DNA of 64,000 bases from Candidatus Kaiserbacteria bacterium CG10_big_fil_rev_8_21_14_0_10_59_10 (GCA_002773285.1 PFBM01000021.1:14312-78311); one strand, 5' to 3'. Numbered from the stretch's first letter, positions 1-64,000 are shown. A program made the numbers and translations. Notes: generated by a model from the letters alone, not told the origin.

Positions 1-5
1 TATAT

Positions 6-1067
6 ATGAAATGTATCGTGCGGTATACTAACGCCATGGAGGACTACATGAAAAAAGCATACATGAGCGATTCGATTTTCTGGGTCGAGGTTGACCGCAT
101 AACGCCAAACCCGTTTCAGCCGCGCAAGACGTTCGACGAGGCCGCGCTGGATTCACTGGCGGAATCCATTAGGCAATACGGCGTCTTGAATCCGCTTACC
201 GTCACAAAGCGCGAAGTCGAGCGTCCGGGCGAGGGTATCTTTGTCGAGTATGAGCTCATCGCCGGCGAGCGGCGCTTGCGGGCGGCAAAAAAGGCGGGCG
301 TCCAGCAGGTGCCGGTCGTTATCCGACGCCCGGAAGATTCGGATCGGCTCAAACTGGAGCTCGCGATTATCGAGAATTTGCAGCGCGAGGACTTGAATCC
401 CATCGACCGCGCTAGGGCATTCAAGCAACTCGTCGACGCCTTCGGCATGAAGCATGTTGAAATAGGCAAGCGCATCGGCAAGAGCCGCGAGTATGTCTCC
501 AACTCCCTGAGGATACTCATGCTGCCGCAGGATATGCTCGATGCGCTCGCCGAGGGGAAGATAAACGAGGGACATACGCGGCCGCTTTTGATGCTAATCG
601 ACAAACCGGAAGAACAAAAGACGCTGTTTCAGGAAATACTTACGCGCAAACTCTCAGTACGGGACGCAGAGCAGCTCTCGAGGCGCGTTGCATTCGAGAA
701 GGCGAGAAAGCACACCTTGACGCCGGACCTTCTTGTCCTTGAGCGGCAGCTCACCGAGCAGCTCGGCACGCGCGTGCGCATTGAAAAGAAAGACGAGGGG
801 GGAAAAGTGCTTATAGACTTTTTTTCGCCCGAGGACCTTGCGCACCTGTGCATGGTCTTGGCGCATACGCGGGAGGGCTCATCGAATGCTTCATCGCGCC
901 CGCCGCAGCAGCAGGGAGATATGGAAGCGGGAAATGATCCCGCTCGCAGCGAGGCGCCGCGCCCGGGGGAGAGCGCGGCGCCCGAGCTAGCCGAGCGCGC
1001 CGCCGCGCCTGTAGAAGCTGATTCACCAGAGGAAGACCTGTATTCCGCCCGAAATTTCACCGTATAG
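6..1067 (+). CDS. parB: Chromosome partitioning protein ParB/Spo0J (low-complexity Pro/Ala/Glu-rich C-terminal tail). Start uncertain: possible ATGs at 6, 36 and 63; the upstream region is off-window.
   Basis: ORF track 353 aa. ParB-box region ITPNPFQPRK near the N-terminus; ELIAGERRLRAAKKAGVQQVPVVIR is a typical ParB HTH/arginine-finger segment. Confidence 0.85.
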   Translation: MKCIVRYTNAMEDYMKKAYMSDSIFWVEVDRITPNPFQPRKTFDEAALDSLAESIRQYGVLNPLTVTKREVERPGEGIFVEYELIAGERRLRAAKKAGVQQVPVVIRRPEDSDRLKLELAIIENLQREDLNPIDRARAFKQLVDAFGMKHVEIGKRIGKSREYVSNSLRILMLPQDMLDALAEGKINEGHTRPLLMLIDKPEEQKTLFQEILTRKLSVRDAEQLSRRVAFEKARKHTLTPDLLVLERQLTEQLGTRVRIEKKDEGGKVLIDFFSPEDLAHLCMVLAHTREGSSNASSRPPQQQGDMEAGNDPARSEAPRPGESAAPELAERAAAPVEADSPEEDLYSARNFTV

Positions 1068-2633
1068 TCAGAACTTTTTCTGCGTCTTGCGTACACCGGC
1101 ATCCTCCTGTTTCCGGGCGGAAAGGGCGGCGCGTATCATTTTTTTGGCAAGCGTTGTCTTTGCGACGTCGTGCCACTTGCGGGAGGGTTTTGCAGAAGCT
1201 TTCGTTATAATTTCTACCATGTCGCCGTTGTGAAGAGGCGTTTCCAATGACACCATTTTGCCGTTTACGCGCGCGCCCGCCATTTTATTGGCGATCTCTG
1301 TGTGGATTGCATATGCAAAATCGATAGGCGTCGCGGCGAGCGGCAAGTCGATGACGTCGCCTTTTGGCGTGAAGACGAACACGCGGTGGCTGAAAAAATC
1401 GGTGCGCAAGTTTTCCAGATACTCTTCAGATTCTTCCGTGTCGGTATCCGCGCTCGCCAGTTCTTTGACCCACTCCGGAACGGTGCGCGAGGCACGCGGC
1501 TTGACATGTGCCGATACTTCGCGCTGCGCGGAACCACCGCCGGGCAGGAATTGGCGGATCCAATCGAGTCCGCCACCGCGTTTCTTTCGCCCCTGTACTT
1601 CTTTGTAGGTGAGGTGCGAGGCGATGCCGTAGAGAGATTCGCGATGCATCGCTTCCGTGCGTATCTGTATTTCAAGGGCGCCGCCGTCACCCGTGTAGAC
1701 GGTCGTGTGTATGGATTGGTAGCCGTTGGGCTTCGGGAATGCGATGTAATCCTTTATTTTTCCGGGCACCGGCCGCCATTGCTTATGCACCAGCCCCAGC
1801 ACCGCATAGCAATCGGCGAGTGTAGGGACGATGATTCGAAGCGCCATGATGTCGTGAATGGCGGTAATGTCCCACTGCTTGCGCTGCAGTTTGCGAAAGG
1901 TGCTATAGGTGCCCTTGACGCGGGCCTCAGTTCTAAACTCACGCATCTGCGCCTCGGCAAGAACGCGCTTCAGGTCCTTCTCGGCTTTTTCAAGGCGCCT
2001 CTCATTCTCACGCTTGCGCTCCTTCAGAAGTTCCTTTGTGCGCTCGAACTCCTTTGGATAGGCGTAGGGAAATGACGCATCCTCGAGCGCCGTTTTGACA
2101 ACACTCATGCCGAGCCGATCCGCGATAGGTGCGTAAATCTCCAGCGTTTCGTGCGCGATTCTCGCGCGCTTATCCGCGGGCACGAACTCCAGCGTCTTCG
2201 CATTGTGCAGGCGATCAGTAAGTTTGATAATGAGTACGCGAATATCCTGAGCCGTTGCTGCGAAGAGGCGCCGGAGGGATTCCGTGTGCCGTTCAAGTCC
2301 GCGATAGCGCAGTGCGCCGAGTTTTGTCACGCCGCGCACGAGAGAGAGCACTTCACGGTCGAACTGCGCCTCTAGTATCGCCGAGGCGACGCCTGCATCC
2401 TCCAGGCAATCGTGCAGGAGCCCCGCGGCAATGGTGTGTGCATCCATTCCCATATGCGCGAGGCGGTAGCCGACCTCGGCAGGGTGCACGAAATAGGGAG
2501 CGCCGGAATAGCGCGTCTGTGTCGCATGCGCATTTTGTGCGAACTCGTATGCGCGCGATACGAGCTCACGCGAGGCGGCGTCTTTTGGATCCAATGCAGA
2601 GATAATTTCTTCACACGTGCGGATGTGCTCCAT
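1068..2633 (-). CDS. rel: Bifunctional (p)ppGpp synthetase/hydrolase, short RelA/SpoT homolog: HD hydrolase + synthetase + TGS, no ACT domain. Convergent with parB; the stop codons abut.
   Basis: N-terminal HD motif (FVHPAEVGYRLAHMGMDAHTIAAGLLHDCLED). RelA/SpoT synthetase core (DIMALRIIV...YQSIHTTV). C-terminal TGS (FTPKGDVIDLP...GDMVEIIT). Only 521 aa against about 700-750 typical. Confidence 0.8.
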   Translation of the reverse strand: MEHIRTCEEIISALDPKDAASRELVSRAYEFAQNAHATQTRYSGAPYFVHPAEVGYRLAHMGMDAHTIAAGLLHDCLEDAGVASAILEAQFDREVLSLVRGVTKLGALRYRGLERHTESLRRLFAATAQDIRVLIIKLTDRLHNAKTLEFVPADKRARIAHETLEIYAPIADRLGMSVVKTALEDASFPYAYPKEFERTKELLKERKRENERRLEKAEKDLKRVLAEAQMREFRTEARVKGTYSTFRKLQRKQWDITAIHDIMALRIIVPTLADCYAVLGLVHKQWRPVPGKIKDYIAFPKPNGYQSIHTTVYTGDGGALEIQIRTEAMHRESLYGIASHLTYKEVQGRKKRGGGLDWIRQFLPGGGSAQREVSAHVKPRASRTVPEWVKELASADTDTEESEEYLENLRTDFFSHRVFVFTPKGDVIDLPLAATPIDFAYAIHTEIANKMAGARVNGKMVSLETPLHNGDMVEIITKASAKPSRKWHDVAKTTLAKKMIRAALSARKQEDAGVRKTQKKF

Positions 2634-2720
2634 AGAATTGACGAGTCACTAAAAGTATATGATACTAAAAAAAGGACGGTACGCAATGTCGCGTGCTGAT
2701 CTAGAGGCCCGGGAGGAAAA

Positions 2721-2981
2721 ATGAAAAAGATGTTTTCAATGCTCACTCCGCCTGCGATAGCGCTGATGCCGCTGCGGTGGTTTGCATGCGCAAGCTGCTA
2801 CTATCGCAGCAAGCAATGCGTGCCGACGCGCTGCCCGAATTGCGGCAGGGCGGAGCTGTCGGCCGAGGATGAGTACGCGGTCCAGGAGGGAGGACAGTTG
2901 GCACGGCGCCGCGGCGCCGTGCCTATTTCTTATGCGGATTGTGATTCGCGCAGGACTTGTCGCTGCAGCGCTCGGGGATAG
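2721..2981 (+). CDS. Small CxxC...CPNC zinc-ribbon-like protein (hypothetical). Its 3' end overlaps the topA 3' end on the opposite strand.
   Basis: Strong SD (GGGAGG) about 7 nt upstream of the ATG at 2721. Cys pairs CASC...CPNCG. Overlap with topA and low-complexity C-terminus lower the confidence. Confidence 0.3.
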   Translation: MKKMFSMLTPPAIALMPLRWFACASCYYRSKQCVPTRCPNCGRAELSAEDEYAVQEGGQLARRRGAVPISYADCDSRRTCRCSARG

Positions 2982-5076
2982 TCTTGGTGCCCTCCATCAT
3001 GAGTTTGCCGCAGTCCTTGCATATATTGCCAGTCGGACGTGCTTTCATCGTGAATTTGCATTCAGGATAATTTGAGCAGGCGAAAAAAGGCCCGAAGCGC
3101 CCGCGCTTCTCCACAAGCTGCCCCTTGCCGCATGACAGGCATGCCACGCCTGTGGAGTTTTGCGAATTTTCGTCCCGGCGCACGTATTTGCACTTCGGGT
3201 AGTTGCTGCATGCCACAAAACGCCCGAAGCGCCCTTCCCGCTCGATGAGCTTTCCGTCCTTGCACTCGGGGCACGGCTCGCCGAGGTCTTTCGGCGGTTC
3301 GATGATGCTGCCGTCCTCCTTGCGAGCGCCAAGGCATGTTGGAAAATTGGAGCAGCTCATAAAGCGCCCCGAGCGCGAGAGTTTGTATACCATTGGCGCG
3401 CCGCAAAGCGGACAGGGAAATTCCTCAGGTGCGTCGCCCATGTTGGTCAATTTCTCGATCTTCTCCTTGCCCTTAACCGCCTTTGCAAACGGTGCGTAGA
3501 ACGCGTGCAGCGTCTTTTCGTATTCGCGCGTGCCGGAAGCGATGTCGTCCAGCTCATTCTCCATTTCGGCCGTAAAGGTATCGCTTATATAGTCCGCGAA
3601 GTGATCTTCTATGAATGAGCTGACGACATCTCCCGTGTGCGTTGGAATAAGCGTGCGCCCCTGCTTTTCGACATACCCGCGGTCTTCAAGCGTTTTAATA
3701 ATGGAAGCGTACGTGGACGGCCGGCCGATGCCGCGCTTCTCAAGCTCTTTCACCAGCCCCGCCTCGCTGTAGCGCGAGGGCGGCTGGGTCGCCTTCTCTT
3801 CCGAGCGCGCTTCGACGAGCGTGAGCTCCTCCTCTGGGTTCGCTTTTGGCAGCTCCACGTCCTCACCGCGCGCCGCCGGGTCGGCCTTTAGCCAGCCCTC
3901 GAAAACGACGCGCGAGCCGGTGGCTGAAAAGTCGGGGATCGGCGAGCCCTCAGTGTTTGCGACTATCTTCGTGCGCAGAATCTTCGCATCTGCCATCTGG
4001 CTAGCGAGCGAACGCGCGCGTATAAGCGCGTACAATTTCTTTTGCTCATCGGTTGAGCCGAGGGAGCGCTTTGACGCGTCGGTGGGGCGGACTGCCTCGT
4101 GCGCTTCCTGCACGCTTTTTGAGCGGGACTTGTACTGGCGCGTAGAGAGCATCTCCGCGCCATACTCGCTCGACACGACGCGCGCAAGCTGCGTGAGCGC
4201 CTCACGCGAGAGAGTGGGGGAGTCGGTGCGCATGTAGGTGATGTGCCCCGCTTCGTACAATTTTTGCGCGATGCGCATCGTGCGCGACGGAGAGTAGCCG
4301 AGTCGCGTCGAGGCGGTCTGCTGGAGCGTTGAAGTGGTGAACGGCGCGCGAGGACTGCGGGATTGCTCCGACTCGTCAACGGAAACGACGCGCCACTGCC
4401 CCGCGCGCGCCTCTGCGACGATGCGCTCAGCTTCTTCGGCGCTTTTAGGCTCCTCCACGCACGTGGCGACAAAGCGTTCCTTCCTTGATGTTTCCAGCTC
4501 CGCTTCAAGCACCCAAAACGCCTCGGGCACGAATGCGCGTATCTCGCGCTCGCGCTCCATGAGTATGCGAAGCGCGGGAGATTGGACGCGGCCTGCCGAG
4601 AGGCCGTAACGGACTTTCTTCCATATGAGGCCTGAGAGGTCGTAGCCGAACAGGCGATCCAGCACGCGCCGTGCCTCCTGCGCTTTTACGAGCTGCATGT
4701 CGACGGCGCGCGGGTGCTGCAACGCTTCCTGGACCGCGCGTTCGGTTATTTCGTTGAACACGATGCGCTTCGGCTTGTTCAGTCCGATAGTGTCGGAGAC
4801 GTGCCACGCGATTGCTTCGCCCTCACGATCGGGGTCGGTGGCGAGGATGACTTCATCCGCCTTTTTTGCGGCGCGCTCCAAATCATGAATAACCCGCTCT
4901 TTCTCGGGCACGACCCGATAGCGCGGCACGAAACCGCCTTCGATATCGACCGCATCCTTGTTAGATTTCGGCAGGTCGCGAATGTGGCCCACGGATGCGC
5001 GCACCTCGTATCCTTTGCCGAGGTACTTCTCAATCGTCTTGGCCTTGGCCGGCGACTCTACTATTACAAGCTTCAT
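2923..5076 (-). CDS. topA: DNA topoisomerase I with C-terminal zinc-ribbon repeats
   Basis: MKLVIVESPAKAKTIEKYLGKGYEVRASVGHIRDLP Toprim start (internal Met 16 of the ORF-track ORF 2923..5121). Multiple C-terminal CxxC...CxxC zinc fingers. Confidence 0.9.
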   Translation of the reverse strand: MKLVIVESPAKAKTIEKYLGKGYEVRASVGHIRDLPKSNKDAVDIEGGFVPRYRVVPEKERVIHDLERAAKKADEVILATDPDREGEAIAWHVSDTIGLNKPKRIVFNEITERAVQEALQHPRAVDMQLVKAQEARRVLDRLFGYDLSGLIWKKVRYGLSAGRVQSPALRILMEREREIRAFVPEAFWVLEAELETSRKERFVATCVEEPKSAEEAERIVAEARAGQWRVVSVDESEQSRSPRAPFTTSTLQQTASTRLGYSPSRTMRIAQKLYEAGHITYMRTDSPTLSREALTQLARVVSSEYGAEMLSTRQYKSRSKSVQEAHEAVRPTDASKRSLGSTDEQKKLYALIRARSLASQMADAKILRTKIVANTEGSPIPDFSATGSRVVFEGWLKADPAARGEDVELPKANPEEELTLVEARSEEKATQPPSRYSEAGLVKELEKRGIGRPSTYASIIKTLEDRGYVEKQGRTLIPTHTGDVVSSFIEDHFADYISDTFTAEMENELDDIASGTREYEKTLHAFYAPFAKAVKGKEKIEKLTNMGDAPEEFPCPLCGAPMVYKLSRSGRFMSCSNFPTCLGARKEDGSIIEPPKDLGEPCPECKDGKLIEREGRFGRFVACSNYPKCKYVRRDENSQNSTGVACLSCGKGQLVEKRGRFGPFFACSNYPECKFTMKARPTGNICKDCGKLMMEGTKTIPERCSDKSCANHNPHKK

Positions 5077-5170
5077 ATTGCGTGATGTGCGCGGCGCGCA
5101 GGCCGTAGGATTACCACACAACTATATATCATGCAAAGCGCGGCACATGTTCACCGCGGTGCGTTGCGCG

Positions 5171-6025
5171 TTACCGAACGCGGACAAGACCGAGCTCTTC
5201 GGTGATAATACCCTTGATTTCCATCGTGCTGAGGAGCACGTTTGCCTCCGAGATAGGCATCGCGAGCGCGGAAATAAGTTCATCCCGCGTGCGCGGCTCG
5301 GAGAGCGCGGCGAGGACTCGGCGCTCTTCATTGCTAAGATCGCTATCGTCCCGCGCAGCAGCCGTGCGTTCAATGCCGAGTGCGCGCAGCACGTCCTCCG
5401 GCTCGGTCACGGGTGTCGCGCCGAGCTTGAGGAATTGATGCGTGCCGCGGCTTTCTGCGCTAAAGATGGAGCCGGGTACTACGAGAAGGTCGCGGTTATA
5501 TTCCGTCGCGAGCCGCGCAGTTATCAAGGAGCCGGAGCGCTCTTTTGCCTCAATGACGAGGGTTGCCCGGCACATGCCAGCCATAATGCGGTTGCGCTGC
5601 GGGAACGTGTAGTCCGCCGCCCTTTGGCTCGGCTCGAATTCCGAGAGGAGCGCGCCGCCCGCTTTAAGTATGTCCCGCGCGAGCGGAACGTTCGCCTTCG
5701 GGTATAGGACATCCCAGTCGAGTCCGGAGCCGGGAACGGCGACCGTAGGCAACCCAGCCGCGATAGCGGCTTTGTGGGCACACGCGTCCACGCCGTAGGC
5801 GAGTCCGCTGACAATTACCACGGGGGCGCCGCGCATTCCCTCTATAAGATGAGCGCAGGCCTGCCTGCCGTATTGCGTCATGGTGCGAGAGCCGACGACC
5901 GCGAGCCACGCGTTCTCGAAGCCGGGCAAAGAGCCGCGTACATATAACTTCGCCGGCATGTCCGGTATCTCACGCAGCGGTGGCGGGAAGGCCGCTGGGG
6001 AGAGCTTTGTCAGCTCAGCGTTCAT
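5171..6025 (-). CDS. dprA: DNA processing protein DprA/Smf. Start at Met29 of the track ORF; the GTG at 6109 is an alternative.
   Basis: Rossmann-like DprA core VVIVSGLAYGVDACAHKAAIAAGLPTVAVPGSGLD and a C-terminal winged-helix-like tail. Confidence 0.8.
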   Translation of the reverse strand: MNAELTKLSPAAFPPPLREIPDMPAKLYVRGSLPGFENAWLAVVGSRTMTQYGRQACAHLIEGMRGAPVVIVSGLAYGVDACAHKAAIAAGLPTVAVPGSGLDWDVLYPKANVPLARDILKAGGALLSEFEPSQRAADYTFPQRNRIMAGMCRATLVIEAKERSGSLITARLATEYNRDLLVVPGSIFSAESRGTHQFLKLGATPVTEPEDVLRALGIERTAAARDDSDLSNEERRVLAALSEPRTRDELISALAMPISEANVLLSTMEIKGIITEELGLVRVR

Positions 6026-6126
6026 AATGGTATTATCATAGCAAGCCGGTGGCTTGTAGCCGGTAGCCGATTGCACTGAAGCGTATTCATGCACGGCTGC
6101 GAGCTGCACGCTGCACGCTGCACGCT

Positions 6127-7404
6127 ATGTTGGACATAAAGTTTATTCGAGAGAACAAGGACATCGTCGCGGCAGGCGCGCGAAAAAAGCATATCGCGGT
6201 CGACTTAAACAAGCTGCTTGAGCTGGACGACGAGCGCCGCGCTCTGCAGCAATCCGTCGACGCGAAACGGGCGGAGCAGAATGCGGCATCTGAGAAAATT
6301 GCCGCCGCGGGAGAGAGCGAGCGAGCCGATTTGATCGCCACGGTGCAGCAACTGAAGGACGCACTTAAAGCGGAGGAAGAGAAGCTGACAGCCGTGATGA
6401 AGGCCTGGCGCGAGCTGATGGTGCAGGTGCCGAACGTCCCGGATGTGTCGGTACCGGACGGTGACTCGGACGCGGACAACAAGGAGATCCGCACGTGGGG
6501 CGAGAAGACCTCATTTCCGTTCACGCCGAAGAGCCATTTTGAACTGATGCAGCTGCATGACATGGCGGATTTCGAGCGCGGCGCGAAAGTCGCCGGTTTC
6601 CGCGGGTACTTTCTAAAAAATGACGGCGCACGGCTCGCATGGGCGCTCGAGCGCTTCGTACAGGAGCGTTTTATGTCCCGCGAGGGCTTCACGCCCATGG
6701 TCGTTCCTTCTCTCGTGCGCAAGGAGCCCTTCATCGGGACCGGCTACTTGCCGCAAAGCGAGGACGACTTGTACAGGACGCAGGACGGTGAATATCTTGC
6801 CGGCACCGCGGAGGTCGCGGGTATGGGGTACTACATGGACGAGGTACTTGATAAGAAAGAGCTGCCCATCAAGTTTTTCGCATTCTCGCCCTGCTTTCGC
6901 CGCGAGGCGGGGAGCCACGGGAAAGACACCAAGGGCCTGTTCCGCATTCACGAGTTCGTGAAGTACGAACAGATTGTCCTGTGCGAGGCGAGCCATGAAG
7001 AATCGGTCAGGCATCATGAAGAGATCACTGCCAATTCCGAGGCCCTGCTGCAGGAGCTCGGCTTGCCGTATCGCGTCGTGCTTAATTGCGGCGGCGATAT
7101 CGGGCTGGGACAGGTCAAAAAGTACGACATCGAAGCATGGATGCCGAGCGAGGAGCGCTATCGCGAGACGCATTCATCATCCTACTTCCATGACTTCCAG
7201 ACGAGGCGCCTGAACATACGCTACCGCGATGAAGACGGTACGCTGCGGTTCGCGCATTCGCTGAACAACACCGCGCTTGCGATGCCGCGCATACTCTGCC
7301 ACATAGTAGAAAACGGACAGCGCGAGGACGGCAGCATTTCCGTTCCCGAGGCGCTGCGGGGGTACATGGGCCGCGATGTCATCCAGAATACTAAAACTCC
7401 GTAA
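6127..7404 (+). CDS. serS: Seryl-tRNA synthetase
   Basis: N-terminal coiled-coil (MLDIKFIRENKD...). Class II aaRS motifs (FRREAGSHGKDTKGLFRIHEF; tRNA-binding arm). Confidence 0.9.
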   Translation: MLDIKFIRENKDIVAAGARKKHIAVDLNKLLELDDERRALQQSVDAKRAEQNAASEKIAAAGESERADLIATVQQLKDALKAEEEKLTAVMKAWRELMVQVPNVPDVSVPDGDSDADNKEIRTWGEKTSFPFTPKSHFELMQLHDMADFERGAKVAGFRGYFLKNDGARLAWALERFVQERFMSREGFTPMVVPSLVRKEPFIGTGYLPQSEDDLYRTQDGEYLAGTAEVAGMGYYMDEVLDKKELPIKFFAFSPCFRREAGSHGKDTKGLFRIHEFVKYEQIVLCEASHEESVRHHEEITANSEALLQELGLPYRVVLNCGGDIGLGQVKKYDIEAWMPSEERYRETHSSSYFHDFQTRRLNIRYRDEDGTLRFAHSLNNTALAMPRILCHIVENGQREDGSISVPEALRGYMGRDVIQNTKTP

Positions 7405-8245
7405 ACCGGCCGTTCGAAGCAAGCATGATTCGAACCGAGGCGTTGCGCTGTCGCGGCGGCGTATGCCGCGCCTTGCGGCGAGGAGACGGGCGCGCAATGC
7501 GCTCACTGCCGCGCTCGCGGTTGTTTGTCTCCTCTTGCTCGGGGGCGGCGGTGCCGCGCTCACGCACATGGAGCGGCTGACGATCGCCGACATACAAGTA
7601 CGCGGCGCATCACAGCTTGCACACGCGGCACTCGCCTCGCGCGCTGACGCGGAACTTAACAAGGAGGGATTCCATCTTCTCTCGCGCAAAAACATTTTTT
7701 TGTATCCGCGAAGCGAGCTTGAGTCTTCTTTGCGCGCCACGTTCCCCAGGATACGGACAGTGTCGGTCGCACGCGACGGCCTCCTTTCCCGCACGCTTGT
7801 CGTCTCCGTCGAAGAACGCGAGCCGTTCGCGCTTTGGTGCGGCCGCGAGTGCTATGTGATGGATAGGGTGGGGTATGTGTTTGCTGAGGCGGACGGCGCC
7901 GGCACACGCATGGCCACGCTGGTATTTGAGGGCGGTATCGATGAAGATAACGGTCCGGTCGTAGGCAGCGTATTATTGCCTGGCGCGTTCGAGGACGTGC
8001 GTGCGATGGTCGCGGCGCTCGCTCCGTCGGGCTGCAAGGGAGAGAAAATCGTCGTGCTAGACGATATTGATTATATGGTCGAATGCGCGGAGGGGTTTGA
8101 TGTGAAGGTGTCCTTCGTATCCGACATAGAACAAACGGCGCGCAATCTTGCACTATCGCTCTCATCGGATGCGCTCGCTGCGAGCGTGGAGCGCTTGGAA
8201 TATATAGACCTCCGGTTCGGAAATAGGGTGTACTACAAAAGGTAG
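7376..8245 (+). CDS. ftsQ: Cell division protein FtsQ/DivIB (N-terminal TM + POTRA). Overlaps the serS 3' end by about 29 nt in another frame.
   Basis: Basic N-terminus, TM helix LTAALAVVCLLLLGGGGAAL, then a POTRA-like segment (IFLYPRSELESSLRATFPRIRTVSVARDGLLSRTLVVSVEEREPFALW). Confidence 0.7.
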   Translation: MSSRILKLRKPAVRSKHDSNRGVALSRRRMPRLAARRRARNALTAALAVVCLLLLGGGGAALTHMERLTIADIQVRGASQLAHAALASRADAELNKEGFHLLSRKNIFLYPRSELESSLRATFPRIRTVSVARDGLLSRTLVVSVEEREPFALWCGRECYVMDRVGYVFAEADGAGTRMATLVFEGGIDEDNGPVVGSVLLPGAFEDVRAMVAALAPSGCKGEKIVVLDDIDYMVECAEGFDVKVSFVSDIEQTARNLALSLSSDALAASVERLEYIDLRFGNRVYYKR

Positions 8246-8330
8246 CGGGAACCTTGTAGCGCTGATTTCCCAAAAAACAGGCCGCGACACGAATACCGCG
8301 GCCAGTTGTGAGCCGTATAAGGCGGGTTTG

Positions 8331-8762
8331 TTATTCGAGCGCGATGGCGAGACCCGGGAATGTCTTGCAAAGGAACGCCGCATCGGCAGCATTCCCCTTG
8401 CGGATGAGAAGCGTCGCGAGCCGCACTCTTGTTTCGCGCGACACCTTGCCCCCCACGGTGAATACAAGCATCAGCTTGATGTCCAGCCGCTGCTCCGCCT
8501 TCAGGAGCCGCGGTAGCTGCTTGGGGCCTCTTCCGCGCTCCAACGACCGCAGGCGCCGAAGGACCATGGCTTCTGTGTCGGCCCGGTCGCCGCTGTGCAC
8601 GAGCTGCGCAAGCAAATTCCGCGTAGTGTTCGCGTACTTGCCGTTGCCGAGCTTCTTGACCTGGCGGCGGAGCTCGTCCTGCGCCTGTTCTATGGGCGTA
8701 ATGGTCCCTGTCGGCCTAAAAGCAGTCGTGTTGCGGCGAGCGATGGCCTCCTCGTTTCGCAT
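8331..8762 (-). CDS. Hypothetical protein (143 aa), divergent from dus
   Basis: ORF-track ORF with a GGAGG-like SD upstream of the start. No family recognised by eye. Confidence 0.4.
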   Translation of the reverse strand: MRNEEAIARRNTTAFRPTGTITPIEQAQDELRRQVKKLGNGKYANTTRNLLAQLVHSGDRADTEAMVLRRLRSLERGRGPKQLPRLLKAEQRLDIKLMLVFTVGGKVSRETRVRLATLLIRKGNAADAAFLCKTFPGLAIALE

Positions 8763-8989
8763 TCTTCCCTCCGTCTTTAAATCACCATCACCATGATGGT
8801 GCTGTATGGTGTTCTACGCCTATTGTCTAGGGAAGTCAACACACAACACATGCGCCTACGCTATGTGCTAATTCGCGCGAATAAGCACATAGCGCTCGCA
8901 GCTCTGCGGGGCGTGCGGCCGGCAGCAGAAGGATGAGGAAGCGTGGCGAGAGTTCGCGGCGATGAGGGTACGTGTGATACTGTGCGGCT

Positions 8990-9973
8990 GTGCAAAGTTT
9001 TTGGGACAGTTTGCCCAGGCCCTTTTTCGCGCAGGCGCCTATGGAGGATGTGACCGATGCCGCTTTCCGGCGCCTCATCGCGCGCGTCGGCAAGCCGGAC
9101 GTGATGTACTGCGAGTTCACTTCTGCCGACGGGCTTGTGTTCGCGGATGAGGCGGGGCGGACGAAGCTGCTGAAAAAGCTGGAGTACGACGACTCGGAGC
9201 GGCCGGTCGTCGCGCAGCTCTTCAGCGCCTCCCCTGAGAGAATGGAAAAAGGGGCGGCTATCGCGGCAGCGCGTGGTTTTGACGGCATCGATATAAACAT
9301 GGGTTGCCCTGATAGGTCCGTGGAGAAAAGCGGATGCGGCTCTGCGCTCATCAAGAATCCTGCGCTCGCGCGCGAGCTCTTACGAGCCGCGAAGCGGGGC
9401 GCAGCCGGCGTGCCCGTCTCGGTCAAGACGCGTATCGGCTATGCCGATAATGAGTTGCGCACATGGCTGCCGGAGCTTTTGGCGGAGGAACCGGCTGCGG
9501 TCGCGCTGCACGCGCGCACGCGCAATGAGCTGTCGCTTGTTCCGGCTCGATGGGAACATGTCGCCGAGGCCGTCGAGATCCGTGATGCGCTCGGCTCAAG
9601 CGCGCTTATCATCGGAAACGGTGACGCGCAGAGCGTTGACGATGCCCGGGAGCGATGCGCAGGGGCCGGCTGCGACGGCGCAATGCTCGGGCGTGCCATC
9701 TACGGCAATCCGTGGCTCTACGCGCGCCGCACGAGTGCGCCCACGCCTCGTGAGCGCATGGAGGCGCTCGCCGAGCACGTGCGCTTATTCGAGGAGATCA
9801 TGGGACAAACCACGAATTACGCAGTCATGAAGAAGCATTTCAAGGCGTACGTACACGGTTGGCAAGCGGGGGATGGTTTGCAAAGCGCGAAGGACATTCG
9901 AATGCGGCTTATGGAAACCGCGGCGCCGAGCGAGGCACGCGCCATTCTCGCGGATGCTATACTGCCGGCATGA
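8990..9973 (+). CDS. dus: tRNA-dihydrouridine synthase (probable GTG start at 8990)
   Basis: FFAQAPMEDVTDAAFRRL (APM..VTD motif). GFDGIDINMGCPDRSVEKSGCGSALIKNP (catalytic Cys region). Confidence 0.85.
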   Translation: MQSFWDSLPRPFFAQAPMEDVTDAAFRRLIARVGKPDVMYCEFTSADGLVFADEAGRTKLLKKLEYDDSERPVVAQLFSASPERMEKGAAIAAARGFDGIDINMGCPDRSVEKSGCGSALIKNPALARELLRAAKRGAAGVPVSVKTRIGYADNELRTWLPELLAEEPAAVALHARTRNELSLVPARWEHVAEAVEIRDALGSSALIIGNGDAQSVDDARERCAGAGCDGAMLGRAIYGNPWLYARRTSAPTPRERMEALAEHVRLFEEIMGQTTNYAVMKKHFKAYVHGWQAGDGLQSAKDIRMRLMETAAPSEARAILADAILPA

Positions 9974-11034
9974 AGAGAGGCACGTCGTCAGTCGCGCCGG
10001 CTCACGCGACGCTCTATCGCACCTACCGGCCTTCGGCATTTGAAGACGTGCGCGGCCAGGAGCACGTGGTGAGCGTTCTGCAAGCGGCGATTGCGAGCAA
10101 AAAACTCGCGCACGCGTACCTGTTTGTCGGCGGGAGAGGAACGGGAAAAACAACCGTGGCGCGCATTTTTGCACGCGAGCTCGGCGTAAGCGACAAGGAC
10201 CTCTACGAGATGGATGCGGCCTCGCACACGAGCGTTGAGGACGTTCGCGAGCTGCGCGAGGGTGTGAACGCGATGCCGTTCGAGTCGCCCTACAAGTTCT
10301 ACATAATCGATGAGGCTCACATGCTCTCGAAACAGGCCTGGAATGCATTCCTGAAAACGCTCGAGGAACCGCCTCCCCATGTGCTGTTCGTGCTCGCAAC
10401 GACCGAGCGAGACAAAGTGCCGGATACGATACAATCGCGCTGCGATGTCTATAGTTTCAGACCGCCGACGCGGGAGATGCTTGCGGAAGCCGTAACGACG
10501 GTTGCAAAAAAAGAGGGATACGCGCTGGAGCGCTCCGCTGCGGAGCTCGTCGCGCTGTTGGCGGAAGGGTCGTATCGCGATGCGCTTTCGATACTGCAAA
10601 AGGTCCTTACCGTGTCGAAGGACAAAAAAATTGACGTTACAGAAGTCGAAGCGGTCACCGGCGCGCCGCGCGGGGAGCTGGTACGCCAATTGCTGCGTGC
10701 AATGGCGGAAGCGAACGCGTCCGATGCGCTTCGCGCAGTGCAAGAGGCGGTTGCCGCGAATCTGGACGCGCGAACCCTGACAAAGCTTCTCATTCACCGA
10801 TTGCGCGTTGTAATTTTGCTGCGATTCGCGCCGGAGCTTGCAAGCGCATTCTCTAAAGAGCTTGCGGAGCCGGATATGGAACTTGCAACAGCGCTTTCCA
10901 AGAGTGCCGAGGTCACGTCTGACGCGCTTCGCGTGCTTCTGGATGCGTACGAGAGAATGGCCTACGCTGCCGTTCCGCACGTCCCGCTTGAGCTTGCGAT
11001 AGTGGACATATGCGGCGCGGCGGCGCAAGAGTAG
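9970..11034 (+). CDS. dnaX: DNA polymerase III subunit gamma/tau, short form (about 354 aa). ATG overlaps the dus stop (ATGA).
   Basis: YRPSAFEDVRGQEHVVSVLQAAIASKKLAHAYLFVGGRGTGKTTVARIFARELG (AAA+ clamp-loader Walker A). Cys-rich zinc module absent; domain III-like helical C-terminus. Confidence 0.85.
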   Translation: MKRGTSSVAPAHATLYRTYRPSAFEDVRGQEHVVSVLQAAIASKKLAHAYLFVGGRGTGKTTVARIFARELGVSDKDLYEMDAASHTSVEDVRELREGVNAMPFESPYKFYIIDEAHMLSKQAWNAFLKTLEEPPPHVLFVLATTERDKVPDTIQSRCDVYSFRPPTREMLAEAVTTVAKKEGYALERSAAELVALLAEGSYRDALSILQKVLTVSKDKKIDVTEVEAVTGAPRGELVRQLLRAMAEANASDALRAVQEAVAANLDARTLTKLLIHRLRVVILLRFAPELASAFSKELAEPDMELATALSKSAEVTSDALRVLLDAYERMAYAAVPHVPLELAIVDICGAAAQE

Positions 11035-11083
11035 GGCGCCCTGTCGGGCGCCCTTGCGCAATGCCGCGCTCACGCCGGCTCGC

Positions 11084-11521
11084 TCAGTATTTTTCGAGCA
11101 GCTTCACCCGAACGTCAGGCCCGGGAAAGCGTTGGCGCAGCTCCTCCTTGAACTTCTTGAGTCCTATCCGGAGCCGGCCATCTTTTCTCATTATGCAGTA
11201 GGCCGTCTCAAGCCCATTTATCTTTCGAAGCAGCTCGGCCAGGTCGCACAGCTGCGCCTCCGTAAGCGCGTACTCGGTTTTGCGCGCCGGCGGCATGGGG
11301 TCTGCAAGAGGCATCCTCTGCTCCAACCGCCTCCGCAGCGTTTCGAGCAGGGCGTCCCTTTTCCCGAGCGCGTAGATCTGGTCCGACCGTGCGGGAATCC
11401 CCCGGCTATGAAGCTCCTGGACGATACGCGGGGCCGGCACGCAGAGGTCCTTGGAGAGCATTCGGAAGATGCACCGCATAGCTTTCTCGCTATACTGCAA
11501 CTTATTAAGATGGATCGTCAT
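11084..11521 (-). CDS. Hypothetical protein (145 aa), convergent with dnaX
   Basis: ORF-track ORF. Moderately basic; no recognisable motifs. Confidence 0.4.
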   Translation of the reverse strand: MTIHLNKLQYSEKAMRCIFRMLSKDLCVPAPRIVQELHSRGIPARSDQIYALGKRDALLETLRRRLEQRMPLADPMPPARKTEYALTEAQLCDLAELLRKINGLETAYCIMRKDGRLRIGLKKFKEELRQRFPGPDVRVKLLEKY

Positions 11522-11635
11522 GGATCCCTCCTCTTCTCAGCGGCTAACGCATACATATACAACATGCGCGGAATAAAGCAATGAGTGCGTGCGTGTTCTT
11601 GTCCATATCAGCTTCGTCGTGCATCATGCTCATAT

Positions 11636-11706
11636 TCCGGGGTCGTCTAATGGTAGGACATCGCCCTTTGGAGGCGAGTATCTTGGTTCGAATCCAAGCC
11701 CCGGAA
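11636..11706 (+). tRNA. tRNA-Gln (anticodon TTG), no encoded CCA
   Basis: Cloverleaf read by eye: acceptor TCCGGGG/CCCCGGA; D-arm GTCT-AATGGTA-GGAC; anticodon stem TCGCC/GGCGA with loop CTTTGGA; variable GTAT; T-arm CTTGG-TTCGAAT-CCAAG; discriminator A. Confidence 0.8.
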
Positions 11707-11761
11707 TTGCTGCTTCATGCGCCGAACTGCGCATGCTCCGTTGAATCCGTATACTGCCAGC

Positions 11762-12589
11762 ATGCCAAGGTTCGCCACAGTCGAGAAGCGGGTGGGGGAA
11801 ACGCCTCTTCAAGCGCTCGAAGCGTACCGCGCGTCCCGCGCGGAGCTCGGGGACACTCCGATGGCATACGCTGGCCGGCTGGACCCGATGGCGAGCGGCA
11901 CGCTCCTTTTGCTTATCGGCGAGGAGTGCAAACGGGCCGACGCATACTTGAACCTTGATAAAGAGTACGAATTTGAGGTGCTGCTCGGGTACGAGAGCGA
12001 TAGCGGCGACGTATTGGGCATGCCGCGCGAGTGTGCCATCGGGCCGGACGTGAATGATAAAGCCGCGCAGCAGGCAGGCAGGCGGCTCATTGGCACGCAC
12101 GAACTGCCGTATCCCGCGTATTCCTCGAAGGCGGTCGGCGGCAAGGCGCTTTTTCAGCATGCGCATGATGAGACATTGCGGGACATAGAGATACCGACAC
12201 GGCGTATGCGTGTGTATCGAGTCGACTATCTTGGCAGCCGCACGCTATCGTCGACTACGCTGGTGAAGGAAATAATCGCCGATATCGAGCAACTGCATGT
12301 CACGCCGCAGCCGAAGGTGAAAGGGACTGATTTTCGAAAGGGCGAGATACTGGCTGCATGGAAGAATAGACGCCTGCCAGGGCGCACGTGCGTGCTCCTA
12401 AGGTACCGGGCTATTGTGTGCTCGGGCACGTACATACGCTCGCTTGCGCCTCTCGTCGCCCGGCATCTGGGTACGTGCGGACTTGCCCGCTCTATACATC
12501 GTACCGCTCTCGGCCGGTACTACTCGCCGCTCGGCATCGGCTATTGGCGTCCTCATTTCCGACATGCTCAGCGTAGACCCGCGATGTGA
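11762..12589 (+). CDS. truB: tRNA pseudouridine(55) synthase TruB-like
   Basis: GRLDPMASGTLLLLIGEECKRADAYLNLDKEYEFEVLLG (TruB catalytic Asp motif). Start at internal Met MPRFATV. Confidence 0.75.
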   Translation: MPRFATVEKRVGETPLQALEAYRASRAELGDTPMAYAGRLDPMASGTLLLLIGEECKRADAYLNLDKEYEFEVLLGYESDSGDVLGMPRECAIGPDVNDKAAQQAGRRLIGTHELPYPAYSSKAVGGKALFQHAHDETLRDIEIPTRRMRVYRVDYLGSRTLSSTTLVKEIIADIEQLHVTPQPKVKGTDFRKGEILAAWKNRRLPGRTCVLLRYRAIVCSGTYIRSLAPLVARHLGTCGLARSIHRTALGRYYSPLGIGYWRPHFRHAQRRPAM

Positions 12590-12682
12590 GACCTCGCGTG
12601 TTGCGGTGTGCTCCTGCTGTGCTATCCCCAGGTAGCGGTAGCGCATGGCTTTGGCAGCCGTAAAAGGCGCTATAGTGCGCGC

Positions 12683-13159
12683 ATGCAAAATACGCAGCAG
12701 ATGCTCCTTTTCCTGCTACGCGTCTTGATGGGATGGTTCTTGTTCTATGCGGGTATAACGAAAGTGCTGAACCCGGAGTGGTCGGCGGCGGGATTTCTGA
12801 ACAATGCCAAGACGTTTCCGGAGTTCTTCCAATTTTTCGCCACGCCGGCGGTATTGCCGCTGACAAATTTCCTCAACGAGTGGGGGCTTACGCTTATCGG
12901 CCTCGCGCTCATGCTGGGAGTCTTCGTACGCTTGAGCGCGATACTCGGCGCCGCGCTGATGGTTTTGTACTATTTCCCGACGCTTGATTTTCCGTATCCG
13001 TCCGTACACACCTTTATCGTAGACGACCACGTGATATATGCGGTCCTGCTCCTGTACCTGGCATGGGTGCGCGCAGGCCGCGTTGTGGGGCTTGAGAAGT
13101 GGCTTTCATCGCACCCTAAAATTATCGCTAATGTTCCTACACTGCGGCGCTTGATCTAA
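12683..13159 (+). CDS. DoxX family membrane protein
   Basis: LLRVLMGWFLFYAGITKVLNPEW and four predicted TM segments typical of DoxX. Confidence 0.7.
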   Translation: MQNTQQMLLFLLRVLMGWFLFYAGITKVLNPEWSAAGFLNNAKTFPEFFQFFATPAVLPLTNFLNEWGLTLIGLALMLGVFVRLSAILGAALMVLYYFPTLDFPYPSVHTFIVDDHVIYAVLLLYLAWVRAGRVVGLEKWLSSHPKIIANVPTLRRLI

Positions 13160-13187
13160 AGCGCGCAGCTTGATGGCACGGGGGAAT

Positions 13188-13213
13188 ACGCGCCCGCGGC
13201 GGGCGCCTTTTTG
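13188..13213 (+). terminator. Rho-independent terminator after the DoxX gene
   Basis: GC hairpin CGCGCCCGCGGCGGGCGC immediately followed by CTTTTTG. Confidence 0.5.
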
Positions 13214-13299
13214 CGGCGGGTGCGCATGGTGCTTAATCGGCACTACAGAAAGCGGCACGTATAGTGTCACATATACTCACCCGAATGGTCGGCCCATGT

Positions 13300-13632
13300 A
13301 TGAAAATAGAAATTTATTTCAATGATAAGGAACTGGAGCAGCGGGCGTCCTACGACCCGGAGGCGAGGGAGGAGCTAAGGAAGGCCGTCGCGGCAATTGC
13401 CATCTTGCACGCGCGGGATCTCGCTGAGGCGCGCGCACTGGACGAAAAATACGTGCCGCAGCTCGCAACGGCGGGGATGGGCGTGTTCGACCAGGCGTAC
13501 AATGTATACATGAAATATGGAGGCGTATTTGAAGAAACGACCGCGTTCGCGCCGTACTTCGGGTGGTGGGCGCGGCAGGCGATGATCGAGTATATCGGTT
13601 CGATACGCGCGCCAATCACGCGCGTAGAGTAA
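13300..13632 (+). CDS. Sigma-70 family N-terminal fragment (regions 1.2-2.2 only; possible pseudogene or remnant). Alternative upstream starts at 13264 and 13285.
   Basis: VFDQAYNVYMKYGGVFEETTAFAPYFGWWARQAMIEYIGSIRAPITRVE parallels the sigma-70 region 2.1/2.2 consensus ([26 protein letters not shown]...IRIPVHMVE). The ORF stops where region 2.3 would begin. Confidence 0.5.
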   Translation: MKIEIYFNDKELEQRASYDPEAREELRKAVAAIAILHARDLAEARALDEKYVPQLATAGMGVFDQAYNVYMKYGGVFEETTAFAPYFGWWARQAMIEYIGSIRAPITRVE

Positions 13633-13648
13633 GCAAAGCGAGGCCGTG

Positions 13649-14419
13649 CTAGTGTGCGAGGGTAGCGTAGACCACCAAGCGATGGTCATAGGTGCCGAGG
13701 CTGCGAACGTACGACCCCGCGCAGGTTATTACGTGCAGGTGTTTTCCGCCGTCGTTCCTGTTGAAGAGCATATCGGACGTCAGATCCGACAGACGGTGTG
13801 TCTTGGTATGCGTCACTACATACCGAAGCCGGCTGCCGTCTTCAGCTGTCACATATATCTCGTCGCCGGCCTTGACGCGGTGCAGCTCGGAAAACGCGGC
13901 ATATACGTGCGCTGCGAGCACCGCACTGCCCGTGTTGCCGGGCAGGACCCCGTACTTATACCAACCGACGTTATCGGTGCGCCCATCGGGCACATCCATG
14001 TCTCCCTTGTCGTTAATGCCGACCTGCTGGATGGGTGAATTGAGGCCGATGGCCGGCATCTGGACACGTACGGGATATGTGGAAGAGGTAGCGGATAGGG
14101 GTGACGGGCTTGAAGGAACCGGTGTCGCACTCACACCCTCCTCTACTTTTCCTTCCGGAACTGCTGCTCGTGCGACAGATAACGCGACCTCGAGCGTGCC
14201 GTTGGGTGGCGACGAGGCCCCATCCAAAGGCGGCTCGTGTGACGGAATCTCAGCGATGAATGGGGGCAGGTCTAGGGCAATGCCGGAGCGAGCATCATTG
14301 GTAGGAAGCGTTGCGCTGCCGCTACCGGGGTCAAGCAGCGCTGCGTGCGCGCTTGCACCTAGAACGGCGACGCATCCGCATGCAGCTAACAATAGTACTG
14401 TACGCATGAACCGATGCAT
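13649..14419 (-). CDS. Sortase-family transpeptidase (class E/F-like), N-terminal signal/TM
   Basis: Catalytic His in LAAHVYAAF, TLxTC-type Cys motif HVITCAGSY, conserved Arg in RLVVYA. Confidence 0.8.
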   Translation of the reverse strand: MHRFMRTVLLLAACGCVAVLGASAHAALLDPGSGSATLPTNDARSGIALDLPPFIAEIPSHEPPLDGASSPPNGTLEVALSVARAAVPEGKVEEGVSATPVPSSPSPLSATSSTYPVRVQMPAIGLNSPIQQVGINDKGDMDVPDGRTDNVGWYKYGVLPGNTGSAVLAAHVYAAFSELHRVKAGDEIYVTAEDGSRLRYVVTHTKTHRLSDLTSDMLFNRNDGGKHLHVITCAGSYVRSLGTYDHRLVVYATLAH

Positions 14420-14593
14420 TCTATGGGCACGCCATGTTCATGTCTATATCATTCATGAATCTGAAGAGCTCATGAACCTATGCGGCTACAAAAGCAGCAA
14501 AAAGGGTTTGCACTACGCGTGCGAACTCATCGATTGTCCACACCGCCTCCGGACACCTGCAGCGCTGTCGCGCACGCCGAAGCGCGCTATACT

Positions 14594-14884
14594 ATGCTGG
14601 TGGAAGATTTCTTGAAAATGGATATCTTTTTCGTAGTGACGACACTCGTCGTTGCGGTCTTAGGGCTTTTTGCCGCGATCGCCCTTTACTACGTAGTGCG
14701 CATTCTTCGCAATGTCGAGCATATATCACACAATGTCGCCGAGGAGAGTGATAACCTCCGCGCCGATATTGCACAGCTGCGCGAGCGCGTGCGCGCCGAG
14801 GGTTTTCGATTGAAGCACGTCGCCGCATTCGTTCGCTCGCTGTTCGGACGAGCGGCGCGCGTGGCAAAAAAGAAGCGCAAGTAA
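14594..14884 (+). CDS. Small single-TM protein with a C-terminal coiled-coil and basic tail (hypothetical)
   Basis: MLVEDFLKMDIFFVVTTLVVAVLGLFAAIALYYVV TM then a charged helix. TATACT -10-like box just upstream. Confidence 0.45.
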   Translation: MLVEDFLKMDIFFVVTTLVVAVLGLFAAIALYYVVRILRNVEHISHNVAEESDNLRADIAQLRERVRAEGFRLKHVAAFVRSLFGRAARVAKKKRK

Positions 14885-14958
14885 TTAATGCGGCTTTCAT
14901 GAGTTGCGCGTAATGCTGTAGTATTCTGAGAGTTATTAGTAACAGTATTACATCACCT

Positions 14959-15378
14959 ATGGTTAAGAAGCGTACGCAAAAAGCGATGGGGATAGGAGCG
15001 GGTCTCGCAGCGGCAGGCGCCGCGGCCGCCGCAGGGTACTATTTTTACGTGAGCAAGGACGCGGCGAAGCATCGTCGCGTTGCCGCGAAGTGGGCGAGTG
15101 GGTTCAAGAAAGAAGTCGTCAAGCAGGCGAAGGCGGTTAAGAACGTGAATAAGACCGCCGTGCTTGCGGCGGTGGATAAGGCGACAGAAATGTATACCAG
15201 GGCACGCAAAACCGATAGAGCGGATATTATGCGCGCTGCCGAGGAGCTGAAGAAAAACTGGCAGCGCGTCGCGCAAGAAGTGCAGGCAGCTGCCGAGAAA
15301 GGGGCTCGTTCCGCTCGCAAAACGGCAAAGAAGACGGCAAAGCGAACTACACGCAAGAAAACCGCAAAGCGCCGGTAA
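14959..15378 (+). CDS. Lys/Ala-rich basic protein with N-terminal hydrophobic segment and KKTAK-type C-terminal repeats (histone H1/AlgP-like low complexity)
   Basis: GIGAGLAAAGAAAAAGYYFY hydrophobic stretch; C-terminus RKTAKKTAKRTTRKKTAKRR. Confidence 0.5.
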   Translation: MVKKRTQKAMGIGAGLAAAGAAAAAGYYFYVSKDAAKHRRVAAKWASGFKKEVVKQAKAVKNVNKTAVLAAVDKATEMYTRARKTDRADIMRAAEELKKNWQRVAQEVQAAAEKGARSARKTAKKTAKRTTRKKTAKRR

Positions 15379-15482
15379 TGCAGCGGCTTTATAGCTTGGC
15401 ACCTGCGTGCGTATGCTTTACACACGGGGGTGGCGCGGGGCTCTTCGGCCTGCGCCCTCCCGTGCATGCCGTGGCACATTGA

Positions 15483-15680
15483 TCAGTTGTCCGGCGTCGG
15501 CGAGACCGGTGGAACTGTTATGTTCGGTGCCTGCGTTTCCGGCAGGTTTACATCTATGTTCGTGCGCTCTTCCTGCTGCCCCCATAGTGGCCCTCGCAGG
15601 AACCACACGAGGGCTCCGACGACGATGATAATAAGCAACACTATGAGCACTGTGTTGACGCCTGAGTTGTCTCTGTCCAT
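15483..15680 (-). CDS. Small membrane protein (65 aa, single TM, Pro/Thr-rich tail)
   Basis: VLIVLLIIIVVGALVWFL TM helix; short ORF only. Confidence 0.35.
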   Translation of the reverse strand: MDRDNSGVNTVLIVLLIIIVVGALVWFLRGPLWGQQEERTNIDVNLPETQAPNITVPPVSPTPDN

Positions 15681-15902
15681 ATAAGAACCGCGTATCTATG
15701 ATAAATAAAAGCGGATCTGCCCCGTGCGGTGCGCGGAACCCCGCATAGTGATGGTTGCACTACAAACTGAAGACGCCATGAAGTGCGGGCGTGCGCCACA
15801 GCTGCATATATCCGCTCAATATACCTTGCACAACGCCTGCGCCTCGTTCATATTTTGCACATTAACGCGCACGCACAATGCGGTGCGTTATGCATACTTT
15901 CT

Positions 15903-16277
15903 ATGATAGAAAGCGAGCAGCGGGGTAGACGTACCATTGACCTGGATGAGATCCGGGCATGGGCGGAGGAGCGCGGGGGAGTCCCCGCGATAGCCGAGCG
16001 CGCCAAAGATGCAGAAGGCGGAGACCTGCTACGCATCGTCTTTGATGACACGGAGAAACACGTGCGGGAAGTTCCCTGGGAAGATTTCTTCGCCGTGTTC
16101 GAGGCAAATAAGCTTGTGTTTGTATACGACGCTCCCGTGGCAGGAGAGCCGTTGAGCTTGGAGCACGAATTTGCTGAGCGCACGACTGCCGACATTGAGA
16201 GTGCGGAACCACTGGAAGAGTACGGCGAAGACGATTGGCTTGATGAGGGAGAAGAAGAGCTCGAGGAGCTGCTTTGA
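15903..16277 (+). CDS. Acidic hypothetical protein (about 124 aa, Glu/Asp-rich C-terminus)
   Basis: Internal Met of ORF-track ORF 15783..16277; coding-like composition; no family assigned. Confidence 0.45.
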   Translation: MIESEQRGRRTIDLDEIRAWAEERGGVPAIAERAKDAEGGDLLRIVFDDTEKHVREVPWEDFFAVFEANKLVFVYDAPVAGEPLSLEHEFAERTTADIESAEPLEEYGEDDWLDEGEEELEELL

Positions 16278-16397
16278 GGGATTCACCCCTCTTTCACCGC
16301 GGGGCCGGCATACTTATCGTCAGGTCGATGTTACGAGCCAAACAAGATTTGAGCTAGTGACATGATTACAAACTCGTCACACGAACGTTAACCGCAG

Positions 16398-16655
16398 ATG
16401 ATCCGTATGACCATGCTCAAAAGAATTATAAGCGTGTCTGCTCCTCTTGCAGCCCTTGCAGCCGCGGGTATTGCGAATGCGCAAACAGCGACACAGACCG
16501 CGACCACAGCAACGCCTACACCCGGCATTCCGGAGACCGGCGTAGGCGGGGATATGGTGATGAATCTTGTCCTATTGGGCGCAGCAGCGCTCATAGCAGG
16601 CGCAGGCGCCATGTACCTGTATGTGACGCGCTCGCGCGGGGCAGACAGGGTGTAG
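16398..16655 (+). CDS. Mini sortase substrate: signal peptide + Thr/Ala/Pro-rich 15-aa stalk + IPETG sorting motif + TM + RSRG tail
   Basis: MIRMTMLKRIISVSAPLAALAAAGIANA signal; QTATQTATTATPTPG stalk; IPETG; GVGGDMVMNLVLLGAAALIAGAGAMYLYV hydrophobic; TRSRGADRV positive tail. Sits 32 nt upstream of a sortase gene. Confidence 0.6.
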   Translation: MIRMTMLKRIISVSAPLAALAAAGIANAQTATQTATTATPTPGIPETGVGGDMVMNLVLLGAAALIAGAGAMYLYVTRSRGADRV

Positions 16656-16686
16656 CCATGATCGTTAGCCCGGCGTCTGCGCGCGT

Positions 16687-17427
16687 ATGAGGATACGTAC
16701 GCACAGCAGAGAAGTGGCAGCGGCAGTTCTTGCCGCTGCCATTCTCGTAGGAGGCACGGCGGCGGTCCGCACGCTGCTGGTTCTGCCTGCCTCGGCGCTT
16801 CTCGTGCCGTACCCAACGGAAGCTCATGAGAAGAACGACGCGTTCGGGCTCATACGGTTTGTTACAGAGACAGCAACGCCGTTTAGCGGTGCGCAAGGCG
16901 CGTCGCGAGCGGAGAGACCGTTCCGGGCGCGGCCGGCTGCCTCAGAGAGGAATGGCGCATCGGAGGCGATGGGAACGGCGCAGCCCATGCGGCTCCAAAT
17001 ACCGCATATACGAGTCGACGCGCCGGTCGTGAGGGTCGGCATCAACGGGGTTGGCAATATGGCAACGCCATCGTCGTTCAGCGAGGTCGGCTGGTATCGG
17101 CATGGCCCGCGACCCGGCGAGCCGGGAAGCGCCGTCCTTGCCGGGCATGTAGACAATGCACTCGGGTTTCCCGGCGTCTTTAAGAGATTGGGTGAGTTGC
17201 GGGAAGGAGATGTGCTGTATATCACTGTGGCTGATGGCACTGCTCTGCGATTTGTTGTCGCCTCTGTGGAAACGCATCCATATAATGACGCACCTACGAA
17301 CGAGATTTTTTCGACGGGCGGCGCGCCGCGTGTCACGCTTATCACCTGTGCCGGCTCCTGGCTGCGCAGTGCCGGCACATACGATACGCGGCTCGTCGTC
17401 ACGGCATACTTGGCGGATGATAAGTAA
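16687..17427 (+). CDS. Sortase-family transpeptidase (paralog of 13649..14419)
   Basis: LAGHVDNA (His), TLITCAGSW (Cys), RLVVTA (Arg). N-terminal TM anchor. Confidence 0.8.
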   Translation: MRIRTHSREVAAAVLAAAILVGGTAAVRTLLVLPASALLVPYPTEAHEKNDAFGLIRFVTETATPFSGAQGASRAERPFRARPAASERNGASEAMGTAQPMRLQIPHIRVDAPVVRVGINGVGNMATPSSFSEVGWYRHGPRPGEPGSAVLAGHVDNALGFPGVFKRLGELREGDVLYITVADGTALRFVVASVETHPYNDAPTNEIFSTGGAPRVTLITCAGSWLRSAGTYDTRLVVTAYLADDK

Positions 17428-18092
17428 TGACGCATGCTGCATACATGACGATACGGTTTGTTGATAGAGCGGAGGCAGGGAAGGCACTGGCTGAAGCGCT
17501 TCTGGGTTATCGCAGCGATGCACCTGTCATCTACGCATTGCCCCGCGGCGGCGTAGCTGTTGGGTATGAGATCGCTCGGGCACTACGGGCGCCGCTTGAG
17601 ATCATTCTCACGCGGAAGATAGGGCACCCCCTCAACGCAGAATATGCAATATGCGCGATAGCGGAAGGTGGGGAGCCGCTCTGCAACGAATTGGAGCGCG
17701 CGGAGCTTGACGACGCGTGGCTTGCGGCGGCGTGCAAACGGGAGCGTGCGACACTCGCGCACAGAGCGGCACTGTACCGCGGCGATGGGGCGCGCATCTC
17801 AGCACGCGGTCGAGTCGCGATACTGGTGGACGACGGCATTGCGACGGGGCTTACGATGCGCTCGGCCATTGCGGTGTTGAGAGGTGAGGAACCCAAGAAG
17901 CTTATCGTTGCGGCGCCCGTGTGCCCCGCCGATGTCATTGCAGAGCTGCATGAGGCGGGAGCGGACGAAACAGTCATTTTGGAGAAAGGAAAGCCATATC
18001 TCGGTGCGGTCGGCGCATACTATCGGGAGTTCCCCCAGCTCACCGACAACGAGGTCATCGCCGCTCTCCAGGGGTCGAGGAAAACGGAATAA
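17427..18092 (+). CDS. Phosphoribosyltransferase-family protein (type I PRTase fold). ATG overlaps the sortase stop (ATGA).
   Basis: PRPP-binding loop ILVDDGIATGLTMRSAIAVL and N-terminal hood region. Confidence 0.7.
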   Translation: MTHAAYMTIRFVDRAEAGKALAEALLGYRSDAPVIYALPRGGVAVGYEIARALRAPLEIILTRKIGHPLNAEYAICAIAEGGEPLCNELERAELDDAWLAAACKRERATLAHRAALYRGDGARISARGRVAILVDDGIATGLTMRSAIAVLRGEEPKKLIVAAPVCPADVIAELHEAGADETVILEKGKPYLGAVGAYYREFPQLTDNEVIAALQGSRKTE

Positions 18093-18175
18093 GCGTTTGC
18101 GCTTGCGTCGAGTATGGACGTAGGCGCTCCTGACGAGACATTGCGCAACAGCCGACAGCGTGCACAATATCGCTC

Positions 18176-19453
18176 ATGAGTGAACGCATGTGGGATGACG
18201 CGCTCGCAGTGCTTCGCCGGGCTGCAGCATCCGTTTCCCTTGATCCCTTGCTGGAAGCGCATCTCATGCATGCTGACCGCGCAGTGCAGGTGTCGGTACC
18301 CGTCCTTCGCGATGACGGAAGCGTAAGCGTTTTCGACGGATATCGAGTGCAGCACGACAATACCCTTGGTCCATACAAAGGCGGCATTCGCTATCACCCG
18401 GCAGTAACGACCGACGAGGTGCGCACACTCGCGCTGTGGATGACCATCAAGTGCGCGGTGGTCGGCATTCCGTTCGGCGGCGCAAAAGGCGGGATAGCGG
18501 TTGACCCAAAATCGCTCACCGAGCGGGAATTGGAAGCGTTAACGCGCGAATTCGCACGAAAACTCTACCCGCTCGTCGGACCGGAGCGCGACATTCCGGC
18601 TCCGGACGTGCAGACGAACGCACGCATCATGGATTGGTTTGCAGACGAGTATGGCAAGGTGCGCGGCGAGAGGACGCCCGCGGTCGTAACGGGCAAATCA
18701 CTGAACGCTGGCGGTTCGGAGGGGCGCACAGAAGCGACCGGCTATGGAGGCGCAGAGGTGCTGCTGGAAGTGCTTCGCCGCATGCACGAGCCGTTGGAGG
18801 GGCTGACGGTTGCCGTGCAGGGCTTTGGCAACGTTGGCTTTCATTTTGCGCAAAAACTTGCCGGCACCGGGCTGCGCGTCGTCGCAGTGTCCGATTCGAA
18901 GGGCGGCATCTACGTCCCCGACGGCATCGCAGACATCACTGCGGTCGAAGAGTGCAAAAGGAGCCAAGGGACCGTTGCGGGCTGCTACTGCATCGGCTCT
19001 GTGTGCAATGAGGCGAATAAGGAACAGCTGCACGCGTCGGAGATCTCCGGCGAGGATATATTTTCGCAGGAAGTCGACATTCTCGTTCCTGCTGCACTGG
19101 AAAATGTACTCACGAAGGATACCGCGCCGCGCGTGCGTGCTCGGTACGTCCTCGAGCTTGCCAACGGCCCTACGACGGCCGAGGCGGACGCGGTGCTTCT
19201 TGAGCGTGGCGTAACAGTCATCCCCGATGTTCTGGCGAACGCAGGCGGGGTCGCCGTGTCCTACGCCGAGTGGAAGCAAAACATGGCGAACGAGAGCTGG
19301 AGCCGCGAGCGGGTACTGCGAGAGCTTGAGGATACAATGCGACGCGCAACATCGGAAGTGCTTGAGGAGGCACAGAGCGGAGACATCCCGCTGCGCGATG
19401 CCGCATATCGTACGGCGATCCGGCGCCTGCAAACGGGGGCGCCTTCATCCTGA
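18176..19453 (+). CDS. gdhA: Glutamate dehydrogenase (Glu/Leu/Phe/Val dehydrogenase family)
   Basis: KGGIRYHPAVTTDEVRTLALWMTIKCAVVGIPFGGAKGGI catalytic motif; NAD(P) Rossmann GFGNVG. Confidence 0.9.
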   Translation: MSERMWDDALAVLRRAAASVSLDPLLEAHLMHADRAVQVSVPVLRDDGSVSVFDGYRVQHDNTLGPYKGGIRYHPAVTTDEVRTLALWMTIKCAVVGIPFGGAKGGIAVDPKSLTERELEALTREFARKLYPLVGPERDIPAPDVQTNARIMDWFADEYGKVRGERTPAVVTGKSLNAGGSEGRTEATGYGGAEVLLEVLRRMHEPLEGLTVAVQGFGNVGFHFAQKLAGTGLRVVAVSDSKGGIYVPDGIADITAVEECKRSQGTVAGCYCIGSVCNEANKEQLHASEISGEDIFSQEVDILVPAALENVLTKDTAPRVRARYVLELANGPTTAEADAVLLERGVTVIPDVLANAGGVAVSYAEWKQNMANESWSRERVLRELEDTMRRATSEVLEEAQSGDIPLRDAAYRTAIRRLQTGAPSS

Positions 19454-19493
19454 GCGCGCGTAAGGACACGCTGAGCGCGTCGTCCTCGTATGC

Positions 19494-19934
19494 ATGGATT
19501 CACGAAGCGGCGTCTATGTGATAGCCGGCTTTGCGGCACTCGCGCTTCTCCTTGCGCTTGCCGCGTACCACGTATTCTTTCGGGACGGGGACGAAGCCGC
19601 GTTTAACGCGCTTTCTCTCGAGGAGCGCATGGCTATGTGCCGCTCTCTTCCGAACGGTTCTTCGCATGAAGTGCGCACTGCGGAGCGCTTGTTCATCAAC
19701 CTCCCCGAGGATATATATCCATACGCACATCGCTCTTTTGTATTCGAGGGGGCCAGGGCCGCGCTCGTGCCGAGCGGCGAAGCGCTCTATATAGACGAGT
19801 CGTTCAAGCGCGGCCACTGCGTCACGCACCTGTACGAATTTAGCGGCGAGGGCAGCGTGGAGCTTGTGGTATCGAGCGCACGCCATGCACTGCCCGAATA
19901 TCGGGTATATGTGAGTGTTGTCGCTAACGAGTAG
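19494..19934 (+). CDS. Membrane-anchored hypothetical protein (N-terminal TM + about 110-aa extracytoplasmic domain), immediately upstream of otsA
   Basis: VYVIAGFAALALLLALAAYHVFF TM. No family assigned. Confidence 0.45.
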   Translation: MDSRSGVYVIAGFAALALLLALAAYHVFFRDGDEAAFNALSLEERMAMCRSLPNGSSHEVRTAERLFINLPEDIYPYAHRSFVFEGARAALVPSGEALYIDESFKRGHCVTHLYEFSGEGSVELVVSSARHALPEYRVYVSVVANE

Positions 19935-20102
19935 TGTGTGCATCACGCACCCCTGCTGCACAATGCGCCGCTCCTCCACTCGCGCTCTAGCCCATCGAAG
20001 CTCATCCACAGAGAGAGCTGGCAGCCACTGCGCTGTATGATACAGTGCTGCGGTACGAGGCCCTGCCTCCTGCCGCCAAAGGGCTGGCAGCATACGCATG
20101 CC

Positions 20103-22331
20103 ATGCGACAAGTATTGATCATTGTGGCTGTTGCCGTTACAGCGGTGACCGGCGTGGTCCTACTCTTTACGCACGTGCAGGTGCGCACCGAAAGCGACGT
20201 ACTCGCACGAGACCTGGAGCAGCGCACCCGCATACTTGCGGAAAGTTTGCAGGAATCGGTCGAGCCCGCATACATCGTGCAGTCGCAGAGCGCGCTTCAG
20301 CGTATCGTCGAGCGCTTTGCCAACCGCCAACCTCTCGTCGGGGTAGCCGTGGTCGACCGCGCAGGCACGGTCGTTGCGGCGTCCGAACATGTCTCGGAGG
20401 CGGGGGTAGTCGGCGTCGTGCCGACCGTCTCAGCGCTGCAGGGTGAAAGCGGTGGGAGCTTCTTGCGTACTGCGGAAGCGACCATGTATGTGTATGCGGT
20501 GCCGCTTACGGATGAAACAGGCGAAGTGACCGCGGCGATGGTCGTCGTGCAGGACGCCTCCTACATAGACGAGCGCGCGTACAGCACATGGTGGAACAAT
20601 ATCGCCCGCCTTCTTGCGTACGTGCTGCTTTTTGGCGCTGCGGTGGCGCTTCTGGTGCGGTGGGTCGTACTGCGGCCGCTCATGGCCCTCGCTGCGACGG
20701 TCAAATCGGCGCGCACGGGACGCGGCGGCCTAAAGGCATTGGAGCCGCTGAAGCAGAACTTATTTTTCATGCCGCTTGCGCGCGAGATATCGGAGATGAC
20801 GAAGAGTCTCGGACAGGCGCGGCATGCGGCGAGCGAGGAGGCGCGCCTCCGGCTTCAAAAAATAGATACACCGTGGACGGCGGAGCGTTTGAAGGAATTT
20901 ATCCGGACGTATTTAAAAGGCCGTCCCATCTACGTAGTGTCGAATCGCGAGCCATACGCGCATACGCGACGCGGCAACGAGATACTGTGGTCCGTCCCTG
21001 CAAGCGGCATGGTGACGGCGCTTGAGCCCGTGATGGCCGCGGCGGGCGGGATGTGGATAGCGCACGGCGGCGGAGATGCGGACAGGGAGGTGACGGACGA
21101 GAGCGGCAAGGTCGCGGTACCGCCGGATGACCCGAAGTACACGCTTAAGCGCATATGGCTCGAGCCCGAAGAAATAAAAGGCCACTACGACGGCTTTTCC
21201 AACGAGGCGCTGTGGCCGCTATGCCACACCGCGCACACGCGCCCGATATTCCGCAATGAGGATTGGGCGATGTACAAGCGCGTCAATGGGAAATTTGCCG
21301 AACAGATACTCTCTGAGCTGAAAGACGTTCAGCGCCCCATCATCCTCATACAGGACTACCATTTCGCGCTCCTGCCGCAGATGCTGAAAGACGCGCGCCC
21401 CGATGCGCAGATAGGCATCTTTTGGCACATTCCCTGGCCGTCACCAGAGGCGTTCAGCATATGCCCGTGGCGCAAGGAGCTTTTGGAGGGCATGCTTGGC
21501 GCCGATATCGTGGGCTTCCATACGCAGCAGTACTGCAACAACTTTCTCGATACCGTAGGCAAGGAGATAGAATCACTCATCGATTTCGAACAGTTCGCCG
21601 TGACGCGCGACGACCACGTGTCGTACATCAAGCCATTTCCCATATCGATAGCATTCACGAACGGCGCCGAACGCGACGAGGCCGACAAGCCCGATAAAAA
21701 GGTGCTCTCCGTTCTCGGCATAAAGACCGAGCGATTCGGGCTAGGCGTCGACCGAATGGATTATACGAAAGGCATTCTTGAGCGCTTTAAGGCCATTGAA
21801 TTTTTGCTCGAGAAGCATACGAAGTACAGAGAGAAGTTCACGTTCCTGCAGATCGCGCCACCTTCGCGCGAGGGTGTCGAGAAATACCGAGAATACGGCG
21901 CTGCAGTGAAGCAGGAAGCCGATCGCATCAACAAGCGTTTCGGCAAGAACGGCTGGCGACCCATCGTTCTCGAGACGCGGCACTACACCCACAGCGAGCT
22001 CGAACCGCTCTACCGGCTCGCGGACGTGTGCGTCGTAACCTCGCTGCACGACGGCATGAACCTTGTCGCCAAGGAGTTCGTCGCCGCCCGCGACGACGAA
22101 TCAGGCGTGCTGGTGCTCTCGCAGTTCACGGGCGCCGCCCGTACGCTCAAAGGTGCGCTCCTTGTCAATCCATATAGCGCGGAGGAAACCGCAGAGGCGG
22201 TGCATAAGGCCCTCTCCATGTCGCCGACCGAGCAGTACCGGCGCATGCGCGCCATGCGCAATACGATCAAGGACTACAACGTATACCGCTGGTCCGCGGA
22301 GCTCATTAAAGCGGTCGCCAGCATCGCGTAA
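20103..22331 (+). CDS. otsA: Alpha,alpha-trehalose-phosphate synthase (GT20) fused to an N-terminal TM / periplasmic sensor-like domain / TM / HAMP-like linker
   Basis: GT20 core from IYVVSNREPYAH...GGLV.ALEPV...WIAHGGG...FSNEALWPLCH to the C-terminus. N-terminal 300 aa: TM1 LIIVAVAVTAVTGVVLLF, about 190-aa extracytoplasmic domain, TM2 LLAYVLLFGAAVALLVRWVVL, then HAMP-like RPLMALAATVKSARTGRGGLKALEPL...AREISEMTKSL. Confidence 0.85.
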   Translation: MRQVLIIVAVAVTAVTGVVLLFTHVQVRTESDVLARDLEQRTRILAESLQESVEPAYIVQSQSALQRIVERFANRQPLVGVAVVDRAGTVVAASEHVSEAGVVGVVPTVSALQGESGGSFLRTAEATMYVYAVPLTDETGEVTAAMVVVQDASYIDERAYSTWWNNIARLLAYVLLFGAAVALLVRWVVLRPLMALAATVKSARTGRGGLKALEPLKQNLFFMPLAREISEMTKSLGQARHAASEEARLRLQKIDTPWTAERLKEFIRTYLKGRPIYVVSNREPYAHTRRGNEILWSVPASGMVTALEPVMAAAGGMWIAHGGGDADREVTDESGKVAVPPDDPKYTLKRIWLEPEEIKGHYDGFSNEALWPLCHTAHTRPIFRNEDWAMYKRVNGKFAEQILSELKDVQRPIILIQDYHFALLPQMLKDARPDAQIGIFWHIPWPSPEAFSICPWRKELLEGMLGADIVGFHTQQYCNNFLDTVGKEIESLIDFEQFAVTRDDHVSYIKPFPISIAFTNGAERDEADKPDKKVLSVLGIKTERFGLGVDRMDYTKGILERFKAIEFLLEKHTKYREKFTFLQIAPPSREGVEKYREYGAAVKQEADRINKRFGKNGWRPIVLETRHYTHSELEPLYRLADVCVVTSLHDGMNLVAKEFVAARDDESGVLVLSQFTGAARTLKGALLVNPYSAEETAEAVHKALSMSPTEQYRRMRAMRNTIKDYNVYRWSAELIKAVASIA

Positions 22332-22333
22332 CC

Positions 22334-23107
22334 ATGTTGAGCGCCGCGCGGCACATCGATGAAATAGCGAGGCGCGTGAGGCGTGCGGGCGGCGCACTCT
22401 TGTTCCTTGATTTTGACGGCACGCTTGCGGAGATCGCTACGACGCCGGAGTCCGCGCGCATGAGCGCCCGAACGCGGCGCGCGCTCAAGGCGTGCGTTGC
22501 GCGATACCGCGTTGCAGTCATTAGCGGGCGGGCGCTCGCGGACGTCCGCAGAAAGGTGGGTATGCGCACGGTGGCCTACGTCGGCGGCCACGGAACGGAA
22601 TACAGCATTGGCCGTCTGCGGGGCGTGTCGGGACTGCCTGCCGCTCTTCGCGCGTCACTCCGTGACGCGGCACGGCGCTTTCTGCCATTGTGCAAGGAAT
22701 ACCCGGGATTGCGCATCGAGCGTAAACCTTCGTCCGTTTCGGTACACTACCGCCGGCTGGAGCCGCGCGCGCTCCGCTCATTCGCGCGAATAGCGCGGCG
22801 GCTATGCACGGATATAGCGGCCGAAGGGTCGTTACGTATTATGTTCGGGAAAAGGGTCCTTGAATTTATGCCCGCTATCGGATTTGGGAAAGGGCATGCA
22901 GTGGGCCTCTTGCGGCGCGAGTTGGACCCTCGCCGCACACTGCCGGTCATATATATCGGGGACGATACCACGGACGAGGAGGCATTTCGCGCACTTCCGC
23001 GCGAGATTACCGTACGCGTGGGCGTGCGCCGCAGCAGCGCCGCACGGTACGTTCTCCGCAGGCGCGCCGACGTCGACCTGCTTCTGGAGCGGCTTGCCAC
23101 CTTGTAG
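22334..23107 (+). CDS. otsB: Trehalose-6-phosphate phosphatase (HAD-IIB)
   Basis: LLFLDFDGTLAEIATTPESA (DxDGT motif I); GKGHAVGLL; IYIGDDTTDEEAF (motif IV). Confidence 0.8.
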   Translation: MLSAARHIDEIARRVRRAGGALLFLDFDGTLAEIATTPESARMSARTRRALKACVARYRVAVISGRALADVRRKVGMRTVAYVGGHGTEYSIGRLRGVSGLPAALRASLRDAARRFLPLCKEYPGLRIERKPSSVSVHYRRLEPRALRSFARIARRLCTDIAAEGSLRIMFGKRVLEFMPAIGFGKGHAVGLLRRELDPRRTLPVIYIGDDTTDEEAFRALPREITVRVGVRRSSAARYVLRRRADVDLLLERLATL

Positions 23108-23221
23108 AGGCGAGCGCACGCCCGTGCGCAGCTGTGCATAACTTGCACCGAACGGTCGACATGCGTGTAAAAATATAGACAAGGGTCGATGTTACCGTTA
23201 ATTCGTGCGCACATTGCACTT

Positions 23222-23464
23222 ATGAAATATTTACACATTGCGACATTTTCGCTCGTCATCATCGGCGGTGTTAATTGGATGCTTCTCGCGCTTACCGGTT
23301 GGGAGATAGGAGCGCTCTTTGGCGGAATGGACGCCCTGCTATCCAAAGCGATTTATGTGCTGGTGGGTCTTTCGGCAGTGTACCTCGCTGTCATGCACAA
23401 GCGTGCATGCCGCGAGTGTTCTGTTGAGGAGCAACATTCCGCACCCATGGGAGCGGCGATGTAG
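23222..23464 (+). CDS. DUF378-family small membrane protein
   Basis: MKYLHIATFSLVIIGGVNWMLLALTGWEIGALFGG...AIYVLVGLSAVY matches DUF378-like architecture. AT-rich promoter-like region upstream. Confidence 0.6.
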   Translation: MKYLHIATFSLVIIGGVNWMLLALTGWEIGALFGGMDALLSKAIYVLVGLSAVYLAVMHKRACRECSVEEQHSAPMGAAM

Positions 23465-23586
23465 GGATAGCGTTTTTTACAGGCAGCCGGCTCGCACGGA
23501 TGCGCGCCGGCTGTTTGCGCGCGGCGGTGCGCGATGCGAGGGTACCGGGATTCGACCCGGCGCGCGCCGAGGTGTAGGATACGAGC

Positions 23587-24825
23587 ATGGCATATGCACC
23601 GAGCGATACCGTCCTTAAGAAATACGCCGACGTGTTGGTCAATTTTGCATTGGGGGGCGGTAAGGGTATCCGAAAAGGCGACGTAGTGCGCCTTTCCGCA
23701 TACGAGGCGGCGAAGCCGCTTTTTATCGCCGTCCACAACGCGATAATCGACGCGGGAGGCCATGTTATCTCCAACTACGGCCCGGACGAGGAGCAAGGCG
23801 ACAAGCGGCGCAATATGAATTACACCCGATATTTTTTCGAGCACGCGAAGCCGCATCAGCTGGATTTCTTTCCAAGAAAATACCTGCGAGGGCTCATTGA
23901 CGAGATAGACCATTCCGTTTTCATCATATCCGAAGCCGATCCTCACGTGCTCAAGGGCGTTGACGCGAGAAAAATCATGCGCCGTGGCGTCGCGATGAAG
24001 CCCTTTATGGACTGGCGGCGCAAGAAGGAGAACAAAGGCAAGTTCACATGGACTGTTGGCCTCTATGGCACTCCGGCTATGGCACGCGAGGCCGGCCTGT
24101 CGGAGAGGGCCTACTGGGAGCAGATAATCAAGGCGTGCTTTCTCGACAAACGAGATCCGATCGCTGCGTGGAAGAGTGTCTACAAGCGGCTAGAACACTA
24201 TCGGACCAAGCTCAACAAACTTTCGCCGCGTATTGACCGCCTGCATGTGCGCGGGCGCGACGCCGACCTCTGGATACGCCTGGGCGAGAAGCGCGCATGG
24301 CTCGGCGGTTCCGGCCGCAATATTCCCAGTTTCGAACTTTTTACCTCGCCGGACTGGCGGGGCACTGAGGGTTGGATACGCTTTAATCAACCGCTGTACC
24401 GCTACGGCAGCAAAATAACGGGCATCGAGCTTGCGTTCAAGGGGGGACGGGTCGTTACAAGCAAAGCACGCACGAACGAGCGGCTGCTTAAGGAGATGAT
24501 AGCGACTCCGGGCGCCGACAAGGTCGGGGAGTTTTCGCTTACCGACAAGCGATTCTCGCGCATAACGAAATTCATGGCGGATACGCTTTTTGATGAGAAC
24601 GTTGGCGGGCCGGAGGGGAATACCCACATTGCCCTCGGTATGGCGTACGAAGATTGCTATGCGGGGGACGTAGCGAAGCTCACGAAGAAAATGTCCGCTG
24701 CGCTCGGCTATAACGACTCGTCGGTGCATACGGACATCGTCTCGACGACTCGGCGCACGGTAACGGCTCACCTGAAGGACGGTACGGAGAGAGTCATATA
24801 CGAGAACGGCGTCTTTACGCTGTAG
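23587..24825 (+). CDS. Aminopeptidase, M29 family (AmpS/PepS-like)
   Basis: N-terminal LKKYADVLVNFALGGGKGIRKGDVVRL and overall length/architecture typical of thermophilic M29 aminopeptidases. Confidence 0.75.
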   Translation: MAYAPSDTVLKKYADVLVNFALGGGKGIRKGDVVRLSAYEAAKPLFIAVHNAIIDAGGHVISNYGPDEEQGDKRRNMNYTRYFFEHAKPHQLDFFPRKYLRGLIDEIDHSVFIISEADPHVLKGVDARKIMRRGVAMKPFMDWRRKKENKGKFTWTVGLYGTPAMAREAGLSERAYWEQIIKACFLDKRDPIAAWKSVYKRLEHYRTKLNKLSPRIDRLHVRGRDADLWIRLGEKRAWLGGSGRNIPSFELFTSPDWRGTEGWIRFNQPLYRYGSKITGIELAFKGGRVVTSKARTNERLLKEMIATPGADKVGEFSLTDKRFSRITKFMADTLFDENVGGPEGNTHIALGMAYEDCYAGDVAKLTKKMSAALGYNDSSVHTDIVSTTRRTVTAHLKDGTERVIYENGVFTL

Positions 24826-24898
24826 TGTCAGATGGCCGCGGCAGCGCCAATACCAATCCTTGAAGTGTTGAGGCCCGCGGCGCCATCGCGCCGCGGGC

Positions 24899-25045
24899 CT
24901 ATGCCGCCTTCCTGTGCCGGCGTGTAATCCAACGCCACCCATAAAAGGCACGTGCCCAATGGGTATACCGGGCAAGACACACCTTGCTGCAAAAGTAGAG
25001 CGCGTCCCCGCACGGCAGCACGATGGTGTGCTTTGAGCCGTCCAT
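24899..25045 (-). CDS. YHS/TRASH-domain mini-protein (about 48 aa; metal-binding motif)
   Basis: LPCGDALYFCSKVCLARY fits the C-G-x...YFCS-x2-C-x3-F YHS/TRASH signature. Internal Met of ORF 24899..25099. Confidence 0.4.
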   Translation of the reverse strand: MDGSKHTIVLPCGDALYFCSKVCLARYTHWARAFYGWRWITRRHRKAA

Positions 25046-25283
25046 GGAGTGTGGCGACGTACATCTCAGATATCCGCATCGGTCCCGTCGTGACCTCATC
25101 GCATCCTCCAGTTCCCCGCTAACTCAACCGTAATCCCCTGCGGGGTATGAGTCAACGATATGTACACAGGAGCGCGATGCCTGCGAGTGTCCCGGACGCA
25201 CGTCATAGCGGCTTCATGCGGACGCACGACAATGGAGGCGGGATAAGGTCGTGTTAGCAGAAACTAAGCGCGAGTAACTTCAT

Positions 25284-25436
25284 ATGTTGTGGACGATCGC
25301 TGGTATCCTTGTCGTGCTCTGGCTTCTTGGAATGATAACTGCAACGACGTTCGAGGGGTTCTTGCACGTACTTCTCGTACTGGCAGCGGTGGCTATTCTC
25401 ATACGGCTCATTCAAGGCCGAAACCCAATTCAGTAG
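25284..25436 (+). CDS. lmo0937-family small membrane protein (50 aa)
   Basis: Translation read by eye: MLWTIAGILVVLWLLGMITATTFEGFLHVLLVLAAVAILIRLIQGRNPIQ. This closely matches the widespread ML(W)TI..ILIVLWLLG...LIHILLVIAI..LIRLIQGR mini-protein. Not in the ORF track (<60 aa). Confidence 0.5.
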   Translation: MLWTIAGILVVLWLLGMITATTFEGFLHVLLVLAAVAILIRLIQGRNPIQ

Positions 25437-26035
25437 TCAGATGCGCAACCGGGAGAAGCAGTTTTGCCGTTTTGTTGATTCTACGAAGTAGACTTTGCGA
25501 AAAATTGATATACCGCTGTGCTGTCCGGTCGGACATGACAGCGGTATACGGGGATGCGCCGCTTGTGAGCAGCAATTCCTTCACATGCGCATGGAAGAGC
25601 GTCGTGCGGGGGTACCATGCTCATCGGGCCCATCTTTACAGGACAGCCGCTCCTCCGTGCGCTCGCGGGACAGATACCGTTCACGCTTATGCACCTTGCG
25701 GGAACAATAGTGTTTGCGACGACTCTCGGCCCCGTACTCTACCGATGGGTCGTTCAGAATGAAGTACTTGAAACACACGTAGCGTGGCAACGCGTACTTG
25801 CGTACGCGCGGCGGATCTAGCGCCTCTCGCGAGGCGTAAAACGCGGCAGCTGCAAAACAAAGACCACCAAGGCGGTGCAGGGCGGGGGTGACCGCAACAC
25901 GCCTTGGTGGTCTAGCCGCGCTAACGGGGGGTCGCGCGGAATTTGCTGACGCTAGCATACTACAGGGTCGCGCTTTGTAAAGGGGCCGATGAATTGCCTG
26001 CCATGTCCGTCGGGATGCTATTATGAACGGCACAT

Positions 26036-27496
26036 ATGTCGTTGGAAGCGGAAATACGCGCGGAGAGGGAGAAAAAGCTCGCGCTGTTGCGCTCCGCGGG
26101 CATGGAGCCATACCCGGTATCGACCGAGCGCGACAGCACCATAGCGGAGCTGCTTGAGGAGTTTGACGCGTTGGAGCAGAGCGGCACGACCCGGACGATC
26201 GCGGGGCGCATCGCTTCCATACGCGGACAGGGCGGCATAACATTCGTCGACGTTATCGACGGCACGGCGCGAGTACAGCTCGTATTGAACAGGAAGGAGA
26301 TGGATGCCGCCCGTTTCGATCTGTTCCAAGAAGCAGTGGACCAGAGTGACTTCATTCAAGCCACGGGTGCCGCATTCAGGACCAAGCGCGGCGAGCGCTC
26401 GCTGAGTGTAATCAAGTGGAAGATGCTGGCCAAGTCGCTTCGTCCGGTGCCCGACGAGTGGTACGGCGTGAAGGACGAGGAGCTGCGGCTTCGCGAACGC
26501 TACCTCGACATACTGCTCAATGAGGACGTGCGAGCGATGTTCGAGCGCCGTGCGGCGTTTTGGCAGGTTATCCGCACGTTTTATCTTCAGCGCGGTTTTC
26601 TGGAGGTCGAGACGCCGGTCTTCGAGAATTCGCCGGGAGGCGCCGACGCGCGTCCCTTTATAACGCATCACAATGCACTCGACATGGATGTGTATTTGCG
26701 GATCTCTCTTGAGCTGTGGCACAAGCGGCTGCTTGTCGCCGGCTACCCCAAGGTGTTTGAAATAGGGCGCGTATTCCGAAACGAGGGTCAATCGCGCGAG
26801 CATCTGCAGGACTACACGATGCTCGAATCGTATGAAGCATACATGGACATGCAGCGCGGTATGCACATGGTGCAGGAGCTGTATCGAGCTATCGCCTCGG
26901 AAGTGTACGGTACGCACTCATTTTCGATGCGCGGGCATGCGGTCGACCTGGCCGGACAGTGGAATACCATTGATTATTCCAGTGCCATCCGCGACGCCTA
27001 CGGGATCGACCCGCTCGAGTGTACTGAGGCGGAGGCGATCTCGAGCGCACAGAGCGCCGGCGTCCTTGCGGAAAATACGGGCCGAAACAAGGCTCGAGCG
27101 ATAGACAACTTGTGGAAGCGGCTGCGCAAGGACATAGCCGGTCCCGCATTCCTCATCGGGACGCCGGTGTACCTCGAACCCTTGGCAAAGCGCAGTGCGA
27201 GCGATGAGCGGGTGGTCGAGCGCATGCAGGTTATCATCGCAGGGTCCGAGGTTGGAAAGGGGTTTAGCGAATTGAACGACCCGCTCGACCAGCGCGCGCG
27301 CTTCGAGGAGCAGCAAAAACTTCGAGAGGGAGGCGATGAGGAAGCGCAACGCCTGGACCTCGAGTACATACGCGCTATGGAATACGGAATGCCGCCGGCA
27401 TTCGGTTTCGGCGTCTCCGAGCGCCTGTTTGCTTTTTTTGAAGATACGCCTGCGCATGAATCCCAGCTCTTCCCGTTGCTTAAGCCGCGGCAGTAG
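26036..27496 (+). CDS. lysS: Lysyl-tRNA synthetase, class II
   Basis: N-terminal OB anticodon-binding domain (GRIASIRGQGGITFVDV..ARVQLV). Class II motifs (FRNEGQSREH; GGADARPF). Confidence 0.9.
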   Translation: MSLEAEIRAEREKKLALLRSAGMEPYPVSTERDSTIAELLEEFDALEQSGTTRTIAGRIASIRGQGGITFVDVIDGTARVQLVLNRKEMDAARFDLFQEAVDQSDFIQATGAAFRTKRGERSLSVIKWKMLAKSLRPVPDEWYGVKDEELRLRERYLDILLNEDVRAMFERRAAFWQVIRTFYLQRGFLEVETPVFENSPGGADARPFITHHNALDMDVYLRISLELWHKRLLVAGYPKVFEIGRVFRNEGQSREHLQDYTMLESYEAYMDMQRGMHMVQELYRAIASEVYGTHSFSMRGHAVDLAGQWNTIDYSSAIRDAYGIDPLECTEAEAISSAQSAGVLAENTGRNKARAIDNLWKRLRKDIAGPAFLIGTPVYLEPLAKRSASDERVVERMQVIIAGSEVGKGFSELNDPLDQRARFEEQQKLREGGDEEAQRLDLEYIRAMEYGMPPAFGFGVSERLFAFFEDTPAHESQLFPLLKPRQ

Positions 27497-27595
27497 TGCT
27501 ACGATGCGGCCACTCGCCTATGGGCGAGCGGTATCAACCGAGCCGAGCTTTTGCTCGGCCAAATAGAAAGGAGTGCCCCGGGTCTTTTTTTGGCA

Positions 27596-27630
27596 GGGCG
27601 CGCCGCTCCCGCGGCGCGCCCAATTCTTTT
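27596..27630 (+). terminator. Rho-independent terminator downstream of lysS (third of three hairpins in this spacer)
   Basis: GGGCGCGCCGC-TCCC-GCGGCGCGCCC followed by AATTCTTTT. An upstream hairpin GCCGAGC-TTTT-GCTCGGC and CCCCGGGTCTTTTTTT also lie in the spacer. Confidence 0.45.
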
Positions 27631-27647
27631 AGTAGTACACTACGTGT

Positions 27648-28094
27648 ATGGACATGCGCGAATTCGAGCGGCTTGTGGCTGAAGGGTACGAGCGGCTTCC
27701 CGAATGGGTGAGGGAGAACATACGCAATGTGGCGCTGCTAGTGGAGGATGAACCATCGGAGGAGGATAGGGAAGCGGAAGGCCTACAGCGCGAGGAGACG
27801 CTGCTCGGGCTCTACAAGGGGGTGCCGCTTTCCGAGCGTGGAAGCGACTACGGCGTCGGTGCGACGCTTCCCGACACCATCACGCTGTACCGACACCCTA
27901 TCCTCGAGCTGGCGCATGAATCCGTTGACGAGCGCGCATCCGAAGAGGATGTGAGGGAGAAGGTGAGAGAGATCGTCGCGGACACGGTATGGCACGAATT
28001 TGCCCACCATTTCGGCATGAATGAGCAAGAAGTGCGCCAGCGCGAGGGCGAGCGGGGTATCGGGGATTACCGTGCTCAAAATGGCCGAACATGA
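27648..28094 (+). CDS. Zincin-like metallopeptidase-family protein (HExxH)
   Basis: WHEFAHHFG HExxH-type motif near the C-terminus; acidic protein with the architecture of the small 'metallopeptidase family protein' common in bacteria. Confidence 0.55.
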   Translation: MDMREFERLVAEGYERLPEWVRENIRNVALLVEDEPSEEDREAEGLQREETLLGLYKGVPLSERGSDYGVGATLPDTITLYRHPILELAHESVDERASEEDVREKVREIVADTVWHEFAHHFGMNEQEVRQREGERGIGDYRAQNGRT

Positions 28095-28179
28095 CGCTCC
28101 GTTGCAGGGTGCAGCGCGGCGCTTCCTCACGTCGGCTGCAAGCCGCGCCCGGCCGTTTTTTTGGTGGTATAGTACGCGC

Positions 28180-29433
28180 ATGAAGCTGTCAGAGGTGCTG
28201 CGCGAGCGCGGGTATGTGTATCAACACTCCTCGGAAACTCTTGAGGAAATTACGGACGGCAAAAAGCGCACCGTGTACCTCGGCATAGACCCGTCCGCCG
28301 ATTCGCTCCACGTTGGGAACCTTGTGGTTCTTCTTGCACTCCGGCGTTTTCTGGAGGACGGGCATAGCGTTATTCTTCTCACCGGCGGCGGCACGGGCAT
28401 GATAGGCGATCCGGGCGGAAGAAGCGGCGAACGTGCGCTGCTTGACGAAGAAACGATAGCGCACAATAGCGCGCGTGTTCGTGCGCAAATGGAGAAAGTG
28501 TTCGGCACGGCCGATTTCAATAGCGTTAACAATGCGGATTGGCTGTATGACCTGAAGCTTCTGGACTTTCTGCGCGATGTGGGCAAGCATTTCACCGTCA
28601 ATGCGATGATTAAAAAGGAGATGGTACGCGAGCGGCTCGATGCCGAGTCGCCCATCTCGTTCACCGAGTTCTCGTACTCGCTGCTGCAGGGTTACGATTT
28701 CATGCATCTCAATGCGATGCATGGGTGCGATGTTCAGATAGGCGGCTCGGATCAGTGGGGCAATATTCTCGCCGGAGTGGAATACGTGCGCCGTGCAAGC
28801 GGCAGGACGGTATACGGTCTGACGGTTCCGCTTCTCATCAATAAGGCAACGGGAAGAAAGTTCGGCAAGAGTGAAGAGGGCGCGATATGGCTAGACTCCG
28901 CCAAGACGACGCCATTCATGCTGTACCAATTTTTTCTTAATACGGACGACGACGCCGTGGAAGAATACCTCTTGAAGCTTACGCTTCTTCCCAAAAGCGA
29001 GATAGATGAAATGATGCAAAAGCACGCTTCTGCGCCTGGTGAGAGACAGGCGCAGCGGCTCCTTGCGAACACCGTGACCGAGCTTGTCCATGGCGCGGAC
29101 GCTGCCCATTCGGCGGAAAAAATGTCGGAAACACTGTTCGGCAGATCTGATGCTGCCGCGCTCTCAAAGGATGAAGTTACGGCCTTGCTAGAGGGCGTTC
29201 CGTCGCTGCAAACACGGGTGGGGGAACCGCTCGCCGACGTGCTAGTCCAGGCGGCACTTGCCGCCTCCAAGCGCGAGGCGCGGCAGTTCATGGCCGACGG
29301 CGCCGTCGCGCTCAACGGTGCGAAGGTCACGGATCCGTCGCGGGTTCTTATGAAGGAGGACTTTCAAAATGCGCCCGTCGCCATCGTGCGGCGCGGGCGG
29401 CGGAATGCGGCCGTGCTCACGCTCGGTTCATAG
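28180..29433 (+). CDS. tyrS: Tyrosyl-tRNA synthetase, with S4-like C-terminal domain
   Basis: HIGH-class motifs: LGIDPSADSLHVGNLV; KFGKSEEG (KMSKS). Start at internal Met MKLSEVL. Confidence 0.9.
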   Translation: MKLSEVLRERGYVYQHSSETLEEITDGKKRTVYLGIDPSADSLHVGNLVVLLALRRFLEDGHSVILLTGGGTGMIGDPGGRSGERALLDEETIAHNSARVRAQMEKVFGTADFNSVNNADWLYDLKLLDFLRDVGKHFTVNAMIKKEMVRERLDAESPISFTEFSYSLLQGYDFMHLNAMHGCDVQIGGSDQWGNILAGVEYVRRASGRTVYGLTVPLLINKATGRKFGKSEEGAIWLDSAKTTPFMLYQFFLNTDDDAVEEYLLKLTLLPKSEIDEMMQKHASAPGERQAQRLLANTVTELVHGADAAHSAEKMSETLFGRSDAAALSKDEVTALLEGVPSLQTRVGEPLADVLVQAALAASKREARQFMADGAVALNGAKVTDPSRVLMKEDFQNAPVAIVRRGRRNAAVLTLGS

Positions 29434-29694
29434 ACCTTCTGCTATCTTGTAGTGCCATGAAATCAAAAGGAAGGGACCCGCGCGGCGAGTTCAGGACGGT
29501 GCATCCGCCGCGTGTCGCGCCGCGCATGGAAGGCGCGGTTAAGAATACGGGCATTAAGCCGAAGAAGAAAAGCAGGAAGGCGTAGGTAGGCCAGCTGGCC
29601 GGCAGCGTGTTACGGGCAACACTTCCGCATTTGCTGCGGTCGCGGGCCTCGGCGCGAGCTGCCAGTCGTAAGAAACCTGGTACAGTAGTGTGTT

Positions 29695-31710
29695 ATGCGC
29701 CAGAAATTCATGCTCCGGGCCCCATATGAGCCCGCGGGGGACCAGCCGCGCGCCATCGAGGCGCTTTTGAAGGGCCTTCACGCGGGAAAGCTGCATCAAA
29801 CGTTGCTCGGTGTCACAGGCAGCGGCAAGACGTTCACGGTAGCGAACACCATTGCGGCACATGGAAAGCCGACGCTCGTTATTGCGCACAACAAGACGCT
29901 TGCGGCGCAGCTCGCTGCGGAGTATCGAGAATTCTTTCCGGAGAATGCCGTACACTACTTCGTGTCGTACTATGATTTTTACCAGCCGGAGGCGTATGTT
30001 CCCGTCAGCGATACGTATATCGAGAAGGAAGCGCAGATCAACGAAGACATAGAGCGGCTGCGCCATGCAGCGACGCAAGCGCTCTTGACGCGACGAGACG
30101 TAATAGTCGTCGCATCCGTCTCGTGCATCTACGGGCTTGGAAGCCCTATTGAATACGAGAAAGTGAATCTTAAGCTGAGCGCAGGCGAGCCGATGACGCG
30201 CTCGGCGCTCGCAAAGCGATTGGTCGGTATGCACTTTGAGCGTACGACGGCGGATCTCTCGCCCGGCACGTTCCGCGCACTCGGTGCGACAGTTGAGATC
30301 ATGCCTGCCAATGAGCGCACTATCTATCGCGTGGATACGGCGGGAGGGGCCATCGCGCGGATCGAGGAACTGGACCCTGTTTCGCGCGTGATACGCGGCT
30401 CGCCAGAGGCCGTATTCGTCTTCCCTGCACGCCACTACGTCACACCTAAGGAAACTATCGATGCTGCGCTTGCGGACATCGAGGCGGAACTCGAGCTTCA
30501 GCTAAAACGTTTCGCGGACAGTGGGAAGATACTTGAGGCGGAGCGCCTGAAACGCCGTACGCGGCAAGACATCGCAATGATACGAGAATTCGGGTATTGC
30601 AACGGCATCGAGAATTACTCGCGGCACTTCGACAGGCGCAAGCCGGGCGAGCCGCCTCACACGCTGCTCACGTATTTCCCTCATGCGGATGACGGTACGC
30701 CGGAGTTCGTTACCGTTATTGACGAATCCCATGTGACCGTGCCGCAGATCGGGGCGATGTACGCGGGTGATCGCTCGCGGAAGGAGACGCTTATCGAGCA
30801 CGGTTTTCGCCTCCCCAGCGCGGTCGATAATCGCCCCCTTACGTTCGAGGAGTTTAACGAGCGGGTGGGGCAGGTCATATACACGTCCGCGACACCGGCG
30901 CCGTACGAGCTCGGCCTCTCGGGCACGCCCGTGCAGCAGATAATCCGTCCGACGGGGCTTGTCGACCCTGAAATAGACGTGCGGCCGATCATTGCGCGGG
31001 GCGCGTATGCGGGCCAGGTCAAGGATTTTATCGACGAGGCTGCGACGGTGACTGCGCGCGGCGCGCGCTCCCTCGTGACGGTGCTCACCAAGAAAATGGC
31101 CGAAGACCTCTCGCAGTTTCTCGTCGAGCGTGGCATACGCGCACGCTACATACACAGCGATATTAAGACCATTGAGCGTATAGAGATACTGACTGATTTT
31201 CGAAAGGGCGAATTCGACGTTCTGGTTGGCGTGAACCTGCTTCGTGAGGGGCTCGATCTGCCGGAAGTTGAATTGGTGGGGATACTGGATGCGGATAAAG
31301 AAGGATTCCTGCGCTCTGAGACATCGCTCATACAAACGATCGGTCGCGCAGCCCGCAATGTACGTGGGCGTGTCATTCTCTATGCTGAGAACGTGACTGG
31401 ATCCATGGAACGAGCTATTGGGGAAACGAACAGGCGCCGCGCGCTTCAAAGAGCGTACAATGAGAAGCATGGCATTACGCCAAAAACGGTCGAGAAGCGC
31501 ATACGGAACATCATGGGAGACATTACGCGCGTGCGCGAGCGAGCGATACGGCGGCTTGCCGAGGACGACGTTGCCGCCTTCGGCGGGGATGTGAAAAAGG
31601 CCGTGGCGGAGAAGCGGCGCCAGATGCACGAGGCCGCAGACCGGCTTGATTTCGAGACGGCGGCCCTGCTGCGCGATGAGATACGGCAGCTTGAGTCCGC
31701 CAAAAAGTAG
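29695..31710 (+). CDS. uvrB: Excinuclease ABC subunit B
   Basis: YEPAGDQPRAIEAL...LLGVTGSGKTF; helicase motifs; C-terminal UVR domain FETAALLRDEIRQLE. Confidence 0.9.
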   Translation: MRQKFMLRAPYEPAGDQPRAIEALLKGLHAGKLHQTLLGVTGSGKTFTVANTIAAHGKPTLVIAHNKTLAAQLAAEYREFFPENAVHYFVSYYDFYQPEAYVPVSDTYIEKEAQINEDIERLRHAATQALLTRRDVIVVASVSCIYGLGSPIEYEKVNLKLSAGEPMTRSALAKRLVGMHFERTTADLSPGTFRALGATVEIMPANERTIYRVDTAGGAIARIEELDPVSRVIRGSPEAVFVFPARHYVTPKETIDAALADIEAELELQLKRFADSGKILEAERLKRRTRQDIAMIREFGYCNGIENYSRHFDRRKPGEPPHTLLTYFPHADDGTPEFVTVIDESHVTVPQIGAMYAGDRSRKETLIEHGFRLPSAVDNRPLTFEEFNERVGQVIYTSATPAPYELGLSGTPVQQIIRPTGLVDPEIDVRPIIARGAYAGQVKDFIDEAATVTARGARSLVTVLTKKMAEDLSQFLVERGIRARYIHSDIKTIERIEILTDFRKGEFDVLVGVNLLREGLDLPEVELVGILDADKEGFLRSETSLIQTIGRAARNVRGRVILYAENVTGSMERAIGETNRRRALQRAYNEKHGITPKTVEKRIRNIMGDITRVRERAIRRLAEDDVAAFGGDVKKAVAEKRRQMHEAADRLDFETAALLRDEIRQLESAKK

Positions 31711-31711
31711 T

Positions 31712-32656
31712 ATGCTCGACGTTCGTGAACAGGTTCCGCTTGCTCCGCTGACAACGTTCGGCATCGGCGGCCCCGCACGGTATTTTGTCGACGTCACGTC
31801 TGAGAAAGAGATAATGCAGGCGCTGCACTGGGCAACGCGCAAAAATGTCCGCGCGGTGCTCTTGGCGGGCGGGAGTAATGTCTTGGTACCGGATGAAGGG
31901 CTTGAGGCGCTCGTGATACGCATCGCACAGAGTGCGTACGATATCAGCGGGGCAACGCTTATCGCGGACGCGGGATGCAACTTGTGCGAGCTCATTGGAA
32001 AGACCGCGGCGGCGGGACTCGGCGGGTGGGAGAGACTCGCCGGCATACCCGGTACTATCGGCGGCGCTGTACGCGGGAATGCCGGTGCCTTCGGCACCGA
32101 AATGAGAGATATCGTGGTGTGGGTACGGGCCGTAGATATGGAGAGCGGAGAGGTGCGCGAATACACGAATGAGGAGTGCCACTTTTCGTATCGTATGAGC
32201 TATTTCAAACGAAATCCTGCATTGTTCGTTACCAAAGTGTGCGTGGCGCTGGAAGAAGTGCCTCCTGTTGAGGCACAACGGATAATAGAAGAGACCGTCG
32301 CAGAGAGAGAGCGTCGGCACATACAAGATGTGCGCGCAGCCGGTTCGTACTTCATGAATCCTGTAGCGCCGAAAGCGATACAGTCTCGTTTTGAAAAAGA
32401 GAAGGGCGTTGCTGCTCGCGGAGGGCGCGTGCCCGCCGGCTGGCTCATAGAAAAGGCGGGCCTAAAAGGAGCGCGCGTTGGCGGAGCGCAGGCAAGCGAG
32501 CAGCATCCAAACTATCTTGTCAACACGGGTACTGCGACAGCCGCGGACGTACGCGCTTTGGCGGAGCGTATACGCGAGGCGGTGCAGGACGCCTTTGGCG
32601 TCGAGCTGCAAGAGGAAGCCGTCGTGCTCGGGAGGGATGGGCGCACCGTCCGCTAG
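31712..32656 (+). CDS. murB: UDP-N-acetylenolpyruvoylglucosamine reductase
   Basis: LAPLTTFGIGGPARYFVDV...LLAGGSNVLV FAD-binding start. ATG 2 nt after the uvrB stop. Confidence 0.85.
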   Translation: MLDVREQVPLAPLTTFGIGGPARYFVDVTSEKEIMQALHWATRKNVRAVLLAGGSNVLVPDEGLEALVIRIAQSAYDISGATLIADAGCNLCELIGKTAAAGLGGWERLAGIPGTIGGAVRGNAGAFGTEMRDIVVWVRAVDMESGEVREYTNEECHFSYRMSYFKRNPALFVTKVCVALEEVPPVEAQRIIEETVAERERRHIQDVRAAGSYFMNPVAPKAIQSRFEKEKGVAARGGRVPAGWLIEKAGLKGARVGGAQASEQHPNYLVNTGTATAADVRALAERIREAVQDAFGVELQEEAVVLGRDGRTVR

Positions 32657-32886
32657 CCGGGTTTTTTGGTGTCGAATACCCACACTAATACGAGTATCCA
32701 GCCCACGACCGTCCAACCGATCATAAAGTTAGTGAAAAATATCGCGCGGGGATTAACATGCCGCAGAATATAGGCGAGGAACGTCGGAAAGAAGTAGACG
32801 TACAGAAAGCCGAGTATAACTACGAATTCGGTCATGCGATGATGGCCGAGTATACCCGACTTCATCCACTGGACAAAATTACGCAC
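32653..32886 (-). CDS. Superinfection-immunity-like small membrane protein (Imm_superinfect family). Likely start at an internal Met near 32835. Its 3' end overlaps the murB stop.
   Basis: VVILGFLYVYFFPTFLAYILRHVNPRAIFFTNFMIGWTVVGWILVLVWVF matches the YFLPTIIA..R.......F.LN...GWT.IGW..ALIWA pattern. Confidence 0.55.
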   Translation of the reverse strand: MRNFVQWMKSGILGHHRMTEFVVILGFLYVYFFPTFLAYILRHVNPRAIFFTNFMIGWTVVGWILVLVWVFDTKKPG

Positions 32887-32906
32887 TCGCGGGGTCGGAG
32901 CCGTCT

Positions 32907-33131
32907 TTACACGCTCTTCTTTGCCGCCTCACCCGTCGAGTGTCCCCGTCCCTCGCCGCGCGGCGTGTCTAGCGCCCAGATGAGTGACAGGAACCAGCCG
33001 ACCACGCTCCACGCGAGCAGCAGGTTGACGAAGAATACGCCCCCGGGATTCGCGTGGCGAAGATAGACGGCAAGGATGGTCGGAAAAAAGTATACATAGA
33101 CGACCGCGATCGCAATAAGGAGTTCTCTCAT
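32907..33131 (-). CDS. Superinfection-immunity-like small membrane protein, tandem paralog
   Basis: IAIAVVYVYFFPTILAVYLRHANPGGVFFVNLLLAWSVVGWFLSLIWAL is the same motif as the neighbouring gene. Confidence 0.55.
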   Translation of the reverse strand: MRELLIAIAVVYVYFFPTILAVYLRHANPGGVFFVNLLLAWSVVGWFLSLIWALDTPRGEGRGHSTGEAAKKSV

Positions 33132-33279
33132 AGGGTTCAGCGGCAGTCTTTACCGCGCAATGTGCTATAGTGCCCGTGCCTTGCCCTAGGGACAGCCCTC
33201 GGGGCACACTGGATTGTTATGCCAGTGTGCTTGTGCATGCATGAATGGCTGGTGAAGGCGCGGGCGGGCAAACAGAGCT

Positions 33280-35874
33280 ATGCAGGACAAAATAACCATA
33301 AAAGGCGCGCGTACGCACAACCTCAAAAACATTACGGTTGAGATGCCGCGCAACAAGATGATCGTATTCACCGGTCTGTCGGGCTCGGGTAAGTCGTCGC
33401 TCGCATTCGATACGATATTCGCCGAGGGACAGCGCAAGTATGTGGAGTCGCTGTCGGCCTATGCGCGTCAATTCTTGCGCCAGATGCAGAAACCGGACGT
33501 CGATGAGATATCTGGTCTTTCACCGGCAATATCGATCGATCAAAAAAGCCGCTCGAATAATCCTCGCTCGACAGTGGCAACTATCACGGAAGTATATGAT
33601 TACCTGCGCGTACTCTACGCGAGGATCGGGCACCCGCACTGTCCCGTTTGCAGCAGGGAAGTGAAGAAGTTGACCAATGAGGAGATACTGGACGCGGTAC
33701 TGAAAAGCGTAACAGCATCGTCGCGCACAGCTCGCGCAGGGCGTGCCCTCACTGCAGGCGTGTCAACCGCGACCATACGCATCGCGGCGCCTGTCGTCGT
33801 CGGCAGAAAGGGCGAATACTATCAACTGCTGTACGATCTTTTGAACAAAGGGTATGAGCGCGCGGTGATCGATGGCGCAGAAAAAAGCCTGCGCCAGCGC
33901 ATAGTGCTCGAGAAAAACAAGAAGCACGACATCGATATCGTCGTGGACGATATATTCGTAAGCGAGTTCGCCGACGATAAAAAAGCGGCTCTTGAGCGGG
34001 CGTCGGAAGCTATCGAACGCGCGCTGCACGAGGCGGACGGTTTGGTACGCATCACGGAGCCGAACGGGGAAGCCCGCATTATATCCGCCAAGTTCATGTG
34101 TCCGTACGACGGGTTCTCATTTCCAGAGGTGGAACCGCGTCTATTTTCCTTTAACTCCCCGTACGGTGCGTGCCCTGAGTGCAACGGGCTAGGGACAAAG
34201 CATCTTTTTGGCAACGAGGAGTGCGAAGCGTGCAAAGGTGCGCGCCTGCGGCCGGAGGCGCTGCACGTCATGCTCGAGAGCGGCGGAAAGGGCGCCGCGC
34301 GAAGAAATATCGTCGAGATAGCCGGGATGTCTATCGCTGAGGCAGCAGATTTCTTCTCAGGGCTGAAGCTGTCAAAAAGCGAACAGGAGATATCGCGCAC
34401 CGTTATCAAAGAGATTTCGAGCCGGCTGCAGTTTATGATAAATGTCGGTATCGAGTACCTGACGCTGGATCGGCGCGCCAATACGCTCTCCGGAGGAGAA
34501 GCGCAGCGCATACGGCTGGCATCGCAGCTTGGCAGCGGACTTGTTGGTGCGCTCTATGTGCTGGACGAACCCACAATAGGCCTCCATCAGCGCGATAATG
34601 ACCGACTTATCCGCACGCTGCAACACTTGCGGGAGCTCGGAAATACCGTGCTTGTGGTCGAACATGATGAGGACACCATTTATGCGGCGGACTATATTAT
34701 CGACCTTGGACCGGGAGCCGGCGTGCACGGCGGGGAGATAGTGGCCGCAGGGTACGTGGAGGATTTGATAGGGGCGAAGTCAAACCCTTCCGGCTCCCGC
34801 ACGCTCGCATATCTGCGCGGGGAGGATGAGATTGAGATACCGTCAAAGCGCCGGGACGAGAATCGAGGCACGTTAAAGGTGCGCGGCGCAACAAAGTTCA
34901 ATGTAAAGAAGGTCAATGCGGACATTCCTCTTGGGAAGTTCGTCGTTATTTCGGGCGTTTCCGGAAGCGGCAAATCGACCTTCTTGTACGAGATACTGCA
35001 CAGGAACCTGCGTGCGCGCTTTGATCCGCGCTACCGAACCGCTACGAAGTATAATGTTGATGATTTTAGCGGCACAGAGTACGTGGGGCGCGCGATACTG
35101 ATAGACCAGAGCCCTATCGGAAGAACGCCGCGCTCCAATCCGGCTACCTATACTGGTGCATTCACGCACATCAGGGATCTTTTTGCCATGACGGAAGAGG
35201 CGCGGACGCGTGGCTGGGGGCCGGGGCGCTTTTCATTCAACGTCAAAGGTGGGCGCTGTGAAGCATGCCAGGGGAACGGCTTGATCGCAGTTGAAATGCA
35301 CTTTCTTCCTACTGTGTATGTCACGTGCGATATCTGCCGAGGCAAGCGGTACATGAAAGAAACACTCGAGGTGAAATATAAAAAGAAGAGCATACACGAT
35401 GTGCTCTCCATGACAGTCGAGGAAGCGTTACTCTTTTTCGAGGACATACCTGCCGTATCCGATCGCCTGCGTACGCTCATGGACGTGGGGCTTGGGTATC
35501 TGGAGCTCGGGCAGAGTGCGACGACGCTCTCAGGCGGCGAGGCGCAGCGCGTCAAGATAGCGTCAGAGCTGTACCGGCCACATCTTACGAAAACGGTGTA
35601 TCTCTTGGACGAGCCGACGGTCGGCCTGCATTTCGACGACGTTAAGAAGCTTATCGAAATACTGCAGCGTTTGGTTGACCGCGGCAACACCGTCGTTGTC
35701 ATCGAGCACAACTTGGATGTTCTTAAGTCCGCGGATTACATTCTCGACATGGGGCCTGAAGGCGGCGCGGGAGGCGGAAAGATCGTCGCTCGGGGCACTC
35801 CTGAACAAGTCGCCGCAAGCGAGGGTTCGCACACTGCGCCGTACTTGAGACGTGCCTTAAAGCGCAAGCGCTAG
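33280..35874 (+). CDS. uvrA: Excinuclease ABC subunit A (864 aa)
   Basis: [12 protein letters not shown]...[37 protein letters not shown]; two ABC ATPase modules and zinc-finger Cys clusters. Confidence 0.9.
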
Positions 35875-35883
35875 CGGCAGCAT

Positions 35884-37212
35884 ATGGAACGAAAAGCATT
35901 GCGCACGCTTTCTCTGCCCGATGCCCCCGGCGTCTACTTTTTTCGCGGTCCAAGGCGCTCGATACTCTATATCGGGAAAGCGGCTTCTCTATCCGACAGG
36001 GTACGGAGCTATTTCTCGGGCGATCTCGCGGCGTCTCGCTCACCCGCCATCGCGGGCATGGTCGCGCGCGCAAAAGACATCACATGGGAAGAGACGGATT
36101 CGGTGCTCGAGGCACTCATTCTGGAGGCGAACTACATTAAAAAGTATCAGCCCCCGTACAACGTTGAGCAGAAGGACAACAAGAGCTGGAATTACCTCTG
36201 CGTAACGCGCGAGAAGTTCCCGCAGGTGTTGGTGGTGCGCGGAAGAGAGCTGTTCGGGACGCAAGGAACGCGCAGGGATATGAAGGCGATATTCGGTCCA
36301 TACCCGCACGGCGGCTCACTGCGCGAAGCACTGAGAATAGTGCGCAAGATCTTTCCGTTCAGAGATGCATCGTGCACGCCATGCGACGAACAGATGTTGG
36401 CAATGCATACACGGCGCCCCAGCAAGCGCAAAACTCTTCCCACAAAGGTTAAACCTTTGGCAAAGGTTAAACCTTTGGGAGGGCGGGCGGATGAATGTAG
36501 ACCCTGCTTTAATAGACACATCGGGCTGTGCCCCGGCGTGTGCACGGGGGAAGTGACTGCGGCAGAATATGCCGGCACCATAAAGAATATTCGCGAGCTC
36601 TTTGCTGGCAAGAAGCGCTCGCTTGTGCGGCGCCTGCAACGGGAAATGCGTGCGGCGGCAAAGAGCGAGGACTACGAGCATGCGGCAACCTTGCGCACAC
36701 AAGTAGAGGCGCTGGAGCACATTCGCGACGTGTCGCTGATCAAAAACGACGCAGGCATTTCAACAGGAGGATCTTTCCGCGTGGAAGCGTACGATGTCGC
36801 TCACACGAGCGGCGCGGAGACCGTAGGTGTTATGACTGTCGTCTCCGGCGGCGAGGCCATGAAAAGCGCCTACAGAATGTTTAAGGTTCGCGGCGTCAAG
36901 AACGACGATGCGGCCGCACTGCGGGAAATATTATCAAGGCGGCTCGTCCACACGGAGTGGCAGCTTCCGCGCGTCGTTGTCGTAGACGGCGGCAAGGCGC
37001 AGCTACGCTCTGCCGAGCGGCTCTTTCGCGAGGTCGGCGTATCAATTCCCGTTGTAGCGGTCGTAAAGGATGAGCGCCACAGGCAATCGCGCATTATTGG
37101 TGATGAGGGTGCGATACGCGCCTCGGAGCGTGATATTCTGCTGGCAAACCGGGAGGCGCATCGCTTCGCGCTTTCGTACCATCGAAAAAGGCGCGCGCAC
37201 CAAGGTAGATGA
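35884..37212 (+). CDS. uvrC: Excinuclease ABC subunit C, short form (442 aa; GIY-YIG + UVR + RNase H-like nuclease domain; no C-terminal (HhH)2)
   Basis: GVYFFRGPRRSILYIGKAASLSDRVRSYF (GIY-YIG). UVR domain TLRTQVEALEHIRD. VEAYDVAHTSG catalytic segment. Ends about 150 aa short of typical UvrC. Confidence 0.85.
   Translation: MERKALRTLSLPDAPGVYFFRGPRRSILYIGKAASLSDRVRSYFSGDLAASRSPAIAGMVARAKDITWEETDSVLEALILEANYIKKYQPPYNVEQKDNKSWNYLCVTREKFPQVLVVRGRELFGTQGTRRDMKAIFGPYPHGGSLREALRIVRKIFPFRDASCTPCDEQMLAMHTRRPSKRKTLPTKVKPLAKVKPLGGRADECRPCFNRHIGLCPGVCTGEVTAAEYAGTIKNIRELFAGKKRSLVRRLQREMRAAAKSEDYEHAATLRTQVEALEHIRDVSLIKNDAGISTGGSFRVEAYDVAHTSGAETVGVMTVVSGGEAMKSAYRMFKVRGVKNDDAAALREILSRRLVHTEWQLPRVVVVDGGKAQLRSAERLFREVGVSIPVVAVVKDERHRQSRIIGDEGAIRASERDILLANREAHRFALSYHRKRRAHQGR
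36443..36478. repeat. Tandem direct repeat (2 x 18 nt) of an AT-rich perfect palindrome, in frame inside uvrC
   Basis: CAAAGGTTAAACCTTTGG twice in tandem; each unit contains the palindrome AAAGGTT-A-AACCTTT. Encodes KVKPLAKVKPL. Local GC is far below the genome average. Confidence 0.7.
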
Positions 37213-37264
37213 TTTTGCAGGCACGTATTGTATCCATCGGCCGTGGGGTTGCTATACTGTATCT

Positions 37265-37720
37265 ATGCCTGAAGGTCCGGAGAAGGGCAATATCATCAAA
37301 TTTCCTCGGAAGCGCAAGGAGAACGCCACACCTGCGTCGGAGGGTGACGCGTTGGGTACCGTGGGCGAGGATGCGCCTCGCCTCTCTAGAGACGAGGCGC
37401 GTGACATGGCAAGGAGCATAGCAAAACAACTCAGCAGTGATAAGACGGCACTTTTGGATGCGGAAAAGGAATGGCGTGAGAGGAATTGGGGACAGATTGA
37501 CGCCACGGAAGAAACTCAGGCACAGTGGTTGGAGAAATGGAGAAAGGAGTCACGGGCAGCTTCCGAACCGATATTCCTGGAGTTGTTCGAACGATATACG
37601 AAGGACGCCTCTTACTATCCACCACTGAAAATTCTGGCATACGCGTCGGAGTACCTCCGTCGCTTTGGTGAACGGTCTGATCTGGCGCTTTCAGAAGATG
37701 AGGACGACTGGGGGTTGTAG
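37265..37720 (+). CDS. Hypothetical protein (about 151 aa, charged, Trp-containing)
   Basis: Internal Met (MPEGPEKGNIIKFPRKRKE) of ORF-track ORF 37070..37720; coding-like composition. Confidence 0.45.
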   Translation: MPEGPEKGNIIKFPRKRKENATPASEGDALGTVGEDAPRLSRDEARDMARSIAKQLSSDKTALLDAEKEWRERNWGQIDATEETQAQWLEKWRKESRAASEPIFLELFERYTKDASYYPPLKILAYASEYLRRFGERSDLALSEDEDDWGL

Positions 37721-37848
37721 GTATCGCGTTCTTACGCATCCCAACGCACTAGAACTAACGCCGCGCTCGCGAGCGCAGTATGAGGGGCACTGCGTGCGGA
37801 TGTGCACATCACGGCGCTCGGTGAGATTTGTGCTGCTATACTTTGCGC

Positions 37849-38823
37849 ATGGCTCGCTTGGTGGTCGCAGTGCTGCGAGGAGGCACCTCCGATGAATATA
37901 CTTTGTCACTACGGACGGGTGCACAACTGCTGAGAGCGTTGCCTGAAGAGGAATACGACGTTCGCGACATTTTGATTGATGCGCAGGGCGTATGGCATTC
38001 CCGTGGACTGCCGCTTCCTCCTGCCCGCGCACTCACCGGCGTCGATGCCGTCCTTAACGGCCTGCACGGGGGCATCGGCGAGGACGGCACTCTCGCGCGG
38101 CTTTTGCGCCAATTGTCGGTTGCACACGCGACAGCAAGCGCGCACGCCTCCGCGCTTTCCCTGCACAAAGCGCGCGCCTCAGCTGTCATGCGAGAGGCGG
38201 GCATACACGTTCCTCGTGGCGTATTGTTCAGCGTTTCCAATGAGGTCCCGAGCACCACTATGGCACGAGCGGTTTTCGAGCAGTTCGGCCCGCCGTATAT
38301 CGTAAAGCCGACATCAACCGGCGCGTCCCATGGCGTCGTGTATGTGGCATCGTATCCGGAACTACCTGAGGCAATTGCCCGCGTACTGGAGACATATGGC
38401 GCCGCGCTCGTGGAAGAGTACATTATCGGCGAGGAGACGACGGCCGCCGTGATGGACGATTTCCGCGGCGAAGAGCTCTACGCATTTCCGCCGGCGCGCG
38501 TCGTCCGGCCCGAGCGCGCGCGACATCTTGCGCACACGCATCACCTTGATGGAGCTATTCGATACAATACGCCATCCGATTTCTCGCACGCTGAAAAAGA
38601 AGCAATTGTCGAGGCGGCGCGCAAGGCCCACCGCGCGCTCGGGCTCTCTTTTGTTTCGCGCGCGGATATCATCCTCTCGCGGCGCGGCCCGTACGTACTC
38701 GAGGTGAATGCCGTGCCCGGGTTGTATGAAGGGGCGGCGCTCCCACCCATGCTTGAATCCGTCGGCTCATCAGTGGGAGAGTACGCCCGCCATCAGCTCC
38801 AACTCGCGCGTGAGCGCAATTAA
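37849..38823 (+). CDS. ddl: D-alanine--D-alanine ligase
   Basis: MARLVVAVLRGGTSDEYTLSLRTG start and an ATP-grasp body (IVKPTSTGASHGVVYV...EEYIIGEE...LEVNAVPGL). Confidence 0.85.
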   Translation: MARLVVAVLRGGTSDEYTLSLRTGAQLLRALPEEEYDVRDILIDAQGVWHSRGLPLPPARALTGVDAVLNGLHGGIGEDGTLARLLRQLSVAHATASAHASALSLHKARASAVMREAGIHVPRGVLFSVSNEVPSTTMARAVFEQFGPPYIVKPTSTGASHGVVYVASYPELPEAIARVLETYGAALVEEYIIGEETTAAVMDDFRGEELYAFPPARVVRPERARHLAHTHHLDGAIRYNTPSDFSHAEKEAIVEAARKAHRALGLSFVSRADIILSRRGPYVLEVNAVPGLYEGAALPPMLESVGSSVGEYARHQLQLARERN

Positions 38824-38842
38824 TTGTATTCTTGCTGCGTTA

Positions 38843-38914
38843 GGGCCAGTAGTTCAGTGGTAGAATGCCTCATTTGCAATGAGGAGGTCCGGGGTTCGAT
38901 CCCCCGCTGGTCCA
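38843..38914 (+). tRNA. tRNA-Ala (anticodon TGC), G3:U70 identity pair present, no encoded CCA
   Basis: Acceptor GGGCCAG/CTGGTCC with a G3-T70 wobble; anticodon stem CCTCA/TGAGG, loop TTTGCAA; T-arm CGGGG-TTCGATC-CCCCG; discriminator A. Confidence 0.85.
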
Positions 38915-38935
38915 CAGGGGTAAAAGACATGTGCC

Positions 38936-40741
38936 TTAGTGCACGAGGATGGATACTGCGCGTTCAGCAATGAGGGCGCCTGAAAGATTGCGGGCAACGA
39001 AGTTGACAACGTAAGGTCCGGCGCCGCGCCAATTCCAACCCGACACGTCTACCCATGCGCGCTTATGGAACCATCCTTCGTCGCTATCGTGCATCTCGTT
39101 CAGCCGGTCGCCGTCCACCTGCCAGAACATTCGGTACTCCGGCAGCGCGGCATCCTGCAGGAGCGCCTTAAACGGCTGGGTTCCCGATATTCCAGCGCCA
39201 TCGGTCGGCCACCAAATATCGATATCTCCATTCTCCGGACCGGGCGCGGGCGGCGGCGTGTCATCGCCGTTCTCTGGGGGCGGCGGTGGAGGCGGCTCGC
39301 CGCCGCCGTTGCCGCCAACAGCTATCGTTGCCGCCTCGTTATTCCAATGAACGACGTTGGACCAGCCCGCGGTGAATACGCCTATCGCAACACGATAGAG
39401 TCCGGCCGCCGCCGCGTTCCACGTCGGCATGTACTGCTTTGTTTCTCCTGAGCCGAATGATTGATTCTCAAAAAAATGCTGAAACACCTGCTGGCCGGAC
39501 TCGTTGTAAATCTCGACATCAACTATGCCGCCAATGAATTCATCGCCGATGTTTTGCACCGATACGTGCACTGTCGTATTGTGTCCCGTCTCAGGTGATG
39601 CGGGCGATGGGTCCGCATCGCTTGTAAACGTCGGCGGATTCTGGGGCTGGCTCACGGGAGGCGCCGCGTTGGTGAACCAGCGTGTTACTACCTCCTCAGC
39701 GGGCTTGTTCTGCGGCGTGTAGTTATTGTCGCCGGAGCCGCCTGCGTGCGGATTTGTCTCCCATTTCCACCAGTAGACACCGTGCACGTAGTCGTAATCA
39801 TTCCAGTATGAGAGCAGGGCCTCGTACGCATGTGCCTGCTCATGTAGGTCTACCGCGCCGCCGCGGCTCCAGTTCCACGGGTCGTGACGGGCGCCCTCGA
39901 GCGAGCGATAGCCGATCTCGAGAAAGAGGAGGGGCTTGCCGACGCTCTGGCTGAACGCTCGGATGTCGTTGTTGTTCCAGAAATGCCACGCACTCTTTAT
40001 ATCGTCGACGGCATTCGTGGGCGAGTTCAGGTTGTAGTATACGGAAAGCCCGGCATAATCGAGCTGCGGCCAAAATTCAATAAACTTCTTTTCGTTCACG
40101 AACGGGTCGTCAGTGTTGTTTGTTGAATTCGCGCCATAGACGAGAGAGCCCGAATATACGCCGCGCACATCGGCGATCAGGGACTGCCAGTTTGCTGTGT
40201 TCGACGGATGCATCACTCCGGCCGCCACCGACACGAGTTCCGTTCCTATATTCAGCATCGCCGCGCCGTGGGATTCTGCTATTGCCGCAAGATGCAGAAG
40301 GCGCTCGCGATAGCGCGAGAACCACGCATCCCTGTCGTCAGGGTTAATGTGCGCGCGCCATGAGCCATCATACGACTCGAGATGGAGCTTAAGCGTTACC
40401 TGCAGGCCGAGCGAGCGGGCATACTCTATAGCTGCGATGAGCGCCTCATCGGTGGGCGTGTTCCAACCAGGCGCAATGTCTGAGCTGCGCGTGTTGGATT
40501 GGTAGTAGGGAACGACGATGCCGACATGCGACGCGCCCGTCGCAGCAAGGTCGCGCAGAGATTCCCGCGCACTCTCGCTGCCGAGGTCCGTGCTGCTCTG
40601 CGGTACGAGCGTCGCTCCTTGTTGCCAGTTGGCGACCGCTGCCTCGCTTTTTTCCGGCCACCATGCCATAAGCGCGCCCAGAGAAACAATCCCGAGCGCG
40701 ATACTTGTCGCCAATGCCCTACTCATCGTTGCGTGCTCCAC
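38936..40741 (-). CDS. Secreted glycoside hydrolase (TIM-barrel mannanase-like, GH26/GH113-type) with a poly-Pro linker and a C-terminal beta-rich domain
   Basis: Signal/TM LATSIALGIVSLGALMAWW; catalytic-domain-like ...VTLKLHLESYDGSWRAHINP...NIGTELVSVA...FLEIGYRS...; PPPPPPPENGDDTPPPAPGPENG linker. Family assignment by eye only. Confidence 0.55.
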   Translation of the reverse strand: MEHATMSRALATSIALGIVSLGALMAWWPEKSEAAVANWQQGATLVPQSSTDLGSESARESLRDLAATGASHVGIVVPYYQSNTRSSDIAPGWNTPTDEALIAAIEYARSLGLQVTLKLHLESYDGSWRAHINPDDRDAWFSRYRERLLHLAAIAESHGAAMLNIGTELVSVAAGVMHPSNTANWQSLIADVRGVYSGSLVYGANSTNNTDDPFVNEKKFIEFWPQLDYAGLSVYYNLNSPTNAVDDIKSAWHFWNNNDIRAFSQSVGKPLLFLEIGYRSLEGARHDPWNWSRGGAVDLHEQAHAYEALLSYWNDYDYVHGVYWWKWETNPHAGGSGDNNYTPQNKPAEEVVTRWFTNAAPPVSQPQNPPTFTSDADPSPASPETGHNTTVHVSVQNIGDEFIGGIVDVEIYNESGQQVFQHFFENQSFGSGETKQYMPTWNAAAAGLYRVAIGVFTAGWSNVVHWNNEAATIAVGGNGGGEPPPPPPPENGDDTPPPAPGPENGDIDIWWPTDGAGISGTQPFKALLQDAALPEYRMFWQVDGDRLNEMHDSDEGWFHKRAWVDVSGWNWRGAGPYVVNFVARNLSGALIAERAVSILVH

Positions 40742-40850
40742 TTAGACAGTATCAACTGGTCGGTTGAACGGGGCATGAAGGTGCAGATGCTATCCAAGCC
40801 GACGCAGCAATACCATGCAAGGACTTGCGTAAGGGGATTCTTGTGTTACA

Positions 40851-41390
40851 ATGGCAGTGTTGGCTCAGCAAGAGGAGGATGAAATGCTCTCGAGCGGAAT
40901 CAACGAAGAAGGTGTCCTTATAGATTGGGGGCACGCGGATTTCTCTAAGTTTCCTAGCGCTAGTGCCGAGGAAATTAAGAGAAACTCGCAAAAGTTCTTC
41001 CGTGCGGCCTTCGGGGATAGAGTCCCCAGGGGTACGGCTGCACGGATCCAAGTGACCAGCTGCGCGCTCGAGGAGCGCCGTTCCTGCGGAAGGCGCCTTC
41101 GAGTGCTGCAGGTCGCCTCCGAACGGAGCGGTGGTATCTGGGAGTTCTTCCGCAGTATCTTCGGAGAGCGCGTTGCCTCACCGGCTCTGACGATATACGT
41201 TCGTCCGAGCGCGAGGGACGAAAACGGCGCGTACAAGGGGGCGAAAATATCTTTCCGCATCCCCGACGAGCTCGCGAAATGGCTCACTCCGGAGCGGATG
41301 CGCAGGGCGGCGCGCGAACTTGAACCGAAACGACCTCCCCGCACTACTATCAGGCAGCGGAAGGCCATCGAGGCATTTGCTTGGTCCTAG
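40851..41390 (+). CDS. Hypothetical protein (179 aa)
   Basis: ORF-track ORF with coding-like composition; no family recognised. Confidence 0.4.
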   Translation: MAVLAQQEEDEMLSSGINEEGVLIDWGHADFSKFPSASAEEIKRNSQKFFRAAFGDRVPRGTAARIQVTSCALEERRSCGRRLRVLQVASERSGGIWEFFRSIFGERVASPALTIYVRPSARDENGAYKGAKISFRIPDELAKWLTPERMRRAARELEPKRPPRTTIRQRKAIEAFAWS

Positions 41391-41605
41391 GTCACCCATG
41401 TTCTTTTGAAGCGCTCGCAACGTAAGCGGGCGCTCTTTTTTATCCCCAAACTGCGCCACCATCTTGACAACCTCCGAAAGTGACCCATACTAGTCGGGAA
41501 TGTAAGTTTTCCATGTGTTGTGTTCCGGCAGCCGCAGGGCTGCGCCGACAAGACAGTGGAAAAGGTTGGTTTACATGAATTAAAGGAACACAATTCGACA
41601 CGACA

Positions 41606-41929
41606 ATGGCAAAGAAGTTGTACGTCGGCGGGCTGCCCTACAGCACGACCGACGCCGAGTTGAAGGACGCGTTTTCGCAGGCAGGGACCGTCGAGTCGGC
41701 CACCGTCATCATGGATAAGATGAGCGGCCGCTCGAAAGGTTTCGGCTTTGTGGAGATGTCGACGGATGAGGAAGCGCAAGCGGCTATCGACCAATTCAAT
41801 GGGAAGGATTTCGGCGGACGCTCGATCACCGTTAACGAGGCGCGTCCTATGGAGGAGCGCCCGCGCCGCGACTTTCGTGGCGGAGGCGGCGGAGGCGGCT
41901 ACGGCCGCTCCAACGACCGACGCTGGTAG
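41606..41929 (+). CDS. RRM-domain RNA-binding protein with RGG/Gly-rich C-terminal tail
   Basis: LYVGGLPYSTTDAELKDAF (RNP2-like) and KGFGFVEM (RNP1). C-terminal RRDFRGGGGGGGYGRSNDRRW. Confidence 0.8.
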   Translation: MAKKLYVGGLPYSTTDAELKDAFSQAGTVESATVIMDKMSGRSKGFGFVEMSTDEEAQAAIDQFNGKDFGGRSITVNEARPMEERPRRDFRGGGGGGGYGRSNDRRW

Positions 41930-41955
41930 CTCAAGGAGCGCAGCGAGGGTTATCT

Positions 41956-41988
41956 ACACCCCTCACCAAAGAACTCGGTGAGGGGTGT
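41956..41988 (+). terminator. 12-bp perfect hairpin (ACACCCCTCACC / GGTGAGGGGTGT) directly after the RRM gene; putative terminator/attenuator without a clear U-run
   Basis: Read directly: acacccctcacc aaagaactc ggtgaggggtgt. Confidence 0.35.
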
Positions 41989-41999
41989 ATGATTGCTGC

Positions 42000-42377
42000 A
42001 TGAGATATGGCGCGATGTTCGGCTGGGGCGTGGTCATATACGCGGTGGTCTTTTTGGTGTGGTCGGGTTTTCTAACGTACGGATTTATCGAGGGCATGTT
42101 GCCGCGTATCCTCGGATTTGCCGCGCTCGTAGCGGCGACCTCTACCGCCGCGTTGTCCTTGCGGCTTTCAACATGGTACGACGTCCTGCCGTACTCGCTT
42201 TCGTGGATGGTCGTCGTTATGCTCCTCGATGGTATTTTCTCATTCCCATTTGTGGGGTTCGCGATATACGCGGACCCCAACGTGTGGGTGGGATATGCGC
42301 TTGTCGCCATCGTCCCGCTTGCCGCGATCCGCATCGCGAGCTTTTACCGCAGGCCGCACTCTGTTGAGAGCCAGTAG
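42000..42377 (+). CDS. Small polytopic membrane protein (hypothetical, about 125 aa). Alternative start 42015; GTG at 41985 lies inside the hairpin.
   Basis: Three or four hydrophobic helices (GWGVVIYAVVFLVWSGFL...; LGFAALVAATSTAAL; VVVMLLDGIFSFPFVGFAIY). Confidence 0.5.
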   Translation: MRYGAMFGWGVVIYAVVFLVWSGFLTYGFIEGMLPRILGFAALVAATSTAALSLRLSTWYDVLPYSLSWMVVVMLLDGIFSFPFVGFAIYADPNVWVGYALVAIVPLAAIRIASFYRRPHSVESQ

Positions 42378-42379
42378 AT

Positions 42380-43555
42380 ATGCATTCATCGCTGTACACG
42401 CATCGCACACTCGTGCGCGCCGCCTTCGCGCTTGCGCACGTGTTCGTGTGGGTGCTGTCCTTCGAATTACTTTCTGCCGCGCTCGCATCGGTTGGAGCCG
42501 CGCTCGCGGCAACGGCGCTCTTGCACGCAACCTCACAAACCGTTTCGCTCTACACAACGCCCTTCGCGGCGCGGTTTCTCCACCGCGCGGGGGCGCGGCG
42601 CAGCATGTCACTTGCGGCGCTCGCTGCGGTGGCGGCGTTCGCCATGTTTGCGCATATTTTCAGCGAGCGAGAGGGAGCGCTTCCGCTTGCCGCTTTATGC
42701 AGTGCGGTGGTGCTCCTTGGACTGTACCGCGCGCTCTACTGGGTGCCGTATCGCGTCATGGACGACCGTACAGCGGAGCAGGCATACCGCTCACACTACC
42801 TGCGAGAGCTCGGCATCGCGTCGCTGCCGCTCGCCGGTGCGCTCATACTGATATACAGCCCACTGGGTGCCGCCGCTCTTTTCTTGTGCGCCGGCCTGCT
42901 GCTTCTCGGTTCTATGATTTTTCTCGCTCGCGCACCTACCGCGTACGAACGATATGATTGGACGTTCGCCGAGAGCATGCGGCGGCTCTTTTCTGCGTCT
43001 GAGCGCCCGCTGCTTTCATCTTCTTTTCTGCAGGGCGTGCAAGGCGCGGCACTCCTGTTCGCGTGGCCGCTTGCGGTATTTACCGTCGTCGACGGCTCGT
43101 TTCTCGTGCTCGGCGCTGTCATGTCGCTCTCTCTCGGTGCGACCATTCTGCTGCGCGCACATATCAGTCGCGCCGTGCGTGATACGCCTCTTGGCGATTC
43201 CATACACGTATCCGCCGCACTCGGTGCCTCGGGCTGGCTATTGCGGCTCACGGCCGCATCGCCCATCGCGCTTATCATCGTCGACACGTATTCCAATGCG
43301 GGCAATCCGCTTAGGCGTATCGGCGTTGACTGCGCAGCATTTGAGCAAGCGGCGGACCTCGGCCACTTTGTCGACGAATTTTCCGCACTGAAGGACATGG
43401 GGCAGATGCTCGGGCGTATCACTCTGGCACTTATTCTTGCCTTAGCTGCGGTCTATCTTGGCGCGTTCATCTCACTCGCGCTTGCGATACTTATTGCGGC
43501 GTGCGCTGCAGGCGTGTCGCTCTACGCTTTCCAACCCGGGCGAATTCACGCATAG
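42380..43555 (+). CDS. Polytopic integral membrane protein (391 aa, about 10 TM; transporter-like), hypothetical
   Basis: Continuous hydrophobic helices separated by short Arg-containing loops. Preferred over the Arg-rich alternative frame 42229..42957. Confidence 0.55.
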   Translation: MHSSLYTHRTLVRAAFALAHVFVWVLSFELLSAALASVGAALAATALLHATSQTVSLYTTPFAARFLHRAGARRSMSLAALAAVAAFAMFAHIFSEREGALPLAALCSAVVLLGLYRALYWVPYRVMDDRTAEQAYRSHYLRELGIASLPLAGALILIYSPLGAAALFLCAGLLLLGSMIFLARAPTAYERYDWTFAESMRRLFSASERPLLSSSFLQGVQGAALLFAWPLAVFTVVDGSFLVLGAVMSLSLGATILLRAHISRAVRDTPLGDSIHVSAALGASGWLLRLTAASPIALIIVDTYSNAGNPLRRIGVDCAAFEQAADLGHFVDEFSALKDMGQMLGRITLALILALAAVYLGAFISLALAILIAACAAGVSLYAFQPGRIHA

Positions 43556-43562
43556 TGCCCGC

Positions 43563-44177
43563 ATGAGGCGCACTCTGCCCACCTCTTTTTTTCGAAAAAA
43601 AGCGACGGACATAGCACCTGCACTATTGGGTAAATGCCTCGTTCGCTCAATGCGCCGCGCTACTGTCTCAGCGATGATAACTGAAGTCGAGGCGTATGAC
43701 GGACTCGACGACCTGGCGAGCCATGCGTCGCGCGGACGCACGCCACGGAGCGCAGTCATGTTCGGGCCGCCGGGCCACTGGTACGTCTATCTCGTCTACG
43801 GCATACACGAAATGCTCAATATTGTATGCGGTCCGGAAGGGTATCCAGCCGCTGTCCTTATACGCGGCGTCCACATTTCTCCACGTACATCTCTACCGCC
43901 TCGCCCCCAAAATTACCAAGGACCGTCCTTGGTAAGGGGAGGGGGTAGGGTGCGCGCGGGCGAAATCGCGGGCGAAATACTGGGGCCGGGAAGGGTAACA
44001 AAGGAACTTGCCGTCACGAGAGCGCTGAATGGGCAGCCGGCGACCGCAGCGAGCGGGCTCTGGATTGAAGACAGAGGAGTGCGGGTGCGCCGCAGCGAAA
44101 TTATTCGTACATCAAGGATAGGCGTGGCATACGCCGGGGAGTGGGCGCATAAGCCGTGGCGGTTCACTCTGCAGTAA
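43563..44177 (+). CDS. mpg: DNA-3-methyladenine glycosylase (MPG/AAG family) with an in-frame palindrome-encoded insert
   Basis: ALLGKCLVR...ITEVEAYDGLDDLASHASRGRTPRSAVMFGPPGHWYVYLVYGIHEMLNIVCGPEGYPAAVLIRGV matches MPG throughout. Extra segment ISPRTSLPPRPQNYQGPSLVRGGG before the C-terminal region. Confidence 0.75.
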   Translation: MRRTLPTSFFRKKATDIAPALLGKCLVRSMRRATVSAMITEVEAYDGLDDLASHASRGRTPRSAVMFGPPGHWYVYLVYGIHEMLNIVCGPEGYPAAVLIRGVHISPRTSLPPRPQNYQGPSLVRGGGRVRAGEIAGEILGPGRVTKELAVTRALNGQPATAASGLWIEDRGVRVRRSEIIRTSRIGVAYAGEWAHKPWRFTLQ

Positions 44178-44211
44178 AAAAAAGAAGCGGCATCCAGTGC
44201 GGACCCGCTTC
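44176..44211 (-). terminator. Rho-independent terminator for the minus-strand gene 44235..44561 (possibly bidirectional)
   Basis: GAAGCGG-(14-nt loop)-CCGCTTC hairpin flanked by AAAAAAAA on the plus strand (U-run on the minus strand). Confidence 0.45.
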
Positions 44212-44234
44212 AATCAATTCATCATATGCGCGTC

Positions 44235-44561
44235 TCATGCATCAAACAGATCTTTTTGCTCTGATTGCCGCGCCATTCTCGCACGCCTCTTGCGGGCCAA
44301 CCCCCGCTTTTGTCGCATGGCGCCAAATGCGAGTTTCTTCGCGGCTATCCAGTGTTCGCGCTTCACGCCGTAGCGCCGCGGGTCGAACCGGGAGCTTAAC
44401 AGCTCCTTCGAACCACGCAGGCTCTTCCATGTGAGCGCAGTTTCGAGCGGGCACGTGAATACGATCGCCACATCGCTGTAGACGATTACCTTCACCTCCT
44501 GCTCATCGGCGTATAGGATGCTGGCCACCTCATCCTCCTCGCGTTGCCCGGATGTACGCAA
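44235..44561 (-). CDS. Hypothetical protein (108 aa, basic C-terminus)
   Basis: ORF-track ORF with a downstream terminator. Confidence 0.4.
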   Translation of the reverse strand: MRTSGQREEDEVASILYADEQEVKVIVYSDVAIVFTCPLETALTWKSLRGSKELLSSRFDPRRYGVKREHWIAAKKLAFGAMRQKRGLARKRRARMARQSEQKDLFDA

Positions 44562-44601
44562 CGCACCTCTATGCCACTTTTTTAATTATACCATGGATAC
44601 T

Positions 44602-45057
44602 CTATTGGGACAAGATTCTCTGCACTGCCTCTTTCACCTCATTACCGTCGGCATTGCCGCCCAACTCTTTCATCCCCGCGCCGGTCAGTTTGCCCGCCCC
44701 TGATGCATCGGCGATACGTAGCTCGTCTTTCTTGGCGCGTGCCACTCGCTCTATCTCATCCCTGCTCGCCATCTGCGGCAAGTACTCCTCGACAATCGCC
44801 AGTTCGGCGCGCTCTTTATCGGCAAGCTCGGCACGGCCCCCTTTCTCATAGCTTTCCGCCGATTCTTTACGCTGCTTCGCGAGGCGCTTCAGCACCGTCA
44901 CCGCCTCCGCATCCGATAGTTCTTCTGTCGGCTTGCGTCCCTTTGCGACCAGCTCGTTCGTAAACGCTGCAAGGGCTCCCCGCAGCGTATCGACACGGAG
45001 CGCATCTTTCGATCTCATGGCGGCTACCATAGCCGCACGGATATCCGCTGTTATCAT
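44602..45057 (-). CDS. GatB/YqeY-domain protein
   Basis: MITADIRAAMVAAMRSKDALRVDTLRGALAAFTNE...EYLPQ...ELGGNADGNEVKEAVQRIL matches the YqeY family. The ORF-track ORF 44602..45519 has a spurious N-terminal extension. Confidence 0.75.
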   Translation of the reverse strand: MITADIRAAMVAAMRSKDALRVDTLRGALAAFTNELVAKGRKPTEELSDAEAVTVLKRLAKQRKESAESYEKGGRAELADKERAELAIVEEYLPQMASRDEIERVARAKKDELRIADASGAGKLTGAGMKELGGNADGNEVKEAVQRILSQ

Positions 45058-45087
45058 TCCGGAAGTGTAGCATGGTAGAATGACGCA

Positions 45088-46170
45088 ATGGAAGCGGCGA
45101 TAGTCGTTATACTGCTCGCCAACATAACGCTTTTGGCATACCTCATCTGGCGCGTGAGAAAGGGCGGCGGCGACGCATCGAGCCTCATGCTGCTCCAAAA
45201 TCAGCTGCAGGACCTGTCTCGTACAGTGGAGCAAAAGCTCGAGGGCGGCACGAACCGCATGTTCGAATCGATGAAGGCGCAGTTCGGCGAGTCGCAGCGC
45301 TTGGCATCGGATATCCGCGACTTGGTCGCAAAGCAGCTGACGGAAGTCGCGCGTGAGCAGACCAAAACCAACGAGGCCACCGCGCGCTTTATGACCATCG
45401 CGGAGCAGCTCGCGAATCTCGAAAAGGTATTGAAGCATCAGAAGCAGCGGGGGAACCTCGGCGAGGCCTCGCTTGAACTCATTTTGACGAATATCCTCGG
45501 CGGCTCGGGGACATTTCAAATGCAGTACCAGTTTCCCGGCGGAGAAACGGTCGACGCCGCCATATTCACTAAAGAAGGCATTATTCCCGTCGACGCTAAA
45601 TTTTCACTGGATAACTACAATCGGCTTCTGAGCGCGGTCGACGACGCGCAGCGCCTTGAGCTGGAGAAGGACTTCAAGAACGACCTCAAGCTTCGCATAG
45701 ATGAGTGCGCAAAATACGTGCGCGTGAAGGACGGCACGCTGCCGTTCGCGTTCATGTACATCCCGGCCGAAGCCATTTATTACGACCTTCTCATAAACGA
45801 GATAGGGTCGGTCAAGGTCAACACGCGGAATCTCATCGACTATGCGTACAACGAAAAGAAGGTGATCATCGTCTCGCCGACCACCTTTGCCGCGTATTTG
45901 CAATCGGTGCTCTACGGCTTTAAAGCATTCAAGATCGAGGAAACGGCAAAAGACATCGCGAAGAACGTCGAGAACTTGTCGCGGCACCTAAAGGCGTATG
46001 AGGATTATTACAAAAAACTCGGCTCCTCTCTCTCGACGACGGTAAACCACTACAACGCCGGCTCGAAGGAGCTCGGAAAGATCGACAAGGACGTACTGCG
46101 CATTACCGGTGAATCCGCAGCGCTTGACGCGCCTCTTTTAGAGAAGCCCGCGCTTGCCGACGAGAGATAA
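45088..46170 (+). CDS. rmuC: DNA recombination protein RmuC
   Basis: N-terminal TM + long coiled-coil, then C-terminal PD-(D/E)XK-like region (IPVDAKFSLDNY...FAFMYIPAEAIYY). Confidence 0.8.
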   Translation: MEAAIVVILLANITLLAYLIWRVRKGGGDASSLMLLQNQLQDLSRTVEQKLEGGTNRMFESMKAQFGESQRLASDIRDLVAKQLTEVAREQTKTNEATARFMTIAEQLANLEKVLKHQKQRGNLGEASLELILTNILGGSGTFQMQYQFPGGETVDAAIFTKEGIIPVDAKFSLDNYNRLLSAVDDAQRLELEKDFKNDLKLRIDECAKYVRVKDGTLPFAFMYIPAEAIYYDLLINEIGSVKVNTRNLIDYAYNEKKVIIVSPTTFAAYLQSVLYGFKAFKIEETAKDIAKNVENLSRHLKAYEDYYKKLGSSLSTTVNHYNAGSKELGKIDKDVLRITGESAALDAPLLEKPALADER

Positions 46171-46191
46171 ACCAAGTATAGTGCCGCCACT

Positions 46192-46509
46192 ATGGCAAAA
46201 ATAGCCGTTATAGAAACGGGCGGGAAGCAGTACGTCGTGATGACCGATAGTATCGTGACGATAGAGAAGCTGGCGGAAGGGGAGCCGGGGACAAAGGTAA
46301 CCTTCGATAAGGTCCTTCTTACCGACGATGGTGCGAAGACCGCGGTCGGGGCCCCGTATATAGCCGGCGCGGTCGTTACGGGTGAGTTGGTCGCGGAGAA
46401 CAAGGCGAAGAAAGTAACGGTCATCCGATACAGGCAGAAAAGCCGTTCATTTAAGAAGAAGGGGCACCGTCAGACGCAGGCGAAGGTACGCATAACCAAG
46501 CTGCCCTAG
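46192..46509 (+). CDS. rplU: 50S ribosomal protein L21
   Basis: MAKIAVIETGGKQYVV...VIRYRQKSRSFKKKGHRQTQAKVRI, near-canonical L21. Confidence 0.9.
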   Translation: MAKIAVIETGGKQYVVMTDSIVTIEKLAEGEPGTKVTFDKVLLTDDGAKTAVGAPYIAGAVVTGELVAENKAKKVTVIRYRQKSRSFKKKGHRQTQAKVRITKLP

Positions 46510-46529
46510 GCGCCCGAGCGGGCGGCGCG

Positions 46530-47141
46530 TCAGCGCCTGTTCTCGAGCGCGCTTTTGAGTGTCTCGGCATCCGCATACTCCAACTCGCTGCCCGTCGAAA
46601 GGCCCCGCCCGAGCATCGTTATCTTCCATCCGTGCCGCGCCGCAAGCGCGGCAAGCGCGTCGCGGACATGAATGGCCGTGTAGTCGCCTTCTGGATTCGC
46701 CGGCAGGGCTAGAATGACCTCACGCAGGCCTGCCGATGCGCGCTCCTGTGCACGCGAGAGGAGTTCGCGCTCGCGCAGCGCCTTGGCCTTCTCGCTCGCA
46801 AGGGAGATGGTCCCTCCGAGCACGAAGTAATGGCCGCGATACGTGCCACTTCGCTCCAGGGCGGCGAGGTCCGCGTCGCTGGAGACCACGGCAAGCATCG
46901 ACGCGTCGCGTGCGGGATCGGCGCATAGCGCGCAGAGCCCCTTCGCGCCGGCGTGGTAGCGCATGCACGCATCGCACTGGTTGACGGTTGCGCCGAGTGC
47001 GCGTATCGAGTCGGCCAATTCGCGCCGCATAGAAGGCGAAGAGCGCAGCAAGAATTGCACGAACCGGTGCGCCTGGCGGGGTCCGATGCCGGGAAAGCGC
47101 GCAAACAACGTCGCTAACTTATCGAGCGCATCCATGTGCAT
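46530..47141 (-). CDS. recR: Recombination protein RecR
   Basis: LATLFARFPGIGPRQAHRFVQFLL (HhH); CDACMRY...C zinc finger; Toprim. Confidence 0.85.
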   Translation of the reverse strand: MHMDALDKLATLFARFPGIGPRQAHRFVQFLLRSSPSMRRELADSIRALGATVNQCDACMRYHAGAKGLCALCADPARDASMLAVVSSDADLAALERSGTYRGHYFVLGGTISLASEKAKALRERELLSRAQERASAGLREVILALPANPEGDYTAIHVRDALAALAARHGWKITMLGRGLSTGSELEYADAETLKSALENRR

Positions 47142-48517
47142 TAAAAGGGCTGCTCCACCTCCGCCTCTGGAGTAAAGTCGCCGAAATCGCTTTTCTCGAG
47201 TGAAATGAACGTGGTTTTCTCCTCATCAAAGCGAAGGTCAATTTTGCCAACCGGGCCGTTGCGATGCTTCTCGACGAGTATTTCCGCAATGCCCGTGCGT
47301 TCGCCTCCGTCCTGCATCTTATCCTCGCGATGAATGAACATGACGACATCGGCATCCTGCTCTATTGAGCCCGAGTCGCGCAGGTCGGAGAGGCGCGGCT
47401 TTCCGCGCCGCTGCTCGACGGCGCGCGACAGCTGCGAAAGTGCAAGGACCGGCACGTCCAGCTCGCGCGCCATCGCCTTAAGTGAACGGGAGATTTCCGT
47501 CACCTGCTGTACGAGCGAATCGGACGAGCGGGTGGTTGAAGGCGTAATGAGCTGCAAGTAATCCACGATGACGAGGCCGAGGCCCTTTTCCATTTTGAGC
47601 CGTCGTGCGACAGAGCGCATCGTGAGTACCGTTGAGGACGGCTTATCATCGATAAATATTGGCGCGTCGGAAAGCGTCGCAATGGCGTGCTGCAGACGCT
47701 CGTACTCATCATCTTTAGATATCTTGCCCGTGCGCAGCCGCCATGAATTGACGCGGGCCTCTGCGGCGAGCATGCGGTCAACCAGCTGCTGGGAACTCAT
47801 CTCGAGCGAGAAAATGCCCACCGCCGTGTTGTGTTTGGTCGCGCTCTGACGCGCGATGTCGAGCGCGAGGGCGGTTTTACCCATGGAAGGGCGGGCAGCG
47901 AGTATGACAAGGTCCGAGCGCTGCAGTCCTGCGAGCAAGTTGTCGAGCTGTGGGAAGCCCGTCGGTACGCCGCGTATCGAACCGTCATGCTGCTGCAGCT
48001 GCTCCAAACGCTCCCACGCGTCGCTGAGTGACTCCTTGATGGTAGAGAATGTCCGCAGGCTCGGCGCGTTCGCGACGGCGAACACCGCTTGCTGCGCCTC
48101 ATCAAGTATCTGTTCTATCTCTCTATCCTCGGCAAACCCGAGTTCGGCGATGCGCCCAGCGACGTCAATAAGAGAGCGCAGTACGTACTTCGACTGCACG
48201 TTCTCCGCATAGTGGCGCGCGCTACCCGGAGAAGCCGCGGTAGACACCAATTCAGACAGGTATGCGCCGCCGCCGATACCCGCAAGCTGCTTTCGTTCCT
48301 TCAGTTTGCCCGAAAGCGTCACGAGGTCGATCGGCTCGCCCTTGCCGTGGAGCGCGAGCATCGCGTCGAAGATAGTGCGGTGCTTGCCTGCATAGAATGA
48401 ATCAACGCCGACGACGTCCGCGACCTCGAACATCGCATTCGGGTTAAGCATGAGGGCGCCGAGGAGCGCGCGCTCCATATCAACATCCTGCGGTGGGACT
48501 CGAGCGCTTTGTGCCAT
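47141..48517 (-). CDS. dnaB: Replicative DNA helicase DnaB
   Basis: PQDVDMERALLGALMLNPNAMFEV N-domain; RecA-like core (ILAARPSMGKTALAL; Walker B VIVDYLQLI). Confidence 0.9.
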   Translation of the reverse strand: MAQSARVPPQDVDMERALLGALMLNPNAMFEVADVVGVDSFYAGKHRTIFDAMLALHGKGEPIDLVTLSGKLKERKQLAGIGGGAYLSELVSTAASPGSARHYAENVQSKYVLRSLIDVAGRIAELGFAEDREIEQILDEAQQAVFAVANAPSLRTFSTIKESLSDAWERLEQLQQHDGSIRGVPTGFPQLDNLLAGLQRSDLVILAARPSMGKTALALDIARQSATKHNTAVGIFSLEMSSQQLVDRMLAAEARVNSWRLRTGKISKDDEYERLQHAIATLSDAPIFIDDKPSSTVLTMRSVARRLKMEKGLGLVIVDYLQLITPSTTRSSDSLVQQVTEISRSLKAMARELDVPVLALSQLSRAVEQRRGKPRLSDLRDSGSIEQDADVVMFIHREDKMQDGGERTGIAEILVEKHRNGPVGKIDLRFDEEKTTFISLEKSDFGDFTPEAEVEQPF

Positions 48518-48614
48518 AGCACGATTCTATCACCAAGCGCCCCCACGCACATGCGCGGCACGCGCCGCCATGTGGGACTTACGTGTGGACAATGCGGCAC
48601 TCAGCCGTATAGAT

Positions 48615-48643
48615 TTGACAAGGGCGAAGGCGCCTGCTAAAAC
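48615..48643 (+). promoter_or_regulatory. Sigma-70-like promoter candidate (TTGACA-N17-TAAAAC) upstream of 48696 in the dnaB/48696 divergent region
   Basis: Read directly: ttgacaagggcgaaggcgcctgctaaaac; about 50 nt upstream of the ATG. Confidence 0.3.
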
Positions 48644-48695
48644 TACGTCACGCATAAAGACATTTGTCATAAAAACAGTCAAATCCACCATCGCT

Positions 48696-49718
48696 ATGCT
48701 TCAATTCACTACGCGCAGCGTCACGAAAGAGCTCCTTTCCTCTCTGCCTGAACGCTCACGGCGAGTCGTTGCAGAGCGTTTTGGCCTCGGCACGAGCGCG
48801 CGGCGGCGCACGCTGGAGGCAATTGGCAAGGAGTATGGGGTGACACGGGAGCGCATACGCCAGATAGAGAACCACTCCCTCGCAATGGTCCGAGAATCGG
48901 AGGCATACGGCCGCAACATGCACGCGATCGATGACCTCAAGCGCGCCGTGCATGAGCTCGGCAGCATCGTATCCGAGACGGCTGCTCTGGCCGCTCTCGC
49001 TACGTCGGAGGCCGAACGCAACCATGTGCTCTTTCTTCTCACGGTAGGGCACCACTTCGAGCACAGGCCGGATAATCCCGACTTTCACGCACGCTGGCAC
49101 GTGGACCCGGCGCTTGCCGAGGCGGTAGAGCGCTCGCTTTCGCGCTTGCATGAGGAGCTGAGCGCCGAGCGGCTCGTTCCAGAGAGTGATTTTGTGCAGC
49201 AGTTCGTACGCATTCTGAAAGAGGAGGGTGTGCGTGCACGTTCCGAAGAGGCGCCGTCTCGCTGGCTTGCCATTGCCAAGCGTATTGCGCGCAACCCGCT
49301 TGGTGAGTGGGGTAGGAGCGATTCGCCGCACGTGCGCATCAAGAACACGCGTGACTTTGCGTACCTCACACTGAAGCGTCACGGCTCACCCATGCACTTT
49401 ACCGAAGTGGCGAAGGGCATTCGCGAGCTGTTCGATAGGAACGCGCACCCCGCAACAACGCACAATGAACTTATTAAGGACAGCCGATTTGTGTTGGTCG
49501 GGCGCGGCCTGTACGCCCTTAAGGAATGGGGGTACGCGCCCGGCGTCGTGCGCGAGGTCATCAAGAACATCATCGCGGAAGAGGGTCCGCTGTTGCGCGA
49601 AGACATAATCGAGCGTGTGAAGCGCGAGCGCTACGTCAAAGACGCAACTATTGCCGTGAATCTCCAGAGCGACGCCTTCACGCGCGGCGCGGACGGCCGC
49701 TACAGCATCGCCTCATAG
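48696..49718 (+). CDS. Protein with an N-terminal sigma-70 region-4-like HTH domain fused to an uncharacterised C-terminal domain of about 270 aa
   Basis: LSSLPERSRRVVAERFGLGTSARRRTLEAIGKEYGVTRERIRQIENHSLAMVR is a close match to sigma-70 region 4.2. The rest is unassigned. Confidence 0.6.
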   Translation: MLQFTTRSVTKELLSSLPERSRRVVAERFGLGTSARRRTLEAIGKEYGVTRERIRQIENHSLAMVRESEAYGRNMHAIDDLKRAVHELGSIVSETAALAALATSEAERNHVLFLLTVGHHFEHRPDNPDFHARWHVDPALAEAVERSLSRLHEELSAERLVPESDFVQQFVRILKEEGVRARSEEAPSRWLAIAKRIARNPLGEWGRSDSPHVRIKNTRDFAYLTLKRHGSPMHFTEVAKGIRELFDRNAHPATTHNELIKDSRFVLVGRGLYALKEWGYAPGVVREVIKNIIAEEGPLLREDIIERVKRERYVKDATIAVNLQSDAFTRGADGRYSIAS

Positions 49719-49784
49719 CCGCGTTGTCCGCAGACAAGCCCGCTTCCATGCGGAAAGTGCGCACAGGACTGGTATGATAGTGCG

Positions 49785-51215
49785 ATGGCGGAAGAGGAAA
49801 AGCAATCCGTGCTGGACAGGATGATACAGTCGTTTACCGGCTGGGTGGGCAGGCGCATCGATGCCCTAGCGAAACCGGGCAAGCCGCACGGATATTTCGA
49901 CGCATGGGTCGAGTGGATAGGTGACTGGGGGGTCTCGCGCGGACTCGCGCTCATAGTCATCTATGTACTCCTTTTTTCGGCGGCGTCTTCACTGGTACCG
50001 GCTCTTCCCGTACTGGTGTGGAGCTGGATATTCGCAACGGCGCCGATATGGATACCCGTTGCCTCTATCATCGCCCTCACGCGCATTTGGATGTGGTACG
50101 TGAATACGCAGTACCTTGCAACGCGAAAACCAGTGCTGCTCGATATCCGCATGCCGCGCGAGGTCACAAAGTCGCCGCGGGCGATGGAAACAGCCCTTTC
50201 GCAGTTTTACACTACGTCGAATGAGACGACCTTTATCATGCGATGGTGGGAGGGGAAAATGCGGCCCTGGTTCTCCTTCGAGCTCGCGTCGTTCGGTGGC
50301 GACGTGCATTTCTACCTCTGGTGCTGGCGAGAATACAAGAACGTGCTCGAAACGCAATTGTATGCGCAGTATCCGGAGATCGAGATACACGAGGCCGAAG
50401 ATTACGCATCACGTTTTGTCTACGATCCATCCGTGTACGAAGTGTGGGGAAACCAGTATGCGTACGATAAGCGCTCCGATGGGCGCGACCCGGCGCCATA
50501 TCCGATCCGCTCGTACATAGACCTAGAACTCGACAAGGACCCGAAGGAAGAGTTCAAAGTAGACCCTCTTGCACAGGTTATCGAGGTCTTTAGCAGTTTG
50601 AAAGGAAGCGAGATGGCGTGGATGCAAATTCTCATACGCGCCAACAAGGAGAGCGAGACGGGTTTCCAGAAGCTGGTAAAAGCGGAGGTTGAGCACATAC
50701 GCAAGGAGGCATCCATACAGCCGACCGGGGAGCATCTGGAGCCGGGCGAAGAGGCGCGGCGCGGCTTTCCGCACCCGACGTGGCGGCAGACAGAGCAGAT
50801 ACGGGCTCTCGAGCGGCACGCAAGCAAGAAAACATTCACTGTCGGCATACGCACGCTCTATGCGGCAAAACACGAAGAGTTTAGCGGCACAACGCGCTCC
50901 GCCATACGGTGGGTATTTCTGCCATTCAATAGCGACCACCTAAACGGCCTACGCCCGGGAAAGTGGCACAACGACTTCGATTATCCGTGGCAGGATTTCC
51001 GCAATATCCGCTGGAGAAGGCAGGCGCGCCGCTTTTTCGATGCGTACCGCCGGCGTTCCTATTTCTACACGCCGTGGATAACACCCTTTTTTATTATGAG
51101 CACCGAGGCGCTCGCGACGATCTACCATCCGCCGAGCCGCACGATAGCCGCGCCCGGTTTGCAGCGCATTCCGTCCACAAAGGCCGAGCCGCCGCCGAAT
51201 TTGCCGCTTCGGTGA
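49785..51215 (+). CDS. Large membrane protein (two N-terminal TM helices + about 370-aa Trp/Tyr-rich cytoplasmic domain), hypothetical
   Basis: TM1 LALIVIYVLLFSAASSLV, TM2 PVLVWSWIFATAPIWIPVASIIAL, then a soluble domain with no recognised motifs. Confidence 0.5.
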   Translation: MAEEEKQSVLDRMIQSFTGWVGRRIDALAKPGKPHGYFDAWVEWIGDWGVSRGLALIVIYVLLFSAASSLVPALPVLVWSWIFATAPIWIPVASIIALTRIWMWYVNTQYLATRKPVLLDIRMPREVTKSPRAMETALSQFYTTSNETTFIMRWWEGKMRPWFSFELASFGGDVHFYLWCWREYKNVLETQLYAQYPEIEIHEAEDYASRFVYDPSVYEVWGNQYAYDKRSDGRDPAPYPIRSYIDLELDKDPKEEFKVDPLAQVIEVFSSLKGSEMAWMQILIRANKESETGFQKLVKAEVEHIRKEASIQPTGEHLEPGEEARRGFPHPTWRQTEQIRALERHASKKTFTVGIRTLYAAKHEEFSGTTRSAIRWVFLPFNSDHLNGLRPGKWHNDFDYPWQDFRNIRWRRQARRFFDAYRRRSYFYTPWITPFFIMSTEALATIYHPPSRTIAAPGLQRIPSTKAEPPPNLPLR

Positions 51216-51258
51216 TGTGCCGTATGCAACCCATGCGTATAAGCGCCCGCAGCTCTCT

Positions 51259-52302
51259 ATGAGTGAAGATAAGAAACTGGAAGAGGCATTCGAGGAGTAC
51301 ATGGACGGCACTCTTTCGCGCTGGTCGCGCGCGGAGGAGTATCTCAGCCGCAATGCGAACAGACGCACTGCCGCCATCCTTCTCGCCGTCTTCGTGTTCG
51401 CGCTTGCGCTGTACACATCCGTATTCTCGCCACCGCACGATTTTCCTACCGAGGCGATCGTCGATGTGCCGCAGGGCGCATCGGTGCGCGACATCGCAGA
51501 GACGCTCGAGCGCGAGAGGATCGTACGCTCCGCGCTGTGGTTCCGGCTACTCGTGCGCTTCACGGGCAACGAGCGGAGCTTGCACGCGGGAGAGTATTTG
51601 TTCGAGGAACCGACGGGCCTATGGGGCGTAGCGCAGGCGCTCTCCCACGGCCGCTACGGTATGGAACCGCGGCGCGTACGAATACCGGAGGGCGCGATGG
51701 TGCGCGATATAGCCGAGCTCTTGGACGAGGAGTTGTTGCGATTCGATAAAGAGCTCTTTACGGCGAAAGCGCTCCCGTACGAGGGCCGCCTCTTTCCGGA
51801 CACGTACTTTTTCCTGCCAAGCGCGAACGAAGATACTGTGCTTGAGGCACTGCGGCAAAACTTCGATGCACAGCTTGCTCAGCTTGAGGAAGAAATTGCG
51901 GCGTTCGGACGCCCGCTCGAGGAGGTGCTCATCATGGCATCGATACTGGAGCGCGAAGCGCGCGACCACGAGGACAGAAGGCGGATAGCCGGCGTCTTGT
52001 GGCGACGGCTTGACGAAGACATGCTGCTGCAGGTCGATGCCGTTTTTCTCTACTCGATCGGGCGCTCGACGTTCCAGCTCACATTGGAAGACCTGCGCTC
52101 CGATTCGCCCTACAACACGTATCGCTACAAAGGCCTCCCGCCCACGCCCATCGGCAGTCCGAGCCTCAGCTCCATACGTGCCGCCATCACCCCGATAGAC
52201 GGCGGATACTACTACTATCTTGCGGACAATACCGGCGTTACGCACTACAGCAGGACGTACGAAGAGCATCTGCGGAAAAAGAGATTGTATCTTGGAACAT
52301 AG
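51259..52302 (+). CDS. mltG: Endolytic murein transglycosylase MltG (YceG-like)
   Basis: N-terminal TM, LysM-like (PQGASVRDIAETL), YceG core (FPDTYFF...; ILEREAR; YNTYRYKGLPPTPIGSPS). Confidence 0.8.
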   Translation: MSEDKKLEEAFEEYMDGTLSRWSRAEEYLSRNANRRTAAILLAVFVFALALYTSVFSPPHDFPTEAIVDVPQGASVRDIAETLERERIVRSALWFRLLVRFTGNERSLHAGEYLFEEPTGLWGVAQALSHGRYGMEPRRVRIPEGAMVRDIAELLDEELLRFDKELFTAKALPYEGRLFPDTYFFLPSANEDTVLEALRQNFDAQLAQLEEEIAAFGRPLEEVLIMASILEREARDHEDRRRIAGVLWRRLDEDMLLQVDAVFLYSIGRSTFQLTLEDLRSDSPYNTYRYKGLPPTPIGSPSLSSIRAAITPIDGGYYYYLADNTGVTHYSRTYEEHLRKKRLYLGT

Positions 52303-52371
52303 CTACGAAGCGGGGTCTATGACCGATGCAGTGCTTGCATTCGAGGTCGGGGGACTACAAGCTACGGGTCT

Positions 52372-53418
52372 ATGCGCGTGTATGTAGGACTCTCCGGCGG
52401 CGTCGATTCGGCTGTGGCCGCCGCGCTCTTGAAAAAAGCGGGGCACACAGTAGTGGGTTGCTTTATCAAGATATGGCAGCCCGAGTTTATCGAGTGCGCA
52501 TGGCGAAAGGACCGCGTTGATGCCATGCGCGTGTGCGTCGCTCTCGGTATCCCGATGCGGGAACTCGATCTGTCGGAGGAGTACAAACGCGACATTGTCG
52601 GATACATGCGTGAGGCCTACGCGATGGGCTGTACGCCGAACCCCGATGCGTTGTGTAACCGCTCCATCAAATTTGGCGCGTTCGCAGCGTGGGCTCGGCG
52701 CGAGGGAGCGGAGTGCATTGCGACAGGCCACTATGCGCGAATACTGCAAGAAGGCGGACGGCATGCGCTCTACAGGGGAAAAGATTTGCAAAAAGACCAG
52801 TCGTATTTCTTATGGATGCTGCGCGAGAGAGACCTTGCGTTTGCGCAATTTCCGCTCGGCGGCATGCGAAAGAGCGATGTGCGTGCACTCGCGAAACGCT
52901 ATGCGCTACCAGTCGCCGATAAGCCCGACAGTCAGGGACTGTGCTTCGTGGGAGAGGTATCGATGCGCGATTTTTTGTCACGCTTCATCCGAGTAGAAAA
53001 GGGATCCGTGCTTGACGAATCCGGCCGTTCGATAGGGGCACATGACGGCGCGGCACTCTATACCATCGGGCAGCGCCACGGATTCCGCCTCTTCAGTAGA
53101 GAGGCGGCTTCTGTGCCCGCGTACGTCTCGAGTACGAGCGTATCCGACAATACGATAACGGTGACTAGGGACAGGGAACGGTGCATGACTACATGCGTGA
53201 CCATTCGCTCCATGCACTGGCTCGCAGGCGAGCCGCCTCGCTTCCTGCATGCGCATGCGCAGCTTCGCTACCGAGAGGCGCCGGTAGGAGTCGCGTGTAC
53301 CCGTGTGAATGATTCTGCGTTTCAGCTGCAGCTGGAGAAGCCGCGCATCGCCGCGCGTGGCCAATCGCTCGTCCTGTATGAGGGCGAGAGAATCCTAGGT
53401 GGAGGCATCATTGCATAG
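52372..53418 (+). CDS. mnmA: tRNA-specific 2-thiouridylase MnmA
   Basis: VYVGLSGGVDSAVAAALL (PP-loop SGGxDS); CNRSIKFGAF; catalytic Cys. Confidence 0.9.
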   Translation: MRVYVGLSGGVDSAVAAALLKKAGHTVVGCFIKIWQPEFIECAWRKDRVDAMRVCVALGIPMRELDLSEEYKRDIVGYMREAYAMGCTPNPDALCNRSIKFGAFAAWARREGAECIATGHYARILQEGGRHALYRGKDLQKDQSYFLWMLRERDLAFAQFPLGGMRKSDVRALAKRYALPVADKPDSQGLCFVGEVSMRDFLSRFIRVEKGSVLDESGRSIGAHDGAALYTIGQRHGFRLFSREAASVPAYVSSTSVSDNTITVTRDRERCMTTCVTIRSMHWLAGEPPRFLHAHAQLRYREAPVGVACTRVNDSAFQLQLEKPRIAARGQSLVLYEGERILGGGIIA

Positions 53419-53469
53419 CATCGCGAGACCTGTGGAAAGTACGCACCATATACATAGAGTGCGCGTATA

Positions 53470-53895
53470 ATGCGCGTAATGTCTGAAGTGTTTCTACGCG
53501 TCATGTGGCTCGCGCTTATCGCGGGTGCACTCGCATATGCCGCATATCTTTTTCTCGGAAGTACGATCCTTGCGCAAGCTGAAGATTCCTTGGCGCACGT
53601 CATCGTGCGCGACACCATCGAGGACGGCGTACACCGCCTTTCCGGCATGGTGATGGTGCCGTCGGACTGCCACGGCATCAGCGTGCGCGTCCACCAGAGT
53701 GACGCAAGCGAATACGCGCTTTCGATATCGACATGGATCGACCCGACGCGTGTATGCGAGCCGGAGCCGACGGCGCGCGCGTTCCGCGTCGTTACATTCG
53801 CGCCGCCCGTCGGCACCGCGTTCACCGCCACGCTCGACGGCAGTCCCATACCGCTTACCGTGTTGACGCACCACATTCGCTCCCATGACCGCTAA
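53470..53895 (+). CDS. Membrane-anchored hypothetical protein (N-terminal TM + about 110-aa external domain with a Cys pair)
   Basis: VMWLALIAGALAYAAYLFL TM. No family assigned. Confidence 0.4.
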   Translation: MRVMSEVFLRVMWLALIAGALAYAAYLFLGSTILAQAEDSLAHVIVRDTIEDGVHRLSGMVMVPSDCHGISVRVHQSDASEYALSISTWIDPTRVCEPEPTARAFRVVTFAPPVGTAFTATLDGSPIPLTVLTHHIRSHDR

Positions 53896-54715
53896 CGCCA
53901 ACATACTGAAGGCCGACGGAGAGAGGGAGCCATTCGACCCCCGCAAGCTGGATGCCTCGCTCGCGCGCGCAGGCGCCGCCAAAGACGCGCGCGAAAGGAT
54001 AATCGCCCGCATCGAGAGCGAACTCTACGAGGGCATGACGACCGAAGAGATATACCGCCACGCGTTCGAGTACCTGCGCCGCGACGAGGCGCCGCCTGTT
54101 GCCGCTCGCTACTCCATCAAACGTGCCGTATTCGCGCTCGGTCCGTCAGGGTTTCCGTTCGAGCAGTTTCTCGGCGAGGTGCTGCGGGCGCACGGCTGGG
54201 CTGTACGCACCGGCGCCGAACTGTACGGCCGATGCGCGCCGCACGAAGTGGACGTGCTCGCCGAGCGCGCGGGCAAGCGCGTCGGTATTGAGGCCAAGTT
54301 CCACAACGCGGCTTCCGGCAAGACCGACATCAAGGATGCGCTGTACGTCCGTGCGCGGTATGAGGATTTGGCGCGCGCGGCGGAGCAATCTTCGCGCGTG
54401 GATGACGGGTGGCTCGTCACCAACACGCGCTTTACCAAAAATGCCATCCGGTACGCGCAGTGCGCGAACCTTACGCTCATCGCATGGGAGTATCCAAAGG
54501 GGCGCGGGCTGCGCTCCCTCATCGAAGAAGGCGGCGTCCACCCGCTCACATGCCTCACGACGCTCACGGAGGGTGAGAAGCAGCGGCTCATGGATGCGAA
54601 GATAGTTCTTTGCAAGAATGTGCAGAGCGGCCATTTGCTGGAGGAATATGGCGTTAAGCCGGCGAGAATACCCTGCGTGCTCGACGAAGCGAAGCACTTA
54701 TGCACGGTCGGATAG
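53885..54715 (+). CDS. ATP-cone domain fused to an Mrr/restriction-endonuclease-like (PD-(D/E)XK) domain
   Basis: N-terminal ILKADGEREPFDPRKLDASLARAG...EEIYRHAFEYL (ATP-cone pattern). C-terminal EVDVLAERAGKRVGIEAKFHNAAS...GWLVTNTRFTKNAIRYAQ (Mrr_cat-like E..K and TN..FT motifs). Confidence 0.6.
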   Translation: MTANANILKADGEREPFDPRKLDASLARAGAAKDARERIIARIESELYEGMTTEEIYRHAFEYLRRDEAPPVAARYSIKRAVFALGPSGFPFEQFLGEVLRAHGWAVRTGAELYGRCAPHEVDVLAERAGKRVGIEAKFHNAASGKTDIKDALYVRARYEDLARAAEQSSRVDDGWLVTNTRFTKNAIRYAQCANLTLIAWEYPKGRGLRSLIEEGGVHPLTCLTTLTEGEKQRLMDAKIVLCKNVQSGHLLEEYGVKPARIPCVLDEAKHLCTVG

Positions 54716-54755
54716 TGCACGTTGACACCTCGATGGGCGCCGCTACAATAGGGGC

Positions 54756-55280
54756 ATGACGAACGATGTTCAATGGCAGCACGTATTATTAGGAGTGGCC
54801 GCCGGCATTCTTATCGGATCGCTTGCGACATGGCTCGCCCTCTCGGATAGGGCTGGCATTCCGCAGGCCTCCGGCGACATCCCGGATACATCCGAGGAAC
54901 AGGATCTCGACGGCGAGCAACAGGGTACATCAGGCGGCGCGCAACATTCGGGCTACAGCATAGCGGTGTCAGACCAACTCGCTGGCCGCTCCGTCACCGT
55001 ACAGAGTGTCACGCTCACCGAAACGGGCTGGATCGCGGTGCGCGAGCGCGCCGTGGAAGGACGGCCGGGCAACGTTCTCGGGGCGGCGCGGCGCGATGCC
55101 GGCGTGTACGAGGAGGTGAGCGTCACCTTACTGCGGGCGACCGAAGCGGGCGGCAGTTATGAGGTAGTCGTATACCGCGATGACGGCGACCGCGTATTTG
55201 ACATGAAGAAGGACACGCCGCTTGAAGACACCGCCAAGGTTTTCCGTGCGCTTTCGCCATTCAGCACGAACGAGGGCTGA
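54756..55280 (+). CDS. Secreted/membrane-anchored hypothetical protein (N-terminal TM, acidic linker, beta-rich domain)
   Basis: VLLGVAAGILIGSLATWLAL anchor. No family assigned. Confidence 0.45.
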   Translation: MTNDVQWQHVLLGVAAGILIGSLATWLALSDRAGIPQASGDIPDTSEEQDLDGEQQGTSGGAQHSGYSIAVSDQLAGRSVTVQSVTLTETGWIAVRERAVEGRPGNVLGAARRDAGVYEEVSVTLLRATEAGGSYEVVVYRDDGDRVFDMKKDTPLEDTAKVFRALSPFSTNEG

Positions 55281-55305
55281 CACCGCCGCGTACCAACGAT
55301 GCACC

Positions 55306-55818
55306 ATGCCCGAGCTGTTCGATACGGAGGCAGTAATTCTCGGGAAGCTTCTCCTAGCGACGGTCCTTGGTCTTCTCATCGGGACTGAGCGCGCGCTGAT
55401 GGCGCGCCAGGCCGCCGGCTCGCGCACCTTTGCGCTTGTGTCTCTCGGGTCATGCCTTTTTATCGTAGCCGGGTTGCACATTGACGTGCGGTATCTGGGT
55501 ATCGTGAACTTCGACCCCGCGCGCGTGCTCGCGGCCGTCGTGCAGGGAATCGGATTCATTGGCGCGGGCCTCATCATTTTTCGAGGCCATGCGCTGCATG
55601 GTGTCACTACCGCCGCGGGCCTCTGGGTGGCAGCGGCAGTAGGGGCTATGGTCGGTTTCGGCATGTACGCGATCGCCATATTCGCTGTTCTGCTTGCTCT
55701 CACCGTGCTCTTTGGGATGTGGTACGTGGAGAATAGGTTCAAGCGCATCCTGCTTGATAATCATCCTGAACAACCGGAAGAGCCGTACGAGCATCCGCTC
55801 GGCGGAATGAGGGAGTAA
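55306..55818 (+). CDS. MgtC/SapB-family membrane protein
   Basis: LLLATVLGLLIGTERALMARQAAGSRTFALVSLGSCLF (MgtC signature GxERE...K.AGxRT..LV..GS) plus further TMs. Confidence 0.7.
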   Translation: MPELFDTEAVILGKLLLATVLGLLIGTERALMARQAAGSRTFALVSLGSCLFIVAGLHIDVRYLGIVNFDPARVLAAVVQGIGFIGAGLIIFRGHALHGVTTAAGLWVAAAVGAMVGFGMYAIAIFAVLLALTVLFGMWYVENRFKRILLDNHPEQPEEPYEHPLGGMRE

Positions 55819-55868
55819 GTGCCGCTATGTGCACGGTGCGTAATGCGCGCTCATGATATAGTGGGCCT

Positions 55869-56684
55869 GTGGCGCAATATACAAAACGGTACAATCCGGC
55901 GCGTGGGGCTGACTGGAACTATGGCGGCAGGAATTGGCGCCTGTCGCGTTCCAAAATTGACCTTTTCTTGGAATGCCCGCGTTGCTTTTACCTGGACAAC
56001 AAACTCGGCACCGGCCGGCCGCGCGGCCCCGCCTTCACGCTGAACGTCGCGGTCGATGCCTTGTTTAAAAAAGAGTTCGACGTACACCGTATCGATGGGA
56101 CGGCGCACCCGCTTATGAAGGCCTACGGCGTGGACGCCGTGCCGTTCCGTCATCCGAAGATCGATATATGGCGGGAGAACTTCAAGGGCATTACCTGGCA
56201 AGATGCGGCGACCGGTTTTACGATCTCGGGGGCGGTCGACGACGTGTGGGTGACCCCTGAAGGAAAACTTATAGTTGTCGACTACAAAGCGACATCAAAG
56301 AACGGTACTATCGAATCCCTTGCCGATTCGTCATGGGAGGAGCAGTACAGGCGCCAGATGGGCGTGTACCAGTGGCTCCTGCAGAAAAACGGATTCAACG
56401 TGCATCCGACCGGCTACTTCGTCTACGCCAATGCCAGCTCGGATAAAGCGGCGTTCGACGGGCGGCTTGAATTTGAGATCACGCTTGTGCCGTGCGAAGG
56501 CGATACGTCGTGGATAGATAAAACGCTGCCGCTCATCAAGGCATGCCTCGACAGCGAGGAGATACCGCCTGTCGGAGAGAACTGCGAATTCTGCCCGTAC
56601 CGCGAGGCGGCGGGGAAGCACTTGCAGACACTCGCCACAAAAAACAGACCCGCGAGGAGGGACGCGCGTAGCACGGGCGTATGA
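55869..56684 (+). CDS. PD-(D/E)XK nuclease-family protein with Cys clusters (Cas4/AddB-like Fe-S nuclease fold)
   Basis: N-terminal ECPRCFYL, core GAVDDVWVTPEGKLIVVDYKATSK (D...DYK), QMGVYQWLL (QxxxY), C-terminal CEFCPY. Confidence 0.65.
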   Translation: MAQYTKRYNPARGADWNYGGRNWRLSRSKIDLFLECPRCFYLDNKLGTGRPRGPAFTLNVAVDALFKKEFDVHRIDGTAHPLMKAYGVDAVPFRHPKIDIWRENFKGITWQDAATGFTISGAVDDVWVTPEGKLIVVDYKATSKNGTIESLADSSWEEQYRRQMGVYQWLLQKNGFNVHPTGYFVYANASSDKAAFDGRLEFEITLVPCEGDTSWIDKTLPLIKACLDSEEIPPVGENCEFCPYREAAGKHLQTLATKNRPARRDARSTGV

Positions 56685-56962
56685 TGTCGCGCCCCTTTCG
56701 CGAGCGCGTACTTTCAGTCGTGCGCGGCATACGGCCGGGAAGGACGATGACGTATGGGGCGGTTGCCCGCGCCGCTGGCGCGCCGCATGCCGCGCGGGCC
56801 GTCGGCGCAATATTGAAAAACAATTATAATCCGGCAATTCCATGCCATCGCGTTATACGCGCGGACGGTTCCCTTGGCGGATACAACAGGGGCGCTGTGC
56901 GCAAGCGCGCGCTTCTTGCCGCAGAGGCGGCAGTGCCGCCGACACCGGATGCACACAGGTAG
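56681..56962 (+). CDS. ogt: Methylated-DNA--protein-cysteine methyltransferase, DNA-binding domain only (MGMT/Ogt-like)
   Basis: TMTYGAVARAAGAPHAARAVGAILKNNYNPAIPCHRVIRADGSLGGY (PCHRV active site). ATG overlaps the upstream stop. Confidence 0.8.
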   Translation: MMSRPFRERVLSVVRGIRPGRTMTYGAVARAAGAPHAARAVGAILKNNYNPAIPCHRVIRADGSLGGYNRGAVRKRALLAAEAAVPPTPDAHR

Positions 56963-57052
56963 CGGTTTCGGGCATTGAATTTTAGCGCAGTTTGCGTATA
57001 GTGTGCGCAGCTCTGTTCGAGCATCGCTCACCCTTAACTGGAGGACACTGCG

Positions 57053-57514
57053 TTGATGACGGTAGAACGTCCATATCGACGGACGACGACTATCACGCTC
57101 CGCGAGTGCGCCGAGCTGGGGGCGATTTTCTCGCCCATGGGGGAGGGCGATGCTTCTCGCCTGACCCAAGCAATAGCAACGCTGCTTCTTTCCGCGGGGT
57201 TTTGCATTACGCAAGACCCTGTAACACATGGGTATGACGTCACAATGCGACCATTCGGCACTGGCTTCGGATACACGTTCGTTGCCATTTTGTCTGAATC
57301 GCACTGCGCGATCCACACATACCCGGAGGAGCAGTATGGCGTCACGGTGGAGGTAGAATTCAACCTTTGCTACCTCAACTGCGACCACTCTGAGAAGATC
57401 GAAGAGGCACGCCTGCGCCTCATTGATCTATTCAGGCCGCGGTGCGTGGAGGAAGTAGAGCACTCTCGCAAAAGATACTTTACGCCGATCGCAGCATCAG
57501 TTGTAGCGGCGTAG
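57053..57514 (+). CDS. speH: S-adenosylmethionine decarboxylase proenzyme, small pyruvoyl-dependent type (SpeH-like)
   Basis: FVAILSESHCAIHTYPEEQYGVTVEVEFNLC matches the ESH(I/L)(S/T)IHTWPE self-cleavage/pyruvoyl motif. Confidence 0.65.
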   Translation: MMTVERPYRRTTTITLRECAELGAIFSPMGEGDASRLTQAIATLLLSAGFCITQDPVTHGYDVTMRPFGTGFGYTFVAILSESHCAIHTYPEEQYGVTVEVEFNLCYLNCDHSEKIEEARLRLIDLFRPRCVEEVEHSRKRYFTPIAASVVAA

Positions 57515-57519
57515 AGATA

Positions 57520-57550
57520 GGGCGGCACCTATCAGTGCCGCCCTTTGCTA
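57520..57550 (+). terminator. Rho-independent terminator candidate between speH-like and ung
   Basis: GGGCGGCAC-CTATCA-GTGCCGCCC hairpin followed by TTTGCTA. A TATACT box follows. Confidence 0.4.
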
Positions 57551-57562
57551 TATACTGCCGGC

Positions 57563-58234
57563 ATGCATGTAAAGCTGGAGCACTCGTGGAAGAGACAGCT
57601 TGAAGGCGAGTTCAAAAAGGACTATTTCAAGTCACTCGCGCAATTCGTACGCGAGGAATATACCCATGCCGTCGTGTATCCGCCGCCGAAGCACGTGTTC
57701 CGCTGCTTCGAACTCTGCCCGTTCGACGCGGTGAAGGTCGTCATCCTCGGGCAGGATCCCTACCATGGGGCTGGCCAGGCTAACGGCCTGTGCTTTGCCG
57801 TGGGCGAGGGTGTCGCACTGCCGCCTTCGCTGCAAAACATTTTCAAAGAAATGGAAAGCGACCTTGGGGCGAGTATGAAAAACAGAAGCGGGGACTTGGA
57901 GCGTTGGGCGCGACAGGGGGTTCTTCTCTTGAACGCCACGCTTACCGTTCGCAGCCGCATTGCCGGCTCCCATCAAGGCAGGGGATGGGAGCAGTTTACG
58001 GATTCCGCCATTCGCATCCTCTCCGAAAAGCGTGAGCACCTAGTTTTCATCCTGTGGGGAAACTACGCGAAAGCGAAAGGCATCCACATCGACCGTACGA
58101 AACATCTCGTCATAGAGTCCGCACACCCGTCGCCATTCTCGGCTGCGGGAGGATTCTTCGGCTCAAAGCCCTTCAGCCGAACCAATGCCTACCTCCTGGA
58201 ACACGGCAAAAAGCCGATCGACTGGCTCGCCTAG
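57563..58234 (+). CDS. ung: Uracil-DNA glycosylase (family 1)
   Basis: VKVVILGQDPYHGAGQANGLCFAV and HPSPFSA (family-1 UNG motifs). Start at internal Met MHVKLEH. Confidence 0.85.
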   Translation: MHVKLEHSWKRQLEGEFKKDYFKSLAQFVREEYTHAVVYPPPKHVFRCFELCPFDAVKVVILGQDPYHGAGQANGLCFAVGEGVALPPSLQNIFKEMESDLGASMKNRSGDLERWARQGVLLLNATLTVRSRIAGSHQGRGWEQFTDSAIRILSEKREHLVFILWGNYAKAKGIHIDRTKHLVIESAHPSPFSAAGGFFGSKPFSRTNAYLLEHGKKPIDWLA

Positions 58235-59503
58235 CTATAGGCGAAGCAGTCCCTTCAGTGCCACGGCCGAGGTGCCCGTATGCGGGCCTATCACTGCGAG
58301 GTTGAGCGCCCCGGTGTGGAACACATCCTTCGCAACACGGCGCACATCAGAGACGGTAACCGCATCGATACCCGCAAGTATCTCGGAAAGCGGCCGAACG
58401 CGACCGAAATGTATAAGAGAGGTCGCGGCATGCTCCGCAACCGCGTCTGTCGTCTCCAGAGACAGCGTGAGGGTGCCGCGCATATGCGCCTTGACCTTCT
58501 TCAACTCGGAATGCGGCACGTCAGTGCGCTTGATCTTGCGGAGCTCGCCGAGGATCGTTTGTACGGCTTTCTCAAGTTTCGCGTGCTCCACACCCGCCTG
58601 GACGACAAAATACCCGACGTCGGGATACTTATCCGTCCAGCCACGCACAAAGTACGCCAGTCCGCGCCGCTCACGCACTTCGAGGAACAGGCGGCTCGAC
58701 ATGCCGCTTCCGAGAATAGCGGAGAGCACCTCGAGCGCATACTCATCCGTATGGCCGTACGGATATGCAGGAACCCCAAGCATCAGCTGCGTTTGGTCGG
58801 TATGCTTTTCCTTGATGCGCACTCGAGGGCCCGCAGGTGGGGTTGGGTCCGAGGCCGCATGCAGGTGAGGTTCGCGCTTCTTCAGCCGCCCAAAATTGCG
58901 CGCGATATTCCTCAATACGCGCGCTTCATCGAAGGAGCCCGCGACGCAGACGACCGTATTCTGTGGTGTGTAGTGGCCGCGCATGTACGATTCGAATTGC
59001 GCACGCGTGAAGCGAAGTACATTCTCGCGCGTACCAATGATCGGACGACCGAGCGGATGGTCGCTTCCGAAGAAGAGCTCGTCGAACACATCATTGATCT
59101 TGCGCATGGGCATGTCCTCATACATGCCTATTTCCTGCACTATGGCGCCGCGTTCTTTTGTTATTTCGCGCGAAGGAAGCGTCGAATTGAGGAAGATATC
59201 ACTGATGACATCGAGCGCAGTATCGAAATATTGGCTCGACACTTTCGCATAGTACGCGGTCCTCTCTTTTGCGGTAAACGCATTGTAGCTCGCGCCTACG
59301 GAATCGAGCTCTTCGCTTATCGCTCGCGCACTCGGCCGCTTCGCCGTCCCTTTGAAAAACATGTGCTCAAGAAAGTGCGCAAGGCCGTTTTCTTTCTCTG
59401 TCTCATAGCGCGAACCGGTACCCGCCATCACCATCACCGTCGCCGTTTTGGTGCCCGCGAGCGGTATAAGGACGGCACGCAAGCCGTTCTTGAGCGTGTG
59501 CAT
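58235..59503 (-). CDS. M16-family zinc peptidase (insulinase-like)
   Basis: GLAHFLEHMFFKGT (HxxEH inverted zinc motif); two M16 halves. Start at internal Met MHTLKNG; the ORF-track start 59689 is an extension. Confidence 0.8.
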   Translation of the reverse strand: MHTLKNGLRAVLIPLAGTKTATVMVMAGTGSRYETEKENGLAHFLEHMFFKGTAKRPSARAISEELDSVGASYNAFTAKERTAYYAKVSSQYFDTALDVISDIFLNSTLPSREITKERGAIVQEIGMYEDMPMRKINDVFDELFFGSDHPLGRPIIGTRENVLRFTRAQFESYMRGHYTPQNTVVCVAGSFDEARVLRNIARNFGRLKKREPHLHAASDPTPPAGPRVRIKEKHTDQTQLMLGVPAYPYGHTDEYALEVLSAILGSGMSSRLFLEVRERRGLAYFVRGWTDKYPDVGYFVVQAGVEHAKLEKAVQTILGELRKIKRTDVPHSELKKVKAHMRGTLTLSLETTDAVAEHAATSLIHFGRVRPLSEILAGIDAVTVSDVRRVAKDVFHTGALNLAVIGPHTGTSAVALKGLLRL

Positions 59504-59599
59504 TCGGTACCTCACAGTGCCGCGCATGGTAGCGCGGGTACCGACTGAAGGCAATGAACGCGTTGAATTAGTGCGCATATGCGGATACAATTCGCCTTT

Positions 59600-61501
59600 A
59601 TGACGTACGACGAGTTGCGGAGGGCGTATATCGAATTTTTTAGGGCTCGGTGGCACGCGGAAATTCCATCGGCGTCTCTCGTGCCGCAAAATGATCCTAC
59701 GACGCTTTTCACCGGTAGCGGCATGCAGCCATTGGTGCCGTACCTTCTAGGAAAGAGCCACCCCGCCGGTACGCGGCTTGTGAATTCGCAAAAGTGCTTT
59801 CGCGCGGAGGATATCGACGAGGTGGGGGACAACCGTCACACGACTTTTTTTGAGATGCTCGGAAACTGGTCCCTAGGGGATTATTTCAAGAAGGAGCAGT
59901 TGCCATGGTTTTTTGAATTCTTAACGGATGTAGTAGGACTCGACCCGAGGAAGTTGTACGTCACGGCTTTCATCGGCAACGAGCAGAGAGGCGTTCCGCG
60001 CGACATTGAATCGGCGGAGATTTGGCGGGAACTGTTCGCAGCTAAGGGTATTGACGCGGATGTGGTTGAGATAGGGAGCGAGTCGGACGGGTATCGGCTT
60101 GGCATGCGCGGAGGCAGAATTTTCTACTACAACGCAAGAAAGAACTGGTGGAGTCGCGCGGGCGCACCCGAGAATATGCCTGCCGGGGAGCCGGGCGGCC
60201 CTGATTCGGAGGTGTTTTATGATTTCGGGACGTCTCACGATGCGAAGTATGGCGCTCAGTGCCACCCAAACTGCGATTGCGGCCGCTTCCTGGAAATAGG
60301 GAACTCCGTGTTCATGCAGTACATCAAAAAGGAGGATGGTTCGTTCGCGCTCTTGCCGAAACAGAACGTTGACTTCGGCGGCGGACTTGAACGTATCGCC
60401 GCTGCGGAGCAAGAGAATCCCGACGTGTTCGCGACGGAGCCGTTGCAGGACATTGTTGCGCTTCTCGCGAAGTTCGCGCGCAAGTCCTATGACGACGGCC
60501 GCTATACGCGCTCCTTCCGCATCATCGCCGACCACGTCCGAGCCGCGACGTTTATGATAGCGGACGGCGTTACGCCGTCTAACACCGAACAGGGGTACGT
60601 TCTGCGGCGGCTCCTACGCCGCGCCGCGCTTCACGCTAGTTCTCTCGGGCTTGGAGATAAGGATGCGGATGACAGCGCGCTTGTCCGCTCCGCCATTATC
60701 ACCATTGAGCAATATAAAGGAGCATATCCCGAGCTGTCCGGCGAGGAAGCGTACCAACGCATACGCGGCGAGATATGGCAGGAAGAGGTGCAGTTCGCCA
60801 AGACGCTGCAGAAGGGCATGCGCGAGTTTGAGAAGATAGCTGGCGAAGGGAGCATTTCCGGCGAAGCCGCGTTCACGCTCTTTTCCACCTACGGCTTTCC
60901 ATTTGAGATGACGAAGGAGCTTGCGCGCGAGCGCGGCCTGGACGTCGACGAAGAGGCGTTCAGGGAGAACATGCGGGCGCACAGCGAGCGTTCGCGAGCT
61001 GGAAGCGAACAGAAGTTCAAGGGCGGACTGGCTGACCGCTCCGACGATACGATCCGGCTTCACACCGCCCACCACCTTCTCTTAAAGGCGCTCCAGATCG
61101 TGCTCGGGACGCACGTCAAACAGCGAGGTTCGAACATAACGGGTGAGCGCTTGCGCATAGACTTCTCACACGGCGAGAAAATGACCGATGAGCAGAAGCG
61201 CGAGGTCGAGCATATCGTCAACGAAAAAATACTCGAAGGACTGCCTGTCGTACGCACCGAAATGCCGAAGAGCGAGGCCGAGCGGCTCGGCGCCGAGAGC
61301 GAATTCGGCGCCAAGTATCCGGAACGCGTGTCGGTATACTCCATCGGCCCGCTTGAGAGTGCGTTTTCGATCGAATTTTGCGGCGGCCCGCACGTGCAGA
61401 ATACGCGCGAATTGGGAAAGAGCGGCGTATTCAGAATACAGAAAGAAGAGGCGGTATCCGCCGGCGTACGCCGCATCAAGGCATCGCTCGTACGCGCGTA
61501 G
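59600..61501 (+). CDS. alaS: Alanyl-tRNA synthetase, short form (catalytic + tRNA-recognition + editing domains; no C-Ala domain)
   Basis: SLVPQNDPTTLFTGSGMQ...TTFFEMLGNWSLGDYFK (class II AlaS core). Editing HxxxH/CxxxH (HTAHHLL...CGGPHV). Ends about 240 aa short of typical AlaS. Confidence 0.85.
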   Translation: MTYDELRRAYIEFFRARWHAEIPSASLVPQNDPTTLFTGSGMQPLVPYLLGKSHPAGTRLVNSQKCFRAEDIDEVGDNRHTTFFEMLGNWSLGDYFKKEQLPWFFEFLTDVVGLDPRKLYVTAFIGNEQRGVPRDIESAEIWRELFAAKGIDADVVEIGSESDGYRLGMRGGRIFYYNARKNWWSRAGAPENMPAGEPGGPDSEVFYDFGTSHDAKYGAQCHPNCDCGRFLEIGNSVFMQYIKKEDGSFALLPKQNVDFGGGLERIAAAEQENPDVFATEPLQDIVALLAKFARKSYDDGRYTRSFRIIADHVRAATFMIADGVTPSNTEQGYVLRRLLRRAALHASSLGLGDKDADDSALVRSAIITIEQYKGAYPELSGEEAYQRIRGEIWQEEVQFAKTLQKGMREFEKIAGEGSISGEAAFTLFSTYGFPFEMTKELARERGLDVDEEAFRENMRAHSERSRAGSEQKFKGGLADRSDDTIRLHTAHHLLLKALQIVLGTHVKQRGSNITGERLRIDFSHGEKMTDEQKREVEHIVNEKILEGLPVVRTEMPKSEAERLGAESEFGAKYPERVSVYSIGPLESAFSIEFCGGPHVQNTRELGKSGVFRIQKEEAVSAGVRRIKASLVRA

Positions 61502-61556
61502 GACACCTGTGCATAGCGGCGCGTTGCGCGGCGCGATGCGCTGTATACTTACACAA

Positions 61557-62735
61557 ATGAGGTGGCCTTTTTTAGTGCCCGGGCGCCTGCGTGCGAATAG
61601 CGTGTGCGCTATCGCCGATGTGGAGAGCGGTGGTGTGGGATTTGCCATTGCCGAGCTTTCACATACGCGTCAAGAGCCCGTGCGCATTCTTGCATATGAG
61701 CGAGCAGTGTTGCCGCATGGGGAACGCGGAGCGAGACACACTGCTTCGGCGTCGCTCGGTCTTCTCTCTCGCGTGGGCGCTCGGGTGCTGCATTCCTTTG
61801 CCGTATCTCAAGCGGCACAGAAGCATGGCCATGTTGCGAGTGCGCATGTGATCCTACGTGCCCCCTGGTACTCCTCCGAGACGCATCGAAACGATTCCGT
61901 ATATCCGAAAGCGCAAGCTATTCGGCAGCGCACCATTACGGAACTTGCCGAGCAAGCCATACGAGAGTCCGCCGGCTCATCACTGCCATTCGAATCTGCT
62001 GTACTGCGCGTGCTTCTCAATGGATACCCTACGGGAAAGCCCATTGGCAAAAGCGCGGTTGAGCTCTCTGTTATCACGCTCTCGAGCCACAGCAGTGCAA
62101 AAATGAATGCCCGAGCACATACGGCGGTATCCTCGCTTCTTCCCGGCCGGGACGTGCGCGTCCACTCCGGTATGCGAGCGTCGCTCGCCGCGCTGCACGA
62201 GATCCTCACACGCACGAATACGTTCACCATAATGATCGTCGGGGCAGATATGACGGAATGCATCGTCGTACGCAAAGACGAGGTCAGTCAACACGTCCGG
62301 ATTCCATTCGGCACATCGGCTGTGATCCGCGAGCTCTCTGGCGCGAACGGGCTTCCGGATGAGACAGAACACCTCTTTAAAGCCGCCTTTATCGACGGGG
62401 AGGACTCAAAAGCGACCTCTGCACTGCGCGAGAAGCTTGCGCGCGCTGAGATAGAATACGCCTCGAGGTTTGGGGCTGCGCTCGGCTCGCTTGCGGAGCG
62501 GCGCCGCCTCCCGAACGAATGCGTACTCATCACACACCCGTTTTTTGCGCCATGGCTGGAGACATTCGTTACGCGCATTGATTTTTCCCCGTTCACGGTC
62601 ACGACACACCCGTTCAACGTCGAGGTGCTCCAGAATGCGCACGTAGCGCATGCCGTCGCGTGGAGCGAAGATACTCCCCCGGATGTCGCCATCTCGCTTG
62701 CAGCGCTGTTCGTGCGCGCGTACGTAGGGAAGTAG
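61557..62735 (+). CDS. Actin-like (ASKHA-fold) ATPase-family protein, tentatively PilM/FtsA/Ppx-like. In-frame alternative starts at 61536 and GTG 61575.
   Basis: N-terminal VCAIADVESGGVGFAIAE resembles the phosphate-1 (xIDIGS) loop of actin-fold ATPases; size fits. Low-complexity stretches and call by eye reduce confidence. Confidence 0.4.
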   Translation: MRWPFLVPGRLRANSVCAIADVESGGVGFAIAELSHTRQEPVRILAYERAVLPHGERGARHTASASLGLLSRVGARVLHSFAVSQAAQKHGHVASAHVILRAPWYSSETHRNDSVYPKAQAIRQRTITELAEQAIRESAGSSLPFESAVLRVLLNGYPTGKPIGKSAVELSVITLSSHSSAKMNARAHTAVSSLLPGRDVRVHSGMRASLAALHEILTRTNTFTIMIVGADMTECIVVRKDEVSQHVRIPFGTSAVIRELSGANGLPDETEHLFKAAFIDGEDSKATSALREKLARAEIEYASRFGAALGSLAERRRLPNECVLITHPFFAPWLETFVTRIDFSPFTVTTHPFNVEVLQNAHVAHAVAWSEDTPPDVAISLAALFVRAYVGK

Positions 62736-62809
62736 TATGCGAACTATCAACATAACCGTGTTTCCCATCCAGCTGAAGACGATATAATGGGTTGTGAGTG
62801 TGGAATTTT

Positions 62810-64000
62810 ATGGTACGAGATTACATGCAAGACATTGTTCCTCCGAATGACGACGCGGACGCGGCTCGTGCGCGCCGTGAACATGCTAATGAAGAGGAGG
62901 CGGAGGTAGTCGCCGAGGGCGCGCCGCCGGAGCGCAGTATCCGCAACGTGCACGTCCCCGCGCGCGCGGGCCGGCACTCGCGTCCTGCGCCGCATCAAGC
63001 GATTGGCCCGGAGGCAATTCAAGGCGGCAGGCGGAGAAGTAGCCGTTGGATATGGACGGCGGCATCGCTTGCGCTACTGCTTCTCATTGTCTCAGCTGCG
63101 CTTCTCCTGCTTCGCGGAACGACCGTAACCGTTACGCCGCGTTCCCAAACGGTGGTCTTCGATCCGATAATGCGATTCGTCGCGCACCCCGCTGACGCAG
63201 CTGCCTCTGAGTCGCAGCTTATCTACACCGTGCATACGGAAGTACTGGAGGACTCTGCGATAGTCGCCGCAGAAGGCGTTGAGCATGTTGAGGAGCGCGC
63301 ATCCGGCGTCATTACCGTATTCAACGAATATTCGGCAGATCCTGTGCGACTGATTAAGAACACCCGGTTCCAGACGCAGGACGGGCTTATTTATCGCACG
63401 CCTGAGTCCATCGTAGTACCGGGCCGCAGCGGCTCCACCGCTGGCCGCATAGACGTCGAGGTATTTGCCGACCAGCCAGGGAGCCAATACAACAGCGGCC
63501 CTGTGACGCGCCTCAGCGTTCCGGGTCTCGCGGATACGCCGGATATGTTCGCTGGGATCTACGCACGCTCCGATGGAGGATTTAGCGGTGGTTTCTCGGG
63601 CTCGCGTCCCGCTATTCCGCAGGCAACACTCGCGGCCGCTCGTGCCGAGGTACGCGACAGGCTCGAATCCAATGCGCGCAGCATAGCCCTCGCGGGCGAT
63701 GGAGAGTTCCGTTTTGCCGACCTGGCGCGCATCACGTTCGAATCACTGCCACCAACTACCGAGCAAGGAGGCACTGTCCGTATCCACGAGCGCGCCACTA
63801 TTCACATTCCGGCCGTTGACGAGAGAGCGTTCGCACAGGCAGTAGCTTCATTCGTGAGCGCAGACGCTTCGGAGGCGGATGTTGTACTCTATCCGCGTGA
63901 AGGCATGGCGGCCACTCTTGTGCAAGAAAGTCCGGCGCTCGGTTCCGAGCCAATAGAGTTCACGCTTACCGGCACGGCCCTTTTGGTGTGGCAGGTTGAT
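62810..64000 (+). CDS. Partial CDS (continues beyond the window): bitopic protein with about 90-aa cytoplasmic N-terminus, one TM and an extracytoplasmic domain
   Basis: Stop-free frame translated by eye from ATG 62810 to the window end (MVRDYMQDIVPPNDD...WIWTAASLALLLLIVSAALLLL...TVTVTPRSQTVVFDP...). Not in the ORF track, presumably because it has no stop. Confidence 0.4.
   Translation, partial: MVRDYMQDIVPPNDDADAARARREHANEEEAEVVAEGAPPERSIRNVHVPARAGRHSRPAPHQAIGPEAIQGGRRRSSRWIWTAASLALLLLIVSAALLLLRGTTVTVTPRSQTVVFDPIMRFVAHPADAAASESQLIYTVHTEVLEDSAIVAAEGVEHVEERASGVITVFNEYSADPVRLIKNTRFQTQDGLIYRTPESIVVPGRSGSTAGRIDVEVFADQPGSQYNSGPVTRLSVPGLADTPDMFAGIYARSDGGFSGGFSGSRPAIPQATLAAARAEVRDRLESNARSIALAGDGEFRFADLARITFESLPPTTEQGGTVRIHERATIHIPAVDERAFAQAVASFVSADASEADVVLYPREGMAATLVQESPALGSEPIEFTLTGTALLVWQVD

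Follow-up and report, generated by a model that had tools for sequence, protein, structure and literature searches.

A conserved, probably vertically inherited block of DNA-directed genes, including an ATP-cone nuclease, in Candidatus Kaiserbacteria

We analysed a 64,000-nucleotide stretch of Candidatus Kaiserbacteria DNA (the window), in which four genes with DNA-directed functions lie close together: an ATP-cone nuclease, a RecB-like nuclease, ogt and ung. All four genes were confirmed, each with intact catalytic motifs. The block that holds them is probably a housekeeping segment of the chromosome, inherited vertically and with its genes running in one direction, and not an island; because its gene order is common to about 100 related genomes, we regard it as DNA-maintenance equipment rather than a mobile anti-phage island.

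Organization of the block

The features of the region are as follows.

49785..53418, + strand: upstream housekeeping genes, DUF8128-like (49785-51215), MltG/YceG (51217-52302) and MnmA (52372-53418), identified by precomputed Pfam annotation of homologues, with synteny by tblastn
53470..53895, + strand: small membrane-anchored protein, 141 aa (ORF list; no family match)
53885..54715, + strand: ATP-cone / PD-(D/E)XK / AF1548-like_C endonuclease, 276 aa (Pfam and PDB 1Y88 matches), with ATP-cone at 53900-54124, nuclease domain at 54149-54481 and helical C-terminal domain at 54482-54712
54722..54749, + strand: near-consensus sigma-70-like promoter, TTGACA-16-TACAAT (weak evidence)
54756..55280, + strand: membrane-anchored DUF7282 protein, 174 aa (Pfam DUF7282, 1.1e-15)
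55306..55818, + strand: MgtC-family membrane protein (Pfam MgtC, 6.1e-31)
55869..56684, + strand: RecB/Cas4-like PD-(D/E)XK nuclease, 271 aa (PDDEXK_1, 3.1e-15; alignment; AF2 model)
56681..56962, + strand: stand-alone MGMT/Ogt C-terminal domain, 93 aa, with PCHRV (Pfam DNA_binding_1; TIGR00589)
57053..57514, + strand: AdoMet-decarboxylase-like protein (Pfam AdoMet_dc, 35.8 bits)
57545..58234, + strand: family-1 uracil-DNA glycosylase, ung (NF003592, 3.8e-95)
58235-59689, - strand: M16 peptidase (tblastn synteny)
59579-61501, + strand: AlaRS (tblastn synteny)

In the ORF list the genes from the ATP-cone nuclease to ung are co-directional and separated by short gaps. The 141-aa gene upstream runs 11 nt into the ATP-cone nuclease gene. 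The 141-aa protein had no match in Pfam, NCBIfam or PADLOC, and tblastn found a homologue in 39 of 80 related loci; deep relatives carry a small ORF at the same position. The interleaved genes of the original prediction are there, DUF7282 and MgtC sitting between the two nuclease genes. The longest ORF for MgtC runs from 55222, and translation likely starts at the ATG at 55306. The DUF7282 gene was detected by tblastn in one of the 80 close loci, and directly follows the ATP-cone gene in 6 of 50 distant loci. The promoter-like site before it matches the consensus at 11 of 12 positions, and 6 nt separate its -10 hexamer from the ATG of DUF7282; since the site is not conserved in relatives it constitutes weak evidence, a hint that in this genome the ATP-cone gene may be transcribed apart from MgtC, the RecB-like nuclease and ogt.

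The predicted MGMT domain was recognized, with PCHRV present and the curated cut-offs exceeded (DNA_binding_1, 100.3 bits versus 27; TIGR00589, 80.6 versus 46.4). It differs from Ogt/MGMT in that the C-terminal domain stands alone, and its ATG overlaps the stop codon of the RecB-like nuclease gene in the sequence ATGA, so that the two genes are probably translationally coupled. The ung gene, which had been placed about 0.6 kb beyond ogt, starts 583 nt after it and scores well above the curated equivalog cut-off for family-1 Ung (NF003592, 317.9 bits versus 162). The intervening AdoMet-decarboxylase-like gene was found by tblastn in only 3 of the 80 related loci and is a lineage-specific insert.

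Domains and affinities of the two nucleases

The first nuclease had been described as an ATP-cone fused to an Mrr-type PD-(D/E)XK domain. Both domains exceeded their Pfam cut-offs (ATP-cone, PF03477, residues 6-80, 40.9 bits versus 25.8; Mrr_cat, residues 89-199, 39.7 versus 21), and the N-terminal assignment was thus borne out; the description had missed a third conserved domain at the C-terminus, AF1548-like_C (residues ~200-276). Residues 93-274 align with PDB 1Y88, the Archaeoglobus fulgidus protein AF1548 (E=2.6e-34 and 2.9e-53), and PF22357 (AF1548-like_C) is recorded on members of the family. Matches below 1e-30 comprised 431 clusters at 50% identity, and among the 150 listed of these almost all were ~270-300 aa and matched over nearly their full length. 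By these sequence comparisons the protein belongs to the uncharacterised AF1548 family, with a fixed three-domain architecture. AF1548 itself shares the nuclease and the C-terminal helical domain but lacks the ATP-cone of the window protein, given its length of 199 aa and a match that starts from its residue 23; it comes from structural genomics, and the one prediction made for it is 'restriction endonuclease'. The predicted catalytic residues of AF1548, D38, E51 and K53 (PMC1821046), align with D123, E136 and K138. These three residues and E93 do not vary among 24 close and 33 diverse sequences, the latter sharing just 35-55% identity with the window protein. The AF2 model was poor (pLDDT 55).

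In a profile search, the ATP-cone chains of NrdR matched residues 5-74 at E~0.005 and that of NrdD at 0.065. The motif is shared with NrdR and ribonucleotide reductase: K9, G12, E15 and K21 are invariant and K-x-x-G-x-x-E-x-F...K-L is kept. NrdR and ribonucleotide reductase ATP-cones have Arg or Lys after the first lysine, whereas in the close clade this position is always Ala. Their output is a zinc ribbon or a reductase; that of the window protein is a nuclease. One could envisage the protein as a regulator of the NrdR type that responds to nucleotides and binds DNA, its nuclease fold serving for binding only, given that its ATP-cone is joined to DNA-binding domains, as in NrdR, and that its gene is often the first of its array. 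We consider this highly improbable; family-wide invariance of the catalytic E, D and ExK would be unexpected for pure binding. Gating of the nuclease by nucleotide level, as originally proposed, is a reasonable prediction, since neither the ATP-cone motif nor the catalytic set varies. For this AF1548-family protein, nucleotide binding, the choice of DNA or RNA as substrate and whether nucleotides switch it on or off are all inferred.

Mrr-type (type IV) restriction endonucleases share Mrr_cat and the intact PD-(D/E)XK motif. However, they carry a modified-DNA-reading N-terminus where this protein has an ATP-cone, and their genes are patchy and mobile, whereas the ATP-cone nuclease gene is core and syntenic (80 of 80 loci and most of 80 further ones). 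We therefore rejected the assignment to type IV restriction enzymes.

The second nuclease matched Pfam PDDEXK_1 (57.2 bits versus a cut-off of 22) and showed no sequence-level match in the PDB. Its AF2 model (pLDDT 76) gave AdnAB, Cas4, AddB, Exo5 and Dna2 as the best folds (Foldseek probability ~1.0). The alignment showed invariant C36xxC39, C239xxC242, D124, D138-Y-K140 and Q163...Y167. The fold, the D...DxK...QxxxY motifs and the four cysteines are thus common to the Fe-S RecB family (Cas4/AddB/AdnAB/Exo5/Dna2), and the PD-(D/E)XK domain, CxxC pairs and DYK motif of the original prediction stand; the claimed Cas4/AddB-type cysteine arrangement does not. Cas4 and AddB cysteines follow a 1+3 pattern, C...CxxC-x5-C, whereas those of the window nuclease lie at both domain ends, spaced 2+2, and zinc may be an alternative to an iron-sulfur cluster. 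Identification as Cas4 was rejected: the scores fell below the cut-offs (PF01930, 18.9 versus 22.7; TIGR00372, 33 versus 65), and the window holds no cas1, cas2 or CRISPR array. The gene has no helicase partner either.

Gene order in relatives and the question of defence

The ATP-cone protein is 100% identical to a protein of Candidatus Kaiserbacteria bacterium CG10_big_fil_rev_8_21_14_0_10_59_10. Relatives of the ATP-cone nuclease are encoded in 261 species-level genomes, 80 of which were fetched for locus comparison. By tblastn the RecB-like nuclease was present in 76 of the 80 loci and MgtC in 78; ogt lay downstream in 58, and ung, at variable distance, was found in 35. The flanking genes were detected as well (mnmA 73/80, mltG 64/80, DUF8128-like 61/80, alaS and the M16 peptidase 51/80 each). 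Where present, MgtC, the RecB-like nuclease, ogt, mnmA, mltG, alaS and ung kept their order and strand. Among related loci with enough flanking sequence, the RecB-like nuclease gene followed the ATP-cone gene in 77 of 80 and MgtC did so in 79 of 82, and the clustering is therefore not due to chance. No neighbour of the ATP-cone gene is more constant than MgtC, which the original prediction had passed over as filler.

The order mnmA, ATP-cone nuclease, (MgtC), RecB-like nuclease, ogt, ung, alaS recurs in about 100 related genomes. The fuller clade order is DUF8128, mltG, mnmA, small TM protein, ATP-cone nuclease, (DUF7282), MgtC, RecB-like nuclease, ogt, (ung), peptidase, alaS. In deeper Parcubacteria the synteny is looser and reads sigma70, DUF8128, YceG, MnmA, ATP-cone nuclease, RecB-like nuclease, (ogt), UDG, peptidase, AlaRS. 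Median identities in close loci, chosen by similarity to the ATP-cone protein, were 69% for that protein, 70% for AlaRS, 74% for UNG and 55% for MnmA; in loci chosen via the RecB-like nuclease, the ATP-cone nuclease was 43-45% and MnmA 40-45% identical. Judged by these identities, conservation of the block is at housekeeping level.

We weighed these data against a compact anti-phage island, in which an ATP-cone-gated Mrr-like nuclease and a solo Cas4-like nuclease attack invading DNA when infection perturbs nucleotide pools. Type IV restriction enzymes have Mrr_cat as their catalytic domain, PADLOC Cas4 models match the second nuclease at 1e-9, and that nuclease matches PHROG exonuclease and Cas-associated families and has relatives on 10 predicted viral contigs. 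However, PADLOC, one of the checks proposed with the original prediction, detected no defence system in the region or the window, and its matches elsewhere in the window were all UvrA, UvrB, TopA, RelA/SpoT or RmuC. Apart from a helicase-domain DinG match on UvrB, no other Cas model matched among the 67 window ORFs and, as had been noted originally, the window has neither a CRISPR array nor cas genes. The ATP-cone nuclease gave only a marginal match to a defence model (ZorD, E=0.0086) and had no phage relative in INPHARED, PHROGs or IMG/VR. GC content is 0.58-0.61 at the block versus 0.56-0.62 across the window, with no anomaly, and the strict synteny in about 100 genomes extends to the housekeeping flanks. 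Taken with the housekeeping-level conservation and the missed Cas4 cut-offs, these results make an anti-phage role hardly credible, and we rejected membership in a defence island. The suggested 'defence or repair island' survives in part as repair (RecB-like nuclease, ogt, ung) and fails as defence on PADLOC, synteny and GC.

A second alternative is a single, functionally coupled repair operon for the ATP-cone nuclease, the RecB-like nuclease, Ogt and Ung, the ATP-cone nuclease incising only when dATP/ATP permits gap filling. The co-directional genes and short gaps agree with this, only 3-22 nt separate the two nuclease genes in deeper Parcubacteria, and after rearrangement a repair gene is often next: in 50 distant loci the gene following the ATP-cone gene was PDDEXK_1 in 12, UDG-family in 6 and MGMT in 1 (MgtC and DUF7282 in 6 each). 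On the other hand, mnmA, mltG and alaS are equally conserved in the same loci, MgtC with or without DUF7282 separates the two nuclease genes in Kaiserbacteria, and the promoter-like site follows the ATP-cone gene in the window. Furthermore, outside Paceibacteria, in the seven loci from Bacteroidota and Chlamydiota that have gene tables, no repair gene of the RecB-like nuclease, ogt or ung kind lay beside the ATP-cone gene. Linkage in relatives had been named beforehand as a test of the original prediction; the genes proved linked, yet they are of housekeeping type and the tRNA-modification gene mnmA is linked at least as tightly (in distant relatives, to the ATP-cone gene, 23/36 for mnmA versus 17/42 for the RecB-like nuclease). 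A functional operon and frozen synteny fit the conserved order alike, and we regard the single operon as possible but rather unlikely.

Neighbours in other phyla and proposed function

In Bacteroidota and Chlamydiota, the neighbours of the ATP-cone nuclease are a beta-CASP RNase, an AMP-phosphorylase-type enzyme, a Prs-like protein, PPK2 and P-type ATPases, and the nuclease gene heads this array in Pontibacter, Criblamydia, Cyclobacterium and metagenomic loci. The RNase matches PDB TTHA0252 (1.6e-70), and the phosphorylase is closer to PDB 4GA5 (2.5e-102) than to true thymidine phosphorylases (~1e-39). These partners are consistent with a further reading, that the protein is a nuclease of nucleic-acid turnover or nucleotide salvage and that its adjacency to repair genes is inherited order without functional meaning. 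The next gene in 2 of 50 distant loci is HD 5'-deoxynucleotidase-like, and CPR bacteria are commonly regarded as unable to make nucleotides de novo, which would also favour this reading. However, the array gives the impression of a single island spread horizontally, being carried on a plasmid and having partner genes 67-73% identical between phyla, so it may count as few independent events, and none of its partners occurs in the window. We consider this reading, too, possible but rather unlikely.

Under the preferred explanation, a vertically inherited housekeeping segment, the RecB-like nuclease, ogt and ung would constitute a DNA-repair module. Like the Fe-S RecB-family nucleases that share its fold, the RecB-like nuclease would act on DNA ends, resecting or processing them. 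Ogt would remove O6-alkyl groups by suicide transfer to the Cys of PCHRV, and Ung would excise uracil. The ATP-cone protein would be a PD-(D/E)XK endonuclease whose helical C-terminal domain binds nucleic acid. If it works as ribonucleotide reductase and NrdR do, ATP or dATP bound at the ATP-cone would change its oligomeric state, and the (deoxy)adenylate pool would thereby switch the nuclease on or off. The array context suggests a nucleotide-pool-gated nuclease in nucleic-acid turnover, and in this genome the enzyme would most likely act on cellular or imported DNA, in maintenance and turnover, rather than on phage DNA.

Gene content of the block

The original prediction, read by a model from the sequence alone, had placed at 53885-56962 an ATP-cone-Mrr fusion, a Cas4-like nuclease and an MGMT domain, with a secreted and a membrane protein between them and ung downstream. 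These genes and domains were confirmed by scores of the Pfam and NCBIfam type, and the genes are intact. The stop codon of the RecB-like nuclease gene and the start codon of ogt share the sequence ATGA, as read directly from the DNA. The region belongs to an uninterrupted run of plus-strand genes (49785-58234) with short gaps or overlaps.

Genes at 53470-58234 of the window
53470-53895, plus strand: membrane-anchored protein, 141 aa; no family match; its stop overlaps the start of the ATP-cone gene by 11 nt
53885-54715, plus strand: ATP-cone nuclease, 276 aa; ATP-cone at residues 6-80 (40.9 bits, cut-off 25.8) and Mrr_cat at residues 89-199 (39.7 bits, cut-off 21)
54756-55280, plus strand: DUF7282 protein with an N-terminal anchor (Pfam, 1.1e-15)
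55306-55818, plus strand: MgtC-family protein (Pfam, 6.1e-31)
55869-56684, plus strand: RecB-like nuclease, 271 aa (PDDEXK_1, 57.2 bits, cut-off 22)
56681-56962, plus strand: ogt, an MGMT domain of 93 aa with PCHRV (100.3 bits; TIGR00589, 80.6 versus a cut-off of 46.4)
57053-57514, plus strand: AdoMet_dc-like protein (35.8 bits)
57545-58234, plus strand: family-1 ung (NF003592, 317.9 bits versus a cut-off of 162)

The ATP-cone protein, of which Candidatus Kaiserbacteria bacterium CG10_big_fil_rev_8_21_14_0_10_59_10 encodes a 100% identical copy, carries a third, C-terminal domain that extends the earlier description. Long antisense ORFs of the region, where the DNA is 59% GC, had no Pfam match, and an Rfam search over 53000-58500 returned no riboswitch or other RNA family, only sub-threshold noise. 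A small ORF also occupies the 53470-53895 slot in deep relatives (e.g., 4667-5074 of locus L169). The sequence TTGACA-16-TACAAT, an 11/12 promoter-like match in the 54722-54756 region, ends 6 nt ahead of the DUF7282 ATG, and a transcript from this site would be leaderless or near-leaderless. Its use as evidence for an operon boundary after the ATP-cone gene was dropped, since the match is not kept in relatives.

The 476-aa protein at 49785-51215 has no Pfam match of its own, and its syntenic homologues carry DUF8128. The DUF8128-like gene, which always lies after the gene for a Sigma70_r4 and HARE-HTH protein (48450-49718) and before mltG, encodes another conserved unknown within the block. 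Downstream, about 110 nt (59579-59689) are shared by the longest AlaRS ORF and the 5' part of an M16 peptidase ORF that looks convergent, and one of the two start codons probably lies further in; a weak promoter-like match is found at 59563-59591. Elsewhere in the window, an 18-nt palindromic unit, CAAAGGTTAAACCTTTGG, occurs twice in perfect form at 36443-36478, within the ORF at 35884-37212.

The two nucleases

A family profile of the ATP-cone nuclease matched PDB entry 1Y88 (AF1548 of Archaeoglobus fulgidus) over residues 93-274 with an E value of 2.9e-53 (2.6e-34 with the close alignment), arguing that the nuclease domain forms a single conserved unit with the C-terminal helical domain; in precomputed Pfam annotation of family members, the C-terminal part is labelled AF1548-like_C. 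AF1548 was predicted to be a restriction-endonuclease-like enzyme with the catalytic residues D38, E51, and K53 (Yooseph et al. 2007, PMC1821046). These residues align with D123, E136, and K138 of the ATP-cone nuclease, which, together with E93, are invariant in 24 close sequences and in 33 sequences that are 35-55% identical to the window protein. The N-terminal domain profile matched NrdR ATP-cone chains (E~0.005) and an anaerobic reductase (0.065), and K9, G12, E15, and K21 of the ATP-cone are invariant. With its catalytic residues invariant, the protein is quite unlikely to be a pure regulator. The family profile was needed for these matches, a single-sequence PDB search with the ATP-cone having returned only designed repeat proteins (noise); an AF2 model of the protein built with 24 close homologues (pLDDT 55) was too poor outside the ATP-cone for a fold search and was replaced by the 1Y88 sequence match.

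When 1.84 billion representatives were searched exhaustively, 1199 clusters matched at E<1e-3 and 431 at E<1e-30; among the 150 matches listed, almost all were 270-300 aa long and aligned over nearly their full length. Judged from these alignments, the three-domain architecture is fixed. Every component of the block falls into a known family, and public records already carry the ATP-cone/Mrr_cat architecture under the name 'ATP cone domain-containing protein'. Our search of the accessible literature uncovered no paper that connects an ATP-cone with Mrr or with fusion to a nuclease, or that deals with the function of the AF1548-type ATP-cone nuclease.

The family profile of the RecB-like nuclease found no match among PDB sequences, and a fold search was used instead. 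Its AlphaFold model (20 homologues; pLDDT 76, pTM 0.74) most closely resembled the nuclease domains of AdnA/AdnB, Cas4 (4R5Q, 4IC1), AddB, Exo5, Dna2, and an Argonaute-associated Cas4-family protein, all of which we take to be RecB-family nucleases with an iron-sulfur cluster. D124/D138-Y-K140 and Q163...Y167 are invariant in the alignment, as are C36, C39, C239, and C242, which form a CxxC...CxxC (2+2) arrangement and are candidate ligands of either an Fe-S cluster or Zn. The cysteines of Cas4 and AddB follow a one-plus-three pattern; the RecB-like nuclease shares fold and catalytic motifs with these proteins but not the spacing of the cysteines. Cas4 models scored below their cut-offs (18.9 versus 22.7; 33 versus 65). 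The designation 'Cas4/AddB-like nuclease' thus holds for the fold and mechanism class, but not for Cas4 proper, given the scores, the lack of a cas or CRISPR context, and the cysteine spacing.

Gene order in relatives and the defence question

A scan of one genome per species found relatives of the ATP-cone protein in 261 genomes, and 80 loci were fetched. The window neighbours were located by tblastn anchoring, which was used in place of greedy ORF calling and graph clustering because these chose antisense ORFs in the 59% GC DNA.

Neighbours of the ATP-cone gene in the 80 close loci
MgtC: 78/80, about +950 nt from the ATP-cone gene
RecB-like nuclease: 76/80, about +1400 nt
ogt: 58/80, about +2200 nt
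mnmA: 73/80, upstream
mltG: 64/80, upstream
DUF8128-like gene: 61/80, upstream
alaS: 51/80, downstream
M16 peptidase: 51/80, downstream
ung: 35/80, offset variable
AdoMet_dc: 3/80
DUF7282: 1/80

The AdoMet_dc-like and DUF7282 genes are variable slots of an otherwise fixed block; DUF7282, rare in the close loci, nevertheless lies immediately after the ATP-cone gene in 6 of 50 distant loci. Another 80 loci came from a metagenome scan, 61 with identities of only 40-52%. Where enough flank was available in distant loci, mnmA was kept in 23 of 36, the RecB-like nuclease gene in 17 of 42, ogt in 14 of 40, and alaS in 15 of 27. The closest homologues of the RecB-like nuclease are found in other Parcubacteria lineages, where the order is sigma70, DUF8128, YceG, MnmA, ATP-cone nuclease, RecB-like nuclease, (ogt), UDG, M13 peptidase, and AlaRS, and the two nuclease genes are 3-22 nt apart. 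The proposed linkage of the repair and nuclease genes was thus upheld in close and distant loci; however, the flanking housekeeping genes were linked as well, and we conclude that the block is a frozen or operonic core segment rather than an island. That the ATP-cone nuclease serves repair incision is possible, if somewhat doubtful. Many TPA assemblies titled 'uncultured Candidatus Saccharibacteria' (L001, L004, L009, L012, and many other fetched loci) share the Kaiserbacteria gene order with proteins 64-74% identical; those labels look generic, not taxonomic.

Median identities in the close loci, a set selected on similarity to the ATP-cone protein itself, were 69% for the ATP-cone nuclease, 70% for AlaRS, 74% for UNG, and 55% for MnmA. 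In loci selected through the RecB-like nuclease, the ATP-cone protein was 43-45% identical, like MnmA, and the RecB-like nuclease and UNG were about 70% identical. We therefore rejected an exceptional conservation of the ATP-cone protein; it is conserved like ordinary housekeeping enzymes in Paceibacteria.

The remaining window is an ordinary CPR chromosome, with a sigma factor, MltG, MnmA, M16 peptidase, AlaRS, and the following genes.

Further genes of the window
1068-2633, minus strand: RelA/SpoT
2923-5121, minus strand: TopA
29695-31710: UvrB
33280-35874: UvrA
45088-46170: RmuC
47141-48517, minus strand: DnaB

PADLOC, applied to 67 ORFs spanning the whole window, recognised no defence system in the region or the window. 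Its matches in the region were confined to sub-family Cas4 models on the RecB-like nuclease and a marginal ZorD nuclease-domain match; the others were traced to UvrA (mad3/mad8), UvrB (PbeA, mREase_IV, DinG), TopA (DpdF), RelA/SpoT, and RmuC. Such matches of these proteins (not DnaB), which also include PDC-S33 and RTasRmuC, are strong and spurious and could be mistaken for defence genes. The window contains no CRISPR-like repeat array, and GC content is 0.58-0.61 in the region versus 0.56-0.62 across the window. Relatives of the ATP-cone protein were absent from 50,697 phage records, PHROGs, and IMG/VR. The RecB-like nuclease has distant phage relatives (PHROG exonuclease/Cas-associated families) and relatives of 30-57% identity on ten IMG/VR predicted viral contigs (L171-L180), none of which carries its chromosomal neighbours. 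With these signatures absent and the block syntenic with its housekeeping flanks, the proposed defence island did not stand up, and an anti-phage role for the ATP-cone nuclease is most improbable.

Neighbourhoods in other phyla and proposed role

Full-length relatives of the ATP-cone nuclease (37-45% identity) occur among Bacteroidota, and plasmids of Pontibacter actiniarum and Criblamydia sequanensis carry them as well. The ATP-cone gene leads an array in both of these organisms, in a Cyclobacterium-type contig, and in one more metagenomic contig. The array continues with a beta-CASP metallo-hydrolase, a protein of ~500 aa assigned to the 'thymidine phosphorylase family', and a protein resembling ribose-phosphate pyrophosphokinase (Prs-like); in the two contigs, PPK2 and then a P-type ATPase follow. 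A ~228-aa unknown protein also belongs to the array. Usp and PFK are nearby in two array loci, and in one of the two contigs they lie upstream. Metagenome locus L145 has the same partners in the same order, and L167 retains PPK2 and the P-type ATPase.

Array loci (coordinates of the fetched loci)
L161: 1972-6597
L162: 5995-10602
L164: 8001-16186
L166: 8001-16172
L145: 8001-14400

The beta-CASP partner matches the ribonuclease TTHA0252 (1.6e-70), and the phosphorylase partner matches 4GA5/4GA4 at 2.5e-102 versus ~1e-39 for true thymidine phosphorylases; 4GA4-4GA6 are presumably the Thermococcus AMP phosphorylase. When Criblamydia is compared with the Cyclobacterium-type contig, the partners share 67-73% identity, which argues that the array moved horizontally, and it may represent few independent events. 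It looks like a horizontally moving nucleotide-recycling or energy-stress island. Literature searches on this gene set and on Patescibacteria salvage returned nothing relevant and nothing specific, respectively. None of the array partner genes is present in the window. That the ATP-cone nuclease serves nucleic-acid turnover and salvage, as these partners would suggest, is possible, if somewhat doubtful, and about as likely as repair incision.

Eleven loci have a P-type ATPase gene no further than ~8 kb from the ATP-cone gene. In a Flavobacterium locus (L165, 808-4282), it overlaps the ATP-cone gene stop, with HMBD and RND genes also there, and one metagenomic locus has the order P-type ATPase, ATP-cone nuclease, MgtC/DUF4010, and PPK2. 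Cation-transport genes, namely MgtC (55306-55818 in the window), MgtC with DUF4010, and P-type ATPases, recur beside the ATP-cone nuclease across phyla (e.g., L165 and 5372-10936 of fetched locus L105), and CDF and ZIP transporters appear in other such loci. MgtC, first taken as filler, is instead the most constant partner in Kaiserbacteria and recurs in an unrelated context.

We consider that the block probably serves housekeeping DNA maintenance, with the adenine (deoxy)nucleotide pool gating its first nuclease. By family knowledge, Ogt would repair O6-alkylguanine by suicide transfer, Ung would remove uracil, and the RecB-like nuclease would process DNA ends or flaps. By analogy with ribonucleotide reductase and NrdR, binding of ATP or dATP to the ATP-cone may toggle the oligomeric state of the first nuclease and hence its activity. 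A joint reading, which we judge unlikely as a whole, is that the AF1548-type ATP-cone nuclease is a widely distributed enzyme that opens nucleic-acid breakdown according to the ATP/dATP state, feeding beta-CASP RNase, AMP-phosphorylase, Prs-like, and PPK2 recycling in Bacteroidota and Chlamydiota and being a fixed core gene in nucleotide-scavenging Paceibacteria; pairing with MgtC or P-type cation ATPases would tie turnover to Mg/ATP homeostasis.

CPR bacteria have small genomes and a minimal repair repertoire, and the analysis gives a clear account of one of their conserved DNA-maintenance gene blocks; the fall of the defence-island reading removes a false lead. The analysis also highlights a family of three-domain ATP-cone endonucleases with at least 431 clusters at 50% identity and a solved domain structure. 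The dATP/ATP ratio is classically sensed by ATP-cones. ATP-cone control of a nuclease, if true, would give this sensor a new output and could explain how DNA/RNA cleavage is coupled to nucleotide supply in cells without de novo nucleotide synthesis.
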